A stretch of DNA of 64,000 bases, taken from Candidatus Multivoradales bacterium (GTDB lineage: Bacteria > Acidobacteriota > Thermoanaerobaculia > Multivoradales > J023). A program made the translations under genes and the position numbers. How positions within the stretch are numbered: the first letter of the stretch is position 1; each line of letters starts with the position of its first letter. Of the stretch, positions 1 to 64,000 are shown one piece after another. The notes under the pieces were generated by a model. The model made no database searches. It saw nothing but the letters and a program-made list of their open reading frames with translations, and was not told the DNA's origin. Location: NCBI GenBank assembly GCA_965248925.1, contig CBDFLE010000006.1, forward strand, positions 2,048,001-2,112,000, given 5' to 3'.

Positions 1-2394
1 GAATGGCTGGCGGAAGTGGTGTTGATTATCTCCGACGCTGAACGGAACTTGTTCCTGAAGCTCGAAGAGCAGTACCAGCGCGACGCTTTCATCGAGCGCT
101 TCTGGAAAGTGCGAGATTCCTACCCCCGCACGGCGCGCAACGAATACCGCGAAGACTGGTACGCCCGCATTCAGGAAGCGCGGGAGAACTTTGGCCAACT
201 GGAGAATGATGATCGCTCTCGCATCTTGCTGACCAATGGTTTCCCGCTGCAACGCATACCGGTCAATTGCCGCACTGAGCTGTGGCCGGTGGAGGTTTGG
301 TTCTATGACGGCAGTGACACGGTCGGTTTCGAGTTTCTGCTGCTCTTCTACCAACCTCACGGCCATGGACCTTTCCGCCTTTGGGACCCCTTTCTTGGTC
401 TTGACGACCTCAGCCAGAATTCAGGCTTGACGCTGTCCAGAATCGAATCGGTGTGCGGTGAGGACGGACGTGCCATCTTGGCGGCGATCAACTTCTTGCG
501 CGCCCAAGGAGGCATTCTCGGCGCCCAGGCCGTGCTTTCACGGATCCAGAAAAAGCCCAAGCCACCCAATAAGGAGTGGATCGCTTCATTCTCCACCTAC
601 TCCACCAAGTTGCCAGAGGGCGCCGAGACCTTCGCTGCTCAGCTGCGGCTGGACTATCCTGGGCGTCACATGAGCCGCTCGGTGATGCAGATCGGCTTGG
701 CGGTGCCGGTCGAAGCGTTGGCCACCGCCGAACTCGCCGGCCAGAAGTCTTTCAATTTGATGCTCAACGGCGAAGTCTTGCGGGGCGAAGAGCTATTCGA
801 GAATTTTCGCTATAAGTTCGACTTGCCCACCCGCGAAGTGCCAGGGGACGAAGTCTCGTTAGTCGTGCAACGCTACCTACGACCGGGCAGCTACGAGCTG
901 ATCCTCAAGGTCGAGGATATCAACAGCGGCCGCTTTCACCGTCTACGCCAAACCATCGAGGTGCCGAGGCTCGACAACATCGTGGCGCCACCACCGCCCA
1001 CCGACCCAGAAACAGCTCGCCTGCTGGCCGAGGCCAACGCGGCGATCAAAAGCGGCGAATCTACCCTCGAACTAGTGCCGCCACGAGGCGGCTGGCAGAC
1101 CGGCCTGTTGCGAGTCAACACCCTGACCACCGGCGAGAACATCGCCAAAGTCACCTTCTTCCTCGACAATCGACCAATCTTGACCAAGCGGCGGCAGCCC
1201 TTCAGCGTCGAACTCGACCTCGGTGCCGTGCCACGACCCAGAGAGCTGCGAATCGTCGGTTACGACTCGCAAGACGAGGAGATCGCCGCCGACGAGCTAA
1301 CTTTGAATGCTGGCCAGCACCGCTTCGCCGTCAACCTCACCGAGCCCCGCCAGGGCAAGACCTACCAGCGCAGCTTGCGCGCCCAAGCCGAGGTGATCCT
1401 GCCCGAGGGTGAGATTGCCGAACGGGTGGAGTTCTTTCTCAACGAGACTCTGGTGGCAACGGTCTACCAGCCGCCCTACCTGCAACCCATCGTGTTGCCC
1501 AGCAGCGAGGAAGTGGCCTATGTCAGAGCGGTGGCCTACACCCTCGACGGAACCAACGTCGAGGACACCGTCTTCATCAACTTCCCCGGCTATTTGGAAG
1601 ATGTCGATGTTGATTTCGTCGAACTCTACACCACGGTACTGGACCGTGACCGGCGACCGGTGGAAGACCTTGAGCTAGCCGACTTCAGCATCCTCGAAGA
1701 TGGCCAACCGCAGCAAGTCGTGCGTTTCGAAGCGGTGCGCGATCTGCCGATCTTCGTCGCCACCATGCTCGATGTTTCGGCATCGATGGATGAGCAGCTG
1801 ATCCCCGCCCGAGACGCCGCCCTGGGCTTCTTCCAGCAGACCCTGACGGCCAAAGATCGTGGCGCGGTGATTACCTTCAACTCTCATCCCAATCTGGCCG
1901 CCAAGTTCACCAACCAGGTCGACGATCTGGCGGCGGGCCTGGCCGGGCTCAAAGCTGAACTCGGAACCGCGCTCTACGACAGCCTGATCTTCACCCTCTA
2001 CTATTTCAATGGCATCAGTGGCCAACGGGCCATTCTGTTGCTCTCTGACGGCAAGGACGAATCCAGCCGCTATGAGTTCGACGCCGCTTTGGAATACGCC
2101 CAGCGGGCTGGTGTCTCGATCTACTCGATTGGCTTGTCGCTGAACCGTAAAGACCTCGACGCCCGACGCAAGCTGAGCAAGCTCGCCGAAGCCACCGGCG
2201 GTCGCAGCTTCTTCATCGACGATGCCGGCGAGCTGCCGGCGATCTACGACGCCATCCAGCGCGAACTGCGCTCACGCTACTTGCTGGCTTACCAATCTTC
2301 GAACACCAGTGGTAGCAAGGCTTTCCGCGCTATCGAGGTGAAAATGAGCGGCTCCGGCCAGCGTGCCTCCACCCTGCGAGGCTACTATCCCTGA
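1..2394 (+). CDS. GWxTD-like domain + Ig-like repeats + VWA domain protein (5'-truncated by window edge)
   Basis: Frame is open from base 1 (EWLAEVVLIIS...). N-terminal FIERFWKVRD..P.T.RNE..DDRSRI resembles the GWxTD domain. C-terminal VWA has MIDAS DVSAS, TALYD and LLLSDGKD; ends RGYYP. Confidence 0.85.
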   Translation, partial: EWLAEVVLIISDAERNLFLKLEEQYQRDAFIERFWKVRDSYPRTARNEYREDWYARIQEARENFGQLENDDRSRILLTNGFPLQRIPVNCRTELWPVEVWFYDGSDTVGFEFLLLFYQPHGHGPFRLWDPFLGLDDLSQNSGLTLSRIESVCGEDGRAILAAINFLRAQGGILGAQAVLSRIQKKPKPPNKEWIASFSTYSTKLPEGAETFAAQLRLDYPGRHMSRSVMQIGLAVPVEALATAELAGQKSFNLMLNGEVLRGEELFENFRYKFDLPTREVPGDEVSLVVQRYLRPGSYELILKVEDINSGRFHRLRQTIEVPRLDNIVAPPPPTDPETARLLAEANAAIKSGESTLELVPPRGGWQTGLLRVNTLTTGENIAKVTFFLDNRPILTKRRQPFSVELDLGAVPRPRELRIVGYDSQDEEIAADELTLNAGQHRFAVNLTEPRQGKTYQRSLRAQAEVILPEGEIAERVEFFLNETLVATVYQPPYLQPIVLPSSEEVAYVRAVAYTLDGTNVEDTVFINFPGYLEDVDVDFVELYTTVLDRDRRPVEDLELADFSILEDGQPQQVVRFEAVRDLPIFVATMLDVSASMDEQLIPARDAALGFFQQTLTAKDRGAVITFNSHPNLAAKFTNQVDDLAAGLAGLKAELGTALYDSLIFTLYYFNGISGQRAILLLSDGKDESSRYEFDAALEYAQRAGVSIYSIGLSLNRKDLDARRKLSKLAEATGGRSFFIDDAGELPAIYDAIQRELRSRYLLAYQSSNTSGSKAFRAIEVKMSGSGQRASTLRGYYP

Positions 2395-4987
2395 ACCGAT
2401 TCTCAGCCAGCGCTGGCGCCAACTCTGGCCACTGCTGATCCTCCTCGCCAGCCTGGCCGGCTTGGCGACTCCCCTGTGCGCTCAGGCAGATGGTGAGCCA
2501 GCGGGCAGCAGCGAGCTCGAGGCCCGCCACCAGTACTGGCTCGAAGAAGTCGAGCCGCTGCTCAGCGAGGCGGAACGCAAGGTCTGGGAAGAGCTGGAAG
2601 CCAACTACCAACGCGACCACTTCATCCGCGAGTTCTGGCGAGTCCGCGATCCCTATCCCAAGACCGGCCGCAACGAGCTGCGCGAGCGCTGGCAGGCGCG
2701 GGTCGAAGTGGCCCGCGATGCCTACGCCGACCTCAGCGATCCGCGCGCCCAGATTCTGCTGCAACTCGGCGAGCCCAGTCGGCGCCGGCCGCCATCCTGC
2801 AGCGACCTCCTACGGCCGTTGGAAATCTGGATCTACGACCACGGCAGTGACTTCATCAACGGGTATTTCACGGTGGTTTTCGTCGGCACTCGCGGTGGCC
2901 GCGCCGGCAAGGCTCGACTGTGGCAACCGGCCGATGGCCTGGCGTCTTTAGTTGTACTAGGCACGGTCTCCATGGCCGATCCGCAGCTGGCCCGGCAGAT
3001 TCGCCAAGGCTGTACCCGCGGCGACGAGCTGCTGGCCGATTTCGCCCAAGCTCTCGAAATCGCCCACGTCGAGAGCCGCCTCGGCGCGTTGATTCCCCGT
3101 CCTTCGGCGGAGTGGGTGGCGAGCTTCCGTGCCCGCTCGACCCAGCTGAAAGACGATGCCGAGTCGCTCGCTGGCCGGCTCGAAATCGCTTTCCCTGGCC
3201 GCCATCAAAGCCGCACCATAGTGCAGGGCCTGCTGTCGATACCAGCCGCGGCGGCGACCGTTGGCGAACTTGGTAGCCTGCGGGTCTATAACTTTTTGAT
3301 CGATGGCGAGGTTCTGCGCCAGGGTGAACTCTTTGACCACTTTCGCTACCGCTTTGCGCTGCCGGCCAAGGAAATCACCGGCGACCAGCTGCCGCTGATC
3401 TTGCAGCGCTATCTACGTCCCGGCGACTACACTCTGATCCTCAAGGCTGAAGACATTCACTCCGGCCGCGCCTTCCGGATCGAGCGGCCGCTACGAGTGC
3501 CGAAGATCAACCAGGTTAAGCCACCGCCGGTGGTAGCGGTGGGCAGCACCACGGCTGAGCGAGCGGCCGCGGACGGCCGAGCGGTCGAGGTCAGTACCCG
3601 GCTACTCGGCGGCCGGCTCGCGGAAGCCAACGCCAGCCTCGGTTCCGGGGATCACCTGATCAGGATCCTGCCCTTGCCAGCGATGCTCAGTGTCGGCCGC
3701 CTGCGGATCGAGGCCGAGACCACCGGCGAGGGTATCGCCAAAGTCGCCTTCGAACTCGATGGCCGGCCGGTGATGCGAAAGAGCCGGCCGCCTTACAGCG
3801 TCGAACTCAATCTAGGCGAGCAACCCCGCACTCATGAGCTGAGAGTGTTGGCTTTGGACAGCGATGGCAAAGTACTGGCGATCGATCAGGCGGTGGTCAA
3901 CGCTGGCCCCCACCGCTTCGCCATCCGCTTGCTAGAGCCCCAGCTCGGCAAGACCTACCGGCGCAGCGTTCGGGCTCAGGCCGAAGTCGAAGTGCCCGAA
4001 GGCGAGCGCCTCGAACGAGTCGAGTTCTACATCAACGAAACCTTGCTGGCGAGCCTCTATCAAGCTCCCTGGGAGCAGCCCATGCTGTTGCCGCCGGACG
4101 AGGAGGTGACCTACGTGCGCGCGGTCGCCCACCTGCGCGGTGGGAGTTCGGTCGAAGATGTGGTGTTCATCAACGCTCCCGACTACGTCGACCACCTGGA
4201 CGTACGACTGGTCGAGCTCTACACCTCGGTTGTGGACCGCAAAGGCCGAGCGATCAGGGATCTGCGGCGCGAAGAAATCACCGTGCTCGAAGACGGTGTC
4301 CAGCAGGAGATTCAGCGCTTCGAAGAGATTCGTGATCAACCGATCCACACCGGCATCGTGCTCGACACTTCGATTTCCATGGTTGAAGAACTCGCTGAAG
4401 TCGAAAAGGCGGCCTATCGCTTCCTCGAAACCGTACTGACCCCGCGCGATCGCGCGGCGGTGATCACTTTCGCCGACGAACCCAAGCTGGTGACCCGCTT
4501 CACCGCCGATCGGGAAGTCTTGGCCGGCGGCCTGGTCGGCTTGGTGGCGGACGGAGAAACGGCGCTCTACGACAGCCTGATCTACGCCCTGCACTACTTC
4601 AGCGGCCTGCCCGGCAAGCGCGCCCTGATCGTACTCACCGACGGCGCCGACTCGGTGTCGCACTACGGCTATGAAGACGTCACCGACTTTGCCCACCGTA
4701 CTGGTGTCGCCATCTACATGATCGGTCTCGATCTAAATTCCCGCCAGATGGACATCCGGGTCAAGATGCAGCGCCTGGCCCGCTCCACCGGCGGCAACAG
4801 CTTCTTCATCGAAAGCGCTTCGCAGCTGGGCAGCATCTACGACAAGATCCAGGAAGAGCTGCGAGCGCAATACTTGATCGCCTACCAAGCACCCGGCGAC
4901 GACCAAGACGCTCGTTTTCGTCAAGTCGAAGTGCGGCTGAGTCGCAAAGGACTCAAGGCCAAGACCATTCAGGGCTACTTCCCTTAG
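2363..4987 (+). CDS. GWxTD-like + Ig-like + VWA domain protein, paralogue 2 (exported)
   Basis: Signal-peptide-like N-terminus, FIREFWRVRDPYPKTGRNE, MIDAS DTSIS, TALYD, VLTDGAD, ends QGYFP. Collinear with the upstream paralogue. Start codon uncertain. Confidence 0.85.
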   Translation: MPPPCEATIPEPILSQRWRQLWPLLILLASLAGLATPLCAQADGEPAGSSELEARHQYWLEEVEPLLSEAERKVWEELEANYQRDHFIREFWRVRDPYPKTGRNELRERWQARVEVARDAYADLSDPRAQILLQLGEPSRRRPPSCSDLLRPLEIWIYDHGSDFINGYFTVVFVGTRGGRAGKARLWQPADGLASLVVLGTVSMADPQLARQIRQGCTRGDELLADFAQALEIAHVESRLGALIPRPSAEWVASFRARSTQLKDDAESLAGRLEIAFPGRHQSRTIVQGLLSIPAAAATVGELGSLRVYNFLIDGEVLRQGELFDHFRYRFALPAKEITGDQLPLILQRYLRPGDYTLILKAEDIHSGRAFRIERPLRVPKINQVKPPPVVAVGSTTAERAAADGRAVEVSTRLLGGRLAEANASLGSGDHLIRILPLPAMLSVGRLRIEAETTGEGIAKVAFELDGRPVMRKSRPPYSVELNLGEQPRTHELRVLALDSDGKVLAIDQAVVNAGPHRFAIRLLEPQLGKTYRRSVRAQAEVEVPEGERLERVEFYINETLLASLYQAPWEQPMLLPPDEEVTYVRAVAHLRGGSSVEDVVFINAPDYVDHLDVRLVELYTSVVDRKGRAIRDLRREEITVLEDGVQQEIQRFEEIRDQPIHTGIVLDTSISMVEELAEVEKAAYRFLETVLTPRDRAAVITFADEPKLVTRFTADREVLAGGLVGLVADGETALYDSLIYALHYFSGLPGKRALIVLTDGADSVSHYGYEDVTDFAHRTGVAIYMIGLDLNSRQMDIRVKMQRLARSTGGNSFFIESASQLGSIYDKIQEELRAQYLIAYQAPGDDQDARFRQVEVRLSRKGLKAKTIQGYFP

Positions 4988-4996
4988 GCCTGTCAG

Positions 4997-5716
4997 ATGC
5001 CGGCAGTCAACAACCCCTGCAACCGGAAGCCACAGATGACTTGCGCAAACCCAGGTTCAGAAGTGCCCCGCCGACTAGTGTTGGCCTCCGGCTCGGCCCG
5101 CCGCCGAGAGTTGCTCGATCTCCTCGGTCTGGATTTCGAAGTGCGGCCCGCGGACATCGACGAGACTCCTCAGCCGGACGAAACTCCCCACTGCTACGTA
5201 CTGCGCATGGCCACTGAGAAAGCTCGCGGCGGGGTTGCCGGCGAACTGCTCCTGGCCGCCGACACGGTGGTGGTGATCGATGACGAGATCCTCGGCAAGC
5301 CGCGCGACGCGGTCGATGCCAGGCAGATGTTGGCCAGGCTCTCTGGACGTCAGCATCGGGTACTCACCGGCGTCGGCCTGTCCGACCCCGAGCGCGGCCT
5401 ACGGATGGCGGTTGTCGAGGGCACCCAGGTCCACTTCAATCGTCTCAACGAGGGCGAGATCGAATGGTACGTCGGCACCGGTGAACCGCTCGACAAGGCT
5501 GGCGCCTATGCTATTCAAGGCCTGGCCTCCCTCTTCGTCCGGGCGATCCAAGGCTGCTATTGGAATGTCGTCGGCCTGCCACTGTCGACCACCTATCAGC
5601 TGCTGCGCCGCACCCGCTGCGAGCTGCTCAGCTTCGCCCACCAATCGCCCCCGGCAGAGCTGCTGGCGCGGCTGGCAGGGCAGGAAGAGGAGGAAGACTC
5701 AGTAGAAGGTGAGTAG
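4997..5716 (+). CDS. maf: Maf family nucleoside triphosphate pyrophosphatase
   Basis: [41 protein letters not shown] motifs. Start may be 5036. Confidence 0.93.
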
Positions 5717-5727
5717 CGCCTCCGCCC

Positions 5728-6720
5728 TCAATCTTCCGAACCGTCATAAAGCCCGCTCACCAGCTCACCATAGCCGTTGTAGACCAACGTCTCACGGGTT
5801 TCGCCGCTGCCAATGTCCTTCTCCCAGCGCTGGCTCCAGCGTGGGTGCGGCTTGTGCGGCTCGACGTTCGAATAGAAACCGTACTCCTCAGCCTGGAAGT
5901 CGTTCCAGAAGGTCCCCGGACGATGCTTGGTGAACTCGATCCGCACTACAGACTTGGGACCCTTGTAGCCGTACTTCCATGGAATCGCCAACCGCCACGG
6001 CGCCCCATGCTGCATCGGCAAGGCGTGGCCATAGCTACCCACCGCGACAAAAGCCAGCGGGTGAGTGGCCTCGTCGAGGCGCAGGGCCTCGTAGTAGGGC
6101 CAGGAGTACCAGCTCTGGCTGCTCTGACCTGGAAGACCCTTCTTGTCGAAGACGCTGACGAAGCGCACCCAGCGGGCCGAGGGTAGAGGCTCGAGCCAGT
6201 CGATCAGGCTCTTCAGCGGATAGCCGGTCCAGGGTACCTGCATCGCCCAGCGCTCGACACAGCGAAAGCGGTAGAGTCGCTCCTCCAGCGGAAAACGGCC
6301 GAAGATGTCGTCGAGATCGAATTCCCGCTTCTCCTTTACCAGACCACGGACCTTGATCTTCCACGGCACCACGGGATAGTCCTGAGCCAGCTCCCACACC
6401 CGCTCCTTGGCAGTGGTGAACTCGTAAAAGTTGCTGTAACTACCGGCCACCGCCTCCTCGGTCAGCGACCGGTCGCTGAACTCATAGGCCGGGTTGCGTT
6501 GGGCCGGAAAACGGTCAGCGTAGAGCCCACCAACCGCTGCTTGGAGCATCTTTGCCGGATCAGCGCTGGCTTCCTTGGCACCGGCCCAGCGTGGCAATGC
6601 CAGCGCCGCGCCCGACAAACCCAGAGTCTTGAGTAGCTGACGGCGATTGAGGAAGGTCGCCTCGGGAGTCGCCAAGCACTCGGCAATTTTCCAGTCGGGT
6701 ACTATGTGGATGGCTGTCAT
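5728..6720 (-). CDS. msrP: Periplasmic protein-methionine-sulfoxide reductase catalytic subunit MsrP (YedY)
   Basis: Tat motif NRRQLL, YSNFYEF, RFRCVE (Mo-ligand Cys), PWKYGYK, EYGFYSNV, HPRWSQ. Start set at ATG 6720. Confidence 0.93.
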   Translation of the reverse strand: MTAIHIVPDWKIAECLATPEATFLNRRQLLKTLGLSGAALALPRWAGAKEASADPAKMLQAAVGGLYADRFPAQRNPAYEFSDRSLTEEAVAGSYSNFYEFTTAKERVWELAQDYPVVPWKIKVRGLVKEKREFDLDDIFGRFPLEERLYRFRCVERWAMQVPWTGYPLKSLIDWLEPLPSARWVRFVSVFDKKGLPGQSSQSWYSWPYYEALRLDEATHPLAFVAVGSYGHALPMQHGAPWRLAIPWKYGYKGPKSVVRIEFTKHRPGTFWNDFQAEEYGFYSNVEPHKPHPRWSQRWEKDIGSGETRETLVYNGYGELVSGLYDGSED

Positions 6721-6906
6721 TCTGGCTCCAAGGTCGACTGATCGATAGCCAGCAGTAGCGCCGCGCTGATCCGGACCGATGTTCTCGTCCCAAACCAGGC
6801 TAGAGCCTTGGCCCGCCGCCGTCAACACGAGAACACAGCCACGAACTCAGCGTAGTAGAATGGCGATCGTCGCCAATCCCTACTCATTTCCACAGGTCTC
6901 AGCACT

Positions 6907-7947
6907 GTGAAAGTCTTGATCCTCGCAGGCGGCAGCGGTACTCGTTTCTGGCCGCTCAGCCGTCGTCACCATCCCAAGCAACTGCTCGCCCTGGACGATG
7001 AGCGCAGCCTCTTGCAGGCCACCGTCGATCGGCTGGCGCCACTGGTGCTGCCAGCCGATGTTTGGGTGTGCACCACCGCGGCGCTGGCCGAGGCGGTTCG
7101 GGCTCAGCTACCAGAAGTTCCCAGCGAGCAAGTCTTGGAAGAACCTTGCGGCCGCAACACGGCGCCGGCGATCGGCTGGGCCCTCGGCGCTATGCCTGAT
7201 CCTCAGGGCATCGTCGCCGTGTTGCCGGCCGACCATCGTTTCACTGATCCCACGGCCTTCCGCCGCACCCTCGCCGCCGCTGCTGAACATGCCCGACGCG
7301 ACGACCTGGTGCTGACCCTCGGAGTCGAACCGCGCTGGGCCGAGACTGGTTATGGCTACCTGGAAGTGGGAAAACCGCTCGACCGTGGCACCGGCTTGCG
7401 TCAGGTGCGCAGCTTCCGCGAAAAGCCTGACGCCAAAACCGCCCAACGCTATGTCGACCAGAGAGGCTACTGGTGGAATGCCGGCATGTTTGTCTTTCGC
7501 AATGCCACCTTGCTGCGCCACTTGGACCGCCTGCAGCCTGATATCGGCCGTGGTCTACGGCAGATTGCCGCGGCACCCGAGAAGCTGGAGCAGCTCTATC
7601 CCGAGCTATCCTCGATATCGATCGACTACGCAGTGATGGAGCGTCTCGACGAGATTGCCTCCTTGCCGCTCGATTGTGGCTGGAGCGACCTTGGCTCCTG
7701 GGAAGCACTCGACGAAGTGCTAGCTCACGATACGAACGGCAACAGCACCCACGGCGAGGTCCTGGCGATCGATTGCCGAGACAACCTGCTGTGGGCCGAA
7801 CACGGCACCATCGCAGTGGTGGGAGTCGAAGGGTTAGTGGTGGTGCGCAGCGGCGATACTGTGCTGGTGATGCCCAAGAAGCGCTCCCAAGACGTCAAAG
7901 AAGTAGTTGCAGCCCTGCGCGCCAACGGCCGTGACGAGCTGCTCTAA
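6907..7947 (+). CDS. manC: Mannose-1-phosphate guanylyltransferase
   Basis: ILAGGSGTRFWPLSR, PKQ, EPCGRNTAPA, PADH, ETGYGY, FREKP, SIDYAVME, WSDLGSW. Confidence 0.93.
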   Translation: MKVLILAGGSGTRFWPLSRRHHPKQLLALDDERSLLQATVDRLAPLVLPADVWVCTTAALAEAVRAQLPEVPSEQVLEEPCGRNTAPAIGWALGAMPDPQGIVAVLPADHRFTDPTAFRRTLAAAAEHARRDDLVLTLGVEPRWAETGYGYLEVGKPLDRGTGLRQVRSFREKPDAKTAQRYVDQRGYWWNAGMFVFRNATLLRHLDRLQPDIGRGLRQIAAAPEKLEQLYPELSSISIDYAVMERLDEIASLPLDCGWSDLGSWEALDEVLAHDTNGNSTHGEVLAIDCRDNLLWAEHGTIAVVGVEGLVVVRSGDTVLVMPKKRSQDVKEVVAALRANGRDELL

Positions 7948-7951
7948 GGTC

Positions 7952-8641
7952 ATGCGTCTCGCCACAGTTTTTTCTCACGACGGCCGTGACTGGCCCTTGG
8001 CCGAGCTACCGTCGCCCATCCGGCCCGACGAGATCGTTGCTGGCGATGGCCCCTGGGAACTCGAACTTGGTTTTGGCAAAGGACGGTACTTGTTACAACG
8101 AGCGGCGGCTTTGCCCGAACGCCGCTTCCTGGGCATCGAACTGGTGTCGAAGTACTACCGCATGGCCCGCCATCGCGGTCAGCGCCGCGGGCTGAGCAAC
8201 TTAGCGGTGTGTCGGGGCGAGGCGCACTACCTGCTGGCGACGGCGATTCCACGCGGTTTTGCCGATCAAGTACACGTCTACTTTCCCGATCCCTGGCCCA
8301 AGGCAAAGCACCACAAGCGCCGCCTCTTCGACCCCGAAACCGTCGATCTGGTTCTCGGCGCGATTCGCCCCGGCGGCAAGCTGGTCTTCGCCACCGACTT
8401 TCTCGACTATGGGGAGATCGTCGTCGAGATCCTCTCCAGCCATCCCGACCTCACCCTGGAGCTGATCGACGGCCCGTGGCCGGACGGCGCCCGCACCCAC
8501 TACGAGTCGCGCTTCGTCCGCGAAGGCAAACCCATCCTGCGACTCCACGCCCACCTGGCCCAAGACGCCAAGCCGGGTGCCCTGCACCCCGACGGTCGAG
8601 CCGCGGTGCTGGCAGCGGTGGCGGAGCGTCGCAGCGACTAA
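7952..8641 (+). CDS. trmB: tRNA (guanine-N7)-methyltransferase
   Basis: ELGFGKG, FLGIE, YFPDPWPKAKHHKRRL, FATD, THYE motifs. Confidence 0.9.
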   Translation: MRLATVFSHDGRDWPLAELPSPIRPDEIVAGDGPWELELGFGKGRYLLQRAAALPERRFLGIELVSKYYRMARHRGQRRGLSNLAVCRGEAHYLLATAIPRGFADQVHVYFPDPWPKAKHHKRRLFDPETVDLVLGAIRPGGKLVFATDFLDYGEIVVEILSSHPDLTLELIDGPWPDGARTHYESRFVREGKPILRLHAHLAQDAKPGALHPDGRAAVLAAVAERRSD

Positions 8642-8736
8642 ACGAGAGCCATGCCGCAGCTTGGCTGGAGGTCAGCTATCCGACGCTAACGGCTAGGCGC
8701 GGCAGAGCGGCGGAATGATAGTCTTGCTAGCCGCTC

Positions 8737-10479
8737 ATGCACCAGCTGCGACGTCTTTTCGACTACTTCCGTCCCCACCGCCGACAACTTCAGCTCGGTA
8801 TCTGTTCCATCCTGGCGACCGCCGGGGTGGGCCTGATGGCTCCGCTGATCATCGGCCTGGGTATCGATGCTCTGCACCAACAAGTCACCCCGCGGAGACT
8901 TCTGACCTACGCCGCTCTGCTGGTGATCGTCGCCACCGTGCAGGGCTTTTTCAGCTTTCTGCAACGCAAGACCCTGGTGACCATGAGTCGCAATATCGAA
9001 CTCGATCTGCGGCGCGACCTCTTCTGCCACTTGCAACGCCTCGACCCAGCCTTCTACCAACATAGCTACACCGGCGATCTGATGGCTCGCGCCACCAATG
9101 ATCTCGAAGCAGTCAGGCGGCTCTGCGGCCCGGCGATCATGTACGGCACCAACACCCTCTTTGTCGCCACCGGCGCGCTGCTCTTCATGTATCGGATCCA
9201 TCCATGGCTCACCCTGCTGTCGCTGTGCACGCTGCCGGTGGTGGCGCTGATCACCCAGCTCTTCGGGCAACGCATTCACAGCTTGTTCAAAGTCGTTCAG
9301 GCAGATTTCTCGCGCCTCTCAGCCAAGGTCCAAGAGAGTCTCGCGGGCAGTCGGGTGGTGCGAGCCTATGCCCAGGAAGAAGCCGAGGAGAGGGCCTTTG
9401 ACCAACTCAGCTACAACTATGTAGAGAGCAACCGTCAGCTGATCCGTTGGAATGCGGCCTTTCGCCCACTGCTGCAACTGATGATCGGCCTGGGTATCGT
9501 CGCGGTGCTGTACTTTGGTAGCCAGTTGTTGATCGATGGCCGAATCACGGTGGGGCAATTCGTCAGTTTCAACCTCTTCCTGACCAAGCTCACCTGGCCG
9601 ATGATCGCCATTGGCTGGGTGATTAACATCACCCAGCGTGGTTTGGCTTCTTTCGGGCGCATTCGCGAGATCCTCGACACCGAACCCGGCGTGCGCGACC
9701 AGGAGCCGCTCGAGCAGCCCAAGAACCTCACCGGCGCGGTGCGCTTCGACCATCTCGACTTCACCTATCCGGGAGCTTCGCCAGCGGTGCTGCGGCAGAT
9801 CGACTTCGCGGTGGACGCTGGGACTCGGGTCGCCCTGGTCGGCCGCACCGGTGCTGGCAAGAGCACTCTCCTATCGCTGATCCCACGACTCTACGAGCCC
9901 GAAGCCGGCAGCCTGTGGATCGATGGCTACGATGTTCGGCGGCTACCCCTGGCCACCCTGCGCGGCATGCTCGCCATGGTGCCGCAGGAGACCTTCCTCT
10001 TCTCGGCGACGATTCGCGACAATGTCGCCTTTGGCTCGCCCGAGGCGAGCAGCGAAGAGATCCAACAAGCAGTGCGATTAGCCGGCCTCGACGAAGATTT
10101 GCAGGACTTCCCCGCCGGCCTCGACACCATCGTCGGCGAACGCGGCATCTCCCTCTCAGGCGGCCAGAAACAACGGGTCGCCCTGGCCCGTGCCGTGTTG
10201 CGCCAACCCCGCTTACTGCTGCTCGACGACTGCTTGTCGGCGGTGGACGCGCAGACTGAAGAGCGTATTCTCAACAATCTGCGAACCTTCTTTCCCGGTC
10301 GCACGGTCTTCCAGGTGTCCCACCGCATCTCGGCGGTCGAAGGAGCCGATCTGATTCTTGTGCTCGACGGCGGTCGCATCGTCGAACGGGGCAACCACCG
10401 AGAGCTGCTCGACCAAGGCGGCCTTTACGCCGACCTCGAGCAGCGGCAGCGGCTCGAAGACCAGCTGGCAACGGTCTAG
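8737..10479 (+). CDS. ABC exporter, fused permease/ATP-binding subunit (YheI/MdlA-like)
   Basis: N-terminal TM domain with GDLMARATND, Walker A GRTGAGKS, signature LSGGQKQR, Walker B LLLDD. Confidence 0.92.
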   Translation: MHQLRRLFDYFRPHRRQLQLGICSILATAGVGLMAPLIIGLGIDALHQQVTPRRLLTYAALLVIVATVQGFFSFLQRKTLVTMSRNIELDLRRDLFCHLQRLDPAFYQHSYTGDLMARATNDLEAVRRLCGPAIMYGTNTLFVATGALLFMYRIHPWLTLLSLCTLPVVALITQLFGQRIHSLFKVVQADFSRLSAKVQESLAGSRVVRAYAQEEAEERAFDQLSYNYVESNRQLIRWNAAFRPLLQLMIGLGIVAVLYFGSQLLIDGRITVGQFVSFNLFLTKLTWPMIAIGWVINITQRGLASFGRIREILDTEPGVRDQEPLEQPKNLTGAVRFDHLDFTYPGASPAVLRQIDFAVDAGTRVALVGRTGAGKSTLLSLIPRLYEPEAGSLWIDGYDVRRLPLATLRGMLAMVPQETFLFSATIRDNVAFGSPEASSEEIQQAVRLAGLDEDLQDFPAGLDTIVGERGISLSGGQKQRVALARAVLRQPRLLLLDDCLSAVDAQTEERILNNLRTFFPGRTVFQVSHRISAVEGADLILVLDGGRIVERGNHRELLDQGGLYADLEQRQRLEDQLATV

Positions 10480-10510
10480 CGCAACCGTCTGTTAGCCCTC
10501 TCGGCTGGAC

Positions 10511-11701
10511 TCAGTCCAACTTGAGCAAGTCGAGCACCACCGAGCGTACCTCGGCACAGCGCTCGCTAGCGGCGTAGATCCTGAAGCTGTCGATCCGCGA
10601 CAGGTGGCGAATGAAGTTGCTGGCCTCGTACATGCTCTCCATCGAGCCGTCAAAGCGCTGCACCAAGACCCCGCTCTTGGCCAAGCGATGCGGGTCCTTG
10701 GCCGAGTGATCGATCATCAGGCCAGCGCCAAAACGTTGCTTCAGCCGGGGTAGCAGAGCGGCAAAGTTATCGCTGTCTCGACTGCTGAGGTGCTCGCGGG
10801 TTTCGTAGGCCAGGCTGTAGCGCTCGCGAAGCACCAGGGCTCGAGCGTGAAGATTGTCGGAGCCGCGCAAATCGTGCCACACCGAGATGTCATCGAGCCG
10901 CAGAAATGCTTCTGGCTCGGATGGCCAGCGGCAGCCCGCGGCCCGAAGCCACTCGTTCAGGTGCAACTCCATGACCTTGCCGGTGACGTTGAAATAAACC
11001 TGGGTAAACATGTAATACCGTGCCATCACCAAGGCTTCGAGGGCATGGACGCCACCGTGATCAACACCGATGCGCCAGCCGCCGGCGCCATCCTCCACCG
11101 GAATGACCGTCTCGATCAGCCGCTCCAGGTCGTAGCTGCCATAGCGCACGCCGCAGTAGAGGCTGTCGCGCAGTAAGTAGTCCATCTTGTCGACATCGAG
11201 TTCGCTGGAGATGATCTCACCGAGCAGCCGCTCGATGCCCCGCCCAGACTTCTCCAACACCCGTACCACTGCCGCCGCGTCGATGCCCTCGCCATGCTCG
11301 GCGAAGACCTCCTCGACCTCCGCCAGGGCCAGCAGCCGCCGGGTCATGTCTTCGTGATCAATGCCGTCCTCGAACAGATCCTCGGCAGTGTGGCTGAAGG
11401 GAGCGTGACCGATGTCGTGCAACAGGGCGGCGACCCGTACCAGGCGCCGAGCCACACGCGTAGAGCCCTGCTCCAGAGGTCCGTCGCTGCGCCCCGCCAA
11501 GGCGTCGTAGACCCGCCCGGCCAAATGCATGGTGCCGAGAACATGGCTGAAACGGCTGTGCTCGGCGCCAGGGAAGATCAGGAACGTCGGACCGAGCTGG
11601 CGAATAAACCGCAAGCGCTGCACCGGGCGGGTTTGGATCAGCGCCGTCTCGAGGGCGTCTGTGCGGATGAAGCCGTGGATAGGATCGCGGATCGATAGCA
11701 T
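10511..11701 (-). CDS. HD-domain phosphohydrolase (SAMHD1/dNTP triphosphohydrolase-like)
   Basis: IRDPIHG, QRLRFIRQLG, HSRFSH, LLHDIGHAPFSH, DVDKMDYLLRD, MFTQVY. Confidence 0.9.
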   Translation of the reverse strand: MLSIRDPIHGFIRTDALETALIQTRPVQRLRFIRQLGPTFLIFPGAEHSRFSHVLGTMHLAGRVYDALAGRSDGPLEQGSTRVARRLVRVAALLHDIGHAPFSHTAEDLFEDGIDHEDMTRRLLALAEVEEVFAEHGEGIDAAAVVRVLEKSGRGIERLLGEIISSELDVDKMDYLLRDSLYCGVRYGSYDLERLIETVIPVEDGAGGWRIGVDHGGVHALEALVMARYYMFTQVYFNVTGKVMELHLNEWLRAAGCRWPSEPEAFLRLDDISVWHDLRGSDNLHARALVLRERYSLAYETREHLSSRDSDNFAALLPRLKQRFGAGLMIDHSAKDPHRLAKSGVLVQRFDGSMESMYEASNFIRHLSRIDSFRIYAASERCAEVRSVVLDLLKLD

Positions 11702-11768
11702 CGAGCGGCCCCTTGTAATTTGAGGATGGACAGGTCAGATCCGGGCAATGCTATCAACCAACCTCTGC

Positions 11769-12365
11769 CTATAACCAACACAGTCGCTCAACCGCGGCGG
11801 CCTCCGCCGGCAGAGCAGCGACCAGTTCACTTACTCGGGCACCATCGCCAGGCAATCTCAAGTTGGGTAGCAGCTCGGCCAGCGGCGCGAGTACAAAACG
11901 CCGCTGGCGCAGCCCTGGATGGGGCAGGCAGAGGTGGGAATCTTGGCGCTCGACGGCGCCGAAGAGCAGCAGATCGACATCCAGCGGCCGCGGCCACCAC
12001 CGTGGCGCCGGGCGGCGGCCGGCCCGCCGCTCGAGACTTTGGGCAAAAGCCAGGACCGCTTCCGGCCCGTCGCCACCGGCTAGCGGCAGCCGCCGGGCGG
12101 CGACGGTATTGAGGTAGTCCGGCTGCTCGATCTCGCCACTTGGTGGAGTCAGAGGCGGGCTGCGATAGAGCGACGCTACGCGCCATGGACCGTAGCGTTG
12201 TCGGAGCAGGTCGAGGGCGCTCCGCAGCTGCTTTTCGGGTTGGTCCAGGTTACTTCCCAGCCCCAAGACCACCCAGGCGGAAGCCCGCCCGGTAGCAACC
12301 GGTCGAGCCCTGCCGCAGGTCTCTGGGGACGCTGTTGCCGAATCGCTGTCGAAGTTTTCGTTCAT
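11769..12365 (-). CDS. folK: 2-amino-4-hydroxy-6-hydroxymethyldihydropteridine diphosphokinase
   Basis: LGLGSNL, QPDYLNTV, PRPLDVDLLL, LPHP, RRFVLAPLAE. Confidence 0.92.
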   Translation of the reverse strand: MNENFDSDSATASPETCGRARPVATGRASAWVVLGLGSNLDQPEKQLRSALDLLRQRYGPWRVASLYRSPPLTPPSGEIEQPDYLNTVAARRLPLAGGDGPEAVLAFAQSLERRAGRRPAPRWWPRPLDVDLLLFGAVERQDSHLCLPHPGLRQRRFVLAPLAELLPNLRLPGDGARVSELVAALPAEAAAVERLCWL

Positions 12366-12434
12366 CGTCTCTATGACGCTGACTGCCGCAGCCTGCTTGC
12401 CGCTTGCTGGGGGTCAGGGTAGCATTCCGAGAGA

Positions 12435-13169
12435 ATGAACTTCTCAGCCCAGGATATTCGCCGACAACCCCTCTCACTCAGTCGGGTCGCGCAAGTCTTG
12501 CTGCTGGCCGGCGGACTGGCAAGCGCCTTGTCCACCGCTGGCGAGAGCCCCGGCAAGAGCAGTGACACCCTCCGTCTCGAAACTCTGCTGGCCGAGATCA
12601 CAGAGGCCCAGCGCGGGCGTCGAACCCTGCGCGCGGAACTCTTCCAACGCCAGGAAAGTGAGCTGCTGAGCGACGCAGAGGAAGCGCGCGGCAGGTTCTT
12701 CTACCGGGCCCCAGATCAAGCCCGGTTCGAACTCGAGGGCTCCGAGCCCACCGTACTGCTGCTGCGCGGCGACACCCTGCTGACCTGGTACCCCGAACAG
12801 CAGCGCGCCGAGCGCCAGACCGGCGGTCGGCAGGTAGGGAGGCTGATGCAGATGTTGGCCGGCGGCGGCATCGCCGATCTCAGTCGCCGCTTCTCTACTC
12901 GCGCGGTCTTTCCCGCCGATCCTGAAGCCCCCTGGCGGCTGCTCTTCGAACCTCGATCACGCCGCCTTGCACGGCACCTCGAAGAAGTTGAGATCTGGAT
13001 CGATCGACAGCTCTACGCGCCGATCTACGTGCGCATCCAACAGGCCAGCGGCAGCACTGAAATCCGCTTGTCGAACCTCGAGCCTGATGTCGAGCTAGCG
13101 GCCGACATCTTCGAACTCGACCTGCCGGCCGGCACCGAAGTGGTGGAGCTGGGCTCCGGCGGCGGCTGA
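12435..13169 (+). CDS. lolA: Outer-membrane lipoprotein carrier protein LolA family
   Basis: Signal peptide. TLRAELFQ..ARGRFFYRAPDQARFE, LTWYP, IWIDRQ and IFELDLPAGTEVV patterns are typical of LolA. Confidence 0.75.
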   Translation: MNFSAQDIRRQPLSLSRVAQVLLLAGGLASALSTAGESPGKSSDTLRLETLLAEITEAQRGRRTLRAELFQRQESELLSDAEEARGRFFYRAPDQARFELEGSEPTVLLLRGDTLLTWYPEQQRAERQTGGRQVGRLMQMLAGGGIADLSRRFSTRAVFPADPEAPWRLLFEPRSRRLARHLEEVEIWIDRQLYAPIYVRIQQASGSTEIRLSNLEPDVELAADIFELDLPAGTEVVELGSGGG

Positions 13170-13536
13170 GGCCGCACCGAGCCGGCGCGAGAAGCCTTAC
13201 CAAGAGTGGCAAAGAGACACAATGCCCGCTGCTTGTATCTTGACTTCACGAACGACTTGAGAGAGGGTACCGAGCTAGGCATGTTAACGGGTCTAGTCTG
13301 CGATCTGGCCGCACTTCACGCCGCTTCGAGCGTTGTAGCGCGGCTTGCTGGCAGGGCCCTTACAGCCACTCGAGAAGCGACGGAGACTCCATTCCGGCAC
13401 CCCCTGAGCAGGACACGCTGCACAGAGTCACACGCCCAGTAGATTTAGGCGATCACCGCCGGTCTTTGCACGACCGGCCAGTGGTACGAGTGTCTACCGC
13501 GTCCGGCGTAAGAATCGAAGGAAGAACGACTCACCG

Positions 13537-13848
13537 ATGAATTACCTGCTCCTCGCCTCCGCCAAACCCGGCCTCGGAGGCATGCTCACCGGCATGCTAC
13601 CGATGGTGCTGATCTTCGCCATCTTCTACTTCATCGTCTTTGCGCCGATCCGCAAGCGCCAGCGAGCCTTGGACGAGGTAATTCGCAACCTCGGCAAGGG
13701 CGCCAAAGTGGTGACCAACGGTGGTTTGCACGGCGAAGTAGTCAAGGCCGAAGGCGACATTTTGGTGGTCAGGATCGCCGACAACGTCAAGGTGAGGATC
13801 TCGAAGTCCGCGGTGGCCGGACTCGCAGGAACCCCCCAGGAGAAGTGA
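13537..13848 (+). CDS. yajC: Preprotein translocase subunit YajC
   Basis: IFAIFYFIVFAPIRKRQ, KVVTNGGLHG; lies directly upstream of secD. Confidence 0.93.
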   Translation: MNYLLLASAKPGLGGMLTGMLPMVLIFAIFYFIVFAPIRKRQRALDEVIRNLGKGAKVVTNGGLHGEVVKAEGDILVVRIADNVKVRISKSAVAGLAGTPQEK

Positions 13849-13855
13849 GGGAATC

Positions 13856-15427
13856 ATGGACCGCAACCTTCAGATCCGCTTGATTGTCATCCTCGTGGTG
13901 CTGGTCGGCGCGGCGCTCATGGCCTATCCACCGCAGGACAAGATCAACCTTGGGCTCGACCTGCGCGGTGGCATGCACCTAGTCCTACAGGTGGTCACCG
14001 AGGACGCCTTAAGAGCCGAGACCAACAATCGCATCGACACCGTCTTGCAGGAGTTCGAGGACGATGTCCCAGGCATCGAAGGCAACCGGATCAACGACAC
14101 CACTTTCGAGATCAGCGGTCTGACGGCCAGCCATGACGAAGCGGTTAATGACTTGCTGCGCGACTACCTACCGCAGTGGAACCTCCAGCGAGTCGGCGGC
14201 AAGCTGCGCTTCGAACAGCAGGAACGTGCCAAGCGCGAGATCGCCGACCTCTCGGTGCGGCAAGCGATTGAAACTATCCGCAAGCGCATCGACTCCCTCG
14301 GAGTCACCGAGCCGGTGATTCAGCGAGGTGGCTTGAAGAGCAGTCGGATCGTCGTTCAGCTGCCTGGAGTGGACGACCCGGAGCGGGTCAAGAAGATCAT
14401 CAAGAGCACCGCCTTGCTCGACTTCCGCTTGGTTTCCAGGCAGCTGCAAACCTCAGCACCCACTCGCCAGGCGATTATCGACGCTCTCGGCGGCTCGATC
14501 CCGTCGAATATCGAGGTGATGAAGGAAGAGCGGCGTGATTCGCTGACCAACGAGGTCATCGACGAGATCTGGTGGGCGCTCGACAAGCGCCCGGTGGTCA
14601 CCGGCCGCGACCTCAAGAACGCCTCCGTCGGCTCTGGGGAGTTCAACGAACCGGTGGTGCAATTCAATTTTTCCCGCGAGGGTGGGCGAAAATTCGGCGA
14701 TGTCACCGGCGCCAACATTGGCAACCTGCTGTCGATCATCCTCGACGGCCAAGTGCGGCAAACCGCCACCATCCAGAGTCGCATTACCGACAGTGGCCGG
14801 ATCACCGGCGGTTTCGGGCTCGAAGAGGCACAAGACTTGGTGACCACCCTGCGATCGGGCGCGCTGCCGGCAGGCATCACCTACCTGGAAGAACGCACGG
14901 TCGGCCCGTCCCTCGGGCGCGAGTCGATTCGCAAGGGCCAACGGGCGGCACTGATCGGCCTTGTCTTAGTAGCGCTGACGATGCTCATCGTCTACAAGTT
15001 CACCGGCATCAATGCGGTCACTGCCCTGCTGCTCAACATGGTGCTGGTGTTCGGTGCCTTGGCGGCTTTCGGCGCTACCCTGACCCTGCCCGGCATCGCC
15101 GGTATCGTGCTGACTATCGGCATGGCGGTGGACGCCAACGTGCTGAATTTCGAGCGTATTCGGGAGGAGCTGCGAGCTGGCCGGACGGTCAAATCCGGCA
15201 TCGCCACCGGCTTCAGCAAAGCCTTCTCGTCGATCGTCGACGCCAACATCACAACCTTGATCGCCGCGGTTTTCCTGTTTCTCTTCGGCACCGGGCCGAT
15301 CCGCGGCTTCGCCGTCACCTTGATCGTCGGCATCTTGGCATCCCTGTTCACCGCCGTCTTCGTCAGCCGGTTCCTGTTCGACCTCATCCACTCGCGCAAA
15401 CAGCGGGTTGATGAGCTGTCGATCTGA
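13856..15427 (+). CDS. secD: Protein translocase subunit SecD
   Basis: LGLDLRGG, RIDSLGVTEP, LRSGALPA, TVGPSLG, GMAVDANV, FERIREE. Confidence 0.97.
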   Translation: MDRNLQIRLIVILVVLVGAALMAYPPQDKINLGLDLRGGMHLVLQVVTEDALRAETNNRIDTVLQEFEDDVPGIEGNRINDTTFEISGLTASHDEAVNDLLRDYLPQWNLQRVGGKLRFEQQERAKREIADLSVRQAIETIRKRIDSLGVTEPVIQRGGLKSSRIVVQLPGVDDPERVKKIIKSTALLDFRLVSRQLQTSAPTRQAIIDALGGSIPSNIEVMKEERRDSLTNEVIDEIWWALDKRPVVTGRDLKNASVGSGEFNEPVVQFNFSREGGRKFGDVTGANIGNLLSIILDGQVRQTATIQSRITDSGRITGGFGLEEAQDLVTTLRSGALPAGITYLEERTVGPSLGRESIRKGQRAALIGLVLVALTMLIVYKFTGINAVTALLLNMVLVFGALAAFGATLTLPGIAGIVLTIGMAVDANVLNFERIREELRAGRTVKSGIATGFSKAFSSIVDANITTLIAAVFLFLFGTGPIRGFAVTLIVGILASLFTAVFVSRFLFDLIHSRKQRVDELSI

Positions 15428-15457
15428 CCGCCTGGTCCGGGAATCTCAGGAGCTGAA

Positions 15458-16654
15458 ATGCAGTTTCTCACCGCTACAAAAATCGACTTCATGAAGTACC
15501 GCAAGTTCTTCGTCGGGGTCTCCTTGACGCTGCTGACAGCGGCCATCGCTGCACTGTTCCTCGGCGGCCTCAACCTCGGCATCGACTTCTCGGGAGGCAC
15601 CCAGCTGCAGCTGCGGTTCAAGGACCAGCCCGACCCCGAGCAAATCGCTCGGGTGCTGGAAGACGCTGGCATCGGCGGTGCCGTGGTGCAGCGCTTTGGC
15701 ACCGTCGAGGAAAAAGAGGTGTTGGTCCGCACCCCGGTGGTCGCCAACAGCGAAGAGGGTAACAGCGGCGAGCTGATTGAGATCATCAACGCGGCGCTCA
15801 ACAACGGCGACAAGAGCAAGGACCTCAACCAACGCGGCAGCGGCTCGGTGGCCAGCTTGCTCAATCAATTCGACCCCGACGGCCGCTTGGCGGCGGGCGA
15901 CGATGATGTCGAGCAGCTCGCCTATTACAACACCGTTGCCAAACGGGTTCTGGGAGTGCGGAAGAACCTCAAGTTGATCGAAGACTTCACTCAGCTCGAC
16001 GGCATCGATGGGGTTAGCGCGGCGGTGTTTTCGACTCTGCGCGACAACGCTACACTGGGCAACATCAGCGTTCAATCGGTCGAAAACGTCGGTCCGCAAA
16101 TTGGTGGTGAGCTGTCGCAGAAGGGCATCCTGGCGGTGGTGATGTCGCTGCTCGGCATGTTGCTCTACATCTGGTTCCGCTTCGAGCTGCGCTTCGGCAT
16201 TGGCGCTCTGGTGGCGGTATTCCACGACTTTGTGATCGTGCTCGGGCTCTACGCGGTGGTTGGATACGAGTTCAATCTGCCGACCATCGCAGCCTTCCTG
16301 ACCCTGGTCGGCTACTCGGTCAATGACACCGTGGTGATCTTCGACCGGGTGCGCGAGAACATGCGCCGGTTCCGTCGTGAGCCGCTGGTCAAGATCATGA
16401 ACATCAGCCTCAACCAAACGCTGTCACGCACCATCTTGACCTCCGGCACCACCTTGCTAGCGGTCGGCTCGCTGTTCTTCCTCGGTGGCGAGGCGCTGCG
16501 CGGCTTCTCCTTCGTACTGCTGATCGGCGTGGTCGTCGGCACCTACTCGTCGGTCTTCGTCGCCAGTCCCTTCGCCCTGCTGTGGGAAAAATACTTTGGC
16601 CGCGACGCCCGCGAACGTCGCCAGGCTAGCCCCAACAGCCGAGCTGCGGCCTGA
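15458..16654 (+). CDS. secF: Protein translocase subunit SecF
   Basis: LGIDFSGG, VGPQIG, GYSVNDTVVIFDRVRE, QTLSRT, GTYSS. Confidence 0.97.
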   Translation: MQFLTATKIDFMKYRKFFVGVSLTLLTAAIAALFLGGLNLGIDFSGGTQLQLRFKDQPDPEQIARVLEDAGIGGAVVQRFGTVEEKEVLVRTPVVANSEEGNSGELIEIINAALNNGDKSKDLNQRGSGSVASLLNQFDPDGRLAAGDDDVEQLAYYNTVAKRVLGVRKNLKLIEDFTQLDGIDGVSAAVFSTLRDNATLGNISVQSVENVGPQIGGELSQKGILAVVMSLLGMLLYIWFRFELRFGIGALVAVFHDFVIVLGLYAVVGYEFNLPTIAAFLTLVGYSVNDTVVIFDRVRENMRRFRREPLVKIMNISLNQTLSRTILTSGTTLLAVGSLFFLGGEALRGFSFVLLIGVVVGTYSSVFVASPFALLWEKYFGRDARERRQASPNSRAAA

Positions 16655-16676
16655 GAGTAGCGACAGCGATGAGCAG

Positions 16677-16706
16677 AAGCCCCGCCCAAACCCGGCGGGG
16701 CTTTTT
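16677..16706 (+). terminator. Intrinsic terminator after secF
   Basis: AAGCCCCGCC-caaaccc-GGCGGGGCTT followed by a T run. Confidence 0.8.
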
Positions 16707-16752
16707 GCCGGGCGGTGAAACCTGGCTGTAGCTGCGTAGCCGCCTGGCCGAG

Positions 16753-17763
16753 CTAGGCCAGCAACCGCAGGGCTCCGGGCAGGATGTCGAAGGTAGCCAC
16801 TGCCGACGGGTGGCTTTCCCCGTCGAGATCAAAAGGCGGCAGCGGCGCGGCGGGAGTGATTCGCACTTCTCGACCGCGGCCCACGAGCACGCCGTCGAGC
16901 GACAGGTGAGTGCCGCGATAGAGCTGCACCAGGCGCCATGGCAGCTGCCAGCCGGAGATCGGCGGAATCAGCACCACGTCGAGCAGGCCGTCGTCGACCT
17001 CGGCCTGCGGAGCAATCTTCATACCTTTGCCGAAGTAGCGCCCATTGGCCAGCGCTACGCACCAGAAGAGCCCATCGCAAAACAGCTCGCCGTCGATCTC
17101 CACCCGGCAGCGCTCAGGCCGGTAGCTTGCCAAGGTCCGCAAGGTAGTCAGCAGATAGGTGGCCTGACCGCGATGTTCGAGCCGGTTGACCGCTTGGCCG
17201 ACCGCGCCGGAAACGCCGATCGAAGCGATATTGATGGCGAAACGGGTGGCGCCGTCTCCGCTGCGGAGGCGAATCGCGTCGAAGAGTCTCGGCGTAGCCT
17301 GAAGCGCCTGCCGCAGAGCCGCCCGCGGCTGCCGTGGCAAGTCCAAGCAGCGGGCTAGGTCGGAGCCCGTACCCGCGGGAATCAAGCCCAACGCGACCCG
17401 CTGCCCCAAGCCGCTGCTCAGCAGGCTAGAGGCCGCCAGTTGAGCCGTACCGTCACCACCGATGGCGATCACCCGCCGGGCTCCCGCGGCCAGTCGGTGG
17501 TCGAGCTCGGTCCGAGCTTCAGCGGCACTCTCGGCCAGCACCAGGTGAGCGGTGGCGAGCTGCGGCTGCCGCTTTTCGAGAAGGCGCCAAGCAGCCAGCG
17601 CTCGACCGCTTCCCGAACGCGGATTGACATAGATGATGGTGTTGTCCAAGTCGCCACTGGCCAAATCGTTACTCTCCCAATCCGTACTACCCGAGTCGGT
17701 GCAGTTGCAGTCGGTACCACGACATCCATAGCCAGTGCCGTCAAACCTTGACGCCGGCATCAA
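16753..17763 (-). CDS. Diacylglycerol/lipid kinase family protein (YegS/DAGK)
   Basis: VNPRSGSG, AIGGDGT, IPAGTGSDLAR, NGRYFGKGMKIAP, DDGLLDV, DGE. True start may be ~110 nt downstream. Confidence 0.88.
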   Translation of the reverse strand: MMPASRFDGTGYGCRGTDCNCTDSGSTDWESNDLASGDLDNTIIYVNPRSGSGRALAAWRLLEKRQPQLATAHLVLAESAAEARTELDHRLAAGARRVIAIGGDGTAQLAASSLLSSGLGQRVALGLIPAGTGSDLARCLDLPRQPRAALRQALQATPRLFDAIRLRSGDGATRFAINIASIGVSGAVGQAVNRLEHRGQATYLLTTLRTLASYRPERCRVEIDGELFCDGLFWCVALANGRYFGKGMKIAPQAEVDDGLLDVVLIPPISGWQLPWRLVQLYRGTHLSLDGVLVGRGREVRITPAAPLPPFDLDGESHPSAVATFDILPGALRLLA

Positions 17764-18050
17764 GACTTTTCGCTATTGACCCCCGAAACAGCACCATTTA
17801 TCCGCAAGTGGCAAAAATAGTTGGTGAATATCGTGTATGTGAGTGTAACGAAACCGCTTCACTTTGCGCCTATAGAGAGTGAAGGCGGATAGTAGTCGGA
17901 TAGAAGCCAGACAACCGTCGCTAGAGCCCAGCCTAGCCGCCGCGGGCGAATTCGTCGCAAGATGTCGAATTTAGCTGCCAGAACGCGAATACAAAGGGAG
18001 AAAAGGCTAAAAAGCCGACTCCTTAGAGAGTACCGAGAGGAAGGTCATCA

Positions 18051-18395
18051 ATGCTTGAACTCAGCTTCTACAACGACCAGAAACTCTTCCTAAGAGTGCA
18101 GCTCGGCTCTGCCACGATCACGCTCGGTAGCGGCGACGACTGCGAAGTCCAGCTGCCTCACCGGTCGGTGGAGGGCCACCACGCGCGAATTACCTCGAAC
18201 CCTAACGGCGAATACTGGATCAAAGATCTGAGCCGCAGTGGCACTCGCCTCAACGACTCTTGGCTCTCTGGTCGCACCCGGCTGCAACCGGGCAGTCGGA
18301 TCTACATCGCCAACTATGTGCTGGTCTTCCAGCCCGCTAGCATTCACCCAGGAGCGCTGCCAGCCGACCCGCAGAGGGAGCACTTGGAGCTCTAG
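18051..18395 (+). CDS. FHA domain protein
   Basis: ITLGS..C.VQL...V..HHARI...YWIKDLSRSGTRLN pattern; RBS-like GAGGAAGG upstream. Confidence 0.75.
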   Translation: MLELSFYNDQKLFLRVQLGSATITLGSGDDCEVQLPHRSVEGHHARITSNPNGEYWIKDLSRSGTRLNDSWLSGRTRLQPGSRIYIANYVLVFQPASIHPGALPADPQREHLEL

Positions 18396-18396
18396 G

Positions 18397-20421
18397 ATGA
18401 CTACCGCTTCCTCCCAGCACGCACTCCGCCGTCGCCAACCGCTGGCTACCTGGAGCACCCTGACGGTCTTGATCGCCAGCGCGGCGCTGTGGCTAGGCCG
18501 CAGCGGTTCACTGGCCAACATCGGCGTTGGCAGGCTGCTGGGCTTGCTAGCGGTGGGATTGCTGCTGGGGGTCTACCTGGCAGAGAAGAGACACTCACCG
18601 CCCCACCGTGGCCGAGGGAACGATGACGTTCCGAGCCCCCTCGACCGCCGCTTGCTCGAAGCCAGCCGGCAAGTCAACCAAAGTCTCGACTTGGAAAGAG
18701 TGCTGGACACCGTCCTCAGCCAGGCCCGCGAGTTGCTCGATGCCCGCGACGGTTCCCTGATGTTGGTTCACGGCACCCGCGAACTACGGGTTTCGGCGGT
18801 GATCGGCGATAGCGCGGCCAACGGCGCCCGCAGAGCCTTCGGCGAGGGCATCGCTGGCAGGGTGGCGAGCTGCGCCAAGCCCCAGTTGATCGCCGGTACC
18901 ATCGAGTTCGCGGGGCGCCGGGTACCCCCTGAAGCGCCAGCGGCACCAGCCAGCGCCCTCTCGGTGCCACTGCTCGACAAGAACCACTTGATCGGTGTGC
19001 TCAACCTCAATGCGGCGCACGGTCAGAGCTACTGCGAAGCCGACTTACGAGTCCTGGAGTTGTTCTCCGGCCAAGCCGGCAATGCGATCGCCAATGCTCA
19101 ACGCTTCGAAGCCGAACGTTTGCTGTCATCACGCAGCCGCTATCTGGCGTTGCACGATCCTCTGACCCACTTGCCCAACCGGGCTCATTTCTTAGCTCGC
19201 CTGGAGCGGGCGCTGGCCGATCAGCAACCGCACTCTCCTGCCGCCGTGCTCTATTTGGACCTGAACGATTTCAAGCCGATCAACGACCGATTCGGACACG
19301 ATGTCGGCGATGCGCTGCTCTGTGGAGTTGCCGATCGTCTGCGCCAAGCATTGCGGTCAACGGATCTGGTGGCGCGGCTGGGCGGTGACGAATTCGCTGT
19401 CCTGCTGCCTCCCGCGAGTTCCGCGCCGACCGTTCTGGCTACTGCTCACCGCCTGCTTCAGGCATTGGCTGAACCCGTGCGGGCTGGCGCACACAGCCTG
19501 GTCGTACAGGCTAGTATCGGCGCCGCGATCGCCGAACACGACGGCAACTTGGGCGACGATCTACTGCGCCGGGCAGACAGCGCCATGCAGCTCGCCAAAG
19601 CGCGCAGCAACAACCAGCCGGTACTCGCCGAACCCAGCCAGCACCCGGCTCAGAGTCCACCGGGAATCCAGCTTCGCCGCGCTCTAGCCAGCGACCAGCT
19701 AGAGCTTCGCTATCGGCCATGGGTTGACCTCGAGAGCGACACACCCCTCGGCTTCGAAGCCCTGGCCTTCCTCCGCACCCACCAGCCAACTTTGAGCCGC
19801 GTCGAGCCGGGGGCACTCAAGGATCCCCAATTGGCCATAGTTTTCGACAACTGGATCCTCGAGCACGCCTTGCATCCGTTGGCCAGCGCCACGGATCAGC
19901 GGCTAGACCTCTATCTCAGCCTGCAGGCCCCGTCCCTATCGGATCCGGCCCTCCCCAGCCGCCTGACGGAGGCTTGTCGTCGAGCCGGTCTAGCACTCGA
20001 TCGCCTCGTCCTGCAAATCCCGGAGCGGATAGTGCAGAACGATCTTGAGCACGCCGCTCACCGATTGACCCGGCTCAAGGCCCTCGGCTTGCGCATCGCG
20101 CTCGATCAGTTCGGCAGCGGTGAAGCACCTGAAGAGCCCCTCCACCGGCTACCGGTCGACATGCTCAGGGTGGACCCAATGTTCGTCTCCGGACTGGCTC
20201 AAGACAGCGGCGCCGAAACCCTGCTGGGCCACCTCCTCGGGCTCCAACAAGCCTTAGATCTGGAGATAGTGGTCAGCGGCGTCGACCGCCTGGACCAGGC
20301 CGATCGACTGCGCCAATTGGGAGCCCACTTGGCCACCGGCAGCTACTTCGGAGAGCCGTTGAGTGTGGCCCAGCTGGCAGCCAGCTTTGCCGCCCGGCCA
20401 TTCAGTAGCCAAGCAAGCTGA
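18397..20421 (+). CDS. Membrane-anchored GAF-GGDEF-EAL c-di-GMP signalling protein
   Basis: Two N-terminal TM segments, GAF (GEGIAGRV, LSVPL, GVLNL), HDPLTHLPNR, FKPINDRFGH, intact RLGGDEF. EAL domain has GFEAL but LDQFG in place of DDFG. Confidence 0.88.
   Translation: MTTASSQHALRRRQPLATWSTLTVLIASAALWLGRSGSLANIGVGRLLGLLAVGLLLGVYLAEKRHSPPHRGRGNDDVPSPLDRRLLEASRQVNQSLDLERVLDTVLSQARELLDARDGSLMLVHGTRELRVSAVIGDSAANGARRAFGEGIAGRVASCAKPQLIAGTIEFAGRRVPPEAPAAPASALSVPLLDKNHLIGVLNLNAAHGQSYCEADLRVLELFSGQAGNAIANAQRFEAERLLSSRSRYLALHDPLTHLPNRAHFLARLERALADQQPHSPAAVLYLDLNDFKPINDRFGHDVGDALLCGVADRLRQALRSTDLVARLGGDEFAVLLPPASSAPTVLATAHRLLQALAEPVRAGAHSLVVQASIGAAIAEHDGNLGDDLLRRADSAMQLAKARSNNQPVLAEPSQHPAQSPPGIQLRRALASDQLELRYRPWVDLESDTPLGFEALAFLRTHQPTLSRVEPGALKDPQLAIVFDNWILEHALHPLASATDQRLDLYLSLQAPSLSDPALPSRLTEACRRAGLALDRLVLQIPERIVQNDLEHAAHRLTRLKALGLRIALDQFGSGEAPEEPLHRLPVDMLRVDPMFVSGLAQDSGAETLLGHLLGLQQALDLEIVVSGVDRLDQADRLRQLGAHLATGSYFGEPLSVAQLAASFAARPFSSQAS
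20263..20421 (+). repeat. Copy A of ~160 bp diverged direct repeat (3' end of the EAL gene)
   Basis: Aligns codon for codon with 21034-21193; hand count 31 mismatches in 159 nt plus one indel. Confidence 0.9.
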
Positions 20422-20512
20422 AGCTCGTGTTGCCTGCGGGTTCAGAAAATGTGGTCCAAGCCTGCCGTAGCCCGCTCAATCGTGAGCTACCCCGATGAGA
20501 TAGACTCAGACC

Positions 20513-20731
20513 ATGGACGGAGCATTGATCAATTTGGACACGCTCTCCGACGAGGAACGAATCGACCTTGCAGTTGCCCTCTGGGACAGCGTTAGTGAGA
20601 AGGGAGCACCCCTCCCGCTAACTCCCAATCAGGCACAGGAGTTGGACCGTCGAGTCGTAACATACAGGGCAGATGGTTACTCGGGCACACCCTGGCGCGA
20701 ATGCATCGAGCGGATCGACGAACGTAGCTGA
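20513..20731 (+). CDS. Putative addiction-module antitoxin
   Basis: LSDEERIDLAVALWDS...QELDRR...GTPW pattern. Stop overlaps the toxin ATG (TGATG). TAGACT -10-like box at 20501-20506. Confidence 0.82.
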   Translation: MDGALINLDTLSDEERIDLAVALWDSVSEKGAPLPLTPNQAQELDRRVVTYRADGYSGTPWRECIERIDERS

Positions 20732-21027
20732 TGGCTCGAACTCTTGGCATCCGGCGGGAGGCCAAAGCCGAGATCACAGAAGCTCACGACTGGTACAAAA
20801 AGCGCAGGCGTAGCCTCGGAGCCGAGTTCCTCGCAGAAGTCAAGAAGGCCTTCGCTTTCATCGAGGAAGCTCCGGAGCGATTTCCCACCATTCGCAGCAA
20901 CGTGCGCCGGCTGCCCCTCAACCGCTTCCCCTATTCGATTCTTTACCTCGCCGAACCTGACGAGATCGTGGTCCTTGCCTGCTTCCATGGCAGGCGCGAC
21001 CCGAAACGCTGGCAATCCCGGACCTGA
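20731..21027 (+). CDS. RelE/ParE family toxin
   Basis: AKAEITEAHDWY...LGAEF...RFPYSILY...IVVLACFHGRRDP. Confidence 0.9.
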   Translation: MARTLGIRREAKAEITEAHDWYKKRRRSLGAEFLAEVKKAFAFIEEAPERFPTIRSNVRRLPLNRFPYSILYLAEPDEIVVLACFHGRRDPKRWQSRT

Positions 21028-21033
21028 CTTGAG

Positions 21034-21193
21034 GAGGTTGTGGCCACGGGCGTCGACCGCCCGGAACAGGCCGATCGACTGCGCCAGCAGGGAGCCCCAC
21101 TTGGCCACCGGCAAGTTCTTCGGTGAGCCGCAGAGTAGAGCGCAGCCGGTAGCCAGTCTTGCCGCTTAGCCATTCAGCGGTCAGGCAAGCTGA
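21034..21193 (+). pseudogene. Copy B: degenerate duplicate of the EAL gene 3' end
   Basis: Reads EVVATGVDRPEQADRLRQQG, then a +1 frameshift and a premature TAG; ends on the same GCAAGCTGA as copy A. Confidence 0.85.
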
Positions 21194-21523
21194 GCCGGTG
21201 TCGACTACGTTCTATTAGCTGATTCTGTGCGGCTGGTCTGGCTGCAGAAGAGCCGACCGCTGGCCTGAGAGTAGGCGACGGGACGCCTGTCGAAGTCGGA
21301 GGATGATCCCAGTTGCATTACGTTGACTCCGGCAGCCGTCCCACCCACCCACCGGCTGCTCCCGCCAAGCCTCCGATGGGTATTGAACAACCGACTAGCC
21401 CGAAGGCCGCTGCCGATTGTTTATCACCTGTGGGACAAGTTACCGCTCCGTGGCAGGCACCACCAAGGTCTTTGGGGTAGGACGCTGGCTGGCTGGGACC
21501 GAATCCCACTGCCGGGGACGGAC

Positions 21524-22711
21524 TCAGGCGGCTCCTCTTAGAGCAAAACGGGCGTGCTCTTCATAGGGGATATCGAGCATCACCTCGAACCCCCCGGTGC
21601 GCCGGTTACGAAACTCAAAACGGTGGTCCTCACCATAGAGCTGCTCTAGTCGGGCCCGAGTATTGGCCAAACCCACTCCCTCTCGCACCTCCACTCCAAC
21701 CAACCCAGGACCGTCGTCAGCCACCTGTAAGTCCAAACGATCGCCCCGCCGCCGAGCACGCACCGCAACTTGGCCGGCGGCCGAACTCACCGCGATGCCG
21801 TGGCGAATCGAATTCTCCACCAAGGGCTGCAGCACAAGCTTCGGCACCTGGGCACCCAAACAGTCGCGGGGAATGTCGAGTTCAACTCGCAAGCGATCGT
21901 GGAAGCGTATTTCTTCGATCGCCAGGTAGCGGGAGAGGAATTTCAGCTCTTGCCGCAAGGGTATCTGATGGCGATCGTCCTTCTCTAGCGACAACCGCAG
22001 CAAGTCCGAGAGTTGGGTGATCATGCGATCAGCGGCCTCGACATCGCGATGCATCAAGGCCGAGATGGAGTTTAAGGCGTTGAATAAGAAGTGCGGATGC
22101 AGCTGCATTTTCAGCACCGTTAGCTGTGCCTTCACCAGCTGGGTTTCCAGACGCGAGGAGCGGCGCTGGTATTGGACATAGAACAGCAAGGCGTGGGTAG
22201 CCGCCAACAAGGCACAGTAGGCCACCAAGTGCAAAGTCTGAGGAGTAGCCAAGAGCTGCTCGGACAAACCCGGCCCAGCCACTGAACTCAACCCATCAAC
22301 AAGCCCCGACCGCCACGAACGCCCTTCGGTCAAAGCGACGGTCACGCCGCTGATTATGCCGCTCTTCAAGTAACCCAAAAGGTTGTAGGCGGCGGTAATC
22401 ACCAACGCCAGGCCGACATGGATGGCGATCCGCGAGCGCCAACGCCGCCGCTCGAGCGGAAAGTGCTCAGCCGCCCACCAGATGATCGGCACGAAGAGAG
22501 CCCACAAATGCCAACCGAGTAGTTGCGAGACAATCATCGGCCAGTCTACCGCGTCGTCCTCGGCTAACATATCGACCAGACCGGGTAAAACCAGCAGCAG
22601 GGTGAGCAGCATCCAGCCGAACACCATCAAGCCCCAACGCCAACGCCGACGCTCGAGCGGCAATCCGCCGTAAGCGGGCGCGCTGTCGAGGACCGCTGGC
22701 TCAGATTTCAT
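21524..22711 (-). CDS. LytS/YehU-family sensor histidine kinase
   Basis: Multiple N-terminal TMs, QLHPHFLFNALNSI, LQPLVENSIRHG, DDGPG, GVGLANTRARL. Confidence 0.92.
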   Translation of the reverse strand: MKSEPAVLDSAPAYGGLPLERRRWRWGLMVFGWMLLTLLLVLPGLVDMLAEDDAVDWPMIVSQLLGWHLWALFVPIIWWAAEHFPLERRRWRSRIAIHVGLALVITAAYNLLGYLKSGIISGVTVALTEGRSWRSGLVDGLSSVAGPGLSEQLLATPQTLHLVAYCALLAATHALLFYVQYQRRSSRLETQLVKAQLTVLKMQLHPHFLFNALNSISALMHRDVEAADRMITQLSDLLRLSLEKDDRHQIPLRQELKFLSRYLAIEEIRFHDRLRVELDIPRDCLGAQVPKLVLQPLVENSIRHGIAVSSAAGQVAVRARRRGDRLDLQVADDGPGLVGVEVREGVGLANTRARLEQLYGEDHRFEFRNRRTGGFEVMLDIPYEEHARFALRGAA

Positions 22712-22736
22712 CGTCAGCTCCCAAGAAATGCTTGGT

Positions 22737-25613
22737 CTAATACAGGCTCAAGCGTAAACCCAGACGTAGAACTCGCGGATGCACGGTCTCCAGAATTGCG
22801 TTGGCTTGTGGACTGTTGAGCCGCGTGTCGCGATTCAACGCCGGGTTGGTATCCAGCAGGTTGAAGGCATCCAGGCTGACCACCGCCCGGCCGAGACGGC
22901 CGATGGCGAATTCCTTGTCGAGACGCAGATCGAAGGTGTAGATATCGTCGAGCCGCAGCTCATCGCTGTTGGCGGTGACCTGCACCAGCCGCACCGACTG
23001 GTCCGGAGAAACCACGGTCAGCGCATAGGCTAGAGGGTGCCCTTGCCGGCCACTTAGGCTCGCGCCAACATCGAAACCCCAGCGACGCTGTGGCGCTATC
23101 CGAAATTGGCCTAGTAGGTTGAACGACCAACGACTGTTGAGAAAAGAGCCGCTGGAGCGACCATCGAGGTTCAAACTCCGCCCGACAACATCGCCCTCGC
23201 TATCAGCCCCGGCAATACCGGAACCGGAAAGCTCAGGGGCCAGGTTGGTGGGGTCGTCATGCAGGCGAAAATCCTGCCCCACCCCCCATCGCCAATCACT
23301 CCAGGTGCCGTGGCCGCGCAACGACCAATTGCCAACCTGCCGACGATTGAAGCCGAGGCTAATTCCCTCATAGCTCTGTGAGCGATCGCCATTAGTCAGC
23401 AACGAACCACCACTGAACGAGCGCCCAGCGCGCAACTGGAAGATCGGCACCGAGAACTTGGCGCCATTAGGTAACTCACCGGTTATCCGCCGCTCTAACT
23501 CGTAGTCACTAGCCAACGTTTGCCGTAGTCGACCGTTCTGATCCACGATTAGACGGCGCTCTTCGAGCAAATTCGAATTCGCACGGCGCTCGTACTCCAA
23601 GGTCCACACCACGTTGGAACCTACCCGGCGCTCAAGGGCGAGGCGAGTCTCGACCCGGCGCTCGCCTCTCAGACCACGGTCGGTTGAATTGGCCTCTCCT
23701 CCCGGCGCTCCCGAGAAAAAACTGACGTTGCTGATTTCGAGCACGAATCGCTCGTCACCCAAGTCGAATCCCGGAGAACCCTGATCGATGAATCCGAGCA
23801 ACACTTCGGCGCCAGCACCCGGACTCTGGCGGCTGATCAGGTCCGCATGCAGGCCGGAGCCGTAGGCCGCCGCCGCCGCCCGCAATACGGTGCGGTTTTG
23901 CTTGCCAATGCCCCAGGTCAAGCCCATTCTTGGGGAGATGTTCTGCCATTCGATATCAGCCGCGGAACCGCCGTAGCTCACTTCCGGGAGCAGCTCGGGA
24001 AAGAACTCATTGGCCTCAATTTGCAGCGCTCGATTGCGACCGCGCTGGGCCTCACGGCGGAATCCGAGGTCGATCTTCAAATCACCTAGACTTACCGAGT
24101 CTTGCAGCCAAATTGCGAACTCTTGACGCTCGACATCGGTGTTCTCAGGCCGCAGCACGCGCAGCGCCTCGAAATCCACTCCGAGATTCTCGCCAGCGAC
24201 CTGCACCAGGTTGTCCGACCCCCAGCGTTCCCGCGCACGATCCCGCAGGCGGCGATCACTGACGCCAAAGCGCAAGGCATGCTCGCTGCGACCAGGCTGC
24301 CGATGCAGCTGGCCCTCAAGCCGCCACTGCTCTGTCTGCTGTTGAGTATCGAAGTTGGCATAGCTGCCCGACCAAATACCGTCCGCGCCGAGTTCGATTC
24401 TCTCTCCAACCTCACCCAGGGGCGACAACATGGCATGTCGATCCCAGTTTGCAGCGCGAAAACTCCACAGGTTGGTAGCACCGATCTGCTGGCTAAGATC
24501 AAAGCGCAGCAACTCGCTTGGCTGTTCTTCCAACAAGGTGGTTTCGAGCTGCCGATCCGGCGCCGCGCCGAGACCCTGGGTCAGGGTGTCACTGCGGTAA
24601 CGAGCCACACTGACTTGCCAAGAGGAGGTTGGTTTGGCTTCCAGCTTAGCTGCTGAATGGCGCAGTTCGGCATCCTCTTCCAAACCCCCAACAGCTTGTT
24701 GAGTCAGGCGTTCATAGCCGTAGAAGGCGTAGCCCCACAAGCGCTCGCCCCACAGGCTGCCGCCAAGATTCACGTCGAAGCCTAGAGAATCAAGCCGCCG
24801 GCTCGGTAGCAGCAAGCGCTCAGCACCGTCGACCTTGGGTCCGGCCTGCCACGAACGGTCGGCAAGTTCGGCGCCCACGCTACCCTGCCAACCTACCCCA
24901 GCGCCGCGGGTCACCAGATCCACGACCAGCCCGCTGCCGGGCAACGAAGCATCACGCGCCGGAGTCGCAACTCGCACTTCCCTAACCGCTTGCCCACCGG
25001 GCCTGGGCTGCGCCGCCGAAGCAACCGCTATGCCGTCAAGGGTCAAGACGTCGTCGGCAAGGGCGGTGCCGGCTCGGTAGGGGGCTCGCGATGAAGTCTG
25101 AGCGCCGGTCGGCTCGACCACCACTCCAGAGGCGCTCTTCGCCGCCGACCAAGGATCGTGGTCTACCGACACGGTCCCCAGTTCGCGAGGGTCGATCGTC
25201 GTCCATGGTTCACCGACAGCTACCTGCGGTGGCTCGGTAGCAACGACGATGACTTCGTCCAGCGACGGGCTCATCTTGACCAGCAGGCGGGTGATATCAC
25301 CGGGCTGAATCCGCACCGGCTGATGCACCACCTTCGCAAATCCTTGGTGCTCAACTTCCAAGACATAGCGGCCTCGGGGCAAGCGGCGAAAGTGAAAGCT
25401 GCCGTCCTCGTCAGTCCTCACGGTCTTTCTCAGACCCTCACCAGTGAGAACAATCTCGGTCTCCATCAAACAGCTGCCCTCGCCGTCGGTGACCTTGCCC
25501 ACCAGTTGGCCGACTTCGATCTGAGCTAGCAACGGCCAGCAGAGCAGACCGAGCGCTGCCCCTAGAAAAACTCTCCTCAGCGGCGGAATCTTTACGCTAA
25601 AAGTCCGTGCCAT
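22737..25613 (-). CDS. TonB-dependent receptor-like outer-membrane protein with carboxypeptidase-regulatory-like N-domain
   Basis: Signal peptide, GKVTD...TDEDGSFHF..LP.GRY.L, SPRMGLTW, DLRLDKEF, DAFNLLD, C-terminal PRVLRLGLRLSLY; GGAGG RBS before ATG 25613. Confidence 0.82.
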   Translation of the reverse strand: MARTFSVKIPPLRRVFLGAALGLLCWPLLAQIEVGQLVGKVTDGEGSCLMETEIVLTGEGLRKTVRTDEDGSFHFRRLPRGRYVLEVEHQGFAKVVHQPVRIQPGDITRLLVKMSPSLDEVIVVATEPPQVAVGEPWTTIDPRELGTVSVDHDPWSAAKSASGVVVEPTGAQTSSRAPYRAGTALADDVLTLDGIAVASAAQPRPGGQAVREVRVATPARDASLPGSGLVVDLVTRGAGVGWQGSVGAELADRSWQAGPKVDGAERLLLPSRRLDSLGFDVNLGGSLWGERLWGYAFYGYERLTQQAVGGLEEDAELRHSAAKLEAKPTSSWQVSVARYRSDTLTQGLGAAPDRQLETTLLEEQPSELLRFDLSQQIGATNLWSFRAANWDRHAMLSPLGEVGERIELGADGIWSGSYANFDTQQQTEQWRLEGQLHRQPGRSEHALRFGVSDRRLRDRARERWGSDNLVQVAGENLGVDFEALRVLRPENTDVERQEFAIWLQDSVSLGDLKIDLGFRREAQRGRNRALQIEANEFFPELLPEVSYGGSAADIEWQNISPRMGLTWGIGKQNRTVLRAAAAAYGSGLHADLISRQSPGAGAEVLLGFIDQGSPGFDLGDERFVLEISNVSFFSGAPGGEANSTDRGLRGERRVETRLALERRVGSNVVWTLEYERRANSNLLEERRLIVDQNGRLRQTLASDYELERRITGELPNGAKFSVPIFQLRAGRSFSGGSLLTNGDRSQSYEGISLGFNRRQVGNWSLRGHGTWSDWRWGVGQDFRLHDDPTNLAPELSGSGIAGADSEGDVVGRSLNLDGRSSGSFLNSRWSFNLLGQFRIAPQRRWGFDVGASLSGRQGHPLAYALTVVSPDQSVRLVQVTANSDELRLDDIYTFDLRLDKEFAIGRLGRAVVSLDAFNLLDTNPALNRDTRLNSPQANAILETVHPRVLRLGLRLSLY

Positions 25614-25868
25614 GTTCGCACCTCCACTTGGGCGGGCTGCAATCCCATGCCTCGCCTCCACACAGAGCGGTGGACACTGCGGACAGTTGCAGCACTTGCG
25701 GGATCAATTGCTGGGTCGTGTGCTTCATGGGAAACCCCACGAGAGAGTGTAGCGCAGCAAATTGACCAAGCTGCTCGCGGCAGGGGGTCTGGTGGACCCT
25801 GGAGGGGCGCTCACCCCCGCAGGCCGCGGCCTGTCCCTCAGAAGCCGCGACTCAGCCCAACGGATTGG

Positions 25869-26114
25869 CTACTCGCCGCCCTCACCCAGTTGCTGGACTA
25901 TTTGACTGACCTCGACCTCTGCCTTGCGGATTTTGCCGCGGCATATTTCGAGCAACTCCGCCGCTCGGCGAAGTTCGCCAGCCAGCCGGTCGATATCGGT
26001 CTCGTCCTGGTCGATTCGCTCGAGGATCGCCTCGAGTTCTTCCATCGCGGCACTGAAGCTTGGCGCCTTGGCCTGGAGTTCGAGCTGGGGGGTCGGATTC
26101 TCGGATGAGGTCAT
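25869..26114 (-). CDS. xseB: Exodeoxyribonuclease VII small subunit
   Basis: SFSAAMEELEAILERI...ELLEICRGKIRKAE; directly downstream of xseA. Confidence 0.9.
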   Translation of the reverse strand: MTSSENPTPQLELQAKAPSFSAAMEELEAILERIDQDETDIDRLAGELRRAAELLEICRGKIRKAEVEVSQIVQQLGEGGE

Positions 26115-27560
26115 GGAATCTCCGGCTTGGGTTGGTCAGCCACAGGAGCGGCCTGGGCAGCGCTCGGCACCGAGCCTTCTACCCGACTGTCGAGCCGACC
26201 ACTGGCCAGCTCAGTATGAATGATATCGCCAGGCTGAGCCTCGGACGAGCTGCGCAAGATAACGCCAGAAACACTGCGGGTGACACTGAAACCGCGCCCC
26301 AACAGGCGATGGGGCGCCAGCTCACGACACAACCGTCGATGCCCTTCGATCACTGCCTCAGCCTCCCGCAGGCGGCTGGCGGCCAGCTCGGCCAGGCGGC
26401 GTGCGAGGCGGCTCGGCAGGACCCGGCGACGCTCCAAGGAGCGCGGCACTGCACCCAGAAGACGACCTTGGTGGCGCGCCAATCGAGTCTCGGCGTCGCG
26501 CAGTCGGCGGCGGCTCAGGCGACCCAGCGAACGCCCGGCTTCGATCACTCGCCGCGCCACCGCCTGCAAATACAGGGAAGCAGAGTGGGCTACCCGCTCG
26601 CCACGGGTCAAGGCTTGGCGCGCTCGTCCGAGGCGGTCTTCGGCCAGACGGGCCAGCATGTGGCTGAAGTCACGCACCGCCTGTTCCGCGAGAGCCAGGC
26701 GCTCAATCAAGAACTCCGCTGCTTGGGTGGGAGTCTTGAGCGCCGTGTGGCTGACCAGATCGGCGATCGACTGATCGATCTCGTGCCCCAGGCCAGTGAT
26801 TACCGGCAGCGGACAGCGGGCCACCGCTTCGGCGACCCGTCGACTGTCGAAGAGAGCCAGGTCGCTGCGCGAGCCGCCACCACGGATCAAGACCACACAG
26901 TCGACGGCGGCAGTGGCGGCGGCGGACAGCGCCGACACTAGCTCACCCTCAGCAGCTTGACCCTGCACCGCGGCATGTACGAAATGCACTCGAAAACCAT
27001 AGCCGCTGGCTTGCAAACCGCTGAGAAAGTCGTGATAGGCGGCACTGCCGGCCGAAGTCACCAGGCCGATCCGCAACAGCAGCGGCGGCAGCTCAAGGCC
27101 CCGATTGCGCTCCATCAACCCGGCCGCACCGAGCGCCGCCAAAGTCTGCCGACGACGACGCTCCAACAGGCCGAGGGTGAACAGCGGATCGACTTCGCGC
27201 ACCACCAGCTGCAACCGACCGCCGGGAGGGTAGAAATCCAGCCGGCCGCGGCAGCGAATCTCGATCCCCTCGGTCAGTTGCTGATCGGCCGCCTGCAAGA
27301 CCCGCCGCACCCGCTGATGATCGCTGCGCCAGATCACCGCATCGAGTTTGCCAACGATGGCATCGCCCTGCCCATTCTCGACCAGCTCAAAATAGAGATG
27401 CCCGCGCTGGCTAGCGCGGGCTCGCTGGATCTCACCGCTGATCCAAAAATCGCGGAAGGCCTCACCGAGAAAGGACTTGATCTCGGCGGTGAGCTCTGAA
27501 ACTCGGTAGGTCGGCTCGCCGCCAGCCGGCGCCGTCTGAGGCGCGGATCCGTGCTCAGTG
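26111..27560 (-). CDS. xseA: Exodeoxyribonuclease VII large subunit (5' end approximate)
   Basis: YRVSEL, WISGEI, GHLYFEL, AAYHDF, AVQG, IRGGGS, ITGLGHEID, TPTQAAE, LGRGF. No ATG/GTG/TTG near the expected N-terminus. Confidence 0.88.
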
Positions 27561-28079
27561 ATAGGTGACGAGCTCCTCGGACGAGGCCAGCGGCAACGAC
27601 TCGGCCCATTCCATGGCCTCGGCATCACCATCGTAGCGGCTGGCCACGTAGACCATCGCTTCATCGCGCTCGGAAAACAGCCGCCAGAGGAAAGTGTGGC
27701 CGGCCGGCGCGGTGAAGTACGAGTAGCGCTTGGCGCCGTCGGAAAGATCGAGGCCGTTATCACCGTTAACGCCGATACAGCTCAGGCCGATCGCCTTGTG
27801 GGCCAGCGCTAGCGCCTTGAGGGCATCTTCGAAATCCACCAGCTCTTCCCGCGACAACGCCGAGTGATGGAGAGCGATACGATTGCCATCCTCCTCCGCC
27901 AAACAGTTGTAGGGCACGTCGTTGCGATCCATCGCGTCTTTGGTCTCAGCCGTGGTGACGAAGACGTCATCGGTGCCAACCACCTTGTAGGCAATCGCGT
28001 AGACATCGTCTTTGATCCGGGGGAAAGCCTCGGCCAAAAGGCTCTCGTCCTCGACGGTGAAGTAGTAGAGACGGCTCAT
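27555..28079 (-). CDS. Hypothetical acidic cytoplasmic protein upstream of xseA
   Basis: 174-aa ORF with strong GC3 bias and protein-like composition; no family recognised. Confidence 0.7.
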   Translation of the reverse strand: MSRLYYFTVEDESLLAEAFPRIKDDVYAIAYKVVGTDDVFVTTAETKDAMDRNDVPYNCLAEEDGNRIALHHSALSREELVDFEDALKALALAHKAIGLSCIGVNGDNGLDLSDGAKRYSYFTAPAGHTFLWRLFSERDEAMVYVASRYDGDAEAMEWAESLPLASSEELVTYH

Positions 28080-28476
28080 CAGTCGTCGTTTCATGGTTCG
28101 ATCTTCCTCAAGCTATGATCAACGGTCGATTCCGTACCGACTGTAACGTGTTTGGGTGATTGCGCAATTCCGAGCGGCACAATTCTGAGCCGCACCAGCG
28201 GCCCAGGCAGTGGATATTTCCTGGGAATATTTCGCCGGGGAGGCCTTGCGATCAACACCGCTCGATGGATGGAACGTTTCTGGAGGGCGCCTCGGAGTGG
28301 CAGGAATCTCAAATGAATAGACTCTCAGCCTGCTTCCACAAGAAGATAGTAGCATAGGGAGACTTGGCCCGAGTTCTTGAGCATTGGGTCCAAAGCTAGG
28401 GGATGGAGCGGCGGTGTGATGGCTTTGAGGGGAAGCGCATCGCACTGGCCGGCTACATCCGCGGCGCCTCAATACG

Positions 28477-31400
28477 ATGTTAGTTCAAACCGCTAGCCCC
28501 TCCGTCCCTGCACCCGGCCTACAGCTACCGGTAGCATTGCTGCGCTTTTGGGCCGACGGGCCGCATCGGCATCGCGCCCTGGAGGCAGCCTCGGCCCTCG
28601 GCCAAAGAGCCGAATTTGTCCTGCTGCGCGAAGATCTGCTGGCCGTCCTACCCACTCCGGGCCAACCGGCGGTGTTCGACGCCGCCATTCAACTCGCCCA
28701 GGTGCTCGGCGCCAAATTGCGCCGTGAAGGCCGCAGCTCGGCTTTGGCGGGCCTGTTGGTCCTGCCAGGCAGAGTACGCCAGAACGGCGGCAGTACAGAG
28801 CTGGTCGACGAGTGGCTGATCGACGATCTCGGCCAGCAAGCCCCTGAGCTGCCGGCCCACAATGTGGTGGTCACCGGCTACGCGGCGAGCTGGCTGGCGG
28901 GCCGCTACCAGTTCGACAACATCGGCTCCTACCGCGGCCCCTCCGGCCGTACCCTTCCCTTGCTGCGTTTGATCGGCCACACAGGGAAGCCCTATTGGCA
29001 CAATCAAGAAGTCTTGGGCCGCCGACCGTGGGTTGATCGGCCAGGGGTCGACGGCACATTGCGAGCGGCTGCCAAAGGCGGTTCGGTGCTGCTCCACGGG
29101 CCCCTCGGCTGTGGCAAAAACCGGGCGATCTGGCATTTCCTCGCAGACTGGCCCGGCGACAAGTTGCCATTGATCGCCGGCTGCTCCCTACTCGGTGCCC
29201 ACGGCCTGATGCGGCGCCTGACAGACGAGCTACAACGCATCGCGCCAGAACATGCCCCTCTGGGCACGCTAGAGAAGCTCAAACATCAAGAGATCGCACC
29301 GGATCTAGCTGCCCAGCTGCTGCTCTCTTGGCTGGAGAAAGCCGCCGCCAAGGCTGCCCATCGACCCTGGCTGGTGGTCGACGACGCTCAATCGGCCAGC
29401 CCGGTCGACCTGCGGCTGCTGCGACACTTGGTGGAGCGAGCCGGCCCGCACAGCTTCTATCTGGCGATTCTGACCCGCGACGGCGGCAACCACCTCGCCT
29501 CCCTGCCCTTGCCAAGGGTCGAAGTGCCGCCGATGGATGCCACCGCGTTTGATGAGCTGAGCTACCAGCTGCTCGATGGGTTGTCGCTAAAACCAGCAGT
29601 GGAGGAGCGCTTCCTCAGCGCCAGCGCCGGCTATCCCCTGGCCCTCGAAGAGGGCTTGATAGCATTGGTGCATCGCCGGCTGGTACGGAGGGTCTACGGC
29701 AGCTTCTTCTTCGATGGCGACAACCAAACTCCCTATGAGGCTTCGCAGCGCTTAGTGCGCTTTGTCGAGTCCGAGATCGGTCGCCTCGGCGAGCCCCTGC
29801 CCCTGCGCCTGCTTGCCGCCGCCGACCAGCCTATTCCGCCGGCAGCCCTCGCCCTCACCGCCAACTCATTCACTACCCCGCTGGCAGCAGGCTGGGAGCG
29901 CGCCTTCATCGACAGCGGCTGGTTGCGCTCGACGCCCTCGGCCTGGGGCGCAGGACTCGACTTCAGCTGCCCAGCCTTCCGCCAAGCGGTGAGCCAGACT
30001 TTTTCTGCCGCCGACGCCGACTCGAGCCGCCGCCAGCTCGGTCGGGCGCTGACCGAGAGCAGCAGCGACTCGCCCCAAGCCTGGGCCGCCTACCAGCTGT
30101 TGGCGGGTTCCGCCGACTCTCTGCCACCCCTGCTGCAAGCCGCGCGGCAAGCATCGCCAACCGCCCGCAATGAACTCCTGGACGCCCTGCGCAGCGAGTA
30201 CCTCCTCTTACGTGCGGCGCCGGCGAAGGAGTTCACGCCAAGCCAACGCCTCGACCTGCTGTGGTCGATGTTGCCTCTGGCACACCACTTGGGCCAACTC
30301 GCCGAACTCGGCGACGAACTCAGCGAGGCCGTCGAACTGGCCGCCGAGCAGCCGGAACGCTTTGTCGCCCTGGCCACCTTGAAAGCCGAGCTCGACCAAA
30401 AGCAGGGCCGCTTCCGCGAAGCGGAAGGGGGCTTGCGCCAAGCCCTCGCGGCCTCCAGCGGTAGCGGCGAACGCCGGCGGGCAATGCTTTTCATCCGCCT
30501 TGGCCGACTGCTCAGCAGTCAACAACGCTATGTCGAGGCGCGCGAGATCTTCGAGAGCCTTCGCGGCTTGGTCGACCGTGAAGGGGCGACCACGTTGGGT
30601 GCTACCTGCCATTTCTTCCTCGGCAACATCGCTTTGCACCAACGCCGCCTGGCCGAAGCCGAGCGCCACCACGAGCTGGCCTTGTCGGTACGCCGCCAGC
30701 AGGGCCAGCAACGCCCCCTGGGAGCGTCGCTCTCTGCCTTGGGTTCGGTGGCTCAGGCGGCCGGCAACTATCCCCAAGCCCTCCACCGCTACAGCGAAGC
30801 CGAGACGGTGCTGGTGGCCTATGGTGACGATGTCGAACTCAGCTTCGTTCTGCTCGGCGCGGGTCGGGTACTCGGCCTACTCGGCGATCCTCAGGCCGCC
30901 AGCCAGCCCCTGCGCCAGGCCCTCGAGCATCGCAGCGGCAGAGACGACGTTGCCGGCGAGGCCATCGCCCGTCTGGCATGGGCCAATAACCGGTTGCAGC
31001 TGGGCAAGGTCGACGACGCCCTGAGTGAAACTCGACGGGCCCACTTCGATCTCAGCATGCTGCCGCAAACTTCGGTGATCGGAGATGCCGAGCAGCTACT
31101 GGGTCGTTGCTTGATGCGCCAGAAGCCCTACTTGGAGGCCGAGCAGCACCTGCGCGGAGCCATCAGTGTGCACGGCCAACACGGCAACACCGTCAGCACT
31201 GCCGAAGATCACTCCTGGCTCTTGATCCTGGGCCTGCGCCAGGAGAATCTAGAGGCCATCCGTGAGCACTGCACTGCGCTCGAACGGCTGCTTGACGACT
31301 TACCGAGTTCTTCCGGCGATGACGAGCTGCTGTATTTTCGCCTGTTCCAGGGTTTGACTTTCTTGGCCGAGAGCGATTCGCCGATCGACAGCCGACCGGC

Positions 31401-31551
31401 TGCAGGTTACCTGCAAGACGCCCAGCGCGAGCTGATGCGCAAGACCGCTTTTCTCACCGCTGAGCGCCGCCACAGCTTCCTCTACAACATTCGCGACCAC
31501 CAGCGGCTGCTCGACGCGGTCACCGCTCAGGGCTTGTCGTGGGAAACCTGA
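28477..31551 (+). CDS. P-loop (STAND/AAA-like) ATPase with C-terminal TPR repeats
   Basis: Walker A-like GPLGCGKN, Walker B LVVDDAQ, GYPLALEE (GxP motif), many TPR-like helices. Confidence 0.75.
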   Translation: MLVQTASPSVPAPGLQLPVALLRFWADGPHRHRALEAASALGQRAEFVLLREDLLAVLPTPGQPAVFDAAIQLAQVLGAKLRREGRSSALAGLLVLPGRVRQNGGSTELVDEWLIDDLGQQAPELPAHNVVVTGYAASWLAGRYQFDNIGSYRGPSGRTLPLLRLIGHTGKPYWHNQEVLGRRPWVDRPGVDGTLRAAAKGGSVLLHGPLGCGKNRAIWHFLADWPGDKLPLIAGCSLLGAHGLMRRLTDELQRIAPEHAPLGTLEKLKHQEIAPDLAAQLLLSWLEKAAAKAAHRPWLVVDDAQSASPVDLRLLRHLVERAGPHSFYLAILTRDGGNHLASLPLPRVEVPPMDATAFDELSYQLLDGLSLKPAVEERFLSASAGYPLALEEGLIALVHRRLVRRVYGSFFFDGDNQTPYEASQRLVRFVESEIGRLGEPLPLRLLAAADQPIPPAALALTANSFTTPLAAGWERAFIDSGWLRSTPSAWGAGLDFSCPAFRQAVSQTFSAADADSSRRQLGRALTESSSDSPQAWAAYQLLAGSADSLPPLLQAARQASPTARNELLDALRSEYLLLRAAPAKEFTPSQRLDLLWSMLPLAHHLGQLAELGDELSEAVELAAEQPERFVALATLKAELDQKQGRFREAEGGLRQALAASSGSGERRRAMLFIRLGRLLSSQQRYVEAREIFESLRGLVDREGATTLGATCHFFLGNIALHQRRLAEAERHHELALSVRRQQGQQRPLGASLSALGSVAQAAGNYPQALHRYSEAETVLVAYGDDVELSFVLLGAGRVLGLLGDPQAASQPLRQALEHRSGRDDVAGEAIARLAWANNRLQLGKVDDALSETRRAHFDLSMLPQTSVIGDAEQLLGRCLMRQKPYLEAEQHLRGAISVHGQHGNTVSTAEDHSWLLILGLRQENLEAIREHCTALERLLDDLPSSSGDDELLYFRLFQGLTFLAESDSPIDSRPAAGYLQDAQRELMRKTAFLTAERRHSFLYNIRDHQRLLDAVTAQGLSWET

Positions 31552-32282
31552 TCCTCGATCGGCGCCAAGACGGCCTTGAAATAGGCCAGCTCCGCGGGAC
31601 TCAGGCGGCTCTCAGGAAGACGGAACCGCTCACCCACCGCCGGCAGCGGTGCCTTGACTCGCGACAGCGATAACCGCAACGCACCGCAGTCCATCGGCAA
31701 CAACTTGCCGAAGAGTTGACAGACGCCAACCAGTTGGCTGGCCAAGTCGCTGTCGATCTCGAGACTGACCTCGGCCGGTGCTTCGAGCACGGTCAAGATC
31801 AGCTCATCGGAACCCTGCTCGATCTTGATCCGCCCTGCCAATCGCAAGGTCTGTCGAGGCAACACGACTTCGTCGTCGAAATTGCTGCCGATGCCAGCGC
31901 TTTCGAGCCGGGCTTCGAGCAAGCCCTCGCCATCGAGGTCGACCTCGATCGATGCCCGCGCCACGCCACCGCCCTCGGCGCTCAGCCAAAAGCGGTTGCC
32001 ATGCACGGTGAGGCGATGTCGCGGCGAAGTCACCCACACGGTGAGGCCACTCTGCTCAATGGGTTCGAGCTGCGAGGCGAGATCGCGATAGGTGCCGGTG
32101 AGAAAAGACAGCTCGATACCGTCATCCGCCACCAGAGGTGCCGCCAGCGCCATCAGCGCCGCCCAGGCCAGCAGCGAGAGGGCAACGACCGCTAACGAGC
32201 AGCATCGCTGGGAGGCTGAGCGGGGGCTGACCAATTTCCGAAATTCCGCCGCACGGGTGTAGGACTGAGTCGGGGAGAGCAT
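31527..32282 (-). CDS. Hypothetical exported protein
   Basis: Hydrophobic signal segment ending APLVA; ATG abuts the stop codon of the upstream VWA gene. Confidence 0.6.
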   Translation of the reverse strand: MLSPTQSYTRAAEFRKLVSPRSASQRCCSLAVVALSLLAWAALMALAAPLVADDGIELSFLTGTYRDLASQLEPIEQSGLTVWVTSPRHRLTVHGNRFWLSAEGGGVARASIEVDLDGEGLLEARLESAGIGSNFDDEVVLPRQTLRLAGRIKIEQGSDELILTVLEAPAEVSLEIDSDLASQLVGVCQLFGKLLPMDCGALRLSLSRVKAPLPAVGERFRLPESRLSPAELAYFKAVLAPIEDQVSHDKP

Positions 32283-34838
32283 CTACGGATAATAGCCGCG
32301 GATGGTCCGCGCCTTCAACTTGCCGCCGCGCACTCTGACTTCGACCCGGCGATACTCTTCGTTCTGAGAAGCGCTCTGGTCGGAGTTGTAGGCCACCAGA
32401 TACTGGCTCCGCAGCTCTTCCTCGATCTCCGCGTAAGTCTCGACCAGCTCGGCGGCCTGCTTGATGTAGAAGGCCCGGCCACCGGTCTCGCTGGACAAGG
32501 CCTCCAACTTGCGCCGTACTCCGACCTGCGATTTGCCGATGCCGAGACCGATGGAGTAGATCGCCACCCCGCTGCGGCGGGCATATTCCAAGGCATCCTT
32601 GAACTCGATCGAACTCGCGGTGTCCTCACCGTCAGAGAGCAGAACCAGCGCCCGCCGACCGCGAATTCCACGGTAGTAATACAGGCTGGTCACCACCGCA
32701 TCGTGCAACGACGTGGCGCCATAGGCGATCAGGTCTTGGAGGCGTTCGGCCACCGCGCCGACATCCGAAGTACGAGGCATCAGCAGCACCGGTCGATCGG
32801 CGAAAGCCATGGCAAAGGTCCGGTCCTTGGGGGTGATTATGTTCTCCAAGAAACCGATCGCGGCGCGCTGTGCCTCGCCGAGAGAGCTGAACATTGAGCC
32901 ACTGGTGTCAATCACGATGCCGAGGGTCATCGGCAGATCCTCGACCAGCTCGAACTTGGCGATCTTCTGCGGCCGATCGTCTTCAAAAACCTCGAATTGC
33001 GCTGGGGTCACACCCCTGGCCAAACGACCCGAGCGATCGGTGACCGTGGTGTAGAGCTCGACCAGATGGACATCGACTTCGTCGAGAAATTGGGGCGAGT
33101 GCAGAAAGCGCACCTCCTCGGCTCGGCGACCGTCATCGAGTTCGGCCACCACCGTCAGGTAGGTCAGGTCACCTCCCACCTGGACCTCGACCTCGGCCTG
33201 CCAGGGTGGCGCGGTCACCGTCGCTTGCAGCTCCTCGTTGAGGCTGAACTCGACTTTCACTACCTTGCGCTCCTCAGGCACCACCACCTCGGCCTTGGCC
33301 AGCGTCTTGCCCCGCGGCTTTGCTCCCCTGGCCGGTTCCAAGATGCGTACTTGCAGCTCGCCTCGGGGTTGGTTGAGCACCACCTCATCGGCAGCCACCA
33401 ACTCACCGGCGTCGTCGTAGCCTTCGACCCGCACGGTCTGCTCAGCGGGATAGGTTTGGAGCCGCAGCTCAGCGGTAAACGGCGGTCGCCGACGGCTGAG
33501 TTCTTTCTTGGCATCGAGTAGAAAGTCGACCCTGGTGATGCGCTCGCCGGTGACCAGCACCTCGGCCCGCCATAGGCCAAACACCAAGTCCGTTTCTGGT
33601 GGCACCAAGATCAGGCTATCGAAACCTTCGAGGCGTAGTTCTTTGAGCTGATCACCGAGGGCCAGTAGAGCGCTCTCGGGCACCGGTGGCAGAGAGGTTG
33701 GGTCCGCCGCACTGGGCACCACAAAACCACGGCTGACCACCCGCTGGCGGCCGGTGGTTTCTTCCTTCAAGCGCATCCTGAGGAGGAATTCCTGGCCCGG
33801 CCGTAGCCGCCGATCGAATTGCAGCGCCACCACCTGGTCAGCCTCTGGCGGTGACAGCAAGTAGCGCACCCGGAAGGTCTCGAAGATCTCGCCTTCGTGT
33901 TCTAAATGCCCTTCGACCACCAGTCGCACTTCGAGCTTCTCGCCCTCCTCGACCGGCTCGAGTTCAATCCCCGCCGGCAGCAGCATGATGATCCGGGTCA
34001 CCAAGCGCTGACCCTTGCGCTCCGGAAAGTAGAACTTGACCTCTTCCACCGGCAGCTGGACCAGCGTTTGCTCCTCAGAGGCCACCCTACGAGCCCAAGC
34101 TGCGAGGTCGGCCGGCGGTTGCAGATAGACTTCGACATCCGCATTCAGCGGTCGATCCTTGAGGAAACCGAACAAGCCGTCGACCCCGGTAATCTCATCG
34201 ACCCGCTTCGATTCCTCGCAGATCGCCCGATCGAAGCGGCGACCGCCCGAAATACGCGACTTGAGTTCCTCCCACTGCTCGAGCCAATACTCCATCTCTG
34301 AGTTGTAGAGCACCCGCTTGGAGTCGATCGGCCGCCACAGCTGGTAGGGCTGCTTGGGCTTGGGGCGGTAGAGCACCAGGTGCTCGACCAAACCCGGCAC
34401 TGTGCCCGGCGGATAGGTCCACAGCTCGAGGGGCTGGAAGGCCTCGGCACAATCCACCAGCAAGCGCTCGCTCGGCGGGCCGTGCAAGAAGAGCAGTTGG
34501 GCGCGGGCATCCAACAGCGAGAGTGCCTCCGCTTGGGCCAGGGCGCGGCGCGTCCGGATCGCCAACAGCAGCTCGTTCTGAGGCGTTTCTGGCAGCGGGT
34601 CGGCGGCCAGAAACTGGTCGATGAAGAGGGCCCGAGCCACCGTGTCGCCGGACAGCAGCTGCTCCAGCTGCTCAGGGTCGAGCAACAAGCCCGGTCCGTC
34701 CTGAACAAAGGCCCTTTGCTCCTCGGTCCATAACAGAGGAAGGGCAAAGGGAACATTCTGGGCGGATAGAGGGAACACCGCGACTGCAACTAGCAGCCAC
34801 AGCGAGAGGGGTCTGATCTTGAACGCAATTCGTCGCAT
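32283..34838 (-). CDS. GWxTD-like + Ig-like + VWA domain protein, paralogue 3
   Basis: Same architecture as 1-4987: signal peptide, RRRPPFTAEL, MIDAS DTSGS, TSLHD, LLSDGED, ends RGYYP. Confidence 0.87.
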   Translation of the reverse strand: MRRIAFKIRPLSLWLLVAVAVFPLSAQNVPFALPLLWTEEQRAFVQDGPGLLLDPEQLEQLLSGDTVARALFIDQFLAADPLPETPQNELLLAIRTRRALAQAEALSLLDARAQLLFLHGPPSERLLVDCAEAFQPLELWTYPPGTVPGLVEHLVLYRPKPKQPYQLWRPIDSKRVLYNSEMEYWLEQWEELKSRISGGRRFDRAICEESKRVDEITGVDGLFGFLKDRPLNADVEVYLQPPADLAAWARRVASEEQTLVQLPVEEVKFYFPERKGQRLVTRIIMLLPAGIELEPVEEGEKLEVRLVVEGHLEHEGEIFETFRVRYLLSPPEADQVVALQFDRRLRPGQEFLLRMRLKEETTGRQRVVSRGFVVPSAADPTSLPPVPESALLALGDQLKELRLEGFDSLILVPPETDLVFGLWRAEVLVTGERITRVDFLLDAKKELSRRRPPFTAELRLQTYPAEQTVRVEGYDDAGELVAADEVVLNQPRGELQVRILEPARGAKPRGKTLAKAEVVVPEERKVVKVEFSLNEELQATVTAPPWQAEVEVQVGGDLTYLTVVAELDDGRRAEEVRFLHSPQFLDEVDVHLVELYTTVTDRSGRLARGVTPAQFEVFEDDRPQKIAKFELVEDLPMTLGIVIDTSGSMFSSLGEAQRAAIGFLENIITPKDRTFAMAFADRPVLLMPRTSDVGAVAERLQDLIAYGATSLHDAVVTSLYYYRGIRGRRALVLLSDGEDTASSIEFKDALEYARRSGVAIYSIGLGIGKSQVGVRRKLEALSSETGGRAFYIKQAAELVETYAEIEEELRSQYLVAYNSDQSASQNEEYRRVEVRVRGGKLKARTIRGYYP

Positions 34839-34906
34839 GCTCGCAACCTCGTGCACGGGTGATGCCATCCTTGCTAGGGGCTCATTGGGCGTCTCACCGC
34901 TGGCCT

Positions 34907-34990
34907 ATTTACGGCCTGCGGCCAGCCTATCTGCGGCCTGCGGCCGGCACATCTGCGGCCTGTGGCCGGCACATCTGCGGCCTGTGGCCG
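34907..34990. repeat. 22-bp tandem repeat, about 4 copies (ATCTGCGGCCTGYGGCCGGCAC)
   Basis: Units start at 34907, 34929, 34951 and 34973 in a divergent intergenic region. Confidence 0.9.
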
Positions 34991-35137
34991 TGGCAGGACG
35001 CTCTGGCGGGCTGATCTACCGCCCTTTATACTTACCGCGCCTCGTCGCCGGCCGGTTTGTCACTCGGCCGAAATCAAGTCGACACCCTATCTTGACGACG
35101 AAAACGACCACAGCTTTAACAACCCTGGAATTATCCG

Positions 35138-36136
35138 ATGCCTATCGTACGACGCAACGAACCGATTTCGAGCTGGCAAGAGGGCGATTTCGTCCAGGGA
35201 TTCGCCCTGCTCGGCAAAAAAGAAATGCGCCAGGATCGCAACGGGCGCGACTACCTCGATCTCGAGCTATGCGACTCCAGCGGCCGCGTATCGGCCAAAG
35301 TCTGGTCCGACAGCCCGGCTCTAAAGGGTGACTACGAGGCCAAGAACTTCGTCGCCTTCAAAGGCGTAGCCCGCAGCTATCGCGATCAACTACAGATCAA
35401 CATCGACCACTGCCGTCGAGTCTGCGACGACGATAAAGAGCATGGATTCGACGAATCAGCGCTGATCCCGTCGACCAAGGAAGACATCGACGACCTCTGG
35501 CAGCGGCTCACCGCCCTGGTGCCGGGGCTGATCGAGCGGCCACTGCTGCGCCGCCTCAGCGAAGTGGCGATCGAACGTTACGGCGAGCGGCTCAAGTACC
35601 ACCCCGCGGCCAAGACCATTCATCACGCCTATCGCGGCGGCTTGTTAGAGCATGTGGTGTCGATGGCCGAGCTGGCCCGCCTAGTGGTCGATCACTACGG
35701 AGATGTTGATCGCGACCTGGTGTTGATCGGCGTGCTGTTCCACGATCTCGGCAAATTGCGTGAACTCGGCGCCATGCCGGCCAACGACTACACCCTCGAA
35801 GGCCATCTGGTGGGTCACGTGGTGATCGGCCGCGACATGCTGCTCGAATGCTGCGCCGCGCTCGACGACTTTCCCGAAGAGCTGCGCCTGCACCTCGAAC
35901 ACCTGGTGCTATCGCACCAAGGCCGGCGTGAATACGGCACGCCGATCGAGCCGATGACCCTCGAAGCCTTCATCCTCCACTTCATCGACGATCTGGACTC
36001 GAAGCTCAACCAACTGCGCCAGGCACGCGAGAGCGGCGAGGCGATGCAGTACATCCGTGGCCTCGGGCGCTACACCTATCTGAAGCCACCGCCTACCGCA
36101 GACGTAGAGTCTAGCGACGACTCAGGTAACGACTGA
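35138..36136 (+). CDS. yhaM: 3'-5' exoribonuclease YhaM/CBF1 family (OB fold + HD)
   Basis: YLDLELCDSSG..AKVW OB fold; PAAKTIHHAYRGGLLEH, FHDLGK, GH, LSHQG, LHFIDDLDSK. Confidence 0.88.
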   Translation: MPIVRRNEPISSWQEGDFVQGFALLGKKEMRQDRNGRDYLDLELCDSSGRVSAKVWSDSPALKGDYEAKNFVAFKGVARSYRDQLQINIDHCRRVCDDDKEHGFDESALIPSTKEDIDDLWQRLTALVPGLIERPLLRRLSEVAIERYGERLKYHPAAKTIHHAYRGGLLEHVVSMAELARLVVDHYGDVDRDLVLIGVLFHDLGKLRELGAMPANDYTLEGHLVGHVVIGRDMLLECCAALDDFPEELRLHLEHLVLSHQGRREYGTPIEPMTLEAFILHFIDDLDSKLNQLRQARESGEAMQYIRGLGRYTYLKPPPTADVESSDDSGND

Positions 36137-36251
36137 GCCGTCCTCCACGTCGAGCGCCGCGTCCTCCACTCAGGACGCGGCGGAAGTGGTTTCAGACCCG
36201 CGATCTTGTCGCCTCGCGGCGACCCTCGCGATGCTTGCAGGGAGATACACA

Positions 36252-36941
36252 ATGGGATTCCTCGAACGCATGATGTCCGATCTGGTCAAGGACGCCACCG
36301 GGTTCAACCCGCGGCGGGCGATCCGCATGATCGGCGGCAAGAACATCTTGATGATGGGCGGGGCCGCACTGGCGGGTACCCTCGCGGCCAAGAAGATCCA
36401 AGGCCCGCCGGACACCTTCGGCGGCGGCGCAGCGGTACCACCGCTACCCAGCACTCCGGCGACCACGCCATCCTTGCCGCCGATTCCCGGTTCCCAAGCT
36501 CAACCACCTCCTCCACCGGGGGCGACCCCACCTCTGCCGCCAATTCCACCCGCGACAGCCGCAGCCAGCGATGAACTTGCCACCGAGCTGACTTACCCCG
36601 TGGTGCGCACCATGGTGGCCGCCGCCCTGGCCGACGGCAAACTAGATCCGCGCGAGAAAGAGATCATCCACCGCCACCTCGGCGAATCGGGACTGGCTAC
36701 CGAGCAGGTGGCGCAGGTGCACCGTGACTTGGTGCTCCCTCCTTCGCCCGGCGAGCTCGCCAGCCTGGCCACCGAGCCGGCCACTGGCGAAACCATGTAC
36801 CGCTGTGCGCTGGTGATTGTCCGCGCCGACCAAGAGGTGGACCCGCTGGAACTTGCCTGGCTCGACCGCCTAGCCGCGGCCCTCGAACTCGACGCCGAAC
36901 GCCGCCAGCAACTCGACGACCAACTGCTCGGCGACGATTGA
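36252..36941 (+). CDS. DUF533/TerB-like protein with proline-rich linker
   Basis: VRTMVAAALADGKLDPREKE...E.AWLDRLAAALEL; GGAG RBS before ATG 36252. Confidence 0.78.
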   Translation: MGFLERMMSDLVKDATGFNPRRAIRMIGGKNILMMGGAALAGTLAAKKIQGPPDTFGGGAAVPPLPSTPATTPSLPPIPGSQAQPPPPPGATPPLPPIPPATAAASDELATELTYPVVRTMVAAALADGKLDPREKEIIHRHLGESGLATEQVAQVHRDLVLPPSPGELASLATEPATGETMYRCALVIVRADQEVDPLELAWLDRLAAALELDAERRQQLDDQLLGDD

Positions 36942-37040
36942 CGCCCAGCCGCCTTGCCGAGGGGCGGCAGAGTGTGATGACATCCTGGGACTAGCAACAA
37001 CAACCAACCCATGCCCGTTTTCAGCTGAGCACAGGGTTAC

Positions 37041-37058
37041 ATCCGCTGTCCAGCGGAT
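37041..37058. promoter_or_regulatory. Inverted repeat upstream of the acyl-CoA ligase gene, possible operator or leader hairpin
   Basis: ATCCGCTG-tc-CAGCGGAT, ending 24 nt before the start codon. Confidence 0.4.
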
Positions 37059-37081
37059 AGCCGAGCCTGCGAGGAGAACCG

Positions 37082-38878
37082 ATGAGCGACTCGAGATACA
37101 GCGACCTGGTGGACGTGCTAACCCGCTCAGTGGCCGACTACGGCAGCAGCAATCTCTTTGGCACCAAGATCAAGGGGCAGTGGAGTTGGATCACTTACCG
37201 CGACTTCGGCCAGCGGGTCGACCACTTCCGCGGCGGCCTGCAGCAGATCGGCATCGGCGCCGGCGACACGGTGGGGGTGATCTCGGCCAACCGCGTCGAG
37301 TGGGCCATGGCGGCCTACGCCACCTATGGTCTCGGCGCCCGACTGTGTCCGATGTACGAGTCCCAGCAAGAAAAAGACTGGCGCTACATCCTCGAGGATT
37401 CGGGTGCCAAAGTGCTCATTGCCTCGACCTATGCGATCTACGAAACCGTGCGCGACTGGGCCGGCAAGCTCGGTGCCGTCGAGAGGGTCTTCTGCATGGC
37501 TCTGCCGGCGGAAGATGCAGCTTCGACCGCCGCCCTCGAAGCGATCGGCCGGGAGCATCCAACACCGGTGATCGACATCGATCCCAACGCGGTCTGCGGC
37601 TTTATCTACACCTCGGGCACCACCGGCAAGCCAAAAGGCGTCTTGTTGTCACACGCCAACATCTGCGCCAACATCAACAGCGTGAGCCAATTCTTCGACA
37701 TTGGTACTGGTGATCTGTCGGTCTCCTTCCTACCCTGGGCCCACTCCTTCGGCCAGACCTGCGAGCTGCACGTCATGGTGTCGCACGGTTCGGCGGTGGC
37801 GATCGCCGAGTCGGTCGAGAAATTGATCGAAAACTTCGCCGAAGTGCGCCCAACGGTGCTGTTCAGCGTGCCGCGAATCTTCAACAAGATCTACGACGGC
37901 TTGCAGAAAAAGATGGCCGCAGATGGTGGCTTGAAGAAGAAGCTGTTCGACGCCGCGATGGTCAATGCTGAGAAGCTCAAGCAGCTGCAAGCGTCCGGTC
38001 GCAGCTCAATAGTCGTCAGCCTCAAACAAAGCTTCTTCGACAAGCTCGTGTTCTCCAAGGTTCGGGAACGCTTCGGCGGCCGGCTGCGCTACGCTTGTTC
38101 CGGCGGCGCCGCCCTATCCCCCGAAGTCGGCGACTTCATCAACAAGCTCGGCATCATGGTCTGCGAAGGCTACGGTCTGACCGAAACCAGCCCGATCGTC
38201 ACCACCAACCGGCCCGGCGACCTGCGCCTGGGTTCGGTCGGCAAACCGGTGCCGGATGTCGAGGTGATCATCGACACCAGCGTGGTCGAGAACAAAGATT
38301 CCAAGGATGGCGAGATCCTGGTCAAAGGCCCCAACGTGATGCTCGGCTACCATGGCCTGCCTGAGGAGACCGCCGCCGTGATGCGCGAAGACGGCGCCTT
38401 CCGCACCGGTGACCTTGGACACTTAGACGCCGACGGCTACCTCTACATCACCGGCCGGATCAAAGAGCAGTACAAGCTTGAGAATGGCAAATACGTCGTG
38501 CCGGCACCGCTCGAAGAGCTGCTCCAGCTCAGCCCCTTCATCATCCAAGCCTTCATCCACGGCTTCAACAAGCCCTTCAACGTCGTGCTGCTAGTGCCCG
38601 ACCGCCCGGCGCTCGAAAAATGGGCCACGGAGCAAGGGATCACCGGCGACTACGCGGCCCTACTCGCCGACTCGCGCACCCAGCAGCTGGTCGAAGAACA
38701 GATCGAAAAATACGGCAAGGGCTTCAAGCGCTACGAGCTACCGCGCAAGTTCCATCTGCTGGCCGATGAGTTCACGGTCGAGAACGGCATGCTGACCCCC
38801 AAGCTGAGCGTCAAACGACAAGTGGTCCATGATCACTACCAAGCCGAGCTGACAGAACTGCACGGGGCGCCGGTTTAG
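37082..38878 (+). CDS. Long-chain fatty acid-CoA ligase (AMP-dependent)
   Basis: YTSGTTGKPKG, SFLPWAH, EGYGLTET, GEILVKGPNVMLGY, RTGDLG, ITGRIKE, LTPKL. Confidence 0.93.
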   Translation: MSDSRYSDLVDVLTRSVADYGSSNLFGTKIKGQWSWITYRDFGQRVDHFRGGLQQIGIGAGDTVGVISANRVEWAMAAYATYGLGARLCPMYESQQEKDWRYILEDSGAKVLIASTYAIYETVRDWAGKLGAVERVFCMALPAEDAASTAALEAIGREHPTPVIDIDPNAVCGFIYTSGTTGKPKGVLLSHANICANINSVSQFFDIGTGDLSVSFLPWAHSFGQTCELHVMVSHGSAVAIAESVEKLIENFAEVRPTVLFSVPRIFNKIYDGLQKKMAADGGLKKKLFDAAMVNAEKLKQLQASGRSSIVVSLKQSFFDKLVFSKVRERFGGRLRYACSGGAALSPEVGDFINKLGIMVCEGYGLTETSPIVTTNRPGDLRLGSVGKPVPDVEVIIDTSVVENKDSKDGEILVKGPNVMLGYHGLPEETAAVMREDGAFRTGDLGHLDADGYLYITGRIKEQYKLENGKYVVPAPLEELLQLSPFIIQAFIHGFNKPFNVVLLVPDRPALEKWATEQGITGDYAALLADSRTQQLVEEQIEKYGKGFKRYELPRKFHLLADEFTVENGMLTPKLSVKRQVVHDHYQAELTELHGAPV

Positions 38879-38941
38879 GCTTCGCTGGGATTGCGACCGG
38901 ACGACAGTGCCAGGCATCTTTGTCCTGAAGCGAGGCAGACC

Positions 38942-39193
38942 ATGGTCACCGTGAATGTCAACGAGCTAGAAACCCGGCTTTCCAGTTTGCTGGCTGCCAT
39001 TGAAGGAAAAGACGAGACGATCGTGATCTGTCGAGCCGGGCGGCCGATCGCCGAGTTGCGGCCGCTATCGAAAATTTGTGATCCGCTCCGAGTCCATCCC
39101 GAGCTGTCGCAAATCGAGTTCTATGAAGATCCGATGGCGCCGCTAGAGCCAGAAGACTGTCCGAACTCAGATCCCTCTGGCATCATCGACTGA
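38942..39193 (+). CDS. Phd/YefM family antitoxin (no adjacent toxin)
   Basis: MVTVNVNELETRLSSLL...IVICRAGRPIAELRP. Confidence 0.78.
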   Translation: MVTVNVNELETRLSSLLAAIEGKDETIVICRAGRPIAELRPLSKICDPLRVHPELSQIEFYEDPMAPLEPEDCPNSDPSGIID

Positions 39194-41053
39194 CCGCAAC
39201 AACGGCGCCAACTGCGGATCGGCTGCTACCGCCGAGCGCAGCTCAGGGTTCGCGGCCAGTGCCTCATTCACACTTTGGCGGGCTGCCTTGGTGTCACCGG
39301 CTTGCTGCTGGTAGCGAGCCAGGGTGAGACGGAGGCGAGCGTCGTTCGGCTCAAGGTCGACCGCTTGACGTAGGGCGCCGGCGGCGTCGGCTGGGCGCTT
39401 GCTGGCGGCCAGCGAGGCGGCCAGATTGACCCAGGCTTCGATGCGGCGAGGCTGGAGTTGGGCGAGTTCTAACCAGTGAGGCAGAGCGTCGCCGGGGCGA
39501 CCGAGACGCTGCAACGCGTCGGCCAGGGCGAATCGGGCCTCGGCGCGGCTCGGATCCAAAAGAACGGCTTTCTGCAAGCGTGGCGCGGCGGCCTCAAGGT
39601 TGCCGGCCTTGAGCAAGGCGATGCCACTGCGCAACATAGCAAAGTGATTTTCGGGCTCTTGGGCCAACACCTGGTCGAATGCGGCTACGGCTTCGGCAAA
39701 CCGGCCCCTCCCCATCAAGGCTTCGGCAGCCAGCAAGACACGCCGTTCGGCGATCCGGTCTTTGGGGTCGGGCAGGTTTGGCGGCGGCTCGGGATCAGCA
39801 CCCCCGGAACCGACGTAGCCCAGGGCGCGCAGACGCGACAAGGTTTCGGCATCGGCCGACTTGGCGCTTCCGACCGCGGCTGCCGCTTCGATGTGGCGCA
39901 ATGTACTGAGCAGAACATGGGTCTGGCGGCGCTGATCGTCGATCCGGTTGTGCTGTTCGCCCGCGTCTTGGCGCAAGTTGTAGAGCTCGGGGCGCGGGGC
40001 GACGATCATCTTCCAACCGTCGTGCCGGAGGGCCTTTAAGGGCGCCCAACCGAAGTAGACCCACGGCAACCGGGTCTCAAGATAGGCCGGCGCGGGAGGC
40101 AGCGCCTGGCCATTCAGCAGCGGCACAATGCTGCGACCGTCCAGATTCGCCATCTCGGCCTGGCCGAGGAGTTCGAGCACTGTCGGGACGATGTCGATCA
40201 GGCGCACCGCTTGGGCACTGGCGCCGGGCCGTACTTTGCCCAGTTGGTGAAAAATCATCGGCACTAGCATCGTGCTGTCGTAGAGGAAGTAGCCGTGAGT
40301 GTCCTCTTGGTGCTCGCCCAGGGCCTCGGCGTGGTCGGCGGTCAGCACGGTCAGAACAGGGCCCGCCGCGATCTCGCCAATGCCGCGCCGTAGCTCGCCG
40401 ATGGCGTGGTCGACATAGGCAACTTCGCCGTCATAGCTACCCCGTGGACCGGGTTGCCAAAAAGACCTCGGGGGCAGGTAAGGATCGTGAGGATCGTAAA
40501 AATGTAGCCACAGAAACCACGGCGGCTCGGCTTTGGCCAACCACTCCAATGCCGCCTCGACGGTGCCGCCAGCGCGCCTCTCGACCCAACCTTCGACCCC
40601 CTCGGGCATGGTGTCGTCGTAGTGCTCGAAGCCACGGTCGAGTCCGAAGGCGCGCTGCAACGGGAAACCGCTGACAAAGGCGCCCGTGCTGTAGCCCCGC
40701 GCGCGCAAATGCTCGGACAACAACGGCACACCCGCGGCCAGCAAGCGACCGTTATCGCGTACTCCGTGGCGCCGAGGCAATAAGCCAGAGAGGATCGAGG
40801 CATGGGCCGGCAGGGTCAGCGGCACCGGCGACACCGCGCCGGGTAGACGAAAACCAGCGGCTGCCAGGCGGTCTATCTCCGGCGTATCGCCGCGACCCGA
40901 AACCCAACCCAAAGCATCGGGACGAAGAGTATCGACAGTGATCAATAGCAGGTTCGCGGGAGCAGCAGGCAGGTCAGCTGAACCGGCTACCGCGCCCGGC
41001 CCACCGAGGGCTACGGAAAGTAGCCAGCAAACTGCGGTCGAGCGAATGCTCAC
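39167..41053 (-). CDS. Exported sulfatase-like hydrolase with C-terminal TPR repeats
   Basis: NLLLITVDTLRPD, PLTLPAHASILSG, WLHFYDPHDPY, YDGEVAYVD, TADHAE, EDTHG, LRALGYV, then TPRs. Confidence 0.9.
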   Translation of the reverse strand: MSIRSTAVCWLLSVALGGPGAVAGSADLPAAPANLLLITVDTLRPDALGWVSGRGDTPEIDRLAAAGFRLPGAVSPVPLTLPAHASILSGLLPRRHGVRDNGRLLAAGVPLLSEHLRARGYSTGAFVSGFPLQRAFGLDRGFEHYDDTMPEGVEGWVERRAGGTVEAALEWLAKAEPPWFLWLHFYDPHDPYLPPRSFWQPGPRGSYDGEVAYVDHAIGELRRGIGEIAAGPVLTVLTADHAEALGEHQEDTHGYFLYDSTMLVPMIFHQLGKVRPGASAQAVRLIDIVPTVLELLGQAEMANLDGRSIVPLLNGQALPPAPAYLETRLPWVYFGWAPLKALRHDGWKMIVAPRPELYNLRQDAGEQHNRIDDQRRQTHVLLSTLRHIEAAAAVGSAKSADAETLSRLRALGYVGSGGADPEPPPNLPDPKDRIAERRVLLAAEALMGRGRFAEAVAAFDQVLAQEPENHFAMLRSGIALLKAGNLEAAAPRLQKAVLLDPSRAEARFALADALQRLGRPGDALPHWLELAQLQPRRIEAWVNLAASLAASKRPADAAGALRQAVDLEPNDARLRLTLARYQQQAGDTKAARQSVNEALAANPELRSAVAADPQLAPLLRSVDDARGI

Positions 41054-41499
41054 CGAGCCTCTGCGGGCTCTGAGGATTGTGCCTCACCAGCAGCCTCGAC
41101 CTTCTGGGTCTGCACGCCCGAGAAGCGCACTTTCAAACCGGTGTTGGTAACGTAGTCGAGGTAGTAATAATAAGTCTCGCCGGCTTTGACTTCGCAGTCG
41201 ACAAAGAGGTAGCGGCCGACATCTTTTTCGTCGACTCCCTCGGCGCGGACGATAGCGGCATTGCGGCGCACGAAAGGCCCCTGGCGGGTGGCGGCACGGT
41301 AGACCAAATAGCCGTAAACACCGGCCTCGGTCTTGGCCTGCCAAGCCAGCCTGGCAGATGGCTGGCAAGCGGTCACCAGCGGTTCCGCGAGCGAAGCTTG
41401 TGCGGCCAACAACCAGGGGGCCAGTACCAGCCCAACGGCCAGCAAGAAACCCCGGCAGGTGGCCTTCGTCATCAGCAGTCTGGTTCTAATCTTGGCCAT
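41050..41499 (-). CDS. Small exported FN3/Ig-like protein apparently lacking the PVEL..F first strand
   Basis: Signal peptide then LAWQAKTE..YGYLVYRA...GPF.R.N..I...G......YLFVD..V..G.TYYYYL; overlaps both neighbours. Confidence 0.75.
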   Translation of the reverse strand: MAKIRTRLLMTKATCRGFLLAVGLVLAPWLLAAQASLAEPLVTACQPSARLAWQAKTEAGVYGYLVYRAATRQGPFVRRNAAIVRAEGVDEKDVGRYLFVDCEVKAGETYYYYLDYVTNTGLKVRFSGVQTQKVEAAGEAQSSEPAEAR

Positions 41500-42616
41500 C
41501 GCTGACAGCCTCCTTGATAGGGGCGGTGGCGTCAATCTGCCGTATCTCCACGCCAGCCGGCAAAACCCAACCACGATAGGCCACCGGCAGCGGCGACGAC
41601 TGCCCCTGCAGGCGGATCTCCAAAGATCCCACGACGGGTCCGGTAGCCGTCGGCTGGGCGCGTAAGAGCAGCCGACGACAGGCCCCTTCGGTGTCTGCAC
41701 ACGGCTCCTCGCCGAGCCATTCAAAGAGGCCGGCGGGGTCTTCGACGGCGACAATGTGAAAAGGCGTCTGGCTGCGACTGCGCAGTTCGAGCGACTCGGT
41801 GACGGTCTCAAAAACTCGGCCGCCGCTTAGCTTGAGCGGGTTGCGGTCCGGCCGCACGTCGCCAAAAACATTGGCCCAATACCGCAGCACCATCAACGGC
41901 TGGTTGACAACGTTGGTTTCGAGCAGCAAACGCCCTTCTTGCAAACCGAGCGCACCGCCCGCAGCCAGGGAGATTTCGAGCCTACGGCCCTCGCCGGGCA
42001 GGCCCACCGCACCGATATCGCGCAGCGCCGCGCCCGCCGGTGCGTCTCGAACGCCGAGTAGGGAAAGCTGTGGCACTTCGCGGCTAGCTAGCTCGACCAC
42101 CGCCCGACCACCCGTCGCCGGATCGACCCAGCCGAAACCTATCGACAAGGTCTCAGGATCATAGGCCGATTGGACGAAGCCGCTGAGGCTGAGTTTGTAA
42201 TGAGCGCTGCCAGGGCCAACGTCGAAGCCGTCGCGTTCGTCGGTGTAGACGCCCACCCGCATCCCGGTTCTGCCGAGGTGCTCGACCAAAGGCTGGTGAA
42301 CGGTCAGCTCGGCTCGGGCTCCAGGGGCCAGGTCGACTGGCAGGCCTCCTACCCAACCTTCCGGCGAACGCGGCAAGACCGAGACAATACGCACCGGATG
42401 GTCAGACGGGTTCTCGACCCGGAAAACATGCACCACCGTTTGGTGCTGATAGCGTTCGCCGAACTCGGCGTGCGGGGTCGCGAAAACGAGTGCGAGCGGC
42501 GCCTCTCCGGCACCGCTCGCGGTTGCGCAGGCGATGGTCAGAACCATCGCGGCGATCGTTTTCACCCAGCTCGCCAAGCCGACCCCGCCGCCTGAAACGG
42601 CCAGATCGATCCGCAT
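41486..42616 (-). CDS. Exported DUF1573-like multi-Ig (PapD/ASH-like) protein
   Basis: Signal peptide, AEFGE....VVHVFRVEN....PVRI.......LAPG..AELTV, followed by two further beta-rich repeats. Confidence 0.6.
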   Translation of the reverse strand: MRIDLAVSGGGVGLASWVKTIAAMVLTIACATASGAGEAPLALVFATPHAEFGERYQHQTVVHVFRVENPSDHPVRIVSVLPRSPEGWVGGLPVDLAPGARAELTVHQPLVEHLGRTGMRVGVYTDERDGFDVGPGSAHYKLSLSGFVQSAYDPETLSIGFGWVDPATGGRAVVELASREVPQLSLLGVRDAPAGAALRDIGAVGLPGEGRRLEISLAAGGALGLQEGRLLLETNVVNQPLMVLRYWANVFGDVRPDRNPLKLSGGRVFETVTESLELRSRSQTPFHIVAVEDPAGLFEWLGEEPCADTEGACRRLLLRAQPTATGPVVGSLEIRLQGQSSPLPVAYRGWVLPAGVEIRQIDATAPIKEAVSDGQD

Positions 42617-42629
42617 CCGGTGACTCCGA

Positions 42630-43217
42630 TCAGTCGATCTCGAAGCTCAACAGCTCGACCGGCAAGGTGCCGGTGATGTCGAGGGTGAAGCCGCCGCAAG
42701 AAGCTGCGCCCGCGGCGTAGTACGAGTCGATGTAGATGAAGTAGCTGGCCGGGGTCAGCGGTGCCGGAATCATGTCCGCGCCGGCCGGGTTGGTCTGTGA
42801 GATGTCGGAAGGCACACCACCGCCGATCGCGTCATTGAACGCGATGCAGCTAGTGCCCAGCCCACAGGTGCCGACGAGGAAGATCCCTAGGTCCGCCGCG
42901 GCGGGGGTCAAGGTCATGGTGATCGCAGAGTTGCCGGCACCGACAAGAATCTCGTAGACCAACTCAGGTCCTGGGTACAGCAGGCTGTTGCAAGTGGCGC
43001 TAGCGTAGTCGCTGATCGCCGCCACGCCCGCGCAAGTGTCCAGGGTGGCATCGGTGAAGGGCAGCGCCGAGATTGTAGCCACGGTCGCGCAGGGGCCGGA
43101 GCTATCACCGGGAGGGGCCGGGGCGCCGATGCGCTCGCGCTGAGTTTGCGCGCTGACCGCGCTGCCTACCAGGAGCACCGCCATCACGATGCAGACGAAA
43201 ATGCGAGATCTGTTCAA
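42630..43217 (-). CDS. Secreted Cys-rich PPC-like beta-sandwich protein with C-terminal LPVELLSFEID tail
   Basis: TTG start with GGAGGAG RBS, signal peptide ending VSA, GPELVY, DLGIFL, YFIYIDSY, FTLDI, tail TLPVELLSFEID*. Confidence 0.8.
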   Translation of the reverse strand: MNRSRIFVCIVMAVLLVGSAVSAQTQRERIGAPAPPGDSSGPCATVATISALPFTDATLDTCAGVAAISDYASATCNSLLYPGPELVYEILVGAGNSAITMTLTPAAADLGIFLVGTCGLGTSCIAFNDAIGGGVPSDISQTNPAGADMIPAPLTPASYFIYIDSYYAAGAASCGGFTLDITGTLPVELLSFEID

Positions 43218-43400
43218 GGGCTTCTCCTCCCTTTCGGGCTTAGAGAGATCTTAGGGACGGCGCCAAACGCCAGGCTCTAGATTGCAGAGAAGGCCACTAT
43301 ACAACCAATCTGGCAACTCTGTCGATGGTAGGAACACCACCGCACCCCATTTCTCCGAACGGTTTGCAAGTTCTGCAAGGACAAGGATAATAGGCGACCC

Positions 43401-44345
43401 ATGCCGCCCTTGATCCTTCTCGGACCTCAGCGTTCGCACCCCACCGTCGCCGAGGAGATCGCGCGTCTCGGCATCGCCGGCCCGGTGGCGGTGATCACCG
43501 CCGGCTGGCAAGAGCGTGAGGCGGAAGACGCGGAATTGGAGGAGCACCTTGGCCGGCCGCTGGTCGATCTGCGGCTCTACCGTCGGGCGGAGCGGGTGTT
43601 CGAGCAAGACCAAGACCTTTTCTTCGGCCTCAGACAGCGCCAGGATGATCTGCGTGAGCTACAGCGACTGTACCGCTATCGCCTCGACTTTGTTCTCGAA
43701 CCGGCCCGTGAGTTGCTCGCCAGCAGCAACGAGTCACCGTTCTTGGAGGAGCAGCGGCAAGCAGCGGTAGCAGCCGTGCGGCGACTCGACAAGCAACACC
43801 TGGAGCGCATTTACGCCATCCACGCCGACCACGATTCGACTTGGCGTCTGAACCAGCGGCCGGCGATTCGCCGTCAGTGCCAGCGGTTGGCCGAGCTGCT
43901 CGAGCCTTGCTCCGCGCTGTTGATCGCTGGCGGTCATGTGGCGATCTTGGTCAACCGGCTGCGCCTTTTCGGCCTGCTGGAGCTAGCCGCCAAATTGCCA
44001 GTGATCGCCTGGTCGGCTGGCGCAATGGCACTTACTGAGCGCATTGTTCTGTTCCACGACACCCCTCCTCAAGGTGCCGGCAACGCGGAGATTCTCGATG
44101 CTGGTCTGGGCCTGCTCAGCGATTGGCTGGTGATGCCGCACGCGGCGCAACGATTGCGCCTGCACGACCAGGTCCGCGTTGCCCTCTTTGCCCAACGCTT
44201 CAGCCCGGCCCGCTGCATACCCTTCGACGATGGCGACCGGCTGCGTTTCGCCTCCCGCCGCGACAGCTCGACCCCCGAGCCCGATGCCAACACCCGCGTT
44301 CTGACCCCACAAGGCACGGTGGCGACGCTCCGGAGCAGCGCATGA
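43401..44345 (+). CDS. Peptidase S51/cyanophycinase-like (class I amidotransferase-fold) hydrolase
   Basis: VITAGW, LIAGGH, nucleophile elbow WSAGAM, GLGLL..W.VMPH. Confidence 0.7.
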   Translation: MPPLILLGPQRSHPTVAEEIARLGIAGPVAVITAGWQEREAEDAELEEHLGRPLVDLRLYRRAERVFEQDQDLFFGLRQRQDDLRELQRLYRYRLDFVLEPARELLASSNESPFLEEQRQAAVAAVRRLDKQHLERIYAIHADHDSTWRLNQRPAIRRQCQRLAELLEPCSALLIAGGHVAILVNRLRLFGLLELAAKLPVIAWSAGAMALTERIVLFHDTPPQGAGNAEILDAGLGLLSDWLVMPHAAQRLRLHDQVRVALFAQRFSPARCIPFDDGDRLRFASRRDSSTPEPDANTRVLTPQGTVATLRSSA

Positions 44346-45478
44346 GCGGCGCCCTCGATCAGCTGCTCAAGGACGGCACGCCGAGCCCCGAGGCTCTCGA
44401 CGCGTTCATCGCCGGGAACAGCTTTCCGATCATCGAAGGCCAGCAGCTGACCTTTGTCTATCGCGGCGAGACGGATGCCGTGCTGCTGCAGCACTTCATC
44501 TATGGCCTGCCCACCTCGCAGCCCTTTCACCGGCTCGCCGGCACCGACCTCTGGTATCTGGAGCAAGAGCTGCCGCGCAACTCGCGCATGCAGTACAAGT
44601 TCAATCTGGTGCGGGGCGACGACCACGGCTGGATTCTCGACCCGCTAAATCCACGCCTGGCGCGCGACCCTTTCGGCGCCAATTCGGTGTGTCATTCAGC
44701 CGGCGCCAAACGTCCCGAGTGGACCCATCCCAACGACGACACTCGGCCGGGCAAGATCGAGCTGCTGGACCTGCACAGCGACGCCTTCGGTGGAGACCGT
44801 CAGATCAAGGTCTACCTGCCGGCGCGCTATCGGCCGCATCGACGTTATCCCCTCTTGGTAGTCCACGACGGCAGCGATTACTTGCGCTACTCGGACCTGC
44901 AAACCGTACTCGACAATCTGATTCACCGCTTGGAGGTAGCGCCGATGATCGTCGCCCTGACCGACGCCACCGAGCGCCTCGACGAGTACCCGGACAACCC
45001 GCTGCAAACCCGCTTCTTGGTCGACGAGCTGGTGCCGCTGCTCGAGCAGACCTACCCGCTGCGCGCCGAGCCGGCGGCCCGCTGTTTGATGGGCGCTAGT
45101 TTCGGTGGCGTTGCCACCCTGTCCTGCGCTTGGCGGCGGCCGGGTTTCTGGGGCCGGCTGTTGCTGCAATCGGGTTCGTTCGCCTTCACCGACATCGGCG
45201 CTCACCAACGGGGGCCGCTCTTCGATCCGGTGGTGAACTTCGTTAATGCCTTCCGCCGCGCTCCGGGCCGACCCAGCGAAAAGGTCTTCATGTCCTGCGG
45301 CACCTACGAGTCGCTGATCTACGAGAACCGCTCACTGGTACCGCTGCTGCAATCCACCGGCATGGACGTGCGCTGGGTCGAAGCTCGCGACGGCCACAAC
45401 TGGGAGAACTGGCGCGACCGGCTGCGCGAAGGACTGTCGTGGCTTTTTCCAGGCCCACTGTGGATGGTCTACGAGTAG
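44342..45478 (+). CDS. Fes-like alpha/beta-hydrolase (esterase) with N-terminal Ig/CBM48-like domain
   Basis: TFVYRG, LWYL, YKF, DPLNP, VYLP, YPLLVVHDG, MGASFGG, LQSGSF, DGHNWENWRD; ATGA overlap with the upstream stop. Confidence 0.85.
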   Translation: MSGALDQLLKDGTPSPEALDAFIAGNSFPIIEGQQLTFVYRGETDAVLLQHFIYGLPTSQPFHRLAGTDLWYLEQELPRNSRMQYKFNLVRGDDHGWILDPLNPRLARDPFGANSVCHSAGAKRPEWTHPNDDTRPGKIELLDLHSDAFGGDRQIKVYLPARYRPHRRYPLLVVHDGSDYLRYSDLQTVLDNLIHRLEVAPMIVALTDATERLDEYPDNPLQTRFLVDELVPLLEQTYPLRAEPAARCLMGASFGGVATLSCAWRRPGFWGRLLLQSGSFAFTDIGAHQRGPLFDPVVNFVNAFRRAPGRPSEKVFMSCGTYESLIYENRSLVPLLQSTGMDVRWVEARDGHNWENWRDRLREGLSWLFPGPLWMVYE

Positions 45479-45613
45479 CGGTTCCCGTGGCCCCACCGAG
45501 GGTGCTATTAATAGCCTGGCTGGCTATGAGAAGCTGCTTACCGGAGCCCGTGATGGGCTGCAACCAATCTCTGTATCGGAGGCTCGCGCTCTGCCTCCAG
45601 GAAGGACCTTGCC

Positions 45614-46879
45614 GTGGCCCATACCAAACGTCTGATCGGCCTCTCGCTGGGAGCCGACCTGTGTTGGCCGATTTGCTTCGAGGAACTCATCGAACGCCTC
45701 GACCTGCGCATTCCGCACAACGGCGACACCGTCGAGATCGGCGTCGAGAGGCTGACCATTGAGCCCTACGATTTGCAGCAGCCTTGTCGCTACTCGGTGG
45801 TACTCGACCGCCTGACCCACTGGTACCACACCAGTCGCGAATGGATCAAGAAGGCGGTAGTTCTCGACGATCTCTATGTGCTCAACAATCCGTGGTCGGT
45901 GCAGTCGATGGAGAAGCAAACTAGCTACTGCGCCATGCAGCGCCTGGGCATGCCGGTGCCGCGCACCTGGATGGTGCCGCCCAAAGCCTACGCAGACCAC
46001 GATGACCTCGACACCACCTTGCGGCGCTACGCCAAGCTCTTCGACATCGGCGAGGTGGGCGAGAATCTGGGCTACCCGCTGTTCATGAAGCCCTACGACG
46101 GCGGCGGCTGGCGCGGGGTCAATAAGATCGACGATGCCGACAAGCTGCGCCAGACCTACAACGACAGCGGCACCTTCGTCATGCACTTACAGCGAGCGGT
46201 GGAAGATTGGGATCTATTCATTCGCTGCATCGGCATCGGCCCGCAGGTCAACGCCGTGCGCTACGACCCGGAAGCAGCACTGCACGACCGCTACAAAGTC
46301 GAGTTCAACTTCCTCGATCCGACCGAGTATCAGCATCTGCGCAACATGACCCTGACCATCAACAGCTTCTTCGGCTGGGACTTCAACTCTTGCGAGGCCT
46401 TGCGCTCGGGCGGCGTGTTCTACCCCATCGACTTCGCCAACGCTTGCCCGGACTCGCAGGTCACCTCGCTGCACTACCACTTCCCGTGGTTGATCAAGGC
46501 TCTGGTGCGCTGGTCGGTGTTTTGTGCCGTCACCGGTCGCAAGATGCGCCAGAACGTCGATTGGCAGCCCTTCTACGACATTCAAAAACGCGGCCTGCCT
46601 TTCGCCGAAGCACTGGTCGAATACGGCAAGATCGCCGACCAGCGGTTCGAGACCGAGCGCTTCGAAGAATTCTGCGAGCAGCACCTCTCCCATCTCGACG
46701 AAGTGGCGATGGAACTATTCTCTAGTGAGCGAGCCCGCCAAGCGGTGCAGCTCAAAGTCGAATCCCTCTTCCCCAAGCACGAAATCGAGCAGTTCACCGA
46801 CCATTTCTGGGGCCTGATCCAATTCTGGCGTCAGACCGAAGGCGACCGCATGGCAGCGGCGAGCAAGACCTCAGACTAG
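45614..46879 (+). CDS. ATP-grasp ligase (RimK/glutathione-synthetase-like)
   Basis: VLDRLTHW, VLNNPW, MPVPRTW, GYPLFMKPYDGGGWRGV, LQRAV, DFNSCE, IDFANACPD. Confidence 0.85.
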   Translation: MAHTKRLIGLSLGADLCWPICFEELIERLDLRIPHNGDTVEIGVERLTIEPYDLQQPCRYSVVLDRLTHWYHTSREWIKKAVVLDDLYVLNNPWSVQSMEKQTSYCAMQRLGMPVPRTWMVPPKAYADHDDLDTTLRRYAKLFDIGEVGENLGYPLFMKPYDGGGWRGVNKIDDADKLRQTYNDSGTFVMHLQRAVEDWDLFIRCIGIGPQVNAVRYDPEAALHDRYKVEFNFLDPTEYQHLRNMTLTINSFFGWDFNSCEALRSGGVFYPIDFANACPDSQVTSLHYHFPWLIKALVRWSVFCAVTGRKMRQNVDWQPFYDIQKRGLPFAEALVEYGKIADQRFETERFEEFCEQHLSHLDEVAMELFSSERARQAVQLKVESLFPKHEIEQFTDHFWGLIQFWRQTEGDRMAAASKTSD

Positions 46880-47649
46880 CTACCTGGGGGGAGAGGGTAA
46901 ACCACCCTTCCGGGGTAGTGCGGGCCGCCTCGCTGCTAGCTATCCTCAGACTGTCAACTCTTGGGACCGTTCGTCCTAAAGCCACCCGAAGGTCTCGGTC
47001 TCCAGGTCGGTAATGGCGCGGTTCTTGCGGGAGCTATCCCGTTCTTTTGCGCTGTGTTTTTGGGGAAGGCTGTGCCTTCCGGAAGCTGTCAGGGAGAGCA
47101 AGATGACGACGTAGCACCGCCATGCGTCGAAGGAGCAGGTGTGTTGTCCCACTGGACAAATGCTTGAGAATTACCGCCAACCAACCCTCTCAACCCTGGT
47201 AGTGCCAGCCGCACTCTCAGCCACTCTTGGCTACCCCACCGAGAGTTCCGCCCAAGCTAATGTGAGCTCGGCCAAAGTGGACTCGGTCAGTAGCGTCAGG
47301 GCCTTTATCAGGACCGGCCTGCTGCGGGTTCGCGGCCAGCTCGCGCCCGACCAGGACGGCATCTATGCCGACTCAGTGGGCATCTTCCGTGGTGGCGCCA
47401 ACACTGGCGTTGCAGCGGTGCTCTGCTGGCCACCGCCCCCGCCAATCCCACCCACGGCCGCTTTTTCTTCCGCTGCAACGACAGTGTTTGCATCGCACCC
47501 GAGGCAGCGTCGATGGCGCAGCCCGATCCGGCACCGCTGAGCAAGGCCGGCAACCCCGCCAACGGCTCGCCGTTCTGCATTCAATCATCTCTGGGGGCCT
47601 TCATCGTCGTCGACATCGACCCGATGCCCGATTCTTCGGACCCGTCGCG

Positions 47650-48362
47650 TTTCACGGCTGCCCGGACAGCTGCCCGCTGGAGACCGCGCGGCTGGCGAAA
47701 GCGCAGAAGATCCTCGGCGACCGGGTCGGCCAGGACATCTTCATGTACTCGATCACCATCGATCCGGAGAACGACACCCCGGAGGTGCTGGCGAAGTACG
47801 CCGAGCGCTACCGAGCCCAACCGGGCTGGTGGTTTCTGACCGGCAAAGAGGCCGACATCACCCTGCTGCGGCAGAAGCTGGGACTCTACATGGAGGAGAT
47901 CCAGGACGGCTCCAACAACCACAACCTGAGCCTGATCATCGGCAACCAGGCCACCGGCCAGTGGATGCGGCGCTCGCCATTCGAGAATCCCTACGTCCTG
48001 GCAACCCAGATCGGCAGCTGGCTGAGCGGCTGGAAGGCTCCTGCCGAAGCCGCCCCGGACTATGCCACCGCCCCCAAAGTGCGCAACATCTCGCAGGGCG
48101 AGCAGCTCTTTCGCACCCGTTGCGCGACGTGCCACACCATCGGCCGCGGCGAAGAAGGGCTGGCCCCCGGACTGATCGGCCCCGATCTGCTGGAAGTTGC
48201 CAAGCGACGAGAACGGGCCTGGCTCGAACGCTGGCTGGCAGTTCCAGACCAGATGTTGGCGGAGGGAGATCCCATCGCCCTGGGCCCTATGCCAAGTACA
48301 ACAATGTACCGATGCTCAACATGCGCCTGAGCGAGGTCGATGTGGAGGATCTGCTGCTCTAG
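47650..48362 (+). pseudogene. SCO1/SenC + cytochrome c gene remnant (N-terminus lost, frameshift, nonsense codon)
   Basis: CPDSCP (SCO CxxxCP), SITIDPENDTP, WWFLTG, haem motif CATCH, GPDL; frameshift near 48285; TAG at 48360-48362. Confidence 0.8.
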
Positions 48363-48875
48363 GTGAGCACCGAGAGCAACCGGATGCTGATGCAGCGGGC
48401 ACGGGAGAAGAAGCGGGCCAGGAAAATGAAGGCAGCCACCCAAACCGACACCGCAGCGAGCGACACCGCAGCGAGCGACACCGCAGCGCCAACCCTCACC
48501 GCGGCCAGCGACGACGTCGTGGCGATCATGAACGCCTGGATTCGCGAAGCACACCCCGAGGCGGCCACCAACGCCGGCTACATGACGCTGGTTAACAGCG
48601 GCACTGAAGAGCTGACCCTGACCCACCTCGATAGCCCGGCCTTCGACAAGGTCGAGCTGCATGAGATGACGATGCACAGCGGATTGATGAAGATGCGCCA
48701 GCTAGCCGAGATGGTCGTGCCGGCGGGTGGCCTGGTGCGCTTCGCGCCCGGCGGCCGGCACCTCATGCTGCACGGCCCACACCAACACCTCGAGGCAGGT
48801 CAGACAGTAGAGCTAATCTTGACTTTCCGCTGTGGTAGAAAGCAACGAGTGACGGTTAAAGTGGCCACTCCCTAG
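48363..48875 (+). CDS. Copper chaperone PCu(A)C domain (probably the C-terminus of a broken fusion gene)
   Basis: NAWIRE, AGYMTLVN, VELHEM....MKMR, FAPGGRHLML; no signal peptide; in frame with the preceding TAG. Confidence 0.78.
   Translation: MSTESNRMLMQRAREKKRARKMKAATQTDTAASDTAASDTAAPTLTAASDDVVAIMNAWIREAHPEAATNAGYMTLVNSGTEELTLTHLDSPAFDKVELHEMTMHSGLMKMRQLAEMVVPAGGLVRFAPGGRHLMLHGPHQHLEAGQTVELILTFRCGRKQRVTVKVATP
48447..48488 (+). repeat. 15-bp coding tandem repeat (DTAAS, about 3 copies)
   Basis: GACACCGCAGCGAGC twice plus a partial third copy. Confidence 0.9.
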
Positions 48876-49047
48876 CCGCGGCCAGCTCTTGGGCGACAAT
48901 CGGCCAACACCACCCTGCCTCATGACCCGTGTCATAGGGAAGGGTAGAATGCTTCGCTACGCTATTCTTGGGCTTGGTCTTTCGGCGCTCGGGTGCGACC
49001 GCGGCGAGTAAGCCTGCTCCATTCACCATTCACCAGGCGAGACCAGC

Positions 49048-51324
49048 ATGAAAGTCAGCTGCATCGGCGGTGGCCCTGGCGGCCTCTATTCGGCAATCCT
49101 GATCAAGGCGCGCTTCCCCGCGGCGGAGGTCGAGGTTTTCGAACGCCAGAAGCCGGGCGAGACCTTTGGCTTCGGCGTGGTGTTCTCCGACGCCACCCTG
49201 GACAAGCTGGCGGCGGCGGACGCCGAGACCTACGCCGACATTCGCGCCCATTTTGCCCATTGGGACGATATCGACATCCACCGTGCTGGTCTTTCCGGTG
49301 CGGCGGAGGTCTGGACCTCCACCGGCCACGGTTTCTGCGGCTTCTCCCGCCAGACCTTGCTCGACATCCTCCAGCGCCGCTGCCGCGAACTTGGCGTCAA
49401 GCTACACTTCGAGCATCAAGTCGACTCCCTGGAAGCGTTCGCCGAGGCCGATCTGATCGTCGCCGCCGATGGCATCAACAGCCCGATTCGCGAGCGCTTC
49501 AAGGAGCACTTCCAGCCCGATCTCGACCATCGTCCGAACTATTTCATCTGGCTCGGCACCACCAAGGCGCTCGATGCTTTCACCTTCTATTTTAAAGAGA
49601 ATGATGCTGGGTTGTGGCGGGTCCACGCCTATCAGTACGAGCAGAATCACGCCACATTCATCATCGAATGTACCCCTCGGACTTTCGCCCGCTGCGGCTT
49701 GGCGATCGATGATGAGAAAGCAACGATCGCCTACCTCGAACAGCTCTTCGCAGAGCAGCTCGAGGGCCACCGGCTGATTGGCAACCGTTCTTTCTGGCGT
49801 CAATTCCCCACCGTGCGCTGTGGCAAATGGTCGCACCGCAACATCGTGCTGCTCGGCGATGCTGTCCACACGGCGCATTTCTCGATCGGCTCCGGCACCA
49901 AGTTGGCGATGGAAGACTCGATCGCCCTGGTCGATGCGCTCGCCGCCGAGGCGGATATTCCCACCGCCCTCGAAGCCTACGAAGGTGCTTGGCGCCCCGA
50001 GGTCGAGAGCCTGCAACGGGCCGCTCAGGTCAGCCTCGAATGGTTCGAGAACGTGGAACGCTATTACGGCAGATTCACCGGGCTGCAATTCGCCTTCAGC
50101 CTGCTCAGCCGCTCGTTGCGAGTCAGCCACGCCAATCTGCGCCTGCGCGACCCGAGCTTCGTCGAGCGGGTCGATCGCGACTTCGCCAGCCGTGCTCACG
50201 CCGCCATCGACCTCGCACCGCCGGATGAGAATCAACCGCCACCGCCGCCGATGTTCACCCCCTTCAAATTGCGCGACCTAGTGCTTGAGAACCGGGTGGT
50301 GGTCTCGCCCATGTGCCAATACTCGGCCAGCGACGGCACCGTCGACGATTGGCACCTAGTCCATCTCGGCAGCCGGGCGGTCGGCGGCGCCGGCTTGGTG
50401 ATGACCGAGATGACCGCGATCAGCGCTAGCGCCCGCATCTCGCCGGGATGTGCCGGCCTCTACCAGGCGAGCCAGGTGGCAGCCTGGAGGCGGGTGACGG
50501 ATTTCGTCCACCAGCATTCCGCGGCCAAGATCGGCATCCAGATCGGCCACGCCGGACGCAAGGGCTCGACCCAAGTCCCATGGCAGCAGGCCGACGCACC
50601 GCTGGCGGAGGGCAATTGGCCCTTGCTGGCGCCGTCGGCGATCGCCTACCGCGAGCCCAATCAAGTGCCGCGCGAAATGACCCGCCAAGATCTGGACGCG
50701 GTGCTCGCCGACCACGTGCAGGCCACCGAGCTGGCCGTGGAAGCGGATTTCGACATCCTCGAGCTGCACATGGCTCACGGCTACTTGCTGTCGAGCTTCC
50801 TGTCGCCGCTGACCAACCTGCGCCGTGACGAATTTGGTGGTTCGATCGAGCAACGCATGAAGTACCCGCTCGAGGTCTTCGCGGCAGTGCGCCGGGCCTG
50901 GCCCGAGGACAAACCGATCTCGGTGCGAATCTCGGCCACCGATTGGCTCGCTGGGGGACAATCGGCCGCCGACTCAGTGGCGGTGGCCCGCGCTCTGCAC
51001 CTGGCCGGCTGCGACCTAGTCGACGTCTCCACCGGCCAGGTGGTCGCCGAGCAAGAGCCCGACTATGGGCGCCTCTACCAGACTCCATACGCCGAGCAGA
51101 TCCGCCTCGAAGTCGGCATCCCGACCCTGGCGGTGGGCAATATCTCTACCGCCGAGGATGCCAACTCAGTGCTCGCCGGTGGCCGGGCCGACCTGATAGC
51201 CATCGCCCGCGCCCATCTCTGGGATCCCTACTGGACACGCCATGCCGCCCACCGCGAAAAGCAGGCGCTGGCCTGGCCGGATCCCTACGCCACGATGAAT
51301 CAATACACCCCCCGCAAACCGTGA
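49048..51324 (+). CDS. Bifunctional anthraniloyl-CoA monooxygenase / salicylyl-CoA 5-hydroxylase-oxidoreductase
   Basis: [39 protein letters not shown], then an old-yellow-enzyme domain ([28 protein letters not shown]). Confidence 0.92.
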
Positions 51325-51358
51325 AACAGGCGGGCGAACCGATGACGAGGTATGGCTG

Positions 51359-52477
51359 ATGAGCGACGGACCAGTTTCCTACTGGGACTACATCAAGACG
51401 GAAGAATTGCTCGCGCTACAGGGTGGAGTTGACGAGCAGGAATCCGGCCTGGTGAATGACGAGGTCATGTTCATCGTCATTCACCAGATCCAGGAGCTGT
51501 GGTTCAAGCTGGCCTTGCGCGAGGTGGTCGCGGCCCGCGATCTCTTCGCTCAAGACCATGTGCCCGAGACCGCCCTGGCGGCGGCGGTGCGCGGCATCGA
51601 TCGTACCGCCGAGACCTTGCAGCACGCGGCGAGTCACTTCTCTTTGATGGAGACCATGACCACCCGCGACTACCTCTCCTTCCGCGACCGGCTCTATCCC
51701 GCCAGTGGATTCCAATCCTCCCAGCTGCGCGAGCTAGAGATCTTGCTCGGCCTGAAGACCGAGCAGCGGATCCCCCTGGGCCATGAGTCCTACCTCGACG
51801 CTCTCAAACACCACGACGGCTCCGAATCGCCCGCCTTCCAGCGGGTCATCGCTCGCCTCGAAGACCTACCGACCCTGCACGACGCCGTCGAAGGCTGGGC
51901 CTACCGCACTCCCATCGCCGGCTCTCGCCCCGAGGACCCAGGTGATGGACAGGTGGTGAGTGATTTCATCGAGCGCTACTGCGCGGCTGCTGAACAAGAG
52001 ACCTTAGCCCTCGGCGAGCGCGCCGTTTCCTTCGCCCTGACCGCGGCGGATCAGAATCGCTTGCGCGACCGCTACCAGCGCGAAGCCAGCAGCATCCGTG
52101 TTCATCTGATGGCTGAGGAGATCGAGCCCGCCGAACGCCTGCGAATCCGCCGCGTCCGGGCAGCCCTGCTGTTCATCGAAAGCTACCGCGAACTGCCCCT
52201 GCTGGCCTGGCCAAGGGCGGTGCTCGACTCGATAGTCGCCCTCGAACAGTCCTTCCTCATCTTCCGCCAGCGCCACGCCCGCATGGTCGAGCGGGTGATC
52301 GGCAACCGCACTGGCACCGGCGGCTCCGCCGGTGTTGCCTACCTCGACCGCACCGCCCTCGAATACCGCATCTTCCGCGACCTCTGGGCCACTCGCACCC
52401 TAATGATCCGCAAGGCGGCCCTACCGCCAATCGAGGGGGTTACCGGCTACGGATTTGAAGACCCGCAGAGCAAGTGA
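51359..52477 (+). CDS. kynA: Tryptophan 2,3-dioxygenase
   Basis: YWDYI, FIVIHQIQELWFK, FRDRL.PASGFQS.Q.RELE, RHARMVERVIG..TGTGGSAG..YL. Confidence 0.9.
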   Translation: MSDGPVSYWDYIKTEELLALQGGVDEQESGLVNDEVMFIVIHQIQELWFKLALREVVAARDLFAQDHVPETALAAAVRGIDRTAETLQHAASHFSLMETMTTRDYLSFRDRLYPASGFQSSQLRELEILLGLKTEQRIPLGHESYLDALKHHDGSESPAFQRVIARLEDLPTLHDAVEGWAYRTPIAGSRPEDPGDGQVVSDFIERYCAAAEQETLALGERAVSFALTAADQNRLRDRYQREASSIRVHLMAEEIEPAERLRIRRVRAALLFIESYRELPLLAWPRAVLDSIVALEQSFLIFRQRHARMVERVIGNRTGTGGSAGVAYLDRTALEYRIFRDLWATRTLMIRKAALPPIEGVTGYGFEDPQSK

Positions 52478-52531
52478 CGCCCCTCGGCCAGCGACGAGCG
52501 GCCCCTGATTTTCGGCACTGACAGTTACCCA

Positions 52532-52578
52532 TGATGTCACTTCAGCGACTTGACGTCACCCAGTGACTGACATAGGCT
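52532..52578 (+). promoter_or_regulatory. Sigma70-like promoter with overlapping palindromic operators
   Basis: TTGACG (52550-55), 17-nt spacer, TAGGCT (52573-78); TGATGTCA at 52532 and TGACGTCA at 52551. Confidence 0.55.
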
Positions 52579-52587
52579 GGTTGAATC

Positions 52588-52932
52588 ATGAGCGAAATTG
52601 AACCACGGCGCCCGGCCTTCACCCTTCGTTTTCACAATGAGGCCACCCATCGGACGCTGCGTTTAACGGCCCACACCCTCGGCGTTTCGATGAATGAGCT
52701 GGCCGAAGCAGCGATCGAGCGCGAGTTACTATTCCTCGGTGCCGATCTCGAGAAAAAGCTGAAGCGCACTGCCGATCTTCTCCGCTCCTACCGAGACGAT
52801 GAGGTCGAGTCGGATATCCAGGCCTTCGCCAAGGCGGAAATCACCGAGGATGACCCCTTGCAATCGCGCCAAGCAACCCTCGAAGATTGCTACGGCATAG
52901 GGGCCTTCTTTGCCCGTTCCCTGGAACGATGA
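52588..52932 (+). CDS. Ribbon-helix-helix-like putative antitoxin/regulator
   Basis: FTLRF...THRTLRLTAHTLGVSMNELAEAAIE fits Arc/HicB-type RHH; acidic C-terminus; overlaps the Fic gene. Confidence 0.6.
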   Translation: MSEIEPRRPAFTLRFHNEATHRTLRLTAHTLGVSMNELAEAAIERELLFLGADLEKKLKRTADLLRSYRDDEVESDIQAFAKAEITEDDPLQSRQATLEDCYGIGAFFARSLER

Positions 52933-53551
52933 CGACCCCGCTGCTCTGAAGGTCATCACCGAGAACCTGCGCGCCATTCTCCGCCAGATCGTCCTTCAGG
53001 CTCGCCACCGCAAGCCACCCAGTGTGACTATGGCGAAGCATTGGCATCGTCAGATCTATCAGGGTGTTCAACTTCCAGTTCCCTACTACCGTGGGGAGAT
53101 CCGGAACAGCGATCCAGCCTTGCCCGAGCTATACGGCTACGAAGTCGCTATTGGCACCCGCCCGGGTGTGCCATCTCGCGATGTACCAGCACAGTTGGAG
53201 AACTTCGAAGGCTTCATGGTGCAGGCCGTCGAGAGGCTCGATCGCGGCATCCGATCTGGCGAGAAGCCCGACGGCCCGGGTGAGATTCACTCCGTGCTCA
53301 CCCTCTGTGCAATTGCCCATGGAGAGTGGGTCCGGATCCACCCTTTCGCCAATGGTAACGGCCGAACAGCCCGTTTGTGGGCCAACTGGTGCGCTCTTCG
53401 CTATGGTCTGCCGCCTTTCATTCGCTTGCGGCCACGGCCAGCTGGCGATGCCTATGGCCAGGCGGCGATAGACTCGATGCGCGGTGACCATCGGGCGATG
53501 GTTACTATATTCCTGGATCTGCTGATGTATCGCCTGGCGGCCGGAGATTGA
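52910..53551 (+). CDS. Fic/DOC family protein
   Basis: Canonical HPFANGNGRTAR motif. Confidence 0.9.
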   Translation: MPVPWNDDDPAALKVITENLRAILRQIVLQARHRKPPSVTMAKHWHRQIYQGVQLPVPYYRGEIRNSDPALPELYGYEVAIGTRPGVPSRDVPAQLENFEGFMVQAVERLDRGIRSGEKPDGPGEIHSVLTLCAIAHGEWVRIHPFANGNGRTARLWANWCALRYGLPPFIRLRPRPAGDAYGQAAIDSMRGDHRAMVTIFLDLLMYRLAAGD

Positions 53552-53601
53552 GGACAAGTCAGCCGTCTTCAAAGACGAAAGTAGGACTTCCAGCTCCCCA
53601 A

Positions 53602-54257
53602 CTAGCGACGGCGCCAACCACGGAATCGTCGCCGACCACCGACGACCAGGACCCCAAGCAGCGTGGCTAGGGAAATTCCATAGCCCAGCTTCATCGCCCA
53701 GGTCCGTCGGTAGCGGAGAATCATCTCTCCATTGCCAACACCGATCATCGAACCCAGAGCATCGTAGAGCGGTAGCCGCTCACCCCAGTCTCCCTCCTGA
53801 ACCAGCTCGAACCCCGGAAAGTAGCTCAGCTTGATGCGGAACAACACCGGTTCTTCGGCCGCGACCCGCAACGCGTAGGTGGCCTTACCGATCTTGCGAA
53901 AAGAAACCTGCACCGTGTCTGGGGCAGGATCAAACTCCTGCCGTGGGCGCTGATCCACCTCATCCCGCAACCGCTCGTAGCTGTCCTCGAGCAAGAAGAT
54001 CTCAGGACTCGTGACATCCCCGTGGCAGGCTTCGAGAACCGCTGTCATCGGACGGACAAAGAATTCACGCTCCTCTTCTTCGATCGACCGCAGGTCCGAC
54101 AATGCCAGGGTCTCGATAGTCCGGTTGCTCATCGTCCGACCACCACCTGGGCGAGGACTAAGGACATAAAGATCGTACACCCGCCCCGCTACCGATCCGC
54201 TCGCTTGCCGAGTGAGGTCGAAGGCCGGGGTCCCACCCCCCAGCAGCTCATCGAAAC
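53602..54257 (-). pseudogene. C-terminal fragment of a membrane-anchored protein (YfhO-like tail), truncated by the IS
   Basis: Frame is open right up to the IS end at 54257; KLSYFPGF and a terminal TM helix with a basic tail. Confidence 0.55.
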
Positions 54258-55368
54258 GGCGCTACGACACTTTGAGTGGGTAGCGTTCACCGCCCGAGGC
54301 ATTCCGAGTAGAGATCAAGACCCCCGAGATGGAAGTAGATCGCGTTACGAAAGCGCTCCCGGTTACGGAATCCCCTGGCCGTGTACTTGACCCACTGGAT
54401 CTTCGCATTGATACCTTCGGAACGAGCAATCGTGACGTATTGGACAATGGCGGTGAGGATACCCTCCAGGTGGCGTTTTACCATCCTGGCAACCTTCTTG
54501 ATGGGTTCAAGCTGGGAGCGGATCGCCCAGGCGTACCTCTTGTTCCAGGCTTTGCGAGCATTGCCTCGGTAAGTGTAGTGCCACAGACTCATTGCGAGTT
54601 CTTTGATCGCCCATGCGCGGGCGGTCTTGAGGCTGCTTTCGCGCAGCTCCTCGAATCCCGCCCAGCGCTCAGCGCTCATGTTTCCAGGGTTCTGGAGCCA
54701 GAGGTACTTGCTGCCCTTCAGGAACTCATCACCTTGGCTGATGAGAATCTTGTTCTCCTGTCGGCGGATCTTGTCCACCGCCTTGGACAGGTGCTGGGCC
54801 ACATGGAACTTGTCGAAGGCGATCTTTGTCTCGGCCCCAGGAATGTACTGCTCGGTCGAGCCGATGTACGCTGGCCACATGTCCATCGAGACGGACTCGA
54901 CGGCCTCTCTGTCCTCTTCGTCGAATGCTTTGTAGAAGTCGTCGAGGCAGTCTCGGCCCCGACCGTCGGCCACATGAATGACGACACCTTGCTGCTGGTC
55001 ACAGACCACGGTCACGTACTCATGGCGCTTCTGGAAGGAGGTCTCATCCACACCGAGACGCTGAGGGAGTTTGCGCTCTCGCCGAGCCAGACCTCTGGCT
55101 ACTGCTCGGGGGTACTGGCAGGTATCCAGATGCCGCCAGCGACGGGAGCGGGTGTCGTCGCCGCTGCACGGCTTGCCGCATTCAGGACAGGGTGGGCGCT
55201 TCTCGCCGTTGATCAGATGCACCAAGACTTCACCCTCTTCCAAGGCCAGGTCTACTTCAGTGACACGCCACGGCGATTCGATGCCCAGGATCTTCGCGTA
55301 CAGGTCTTTGTCTCGCATCCAGACAGCCTTTCCGCTGGTCCATGGCCCACACAAGATACGGTAGAGCC
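54258..55368 (-). mobile_element. ISL3-family insertion sequence, internally deleted
   Basis: Imperfect 23-bp terminal inverted repeats: GGCGCTACGACACTTTGAGTGGG (54258-80) and CCCACACAAGATACGGTAGAGCC (55346-68), 16/23 match; no target duplication seen. Confidence 0.8.
54287..55318 (-). pseudogene. ISL3 family transposase with in-frame internal deletion
   Basis: CPECG..RRWRHLD zinc-finger half joined directly to RAVARGLARR; LGVDETS, SMDMW, FDKFHV, SEGINAKI, ARGFRN. Confidence 0.85.
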
Positions 55369-55440
55369 AAATCATCAAGCCACATTGGCCAACAGGGAAA
55401 ACACTGCTAAAGAGAAGAGATCACTGCAAAGTATTGACCA

Positions 55441-56590
55441 CTAGACTGTGTTGCTGGCCGCGACTCGCAAATCCTGGTCGCGGGCTTCGGTTCCGTTGAC
55501 CACCATGGCGATCAGGATCCAGCAACAGCAGGCAAGGGATGCTACCAGCTGGGTGTAGTCGAATAGCGATTGCACCCAAGTTGCTAGCAGAGCCAAATAA
55601 GCGCCCGCCAGGAGCGAACGACGCAGCAACAACACTCGACCGTGATGCAGCACCCGGAAAAACACCATCAGCAGCAAGCCGGTGGCCGCCAATCCCTGTT
55701 CCGCGGCAACTTGCAGCATCATGTTATGAGCATGCTCGTGGGGCTCGCGGGGAACTATCCAGTCCGGGTAGTAGAGATGCAGGTCGCGAAAGAAGCTACC
55801 GAGGCCGATACCGGTAACCGGCTCGGCAGGTTTGCCGGCGACGGCCGCGACCCAGACCAGCGGTTGGCCGAAGAGCAAAAACCCGGCGAGCACATTGGAT
55901 CCGGTAAACAGTCCAACGGCCCGTTCGACACTATAGATAGCCTCGGTTCCACCGCGCAAGAAGGATGCAATTCCCGCGACCGCCGCCAAACCCAGGGAAC
56001 AGACCATCGCCAAGACGGCCCATTCTGCCCCTCGACCCCGCAGCCGATGGCGGGCAAAAGCATAGCAGAGCAGGGCTTCGAGCCAAGTCAACAAGGGTCG
56101 TAAGCCCTCCTCTCGCAGCGGCCCTAGCCAACAAAACGACACCTGGCCACCGTTGAAAAAAAAGGTCTGGTGGCCAATGCCACGGGCCATTCCAGGGACG
56201 CAGGATAAGCGCCGAAACACAGCTGGCCACGGTCAGACCAAACAACACCAACAATAGGCGGTCTTCGACACTCCACCGCCAGCCCGGCTCCTGGTGCCAA
56301 AACTGCCGGGCGAGCCAGATGAGCAAAAGCAGCAGTAAGAACGCTTCGAAAACCGGCGCCGATACATATAACGACGAACGGCGAAAGGGCAGAACCAGCA
56401 GTGGCAGAACCGCCAGCAAGCCAACGAAGGCCCGCGTTTCGTCGATCAACACCCGGCCCAAGAACCCGACGAGGGCGATCCCCAGCCACCCGTTGATCCT
56501 CGGCGCCAGCAGCGACCAGAGGGCCAGAGCACAGAATACCCACGCCAAGCCCCAGCCCAGCCTCTCAAAGAAATTGCGAAATCTACTCAC
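55441..56590 (-). pseudogene. O-antigen ligase (Wzy_C/WaaL-like) membrane protein, frameshifted and shortened
   Basis: Hydrophobic N-terminal half in one frame; RAVGLF..SN.LAG, PVTGIGLGSF and HAHNMMLQVAAEQGL in another. Confidence 0.7.
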
Positions 56591-56737
56591 CTGCCTTCCA
56601 AGCGGAGTGGAGTCTTCAACGGTTAGCGATCCAGCCGATAAACTAGGCAGCAGCTCGACCGCCCGTGACCATCGACAGTGGCATGACGACGGTCATACAG
56701 CCCGCAGCAACTCCTGGTTATTCTCGGAGATCCTGAC

Positions 56738-58171
56738 ATGACAGATGGCGCCCCACTCCTCGAGCGGCTATTCACCCTCGATTTCTCCGAACAGTCCTAT
56801 CCCATCGAGAGAATCGACGGTCAGGTGCCGGACTTCGTCCGCGGCACTTACTACGTCAACGGCCCAGCCCGCTTCGGCCGTGGTGAGCTGCGCTACCGCC
56901 ACTGGCTCGATGGCGACGGCATGGTGGCGGCGCTGGCCTTCAGCGAGGGCGGCGTGCGCTTCACCAATCGCTTCGTCCGTGGTACCAAGCTAGTGCAAGA
57001 AGAGGAGGCTGGACGAGCGCTCTACCGGACCTTCGGCACCGCTTTCACCGGCGACCGGCTCAAGCACGGTGTCGGTATCGAATCGCCACTCAACGTCAGC
57101 ATCTGGAAATTCGCCGGCAAGCTGCTAGCCTTCGGCGAACAGGGGCTGCCGTACGAGATCGATCCCGTCACTCTCGAGACCCTTGGCGAGTACACCTTCG
57201 GCGGACGGCTCAACGGCATCAGCCCATTCTCCGCCCATCCCTGCTTTGACGATTCGAGCGGCGAGATGTTCAATTTCGGCATCTCCTTCTCGGCCATGCA
57301 CCCGCTGATCAACCTCTACCGCTTTGCCGCCGACGGCCAGATGATCTACCGACGGCGGCTGCCCATCCCCTATCCCTGCTCGGTCCACGACTTCTGCCTC
57401 AGCCCTCGCTACGCGGTGGTCTACCTGAGTCCACATCTGCTCGACATGGAAGCCATCAGGGACGACGGCAAGACCATCATGGAAGCTCTCGACTGGCAGC
57501 CCGAGCGCGGTAGCCAGCTGCTCATAGCCAGCCGCGAAACCGGCGAGACGGTCGCCTCGGTCGAACTCGGCTCGCGTTACTGCCTGCACCTGATCAACAG
57601 CTTCGAAGAAGGCGGGCGACTGACCGTCGACGTGGTCGAACTCGACCGGCCGGTCTACGATCAATACCAAGTGATCCCCAACCTCTTCACCGACCTCCTG
57701 GCCGGGCGACCGGTGCGTTACGTCATCGACCCAGCAACTTGGAAAGTCCTGGAGACTCGCGAACTCAAATACGACCGCGAGCCCGACTTCCCGGCCATCG
57801 ACCCCCGCCACTGGGCCCAGCCCTACGACCACTTCTGGATGCTCGGCATGTCCAAAGCCGGCCAGCGGGGACGCAAGTTCTTCGACCAATTGGTGCATCT
57901 CAGCTGGTCCCAAGAGAGCACTAGCGATATCTACCAGGCCCCTGCCGGCCACTACCTTGGATGCGAACCGATCTTCATTGCTGATCCTGAAGATCCCACT
58001 GGTGGCCTGGTGATCTGCAAGCAGTTCGACGCCGAGAGGCTGCGGGATGCCTTCCTGCTCTTCGATGCCCACAACGTCGCCGCTGGCCCGGTGGCGACCC
58101 TGCACCTCAAGGAACCGACCCCGCCGGGGTTTCATGCTTTATTTCACCCGGCAGGGGCGAGTGATGGGTAG
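56738..58171 (+). CDS. Carotenoid cleavage oxygenase (RPE65/lignostilbene dioxygenase) family protein
   Basis: GTYYVNGP, HWLDGDGM, four Fe-ligand His motifs (SAHP, VHDF, LHLINSFE, GFHA), EPIF. Confidence 0.9.
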   Translation: MTDGAPLLERLFTLDFSEQSYPIERIDGQVPDFVRGTYYVNGPARFGRGELRYRHWLDGDGMVAALAFSEGGVRFTNRFVRGTKLVQEEEAGRALYRTFGTAFTGDRLKHGVGIESPLNVSIWKFAGKLLAFGEQGLPYEIDPVTLETLGEYTFGGRLNGISPFSAHPCFDDSSGEMFNFGISFSAMHPLINLYRFAADGQMIYRRRLPIPYPCSVHDFCLSPRYAVVYLSPHLLDMEAIRDDGKTIMEALDWQPERGSQLLIASRETGETVASVELGSRYCLHLINSFEEGGRLTVDVVELDRPVYDQYQVIPNLFTDLLAGRPVRYVIDPATWKVLETRELKYDREPDFPAIDPRHWAQPYDHFWMLGMSKAGQRGRKFFDQLVHLSWSQESTSDIYQAPAGHYLGCEPIFIADPEDPTGGLVICKQFDAERLRDAFLLFDAHNVAAGPVATLHLKEPTPPGFHALFHPAGASDG

Positions 58172-58287
58172 AGGCGATCTTGATAAATTGCCATCAAAAG
58201 TTTAAGGAGACTTTAGGCTAGCTCACAGTGCTAGCGCTCAAGTTCAGCCACTTGCCAAGGACAGGTTCCGTTACCGACTCATGCCGA

Positions 58288-59436
58288 TCAGATTTCCCCG
58301 GGAAGGTTCCTTGAGATCAACACTTGCATGATTTGGCTACTGCCTTCGATAATCTCCATCGCCCTGGAGTCGCGCAGATAGCGGGCCACCGGATAATCGG
58401 CGGAGAGACCGTTGGCACCGTGCAGCTGCACCGCCGCCGCCGCCGCCGCCGTACAGGTTCGGGAGGCAAAATATTTGGCTATCTGGATTTCTCCAGTGGC
58501 GCCCGGATCGCCAAGCTGCCGCAGATAGCCGGCCCGGTAGCACAGCAGGCGGGCGGCACGGGTGCTGACCACCATCTCGGTGAGCTTTCGCTGGACCAGT
58601 TGATGCTCGCTCAGCAGCTTGCCGAACTGCTGCCGCTCAGAGGTGTAGTCGAGACTGGCGTCGAGGCTGGCCTGGGCGATCCCAACCGACCCCCAAGCGA
58701 CGCTGTAGCGACCCAGGTCGAGACCAGCGGAGGCCACATGGGAAAAGCCGAAGCCCGGCCTCCCGACCATATTCTCGCGTGGAATGCGGCAACCATCGAA
58801 GGTGAGTTCGGCCAGCATGGAGGCCGCTGTACCCATCAGGCCATGGATCGGCTGGCGCGAGAAACCGGCGGCGTCGGCAGGCACCAGAAAGGCCGCGGGG
58901 CCCTCCTCACACTGCGCCAGCACCAAGATGATGTCGGCCACCTGACCATAGGTGATCCACTTCTTACGCCCATCAAGGATCACTTCATCACCCTCAAACC
59001 GAGCCCGCGTCGTGATGTGGCGAGCATCGCTACCCACCTCGGGCTCGGTGAGGGCAAAGGCTCCGAGAAGCTCGGCGCTGGCCATCCTGGGTAGCACCGT
59101 CTCCTTGAGGTGTTTGCTGCCCCAGCGAAAGACGCAGAAGGTCGTCATGTCATGCACGGTCAGCAACGAGCGGACCGACGAACAGGCGCGACCGATCTCC
59201 TCTGTCAGAATGCCGTAGGTGATCGCATCCAAGCCGCCCCCGCCTACCTCCTCGGGGAAAGGCGTGCCGAGGTAACCCCGCTGGACCAGCTTGCGAACGA
59301 ACTCGCTGGGCACTTTCTCTTGCCGCTCCCAAAGTCCGGCATGAGGAGCGACTTCCGCCGCCGCGAAGCGTCTGAATTCCTCTCTCTTGGCGACCTGCTC
59401 GGCCGACAGTTCAATACGTATGCCCTCTTCGTTCAT
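58288..59436 (-). CDS. Acyl-CoA/acyl-ACP dehydrogenase (FkbI/ZmaI-like)
   Basis: CSSVRSLLTVH, FALTEPEVGSD, GRKKWITYGQ, RQQFGK, AVQLHGANG, IIEGS. Confidence 0.88.
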   Translation of the reverse strand: MNEEGIRIELSAEQVAKREEFRRFAAAEVAPHAGLWERQEKVPSEFVRKLVQRGYLGTPFPEEVGGGGLDAITYGILTEEIGRACSSVRSLLTVHDMTTFCVFRWGSKHLKETVLPRMASAELLGAFALTEPEVGSDARHITTRARFEGDEVILDGRKKWITYGQVADIILVLAQCEEGPAAFLVPADAAGFSRQPIHGLMGTAASMLAELTFDGCRIPRENMVGRPGFGFSHVASAGLDLGRYSVAWGSVGIAQASLDASLDYTSERQQFGKLLSEHQLVQRKLTEMVVSTRAARLLCYRAGYLRQLGDPGATGEIQIAKYFASRTCTAAAAAAVQLHGANGLSADYPVARYLRDSRAMEIIEGSSQIMQVLISRNLPGEI

Positions 59437-60039
59437 TGTGTTGTCTCCTAGTTGTGAAAAGGACTCGTCTTTCGCCTCATCTCATCCAAGTCTACAGCTT
59501 TCCAGAGCCGCCGGGTGCCGCGGCCAAGTTACCCCGAGCTTGCTGCACACTTGACCAAAGCGCGGGAGAGCACCCAGAGGATCCCCGGCCGGCGCGGGTC
59601 GTTCCACCCGGTCTTGTTCGGGCGACGAGCCACCTTAGACTTGGGTGTGGAGGGCCGTCTCGGGTGACTTCCGTCCTTGCAGAAAGTCGCAGCCTCCTGC
59701 CTGACCATCTGCAGGATTTGGGAGACTTCTCCTGTGTCGGCATCTGACGCTGCTGAAGAACCCGTTGGTGCTCGGCAACTCTTTGGGCCTGCACGAAGCC
59801 GCACTGGGCACACCAGTCGACCTTCGGTTGGAGCCGCATGACAACGGTCATAGTGCACATCCTGGCGACTGGATAGGCTAATTCGCAGATCATTTCGGGC
59901 CAGTAGTTCCCGGTGACGGAGTTGACCCATCGAGATGCACTGTGCTGCGAGCCCTGCTCGCCCTGTGTAGTCGCCAAGACGTACCGCTGATCGAATCTCT
60001 TCAGCTCCGAATAGTCTTTAAGATGAACCGGCCGGGCAA

Positions 60040-61182
60040 ATGAAGAAAGCCAAGCGTCGCAACCTCACGCGGGTGCTCTCGGCGATGGCGCTGGGTGCAC
60101 TGCTCGCCCAGGCCAGTCAGGGGGCAATCTTCTCCCGCGAAAGGCTGAGGATCCTCGGCGACTTCCGCACCAGGTTGGAAAGTGATTTCGACTCCCAGCG
60201 GGCTGACGGCAGGGCACGGGAAGATCGCACCCGCCTGCGGGTTCGGGCCCGGCTGGGACTCGATTACGCTGCCAGCGATCGCTGGTCATTCGCCCTTCGC
60301 TGGCGCTCTGGAACCGCCGACAGCCATCAATCGCCACACATCACAGTGCTCGACTTCGACCACAACGACACCGGCGACGCTGATTTCAACCTCGACCGCT
60401 GGTACCTGAAGCGGCAGGGAAAGAAAGCTTGGGCCTGGATCGGACGCAACAATTTGCCCTTCTGGAAGCAGAACGAACTCTTCTGGGATAGCGATGTCAC
60501 CCCCGCCGGCCTCGGTTTCGGTTTCGAGACCACCGTCGGTAACAGCCAGAATCTCGCTCTCAATGCCGGTTATTTCTCACTACCGGTGGGCCTGCGCGAT
60601 TTTGCCGGCAACCTGGGCGTCGCGCAGCTGGTGTACGCATCGAGTCGTCTGACCGCCGCGGGGAGCCTGTTGTTGTTCGACGCCAATAGCGGTGACGCGA
60701 ATGCCGCCAGGCTGCTGCGCGGCAATGGCCTCCGCGACTACACTCTCTGGGTAGGATGTCTGCAGTTAAAGCTCAAAGCCGGCAGCCGACAGCTCACCCT
60801 GGGAATCGACGGGGTATACAACAGCAAAGACTACTCGGCCGCCGATACCGATCCGATAACCGCTGCCAACCATGACCAGACCACCGGCTTCGTCCTTTCG
60901 GCCAAGCTCGGCGGCACTCGCGAACAAGGGGATTGGCTGGCGGCGTATTACTACGCCGAAATCGAAGCCCTGGCGGTCAATGCCTCTTTCTCCCAGGACG
61001 ACTGGCTGCGCTGGGGCTCCGCCAACGAGACCCGATCGAGTGATTTCAACGGTCACGAGCTGCGCTTTGCCTACGCCCTGGAGAAAAACGTCAAGTTGGT
61101 TGCTCGACTCTACTTGGTGGAAGCCATCACTAGCAGCGAAGACGGTGGTCGCTTTCGGCTGGATCTCAACTACACTTTCTAA
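60040..61182 (+). CDS. Putative outer-membrane porin
   Basis: Signal peptide, GDFRTRLE, RTRLRVRARLG, LFWDSDVTP.G, C-terminal RFRLDLNYTF. Confidence 0.75.
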   Translation: MKKAKRRNLTRVLSAMALGALLAQASQGAIFSRERLRILGDFRTRLESDFDSQRADGRAREDRTRLRVRARLGLDYAASDRWSFALRWRSGTADSHQSPHITVLDFDHNDTGDADFNLDRWYLKRQGKKAWAWIGRNNLPFWKQNELFWDSDVTPAGLGFGFETTVGNSQNLALNAGYFSLPVGLRDFAGNLGVAQLVYASSRLTAAGSLLLFDANSGDANAARLLRGNGLRDYTLWVGCLQLKLKAGSRQLTLGIDGVYNSKDYSAADTDPITAANHDQTTGFVLSAKLGGTREQGDWLAAYYYAEIEALAVNASFSQDDWLRWGSANETRSSDFNGHELRFAYALEKNVKLVARLYLVEAITSSEDGGRFRLDLNYTF

Positions 61183-61275
61183 GGAGCAAAAAACGCCTAT
61201 CGCTCCGCTCTCGACCGTTGTCTCTTCTCCTTTGAAGTGGTGCGGGTCCCTAGGCTTTCTTGATAGTGTGAATTC

Positions 61276-64000
61276 ATGAGTCTCAGAGCGCCATTTCACT
61301 GCCACTGGCACTTGCTGACGATCCTCGCAACGATCGTCGGACTGCTGGCCATTGCTTGCACCGAGCGCTCGCCAGCCACGGATCCAGCAGTCGACTCGCT
61401 GGCCGAGGGTTCCTGGCCCACCGAGTCACTAAACTCCGCCGCCGGTGCGACCAAGAAGCTCTTTCTCGATTCGATCCAAGGCGGCGCTTTGGACCCCGAG
61501 GCGGCGGCACAAATCTTCACCCAGGGCTTTCGCGGCGAGGACTTTCACCAGCGCCCGACCGACGACCCTCGAGTCGAGTCGGGGATCTCCCTGGCCGAAT
61601 GGCAGGCAACGGCGGCCGAGCTCGACGCGGCGACCTTCCACCAACGCTGGAATGCCTATCTCGCCAACCTCGGTGAAGTGCAGAGCGTCGAGATCCACAC
61701 CTGGGAGATCCAGCTGCGACCGCAAGCCGACGGCCAGGCTGGCCTGGAAACCCGAGAAGCGGTGTGGATCCTCAGTCAGTTGCCGGATGGCCGACTGCGC
61801 GAAGAGCGGCTCTACCTGATCATCGACCTGATTGAGCTGGCTGGCGATAGCGGCTGGCGAATCGCTAGCCTGCGCAGTGCCGATGGCCGCACCAGCATCG
61901 CCGCGGGGCCGTTCTTCCACGATGTCACCCACCGAGTGCTGCCTCCTGGTTTCGACCAGATCGGCGCCCAGATCTACACCGACGGCGGACCGGTGCTGGC
62001 CGACTTCGACGGCGACCACGATGTCGACCTCTTCATGCCCCGCCTGCACGCCCCGGCGAGGCTGTACGAAAACGACGGTTCGGGCCACTTCGAGGACGTC
62101 ACCACCCGCCGCGGCCTGGAACTCAACCTCCTGCGGCAGGGATCCAACAGCGGTCTGTTTCTCGATCTTGACCGCGATGGCCTGCTGGACTTGGTGATCG
62201 GCTCCAAAGAACATGGCCTGCTCCTACTGCGCAATGATGGCAACCGTTTCCACGACGCCACCGGCAGCGAGCCGCTGGCCGAGGCCGGTGATTGGGAGTC
62301 GCTGGCGGCGGCGGACTACGATGGCGACGGTTGGATCGATATCTACCTCACCCAATACAATCTGATCGATGCCGACCATCAACCCGAGAGCTACATCGAC
62401 GCCCAAGATGGCCGCCCCAACGTGCTGCTGCGCAATCTCGGAGGTGAAGGCACTACCTTCACTTTCGCAGATGTCACCACCGCCGCTGGCCTCAAACCGC
62501 AGAGCGAGCGCTGGAGCTATGCCGCCTCGTGGGCCGATTACGACCGCGATGGTGACCTCGATCTTTTCGTCGCCAACGACTACGGCCGCAACAGTCTGTA
62601 CCGCAACCGCGGCGGGGCCGCCGGTTTCGACGAAGTGGCTAGTGAGGTAGGCGCCGACGACCTGGGCAATGGCATGGGCGCCTCGTGGGCCGATCTCGAC
62701 GGCGATCTGTGGCTCGATCTCTACATCTCCAACATGCAGTCCTTCGCCGGCAACCGCATCACCCGGCTCGAGAACTTCCCCGGCTCGGACGCCGAACGCA
62801 CCCTCTACCGCCGCTTTTCCCAGGGCAACACCTTGCTGCACAATCTTGGCGACGGCACCTTTGAGGACGCCACTGAAGGCGCTGGCCTCCGCGGCGCCTT
62901 CTGGGCCTGGGGCAACTTGGCTTTCGACTACGACGCCGACGCCGACCTCGATATCTTCGTCTGCGGCGGTTTCTACACCGGTGTTTCGGCGAAAGACACG
63001 TGAAGCACCTTTTGGCGCCAGGTCATGGCGTCCGAGAGCAGCGGCCAGAGTCAGAACCGTGAGCAAGGCCATCGCAACCACTTCCGGATGTTGCAAGAAG
63101 AGGGTCTGTCGTGGAGCGGCCGCGAACCCAACACCCTGTTCCAGAACCGTGGTGTGGGTGCGGACGGCAACACCACTTTCGACGAGGTGGGCAACGTCCT
63201 CGGGGTCTACCTGCGTCTTGATAGCCGCGGCGCAGCGGTCGCCGATCTCGACGGCGATGGTGATCTCGACCTGGTGGTCTACAACCGCAACAACCCGACT
63301 TTGAAGATCTACCGCAACGACACCCACGGACAGGGCAATTTGGTGCTGGTCGATCTGCGTGGCAATGCTAGCGGCACGCTGGCGGCCGGCGCCCAAGCCG
63401 TACTTACCTGTGCCGGCGAGCAGCAACTCAGACAGGTGGAGATCGGCTCGGGCTTCCTTTCGCAGGGCCCACCGACGCTGCATTTCGGCCTCGCCGCTTG
63501 CCCGCAGATCTCCTCCATCGAGGTGCGCTGGCCCTCGGGCGAAGAGCAGCGCTGGCAGGACTTACCGGTCAATCAGCGGCTCACCCTGACCGAAGGCAGC
63601 GACGGTTTCACCGCCACACCTCTCGAACGACGCAACTATAATCGCAACGAGCTGGCGGTGGCGGCAGGGGAACTATCAGCACCTCGCCCCGACCTCAGCT
63701 TCGACCCCGTCGCTGGCGGCGAGTCGATCGCCCTGGCCGATCTCGACAACACTACCGTCGTGCTCAACTTCTGGGCCACCTGGTGTACCGCCTGCGTCGC
63801 CGAGATGCCCGAACTCGAGGAACTGCACCAGCGGTTCGGGCGGCGAGGAGTGCGCTTCTTCGGCATCTCCTTCGACGAAGGGCGGCCGCAAGCGGCGGTG
63901 CGTGAGTTTCTGGCCGAGCACGGCATCACCTACGAGCAGGTGTGGGGTAGTGTCGAGCAGCAGCAGCCCTTCGCCTCCCTCGGCGCCTCTCCACCGGGGG
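61276..64000 (+). CDS. FG-GAP/VCBS-repeat (CRTAC1-like) lipoprotein with ASPIC/UnbV and TlpA-like thioredoxin domains; in-frame UGA at 63001 (putative Sec); runs off the window
   Basis: Lipobox LAIAC; repeated DxDxDGxxD motifs on both sides of the UGA; same frame stays open from 63004 to 64000 with GSGFLSQ..LHFGL..VRWPSG and LNFWATWCTAC. Confidence 0.8.
63010..63037 (+). promoter_or_regulatory. Candidate bacterial SECIS element
   Basis: UUUUGGCGCCA-GGUCA-UGGCG(U)CCGAGA hairpin; loop begins with G at nucleotide 18 after the UGA. Confidence 0.65.

Follow-up and report, generated by a model that had tools for sequence, protein, structure and literature searches.

A conserved bacterial envelope module probably built around a naturally split FN3-like domain

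In chaperone-usher pili (Pap/Fim) and in type V pili, an Ig-type sandwich that lacks an edge strand is filled by a peptide from another chain; each chaperone-usher subunit combines an incomplete Ig fold with a donor strand, and hence the subunits polymerise. In cellulosomes, a short module carried by many secreted proteins, the dockerin, plugs into a cohesin receptor on a scaffold or anchor, the dockerin itself being a folded calcium-binding module. The SpyTag/SpyCatcher pair is engineered, and SpyCatcher locks its partner through an isopeptide bond. Complementation of FN3 fragments was reportedly described by Dutta et al. in 2005.

The operon described here, with genes designated A to D, lies in a stretch of 64,000 nucleotides from Candidatus Multivoradales bacterium (GCA_965248925.1, CBDFLE010000006.1:2048001-2112000; hereafter the window), and it probably encodes a split FN3-like domain whose first strand is supplied by another protein. 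As in SpyTag/SpyCatcher and in strand-swapped FN3 domains (PDB 4m6a), a peptide tag would give a strand to an incomplete β-sandwich, but the split would here be natural and a covalent lock is not indicated. As in the cohesin-dockerin pair, one short module is found on many unrelated secreted proteins and the receptor domain would sit on a scaffold or anchor; there is, however, no relation in sequence or fold, and here the strand would complete the fold of the receptor itself. Donor-strand pili (Pap/Fim, Bacteroidia type V and CPR Pam, the last as described in PMC13278184) share with the locus a strand that comes from another chain, clustered genes and an Ig protein of the PapD class. The differences are that the strand missing here is the first (A) of an FN3-like domain, that the donor is a C-terminal tail, and that donor and acceptor reside on separate proteins, which points to a heterodimer or docking rather than a filament; no usher is present in the loci read. 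[quoted passage not shown] Unlike in T9SS, the putative signal is an 11-residue strand and not a β-sandwich C-terminal domain of ~75 residues, and the PorU-like protein scores below the family cut-off. In the literature searched, with subscription journals and supplements outside the scope, neither a natural C-terminal FN3 strand tag nor PorU relatives in Acidobacteriota were found described.

The operon and the elements discussed below are located in the window as follows.

42630..43217, minus strand: gene A, 195 aa; TTG start after GGGAGGAG; C-terminus GTLPVELLSFEID followed by the stop codon
41486..42616, minus strand: gene B, 376 aa, secreted; DUF1573/HYDIN-VesB-like Ig domains
41050..41499, minus strand: gene C, 149 aa, secreted; lone FN3-like domain without strand A; proposed acceptor
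39167..41053, minus strand: gene D, 628 aa, GTG start; secreted sulfatase-like enzyme of the alkaline-phosphatase superfamily with a C-terminal TPR array
42633..42668, minus strand: tail of A, TLPVELLSFEID, residues 184-195 of A; proposed donor strand
41101..41355, minus strand: FN3-like core of C, strands B to G of the AF2 model; mature residues 14-98
40802..40816, minus strand: T-L-P-A-H in D, from residue 80, where sulfatases have the nucleophile motif C/S-x-P-x-R

All four genes are coupled: A and B are spaced by 13 nt, B and C overlap by 14 nt, and C and D overlap by 4 nt (GTGA). Sec-like signal peptides, judged by eye, are present at the N-termini of A, B, C and D, and the preliminary description of this DNA as four tightly coupled minus-strand genes for exported proteins is borne out by the ORFs, the gap and the overlaps.

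Protein A ends in LPVELLSFEID directly before the stop codon. This abrupt PVEL C-terminus, which had been singled out from the sequence of the window, turned out to be conserved in homologues, in genomic loci and on other secreted proteins. Twenty-two homologues of A were found; the tail is kept in 20 of the 21 in the alignment (39-91% identity) and in 22 of 23 genomic loci, and its conservation reaches down to 39% identity and spans two phyla, with the stop codon at the same place. A regular-expression search of the window’s genome, as suggested earlier for PVEL-type C-termini, showed that 6 of 33,213 stop-to-stop ORFs of at least 100 aa end in PVEL..F.[IV][DE] before the stop. The same tail thus closes at least five secreted proteins besides A, and the tail-bearing proteins belong to unrelated domain families (PPC-like, P-domain and others). 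Across 41 related genomes, the tail DNA pattern gave 133 matches versus 5 for a reversed control pattern, a count obtained with a looser pattern, as the strict one misses tails ending in E or N. These six ORFs and the excess over the reversed pattern place the tail beyond chance. A 65-aa remnant ORF bearing the tail is also present in the window’s genome.

In sorting tags of the PEP-CTERM kind, the motif precedes a transmembrane helix and then a basic tail. The tail proteins stop one residue past the motif and carry no transmembrane helix. No Pfam or NCBIfam model spans the tail, and the curated NCBIfam models of sorting tags (PEP-CTERM and similar) match neither A nor the other five tail proteins. 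In the AF2 monomer model of A, the tail is a coil that follows the last strand (176-184) and is not packed on the rest of the protein. Its final residue may be D, E, N, K, S, H, G or R, so there is no sign of a covalent lock; an isopeptide bond through the terminal Asp was considered and is unsupported.

The same motif occurs in cis in complete domains. P0063, a T9SS cargo protein with a Por_Secre_tail that is related to C (E 8.5e-17), contains four repeats of [IL]P[VT]ELSSF[TS]A, each followed after 9 residues by LQWTTE; PVEL..F.A is strand A of these homologous complete domains. Two giant ORFs of the window’s genome likewise carry LPVTL[SA]SF and then the domain. Both cases agree with the earlier reading of the PVEL motif as the first strand of a same-chain FN3-like domain. 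A profile built from the four in-cis repeats of P0063 was run over 73,905 ORFs of the window’s genome, and its top two matches were C (E 9e-8, positions 11-91) and C2 (E 5e-6, positions 20-88), a lipoprotein-tethered paralogue of C that is likewise without strand A.

The absence of strand A from the C family is shown by the alignment, the AF2 model and this complete-domain profile. Among 57 stand-alone family members, conservation starts at L.W, and in the model of mature C (pLDDT 89.4) residues 1-13 form a coil at pLDDT ~61. The FN3 fold is a seven-stranded sandwich in which A-B-E faces C-C'-F-G. The PDB folds closest to the model are those of FN3 domains (TM up to 0.65, prob 1.0, E only 5e-3), and a phmmer search with C returned many tandem FN3 proteins of the GY.VYR type; C has no match to Pfam fn3 at E up to 1. 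C was not seen to fold as a complete sandwich, the outcome that the preliminary description had held to speak against its proposal. The caveat that EPLVTACQP within C might itself supply the strand can be set aside, as this segment is unconserved, forms low-confidence coil and falls outside the predicted interface with A. The model of C alone is nevertheless confident without strand A, and the domain may not require completing.

Prediction of the A-C complex gave a score of 0.67, compared with 0.01 for the best of three controls, which were unrelated proteins, the tail being neither scrambled nor deleted, and the two alignments were unpaired. Of 80 solved complexes 58 attained this mark, as did 2 of 110 mismatched pairs, counts that apply only roughly here, the alignments being our own. 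The runs share at least 55% of contacts, with partner pLDDT of at least 79. In the predicted interface, residues 184-195 of A (plus 93-95) face residues 14-26, 77-83 and 89-97 of C, and the nearest residues are paired in antiparallel order (188-20, 190-19, 192-18 and 194-16), setting the tail against strand B of C. The strand insertion that had been expected of an AlphaFold-type complex was thereby obtained in the model, with clean controls. Strand-swapped FN3 structures exist in the PDB, 4m6a being among the fold matches of C, so the complex predictor may simply be completing a very familiar fold. In a comparison by eye of 18 pairs of tail and C, only differences that follow phylogeny were found, without co-variation.

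Genomic context associates the tail with its proposed acceptor. Of 23 A loci from Acidobacteriota and Rhodanobacteraceae, 18 keep A-B-C in synteny and 3 others are truncated at a contig end; D occurs in 19 of the 23, and additional modules were found in the genomes G025, G036 and G050. Tails, C/C2 and a PorU-like peptidase co-occur almost perfectly in the 41 related genomes. Tails are present in each of the 28 that match C/C2 strongly (E ≤ 1e-20), and such a match occurs in none of the 12 tail-negative genomes, the line at 1e-20 having been drawn after the score gap was seen and related genomes not being independent samples. In a 151-genome sample of the phylum, the three genomes with C at E ≤ 1e-25 all have a tailed A adjoining it. 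The proposal that PVEL-tailed proteins and stand-alone acceptors should travel together, in synteny and across genomes, is in line with these counts.

We hypothesize, with a probability of about 0.6, that a naturally split FN3-like domain is the core of a conserved envelope module encoded by these four genes, with the tail docking in trans. Sec-exported A would expose its free C-terminal peptide as strand A of an FN3-like β-sandwich, and C, coupled to B here and fused to it elsewhere, would provide the same domain from strand B on. In the modelled geometry the tail lies antiparallel to the exposed strand B of C and is packed on strands F and G, which would rebuild a seven-stranded domain and tie A non-covalently to a B-C stalk. 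The outcome would be 1:1 docking and no polymer, presumably for the anchoring or presentation of cargo. At least five other tail proteins would dock likewise, with C2 as their likely receptor. Completion of C in trans by the PVEL tail, the core of the preliminary description, is thus consistent with the in-cis strand A, the strand-deficient C, the free tail, the complex model, synteny and co-occurrence.

If correct, this reading would establish a natural peptide-tag/catcher pair that two or more bacterial phyla use for docking in general, on unannotated families, and would provide an annotation rule for hypothetical secreted proteins (PV.L..[FY].[IV]x before the stop). It would point to the receptor of the tail proteins, and perhaps also to a sortase of the PorU type that operates outside T9SS, and it would tie the origin of T9SS cargo architecture to a split-domain ancestor or descendant. 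In addition, protein engineering would gain a small tag that is non-covalent and genetically encodable. Tahibacter aquaticus DSM 21667 (locus L035), a carrier that is non-pathogenic and in culture, makes split-domain docking directly testable.

The perfect co-occurrence of tails and PorU-like proteins is as compatible with a processing signal as with a docking tag. The tail might be a sorting or processing signal for the PorU-like C25 peptidase, leading to cleavage or to transfer to an envelope acceptor, as with PorU and T9SS cargo, FN3 docking being only a recruiting step or irrelevant; we consider this rather unlikely. The C25 protein, encoded outside the window, matches the PorU model NF033707 with E 1.5e-66 and 224.8 bits, under the cut-off of 420 bits, and by this score appears related to PorU without being an equivalog. 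Its orthologues are present in exactly the 29 of 41 related genomes that have tails, and in all three Rhodanobacteraceae genomes with the A-D module. C2 is usually found beside this peptidase (at most 500 bp away in 18 of the 29 genomes), and in the window’s genome the PorU-like gene immediately precedes a tail gene. In that genome, moreover, every complete PV.L-type FN3 domain belongs to a giant protein that also bears a C25 domain. On the other hand, an acceptor, C, is encoded within the A-D module itself, and in none of the 23 loci does a C25 gene adjoin the module; G050 contains the module with no C25 match at E ≤ 1e-40 among the 6 of 8 candidates scored in this 94% complete genome; and in three Rhodanobacteraceae loci neither C2 nor a tail gene lies within 4 to 5 kb of the C25 gene. 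A processing signal would in any case be compatible with docking.

The window’s genome contains six tails versus only two strand-A-less receptors. Tails, the receptors C and C2 and the PorU-like C25 enzyme could together constitute an undescribed, T9SS-independent pathway of envelope sorting, in which recruitment by fold completion is followed by sortase-type anchoring or processing. The A-D operon would then be a specialised branch of this pathway, equipped with a separate receptor stalk and with an ester-hydrolase or transferase that bears TPRs. This wider picture is possible but tentative. In the window’s genome (96.9% complete), no match was found to PorV (NF033710), whose control matched in Bacteroides thetaiotaomicron, nor to SprA (TIGR04189), whose control was unmatched anywhere; Por_Secre_tail (PF18962) is without a match in that genome, its control likewise unmatched anywhere. 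None of A to D matches Por_Secre_tail or CHU_C.

With respect to the remaining operon members, B matches Pfam DUF1573 weakly (E 0.002, 18.4 bits, under the cut-off of 26.1), and a protein atlas places it with DUF1573/HYDIN-VesB Ig clusters (0.95), all its neighbours being DUF1573 clusters; B is likely a distant member of that family. No paralogue of B was found in the window’s genome. In many genomes B and C form one protein, joined by a linker rich in Pro, Ala and Glu: among the 150 relatives of C that were listed, 33 are 447-508 aa long and match C at their C-terminal end, as fits B-C fusions, and the three that were read (P0029, P0034 and P0052) are all such fusions. These fusions make B more likely a stalk of C than a free chaperone, the latter being one of the two roles initially offered for the DUF1573/PapD-like protein.

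D matches Sulfatase PF00884 (E 6e-30) and TPR families, and PDB sulfatases and TPR proteins are also matched by sequence. S1 formylglycine sulfatases carry a C/S-x-P-x-R motif, the Cys or Ser of which becomes formylglycine. At this position D reads T-L-P-A-H, and T-L-P-[AS]-H is present in all 22 listed D orthologues of at least 58% identity; judged by this motif, D cannot be a formylglycine sulfatase. The label of TPR sulfatase given to it at first therefore holds for the fold family and the TPRs but not for the activity, and we infer that D is a non-sulfatase phospho- or sulfo-ester enzyme with a TPR platform.

C-terminal EEVD and PTS1 peptides are ligands of TPR clamps. By analogy, the TPR array of D, or TPR proteins near other tail genes, might bind the free tail and bring cargo to the enzyme domain. 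D accompanies A at most loci, TPR proteins are encoded at most 3 genes from 4 of the 5 other tail genes, and 2 of ~4 full-length sulfatase-TPR paralogues lie near tail genes. Such proximity carries less weight in a genome where TPR and FG-GAP/ASPIC genes are very abundant, and TPR binding leaves unexplained why C misses exactly the strand that the tail resembles; we regard it as improbable.

It is more doubtful still that the tail is left over from an FN3 domain that was truncated, or that it is an artefact of assembly or frameshifting, and that it either lacks a function in trans or packs back on A. One homologue (P0023, locus L033) is indeed interrupted after LPVELL and has no B, C or D alongside, and the tailed 65-aa ORF could be read in the same way. 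A remnant would, however, hardly be kept at such low identity across two phyla with its stop in place, nor recur on unrelated families, and the tail is free of A in the model; a frameshift artefact is rejected by the conserved stop and by B, which is read in a different frame from A and has its own ribosome-binding site, GGAG.

Pilus-like polymerisation by serial donor-strand exchange, which had also been suggested for this locus, is barely credible: a general likeness to donor-strand systems and the PapD-like Ig fold class of B would suit it, but tail and acceptor are never on one protein, the C-termini of C and of the B-C fusions are unconserved and of low complexity, the six tail proteins are without a strand-A-less FN3 domain, and no usher-like gene was found among the Pfam matches of 40 neighbouring proteins, in the loci read or in the window flanks.

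The part of A that would be presented by docking consists, after the signal peptide and before the C-terminal tail, of a PPC-like β-jelly-roll body with six conserved Cys. Neither A nor C matches a Pfam or NCBIfam family; the homologue P0016 matches PPC (PF04151) with 27.7 bits against a cut-off of 25.9. The AF2 model of A (pLDDT only 71) weakly resembles collagenase PPC and collagen-binding domains (1nqj and 5sv5; E ~4e-3, prob 1.0).

The locus comprises four genes, read from the ORF listing and sequence:

Gene A, 42630-43217, minus strand, 195 aa: small secreted protein with a C-terminal PVEL tail
Gene B, 41486-42616, minus strand, 376 aa: DUF1573-like Ig domains
Gene C, 41050-41499, minus strand, 149 aa: lone FN3-like domain
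Gene D, 39167-41053, minus strand, 628 aa: sulfatase-like domain with TPRs

A is separated by 13 nt from B, which is preceded by GGAG; B and C overlap by 14 nt, C and D by 4 nt, and all four N-termini resemble Sec signal peptides when judged by eye. Since the flanking genes (an acyl-CoA ligase, a Phd/YefM-like ORF, an S51-like peptidase and an esterase) are unrelated to A-D, the four genes are regarded as one operon. In Pfam and NCBIfam, A and C matched no family and D matched sulfatase and TPR families; B gave a sub-threshold DUF1573 match in Pfam. The Phd/YefM-like ORF (window 38891-39193, plus strand, 100 aa; sub-threshold antitoxin match, 24.5 bits against 29.8) is convergent with D and overlaps its 3' end by 27 nt.

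The C-terminus of A reads GTLPVELLSFEID-stop. A word-index search with A retrieved 22 relatives of 131-214 aa, and in the alignment of 21 of these (the 131-aa fragment P0011 was omitted) [LI]PV.L..F.[IVA]x-stop forms the C-terminus of 20, at 39-91% identity; the sole deviating relative, P0023, diverges past LPVELL. The 23 genomic loci of A lie in Rhodanobacteraceae (including cultured Tahibacter aquaticus and T. caeni), Thermoanaerobaculia, Holophagae, Vicinamibacteria and a bin labelled Deltaproteobacteria, and 22 of them carry the tail, with variants including LPVSLESYSID and PAELVEFEIH. By this alignment and these loci, the tail is a conserved feature of A, not a truncation. The regular-expression search envisaged in the preliminary description was run on the window's own 8.0-Mb genome, where PVEL..F.[IV][DE]-stop ends six of 33,213 long ORFs. 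All six proteins begin with a signal peptide and none matches the NCBIfam sorting-domain models; their bodies differ (A and one other PPC-like, two with a P-domain, PF01483, and two without a family). A 65-aa remnant ORF in the same genome (G000:C6:1001087-1001284, minus strand) ends in IPVELQSFRVD-stop and resembles, in its front half, a neighbouring STAS-like small ORF; it was apparently left behind by recombination of a tail gene 1.4 kb distant. Four of the five other tail genes sit within repeated clusters (L006, L007, L010) of FG-GAP/ASPIC-UnbV (CRTAC1-like) proteins, TPR proteins, PPIases and a second sulfatase-TPR paralogue.

Searched exhaustively with phmmer, C had 1683 relatives, of which 150 were listed. 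Among the matches listed, at least three (P0063, P0081 and P0144) contain complete domains with the tail motif in cis. [quoted passage not shown] P0081 and P0144 resemble it, and two giant ORFs of the window's own genome carry LPVTL[SA]SF followed by the same FN3-like domain. These proteins bear out the earlier statement that LPVEL.SF is the first strand of an FN3-like domain continuing in the same chain. Ordinary tandem FN3 proteins among the listed relatives have P.GL.A at the motif position. The tail of A ends one residue past F.[IV], inside the A-B turn.

The remainder of such a domain is found in C. When C was aligned with 56 stand-alone relatives, conservation began at L.W, preceded after the signal peptide by a short, variable, Ala/Pro/Ser-rich stretch. 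AlphaFold2, run with the same alignment, produced a confident sandwich (pLDDT 89.4; strands 14-20, 26-34, 60-66, 74-83, 88-90 and 95-98) with residues 1-13 as coil (pLDDT ~61), and the closest solved folds are FN3 domains (TM up to 0.65, with weak E-values). The four complete P0063 repeats were combined into a profile, which was searched against 73,905 own-genome ORFs of at least 60 aa; the top two matches were C (E 9e-8, positions 11-91) and its paralogue C2 (E 5e-6, positions 20-88), both beginning past ten strand-A positions. By alignment, model and profile, C is thus predicted to be a P0063-type FN3-like domain minus strand A, and the proposed distribution of the two domain parts over separate genes of one operon is upheld.

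In the monomer model of A (pLDDT 71), whose body weakly resembles collagenase PPC and collagen-binding domains, the final strand ends at residue 184 and residues 185-195 are coil. The suggested complex prediction was carried out with mature A and mature C, using a separate alignment for each, and scored 0.67, with 0.01 for the best of three controls; the mark used is passed by 58 of 80 complexes of known structure and by 2 of 110 mismatched pairs, a rough guide only, given the self-made alignments. Runs agreed in at least 55% of contacts, with partner pLDDT of at least 79. The predicted interface joins A 184-195 (plus 93-95) to C 14-26, 77-83 and 89-97, and its tightest pairs (188-20, 190-19, 192-18, 194-16) run antiparallel along strand B of C. 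Strand A of an FN3 domain lies alongside strand B, and the tail was modelled at this site, as anticipated. The model supports binding of A to C, with the caveat that such a predictor may fill in a fold well known to it from training. We hypothesize that a split FN3-like domain is completed in trans, the tail of A docking onto C at the head of a B-C stalk and, by extension, other tails docking onto C2; this is the best-supported mechanism, with a probability of about 0.6. Donor-strand complementation as a principle is already known.

C2 and a PorU-like peptidase lie elsewhere in the genome:

C2, G000:C6:1014942-1015421 (L008 5942-6421): lipoprotein-tethered FN3-like domain without strand A
PorU-like C25 peptidase, G000:C6:1003947-1006589 (L007 11947-14589): with a LAGC lipobox

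C2 consists of a lipoprotein-type signal, a low-complexity linker of ~35 residues and a domain starting at N.V.W.TASE; ten relatives share this build, with Cys right after the hydrophobic stretch in most. The best NCBIfam match of the neighbouring peptidase is the T9SS sortase PorU (E 1.5e-66; 225 bits against a 420-bit cut-off). C2 usually adjoins the C25 gene, lying within 500 bp of it in 18 of the 29 genomes with the peptidase; in the window's own genome, the C25 gene immediately precedes a P-domain tail gene, and C2 lies at a distance of 8.5 kb from the C25 gene. All complete PV.L-type domains of this genome occur in giant proteins that also bear a C25 domain. In two such proteins, whose ORFs end at G000:C5:1744562 (3104 aa) and at G000:C6:4215031 (1510 aa), a complete LPVTL[SA]SF-type FN3-like domain occurs together with a C-terminal C25 domain; they are fused equivalents of the split system. 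Searches of this genome for Por_Secre_tail, SprA and PorV were negative, two of the three lacking a positive control.

Across 41 related genomes, which are not independent samples, a looser tail pattern gave 133 matches in 29 genomes, against 5 matches for the reversed control. Strong C/C2 matches (E <=1e-20, a line set after the score gap from 7.6e-21 to 6.3e-15 had been seen) occurred in 28 genomes, all tail-positive, and in none of the 12 tail-negative ones, as expected from the proposed co-occurrence; the one tail-positive genome without such a match is 81% complete. The 29 tail-carrying genomes, and no others of the 41, also have the PorU-like orthologue. In families f2, f4 and f7 of the order, one genome has all three features and one has none, so the pattern is not one inheritance event. 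The main rival explanation is that the tail may be a signal for the PorU-type peptidase or sortase, with the strand-A-less domain as its substrate-recruiting part; this is compatible with docking and hence not exclusive of it. In a 151-genome phylum sample, tails (D/E-ending pattern) and peptidase occurred only in the window's own genome and G032, and C (E <=1e-25) in these two and G050. In the latter, A-B-C-D is present, the tail ends in N, and no C25 peptidase match was obtained, so the operon may function without the peptidase. The peptidase is encoded in three operon-bearing Rhodanobacteraceae genomes, where neither C2 nor a tail gene adjoins it. In the literature outside supplements and subscription journals, we found no description of a C-terminal FN3 strand-A tag that is common to unrelated secreted proteins and is accompanied, outside T9SS, by separate receptor domains and a PorU-like protein. 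The window contributes a candidate receptor encoded in synteny with the tail, a complex model that passes the mark, and a connection to a C25 enzyme.

B is a likely distant member of the DUF1573/HYDIN-VesB Ig class. Among the 150 listed C relatives, 33 are 447-508 aa long with the match inside the last hundred residues, and all three of those read consist of a B-like protein, a Pro/Ala/Glu-rich linker and a C domain; B-C fusions are also found at most Rhodanobacteraceae loci. Given these fusions, B is best read as the stalk of C, in preference to the separate chaperone initially suggested. D is a member of the sulfatase fold family. The sulfatase nucleophile follows C/S-x-P-x-R, whereas D has T-L-P-A-H (window 40802-40816, minus strand), and T-L-P-[AS]-H occupies this position in all 22 D orthologues of at least 58% identity; from its sequence, D would therefore be unable to form formylglycine, and the sulfatase-TPR name, given by fold-based annotation, is probably wrong. 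D is treated as a putative phospho- or sulfo-ester enzyme with a TPR platform, and binding of the tail by its TPRs is possible. Tail-driven, pilus-like polymerisation, as earlier envisaged, is disfavoured, and so is an artefactual origin of a tail this conserved.

Synteny of the tail gene with the acceptor and DUF1573 genes was likewise borne out, the order A-B-C being kept at 18 of 23 A loci; at three more the contig ends after B, and at two A stands alone, one of these having a broken tail. D is present at 19 loci, downstream of C in 4 and divergent upstream of A in 15. Three further modules, with tails ending in E or N, lie in genomes that score as tail-negative under a stricter DNA pattern. 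In one genome (G025; L036 7119-8596), a tandem pair of gene A, both ending in PVELIEFTIE-stop, precedes a single B-C fusion, and a C25-C2 pair lies 1 kb beyond, so that both parts of the system are contiguous there.

Follow-up and report, generated by a model that had tools for sequence, protein, structure and literature searches.

An FG-GAP β-propeller followed by a UnbV_ASPIC domain is the architecture of murine CRTAC1 (PDB 9etn), in which no selenocysteine (Sec) is known and which, to our knowledge, has no thioredoxin-like domain. ResA/TlpA/DsbE thiol-disulfide oxidoreductases are free, membrane-anchored extracytoplasmic proteins with a WxxWCxxC motif and a glutamate three residues after it. 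Exported thioredoxin-fold selenoproteins of Sec-using bacteria include UGC-containing TlpA proteins (WAxxUGC_long, NF041054) and Redoxin UxxC proteins, and in these catalogued types Sec lies inside the CxxC-type motif (PMC13188914, Table 1). Neisseria PilB, which joins a thioredoxin-like domain to MsrA and MsrB, is exported, has its own recycling domain, and is fed by DsbD.

The gene described here lies in a 64,000-nucleotide stretch of Acidobacteriota DNA (the window) and shares parts of each of these systems. Like CRTAC1, its product has an FG-GAP propeller and then UnbV_ASPIC, which qualifies it for that family, but when the Sec region is used as a profile, 9etn is aligned on the FG-GAP repeats alone and not on the D[TL]-U-SFFWRQVV helix. 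The bacterial proteins are also extended by an N-terminal and a TlpA-like domain and, in many lineages, by TPR repeats. The C-terminal domain has the fold, motif, and following glutamate of ResA/TlpA/DsbE proteins but is fused within a larger protein, and its proposed target, by inference, is a selenol of the same polypeptide. This domain is related to ResA/TlpA but is not a member of NF002854 or NF047696 (54-55 bits versus cut-offs of 170 and 230). It does not qualify for NF041054 either, to which it is only weakly similar (26 bits versus 300 needed); the WATWCTAC motif here has Cys-x-x-Cys and Sec falls about 260 residues upstream, in another domain. PilB differs in having unrelated catalytic domains and Cys instead of Sec; PilB-like self-recycling is a possible working model for the propeller selenoprotein, by analogy only and without any experimental link.

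The sequence-only reading that preceded this analysis did not recognize a classical selenoprotein family. FG-GAP, UnbV, CRTAC1, or propeller entries are absent from the 119 prokaryotic selenoprotein families catalogued by Zhang et al. (2026; PMC13188914, Table 1), and these terms occur nowhere in that paper. We found no NCBIfam model covering the Sec propeller family. Literature searches linking Sec to FG-GAP, UnbV, ASPIC, VCBS, or CRTAC1, and searches on Acidobacteria selenoproteins and new selenoprotein families, returned nothing relevant, supplementary tables excluded. Such tables might hold an earlier mention; Table S9 of PMC4807772, for example, lists Planctomycetes selenoprotein candidates.

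A propeller gene with an in-frame UGA

The upstream ORF (575 aa, 61276..63003, + strand) closes with ...GFYTGVSAKDT-TGA, and the frame beyond this TGA contains no stop up to base 64000. In the genome contig, the TAG terminator lies 110 nt beyond the window end, giving a gene of 944 aa (61276..64110). The sequence-only reading had placed the stop inside the FG-GAP series, with an open frame, a UnbV domain, and WATWCTAC beyond it, and each part of that description held, with Pfam matches on both sides of the TGA. The features are collected in the table.

Features of the probable selenoprotein gene (window coordinates)
Feature	Position	Strand	Basis
Gene part 1, residues 1-575: signal peptide, putative NTF2-like N-terminal domain, FG-GAP blades	61276..63000	+	ORF, Pfam, AF2
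Predicted signal peptide, ending LAIA-C28 (possible lipobox)	61276..61359	+	read off translation
In-frame UGA, very likely read as selenocysteine (U576)	63001..63003	+	column conservation and Cys loci
SECIS-type hairpin, loop GGUCA 63021-63025	63009..63038	+	RNAfold and family pairing
Helix from U576, helical hairpin, last FG-GAP blades, UnbV_ASPIC	63004..63687	+	Pfam, AF2, Foldseek
UnbV_ASPIC, residues 703-770	63382-63585	+	Pfam
ResA/TlpA-like thioredoxin-fold domain, truncated by window end	63688..64000	+	Pfam AhpC-TSA/Redoxin, Foldseek
CxxC, C837 and C840 (WATWCTAC, residues 833-840)	63784-63795	+	translation

Our analysis shows this domain architecture. Pfam placed seven FG-GAP_3 stretches on either side of the TGA (PF13517, 134 bits; PF01839 also matches), UnbV_ASPIC (PF07593, 76 bits), and AhpC-TSA/Redoxin from residue 805. 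In an AF2 model (pTM 0.83), the propeller broken by the UGA formed a single unit, with strands from about residue 240, and U576 was the first residue of a helix spanning 576-587. Confidence near this site was only moderate (pLDDT 78 for residues 571-580 and 53-69 for 581-600), and residues 1-38 scored below 50. A helix and four long strands at 118-209 may represent an NTF2-like domain, an assignment that rests on the predicted model and on a reading of the DSSP line without a fold search. The best Foldseek match was murine CRTAC1 (9etn_A, E 6.7e-28, TM 0.75 on target), and the C-terminal domain matched ResA/TlpA chains with TM 0.8-0.85. A search of the Sec-region profile against PDB sequences found no structural precedent for the Sec site and returned only CRTAC1, via the FG-GAP repeats. 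LAIA-C28, which we take to be a possible lipoprotein lipobox, is a pattern match from recall, made without a signal-peptide predictor.

The gene is preceded by one for a Porin_5 protein, with acyl-CoA dehydrogenase, RPE65, and other genes farther upstream, and is followed by a TPR/FG-GAP paralogue; the genomic neighbors examined gave no functional clue. None of the sequencing runs searched was an RNA run containing this stretch.

Evidence for selenocysteine as the probable reading of the UGA

We conclude that UGA 63001-63003 is very likely a Sec codon, with the qualification that no 75Se labelling, MS, or RNA evidence exists. This reading rests on the conserved TGA, conservation downstream of it, covariation in the hairpin, the presence of Sec machinery, Sec/Cys pairs, the lack of TGA reassignment, and linkage to selA in one genome.

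First, the analysis shows that the TGA is conserved across two phyla. Our sample of 401 Acidobacteriota genomes yielded 101 homologous loci, 70 of which have TGA at the exact aligned column (58 genomes, 33 genera, 22 families). Of 301 sampled Planctomycetota genomes, 87 had a family match, with up to 10 copies per genome, partly in tandem. Counting the 150 listed Planctomycetota matches, an in-frame TGA was present in 135 (one TGA in 134 and three in 1), and 19 of 20 fetched loci had TGA at the aligned column, with Cys in the remaining locus. In a protein search, 70 of 119 listed non-self matches were called ORFs of 504-712 aa, every one of which terminates ...D[TL] at the UGA position. Across the 70 Acidobacteriota and 19 Planctomycetota loci, which include distant subfamilies, the break at this column is always TGA and never TAA or TAG.

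Second, coding conservation extends on both sides of the column. Past the TGA, F579, W580, G643, D649, D657, D661, G662, G705, Q730, G738, W752, and P753 are the same in all 45 rows. The segment S-x-F-W-R-Q-V, between the TGA and an ATG 24 nt downstream (63025), is conserved as protein, and most relatives lack this ATG and read ...WRQVV... or ...WRHVV... instead. Separate translation of the downstream half from ATG 63025, which the sequence-only reading had named as a possible refutation, does not fit these observations.

Third, a recoding signal, also shown here, follows the UGA. The sequence-only reading described an 11-bp hairpin at 63010-63037; RNAfold extended it to a 12-bp stem with the same loop and the same single bulged U (63031), the loop starting (63021) at the 18th nucleotide after the UGA. 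The hairpin is built from the codons of W-R-Q-V-M-A-S. Taken alone, the window sequence folds only modestly better than chance (MFE -23.6 kcal/mol, z -2.0, with 5 of 200 shuffles equally stable), and it is the comparative data that give significance. Mean hairpin MFE was -12.1 kcal/mol in the 70 Sec loci versus -6.2 in the 31 non-Sec loci, which encode much the same WRQVV peptide, and paired cells made up 73.7% in Sec forms versus 45.8% in non-Sec forms. Pair 24-34 occurs as all four Watson-Crick types and as GU (CG 35, GC 8, GU 5, UA 5, AU 2), and the covariation score of the stem was matched by none of 500 shuffles. The Arg codon's third base and the first base five codons later change in concert, as C-G (Ala), G-C (Pro), U-A (Thr), and A-U or G-U (Ser). 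In Planctomycetota, the stem survives even amino-acid changes by compensation (AGC..GCU, UGC..GCA). The WRQVV codons of the 5' arm are also constrained as protein, and conservation of the stem is thus partly not independent of coding.

In E. coli fdhF, the SECIS hairpin lies within the coding sequence immediately 3' of the UGA, and its GGUC-type apical loop is spaced from the UGA much as GGUCA is here, although its stem sequence differs. The position and loop of our hairpin are likely those expected of a SelB site, in the absence of SelB-binding data. A scan of 62900-63150 against Rfam (E up to 10) found zero families, a result that says little because Rfam has no fitting general bacterial SECIS model.

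Fourth, the genome is shown to encode Sec machinery: selD (282 bits), selA (516 bits), and selB (353 bits) all exceed curated cut-offs, and a tRNA-Sec scores 70.8 bits with anticodon tca. Among the 58 Acidobacteriota genomes with Sec forms, selA is present in 54 and tRNA-Sec (68-76 bits) in the remaining 4, and selA was found in 5 of 5 multi-copy Planctomycetota genomes. The power of this phyletic test is limited, as selA is present in 301 of the 401 Acidobacteriota genomes. In one genome (G021), a Sec-form gene precedes selA by ~0.6 kb, with both on one strand.

Fifth, TGC (Cys) occupies the Sec column in eight loci (L119, L123-L129). Cys forms are rare, and most non-Sec homologues carry other residues: E, N, S, A, G, D, Q, V, Y, or L in the DNA loci without TGA and, in 49 full-length non-Sec database matches, M (21), A (10), S (5), N (5), D (3), E (2), G (1), L (1), or a gap (1). 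Replacement mostly by residues other than Cys is unusual for a catalytic Sec, and the residue may be dispensable for the basic role of the fold.

Finally, UGA has not been reassigned. The gene itself ends with TAG, relatives close their own genes with a second TGA, and selA, selB, and selD of this genome have no internal stops. The proposal that the UGA encodes Sec, made in the sequence-only reading, is supported; each check suggested there that was run favored it, namely the aligned codon in homologues (70/101 and 19/20 TGA, with TGA/Cys interchange in the eight TGC loci), covariation of the hairpin, the presence of selA, selB, selD, and tRNA-Sec, and agreement of independently assembled contigs at 63001.

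In the mechanism we propose, the UGA would be decoded as Sec by SelB and tRNA-Sec, directed by the SECIS hairpin formed from the codons W-R-Q-V-x-A-S just downstream. The gene would then yield a single exported protein, probably a lipoprotein, with a predicted layout of NTF2-like N-terminal domain, CRTAC1-like FG-GAP propeller, UnbV_ASPIC, and C-terminal ResA/TlpA-like domain, in which a helix inserted in the propeller would begin, at its N-terminus, with Sec576.

A possible function of Sec576 and alternative explanations

Sec and the C-terminal CxxC motif are shown to be co-conserved. An intact CxxC is present in 69 of 70 Sec forms versus 3 of 31 non-Sec forms, and the glutamate three residues past it in 97% versus 10%. 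In 15 of the 31 non-Sec forms, the thioredoxin-like domain is absent from the fetched stretch; 3 of the 16 with this domain retain CxxC, and the others have SxxC, AxxC, AxxS, CxxK, or PxxA. No other Cys or His column specific to Sec forms was found in the propeller. The association rests on few independent events: a FastTree tree implies at least 8 changes between Sec and non-Sec, only 4 of which are forced by well-supported branches, and independent pairs changed in the same direction in 2-3 cases, in opposite directions in 0, and without a difference in 1-2. A sign test was not significant, with too few supported pairs.

Co-conservation of Sec and CxxC suggests, without proving, a redox relay between selenol and thiol in the cell envelope. 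The coupling of Sec to the protein's own CxxC, as raised in the sequence-only reading, gains support from this pattern, and the modelled position of U576 at the start of a helix also favors a relay, but the coupling remains an inference that could as readily prove wrong as right. In such a relay, Sec576 would be a redox-active selenol acting on an unidentified envelope substrate, which may be a peroxide, disulfide, or sulfoxide. Oxidized Sec576 would then be resolved by the protein's own CxxC, which in turn would be re-reduced from the cytoplasm via a DsbD/CcdA-type membrane protein. A DsbD_TM protein encoded in the same genome is a possible electron donor.

The rival that survives best, although we regard it as unlikely, is that Sec is inserted to bind or trap a metal or metalloid (e.g., Cu, Hg, or As) or has a structural part, and is not a catalytic redox center recycled by CxxC; in that case the thioredoxin-like domain would have a different target or merely keep the selenol reduced. 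In its favor, Met occurs most often at the column among the full-length non-Sec database matches, and Met and Sec are both soft ligands. In addition, several catalogued bacterial selenoproteins bind metal (PMC13188914, Table 1), and the title of PDB entry 4txo describes copper chaperones reduced by TlpA-type domains. Against it, non-Sec forms vary widely at the column with no conserved ligand set apparent, the propeller lacks any further Cys/His column specific to Sec forms, and the tight co-conservation of Sec, CxxC, and Glu suits a redox partner better.

It is very unlikely that the TGA is a true stop and the gene is split or decaying, with a downstream half that either is not translated or is translated separately from ATG 63025. 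All public gene calls found do end at the TGA (the 70 truncated ORFs), and the ATG is available. However, a break at the identical codon in 70 and 19 loci of two phyla, a conserved peptide between TGA and ATG, the lack of this ATG in most relatives, and the position of the break within a propeller modelled as one unit all argue against this view, and a stop codon would give the hairpin no reason to covary.

Equally hard to sustain is a reading of the UGA without Sec, whether a suppressor or near-cognate tRNA for Trp, Cys, Gly, or Arg decodes it or the code has changed locally. Bacterial stop-codon read-through exists, and direct evidence for selenium is absent here. Nevertheless, TGA still terminates genes, including relatives of the selenoprotein gene; selA, selB, and selD are free of internal stops; none of the 58 Sec-form genomes lacked all trace of Sec machinery (selA or tRNA-Sec); the position and GGUC-type loop of the hairpin match the expectation for a SelB site; and the codon is replaced by Cys in eight loci. 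A sequencing or assembly error at 63001-63003, for which no supporting evidence was found, is all but excluded by contigs of four runs from one sample (probably the source of the assembly itself) with 0 differences across 62600-63400, and by over 85 further loci with the same codon; since other genomes conserve the TGA, the assembly question becomes irrelevant.

Extent and implications of the family

With selenocysteine as the preferred reading of the UGA, the evidence tilts modestly towards a previously unrecognized, large family of envelope selenoenzymes, in which a CRTAC1-like propeller would carry Sec at the N-terminus of a helix and would have its own TlpA-like CxxC reductase. Family prevalence is about 1 in 7 sampled Acidobacteriota genomes and up to 29% of sampled Planctomycetota genomes (87/301 hold a family member). 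If the reading is correct, the family would be among the most numerous selenoprotein families of both phyla, and it would have been overlooked because gene callers split its genes and because Cys homologues, which discovery pipelines need, are rare. Pipelines that depend on Cys homologues would thereby be shown to have a blind spot, a limitation that the deep-Sep authors themselves name (PMC12013277).

Known prokaryotic selenoproteins are mostly small thioredoxin-fold proteins or metabolic redox enzymes, and a CRTAC1-type propeller would be a new context for selenium. Hundreds of gene models now cut in two would be corrected, and more selenoproteins would be counted in Acidobacteriota and Planctomycetota from soil and water, with several copies in some genomes. 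For bacterial ASPIC/UnbV proteins, which have no known role, the family would be a first way into their function. Sec, Cys, and "dead" forms coexist, with CxxC decaying in parallel, and this mix would offer a natural experiment on the retention and loss of Sec.

Conservation of the in-frame TGA and architecture of the protein

The 575-aa open reading frame ends in ...GFYTGVSAKDT, followed by TGA; with this codon read as selenocysteine (Sec, U) there is no stop through base 64000, and in the whole genome the frame runs to a TAG 110 nt past the window end, giving a protein of 944 aa. Because TAG terminates this gene and close relatives terminate at a second TGA, TGA is not reassigned. The sequence-only reading had described the open frame on both sides of the TGA and a hairpin after it, a description that held and was accurate by ORF calls, the read-through frame, Pfam, and RNAfold. 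It had also interpreted the UGA as selenocysteine, and this is supported: UGA-recoding signals, Sec machinery, the domain architecture, and co-conservation of Sec with a CxxC motif are all present, and we consider it very likely that the UGA encodes Sec576, with the reservation that there is no biochemical evidence.

Features of the selenoprotein gene and of the genome that carries it (window positions unless stated; G000 is the window's own genome, C a contig)
Feature	Position	Strand	Basis or remark
ORF ending at the TGA	61276..63003	+	575 aa
Sec codon (TGA)	63001-63003	+	U576
Hairpin	63009-63038	+	RNAfold: 12 bp, one bulged U, loop GGUCA 63021-63025
FG-GAP repeats	both sides of TGA	+	Pfam
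UnbV_ASPIC	residues 703-770	+	Pfam
AhpC-TSA/Redoxin domain	from residue 805	+	Pfam
WATWCTAC motif	residues 833-840	+	translation
Porin_5 gene	60040..61182	+	380 aa, signal-peptide-like start, E 1.3e-14; directly upstream
Upstream genes	49048..59436		Oxidored_FMN/FAD_binding_3 fusion, tryptophan 2,3-dioxygenase, Fic-domain protein, RPE65-type carotenoid oxygenase, acyl-CoA dehydrogenase
TPR/FG-GAP neighbour	4381..5724 of fetched locus L022 (G000:C6)		begins 46 nt past the end of the selenoprotein gene, outside the window; TPR repeats, then an FG-GAP repeat
CRTAC1-like paralogues (examples)	G000:C6:4264715-4269720; C6:2727290-2746607		
selD match	G000:C6:4002031-4002954 (locus L001)		inside an 819-aa open frame
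selA	G000:C5:848573-849931		
Weak tRNA-Sec-model match	G000:C5:848435-848514 (locus L020)		39 bits, under the gathering score
Strong tRNA-Sec	G000:C6:1930732		anticodon tca

A protein search with residues 440-720 returned 120 listed matches, 71 of which are called ORFs of 504-712 aa that each end in ...D[TL], immediately ahead of the TGA position; one is the window's own, and the remaining 70 are 53-85% identical to it. The other 49 are full-length relatives (29-42% identity) with M, A, S, N, D, E, G, or L at the column. Named database relatives fall in Acidobacteriota, Thermoanaerobaculia, and Vicinamibacteria. At the DNA level, 401 genomes of the window's phylum yielded 104 matches in 86 genomes, and 101 were fetched (a match in an unpublished genome, G152, was left out). 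TGA occupied the aligned column in 70 of these loci (Sec forms), which are spread over 58 genomes, 33 genera, and 22 families and include one locus, L027, from the unpublished genome G049. The 31 loci without TGA (non-Sec forms) had E (9), N (5), S, A, G, or D (3 each), or Cys, Q, V, Y, or L (1 each). TGA occurs in clearly distinct subfamilies, with the motifs DT-U-S[TIV]FWRQVMASES, KDL-U-SF[FL]WRQVVSQSP (long forms with TPR repeats), MKDT-U-S[FL]FWRHVVAS, PDDL-U-SFFWRQVVPRAP, and PDF-U-TFFWRQVVADAE, among others.

An AlphaFold2 model based on 45 aligned rows, of which 13 were read-through Sec forms and 32 were full-length non-Sec relatives, had a mean pLDDT of 83.6 and a pTM of 0.83. Its best PDB match was murine CRTAC1 (9etn_A; E 6.7e-28, TM 0.75 on target), and the C-terminal domain matched ResA, TlpA, and related thiol-disulfide oxidoreductases (TM 0.8-0.85). 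U576 opens a helix (576-587) after a short strand and loop, and confidence here is moderate (pLDDT 78, falling to 53-69 across the next 20 residues); thioredoxin-fold enzymes and glutathione peroxidase typically have their catalytic Cys or Sec at this end of a helix. The Sec-region profile aligns with CRTAC1 on FG-GAP repeats only, and the D[TL]-U-SFFWRQVV helix thus looks like a feature peculiar to the bacterial branch. Residues 118-209, modelled as a helix and four long strands, might be NTF2-like on our own reading of the predicted fold, and the N-terminus resembles a signal peptide with a possible lipobox (LAIA-C28), an inference from sequence alone.

The hairpin downstream of the TGA

By itself, the window hairpin (MFE -23.6 kcal/mol, z -2.0 by RNAfold) has only a modest edge over chance. 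Over the family, the stem is made of the codons for W-R-(Q/H)-V-V-x (UGG CGN CAG GUC GUG NCG). The GGUC loop and its spacing resemble the element of E. coli fdhF; an Rfam search found no family matching the window hairpin. With duplicates, a row containing N, and L027 removed, 60 distinct Sec-form rows were left, in which 73.7% of cells were paired over a 10-pair stem; none of 500 shuffles reached the covariation score. Slid registers paired far less, with the exception of -3 (66%). The key pair, between base 3 of the Arg codon and base 1 of the codon five positions further along, was C-G in 35 rows, G-C in 8, G-U in 5, U-A in 5, A-U in 2, and unpaired in 5, so that the choice among synonymous Arg codons follows the identity of the later residue (Ala, Pro, Ser, or Thr). 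Compensatory stem variants occur in Planctomycetota, including AGC..GCU (Arg to Ser), UGC..GCA (Arg to Cys), and CGG CGC GUC GCG UCG.

Coding also constrains the 5' arm, so the conservation is only partly independent. Comparison with the 31 TGA-less homologues, most of which encode the same WRQVV peptide, addresses this caveat: only 45.8% of their cells were paired, the key pair formed in 12 of 31, and mean hairpin energy was -6.2 kcal/mol compared with -12.1 kcal/mol for Sec forms. We take the hairpin to be under selection.

Sec machinery, Cys forms, and the fused CxxC

The window genome encodes SelD (282 bits), SelA (516), SelB (353), and tRNA-Sec (70.8 bits), all above curated cut-offs. The selA gene is widespread in the phylum (301 of 401 genomes), which makes its co-occurrence with Sec forms a weak test. 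It was found in 54 of 58 Sec-form genomes, and the other four (G081, G230, G318, and G255) all have a tRNA-Sec of 68-76 bits; no Sec form among the 58 was in a genome lacking both. Of 27 genomes with non-Sec forms only, 5 lie outside the 301 with selA. In G021 (C1:1154223-1158321) selA follows a Sec-form gene after ~0.6 kb, both on one strand, and in G175, of the same genus, the two are ~4 kb apart on the same strand (C9:31335-38751). The open frame around the window genome's selD match is more than twice the 311-position model, and could be a fusion protein or merely a long open frame in GC-rich DNA. The weak tRNA-Sec-model match directly downstream of selA could be an ordinary tRNA with a long arm.

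A scan for D[TL]C[STV][FLT]FWR[QHS]V in a single genome of each species, a pattern that picks up Cys codons because U is written as C, found seven loci with TGC at the column (four in Bryobacterales/Bryobacteraceae and one each in Polarisedimenticolia, Phycisphaerales, and an unclassified bacterium). Centred on the Phycisphaerales genome, a sample of 301 Planctomycetota genomes gave family matches in 87; among 150 of the matches, 134 had one TGA, one had three, and 15 had none, with a further 46 lying outside this count. TGA was at the same column in 19 of 20 fetched loci, the remaining one being a Cys form. Copy number reached 10 per genome, and selA was present in all five multi-copy genomes checked. 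One 10-copy genome, G633, carries five tandem members within 15 kb (C253:28756-43772), each with one in-frame TGA, a local expansion of the putative selenoprotein gene. The Phycisphaerales Cys form (locus L127, identical to L130; G401:C32:22820-23386) still has the full hairpin GCGACAGGUCGUGUCGC downstream of its TGC, and its genome retains tRNA-Sec; this looks like a switch from Sec to Cys recent enough to have left a relic SECIS.

Apart from the Sec column, the only Cys columns specific to Sec forms (≥30%) were those of C837 and C840 in the thioredoxin-like domain. All Sec loci but one (69 of 70) carried CxxC, and for the exception, L100, the fetched stretch stops short of the domain. Fifteen of the 31 non-Sec loci had no such domain within the fetched stretch, and the other 16 had CxxC (3), SxxC (5), AxxC (3), AxxS (3), CxxK (1), or PxxA (1). 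A Glu three residues past the CxxC, which we take to be at the position of ResA Glu80, was found in 97% of Sec forms versus 10% of non-Sec forms; entries for the ResA E80Q variant were among the structural matches. A FastTree tree of the propeller region required at least eight Sec/non-Sec changes, at least four of them forced by well-supported branches. In independent pairs CxxC changed in the same direction in 2-3, in the opposite direction in none, and not at all in 1-2, too few for significance. The pattern is consistent with Sec having been lost repeatedly and the CxxC decaying afterwards, which is suggestive and not proven.

Proposed role, alternatives, and standing of the family

We propose that the protein is exported and that Sec576 would act as a nucleophilic selenol on an unidentified envelope substrate; the fused ResA/TlpA-like domain would resolve the oxidised selenium through Cys837/Cys840 and be re-reduced via DsbD/CcdA. 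The window genome encodes a DsbD_TM protein, the kind that normally supplies electrons to such domains, and a comparable coupling of a thioredoxin-like domain with methionine sulfoxide reductases exists in Neisseria PilB. Without biochemical data, this relay is a reasoned proposal that could as easily fail as hold. Sec forms of other lineages bear a C-terminal TPR region (total length 1360-1440 aa), and the adjacent TPR/FG-GAP gene may therefore be a functional partner that occurs as a fusion in those lineages. The genes upstream of the Porin_5 gene show no evident link to the selenoprotein. About 20 more CRTAC1-like paralogues without in-frame stops (22 further places, several clustered) accompany the single Sec-form copy in this genome.

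The main functional rival, Sec as a metal or metalloid ligand, draws on Met being the commonest replacement at the column in distant full-length relatives, but is unlikely, as the column is otherwise highly variable and no accompanying ligand set is apparent. Two rivals to Sec itself are very unlikely. A true stop splitting the gene leaves unexplained why both phyla use TGA here and never TAA or TAG; the residues separating the TGA from the proposed downstream ATG are conserved, most relatives lack that ATG, and the covarying hairpin goes unaccounted for. UGA read-through without Sec accounts for neither the tie to Sec machinery nor the Cys forms. Contigs from four runs of a single sample, probably the one from which the assembly derives, together with TGA conservation in other genomes, all but exclude an assembly error.

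Nothing relevant linking selenoproteins or selenocysteine to FG-GAP, UnbV, ASPIC, VCBS, or CRTAC1 emerged from the full texts of 8.1 million PMC papers and 0.36 million preprints (subscription papers were outside scope), and open-access literature on Acidobacteria and new selenoprotein families gave general surveys only. Table 1 of a recent review lists 119 prokaryotic selenoprotein families or subfamilies (Zhang et al., 2026; PMC13188914), none with a propeller-plus-thioredoxin architecture, and these domain terms are absent from that paper. Section 17 of a Planctomycetes study (PMC4807772) does not mention the family (supplementary tables, e.g. S9, were outside scope). No read-through record occurs among the 120 listed database matches, and in NCBIfam release 20 neither the propeller nor the Sec site is covered by a model in any of 45 family members, the matches being limited to TPR and thioredoxin-type models. 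The deep-Sep paper (PMC12013277) notes that existing methods rely on Cys homologues and could overlook families without them; the rarity of Cys forms here would explain the oversight. We conclude that this is very likely ordinary bacterial Sec recoding in a family and fold context so far unrecorded as a selenoprotein, and that the propeller family is large and systematically mis-annotated.
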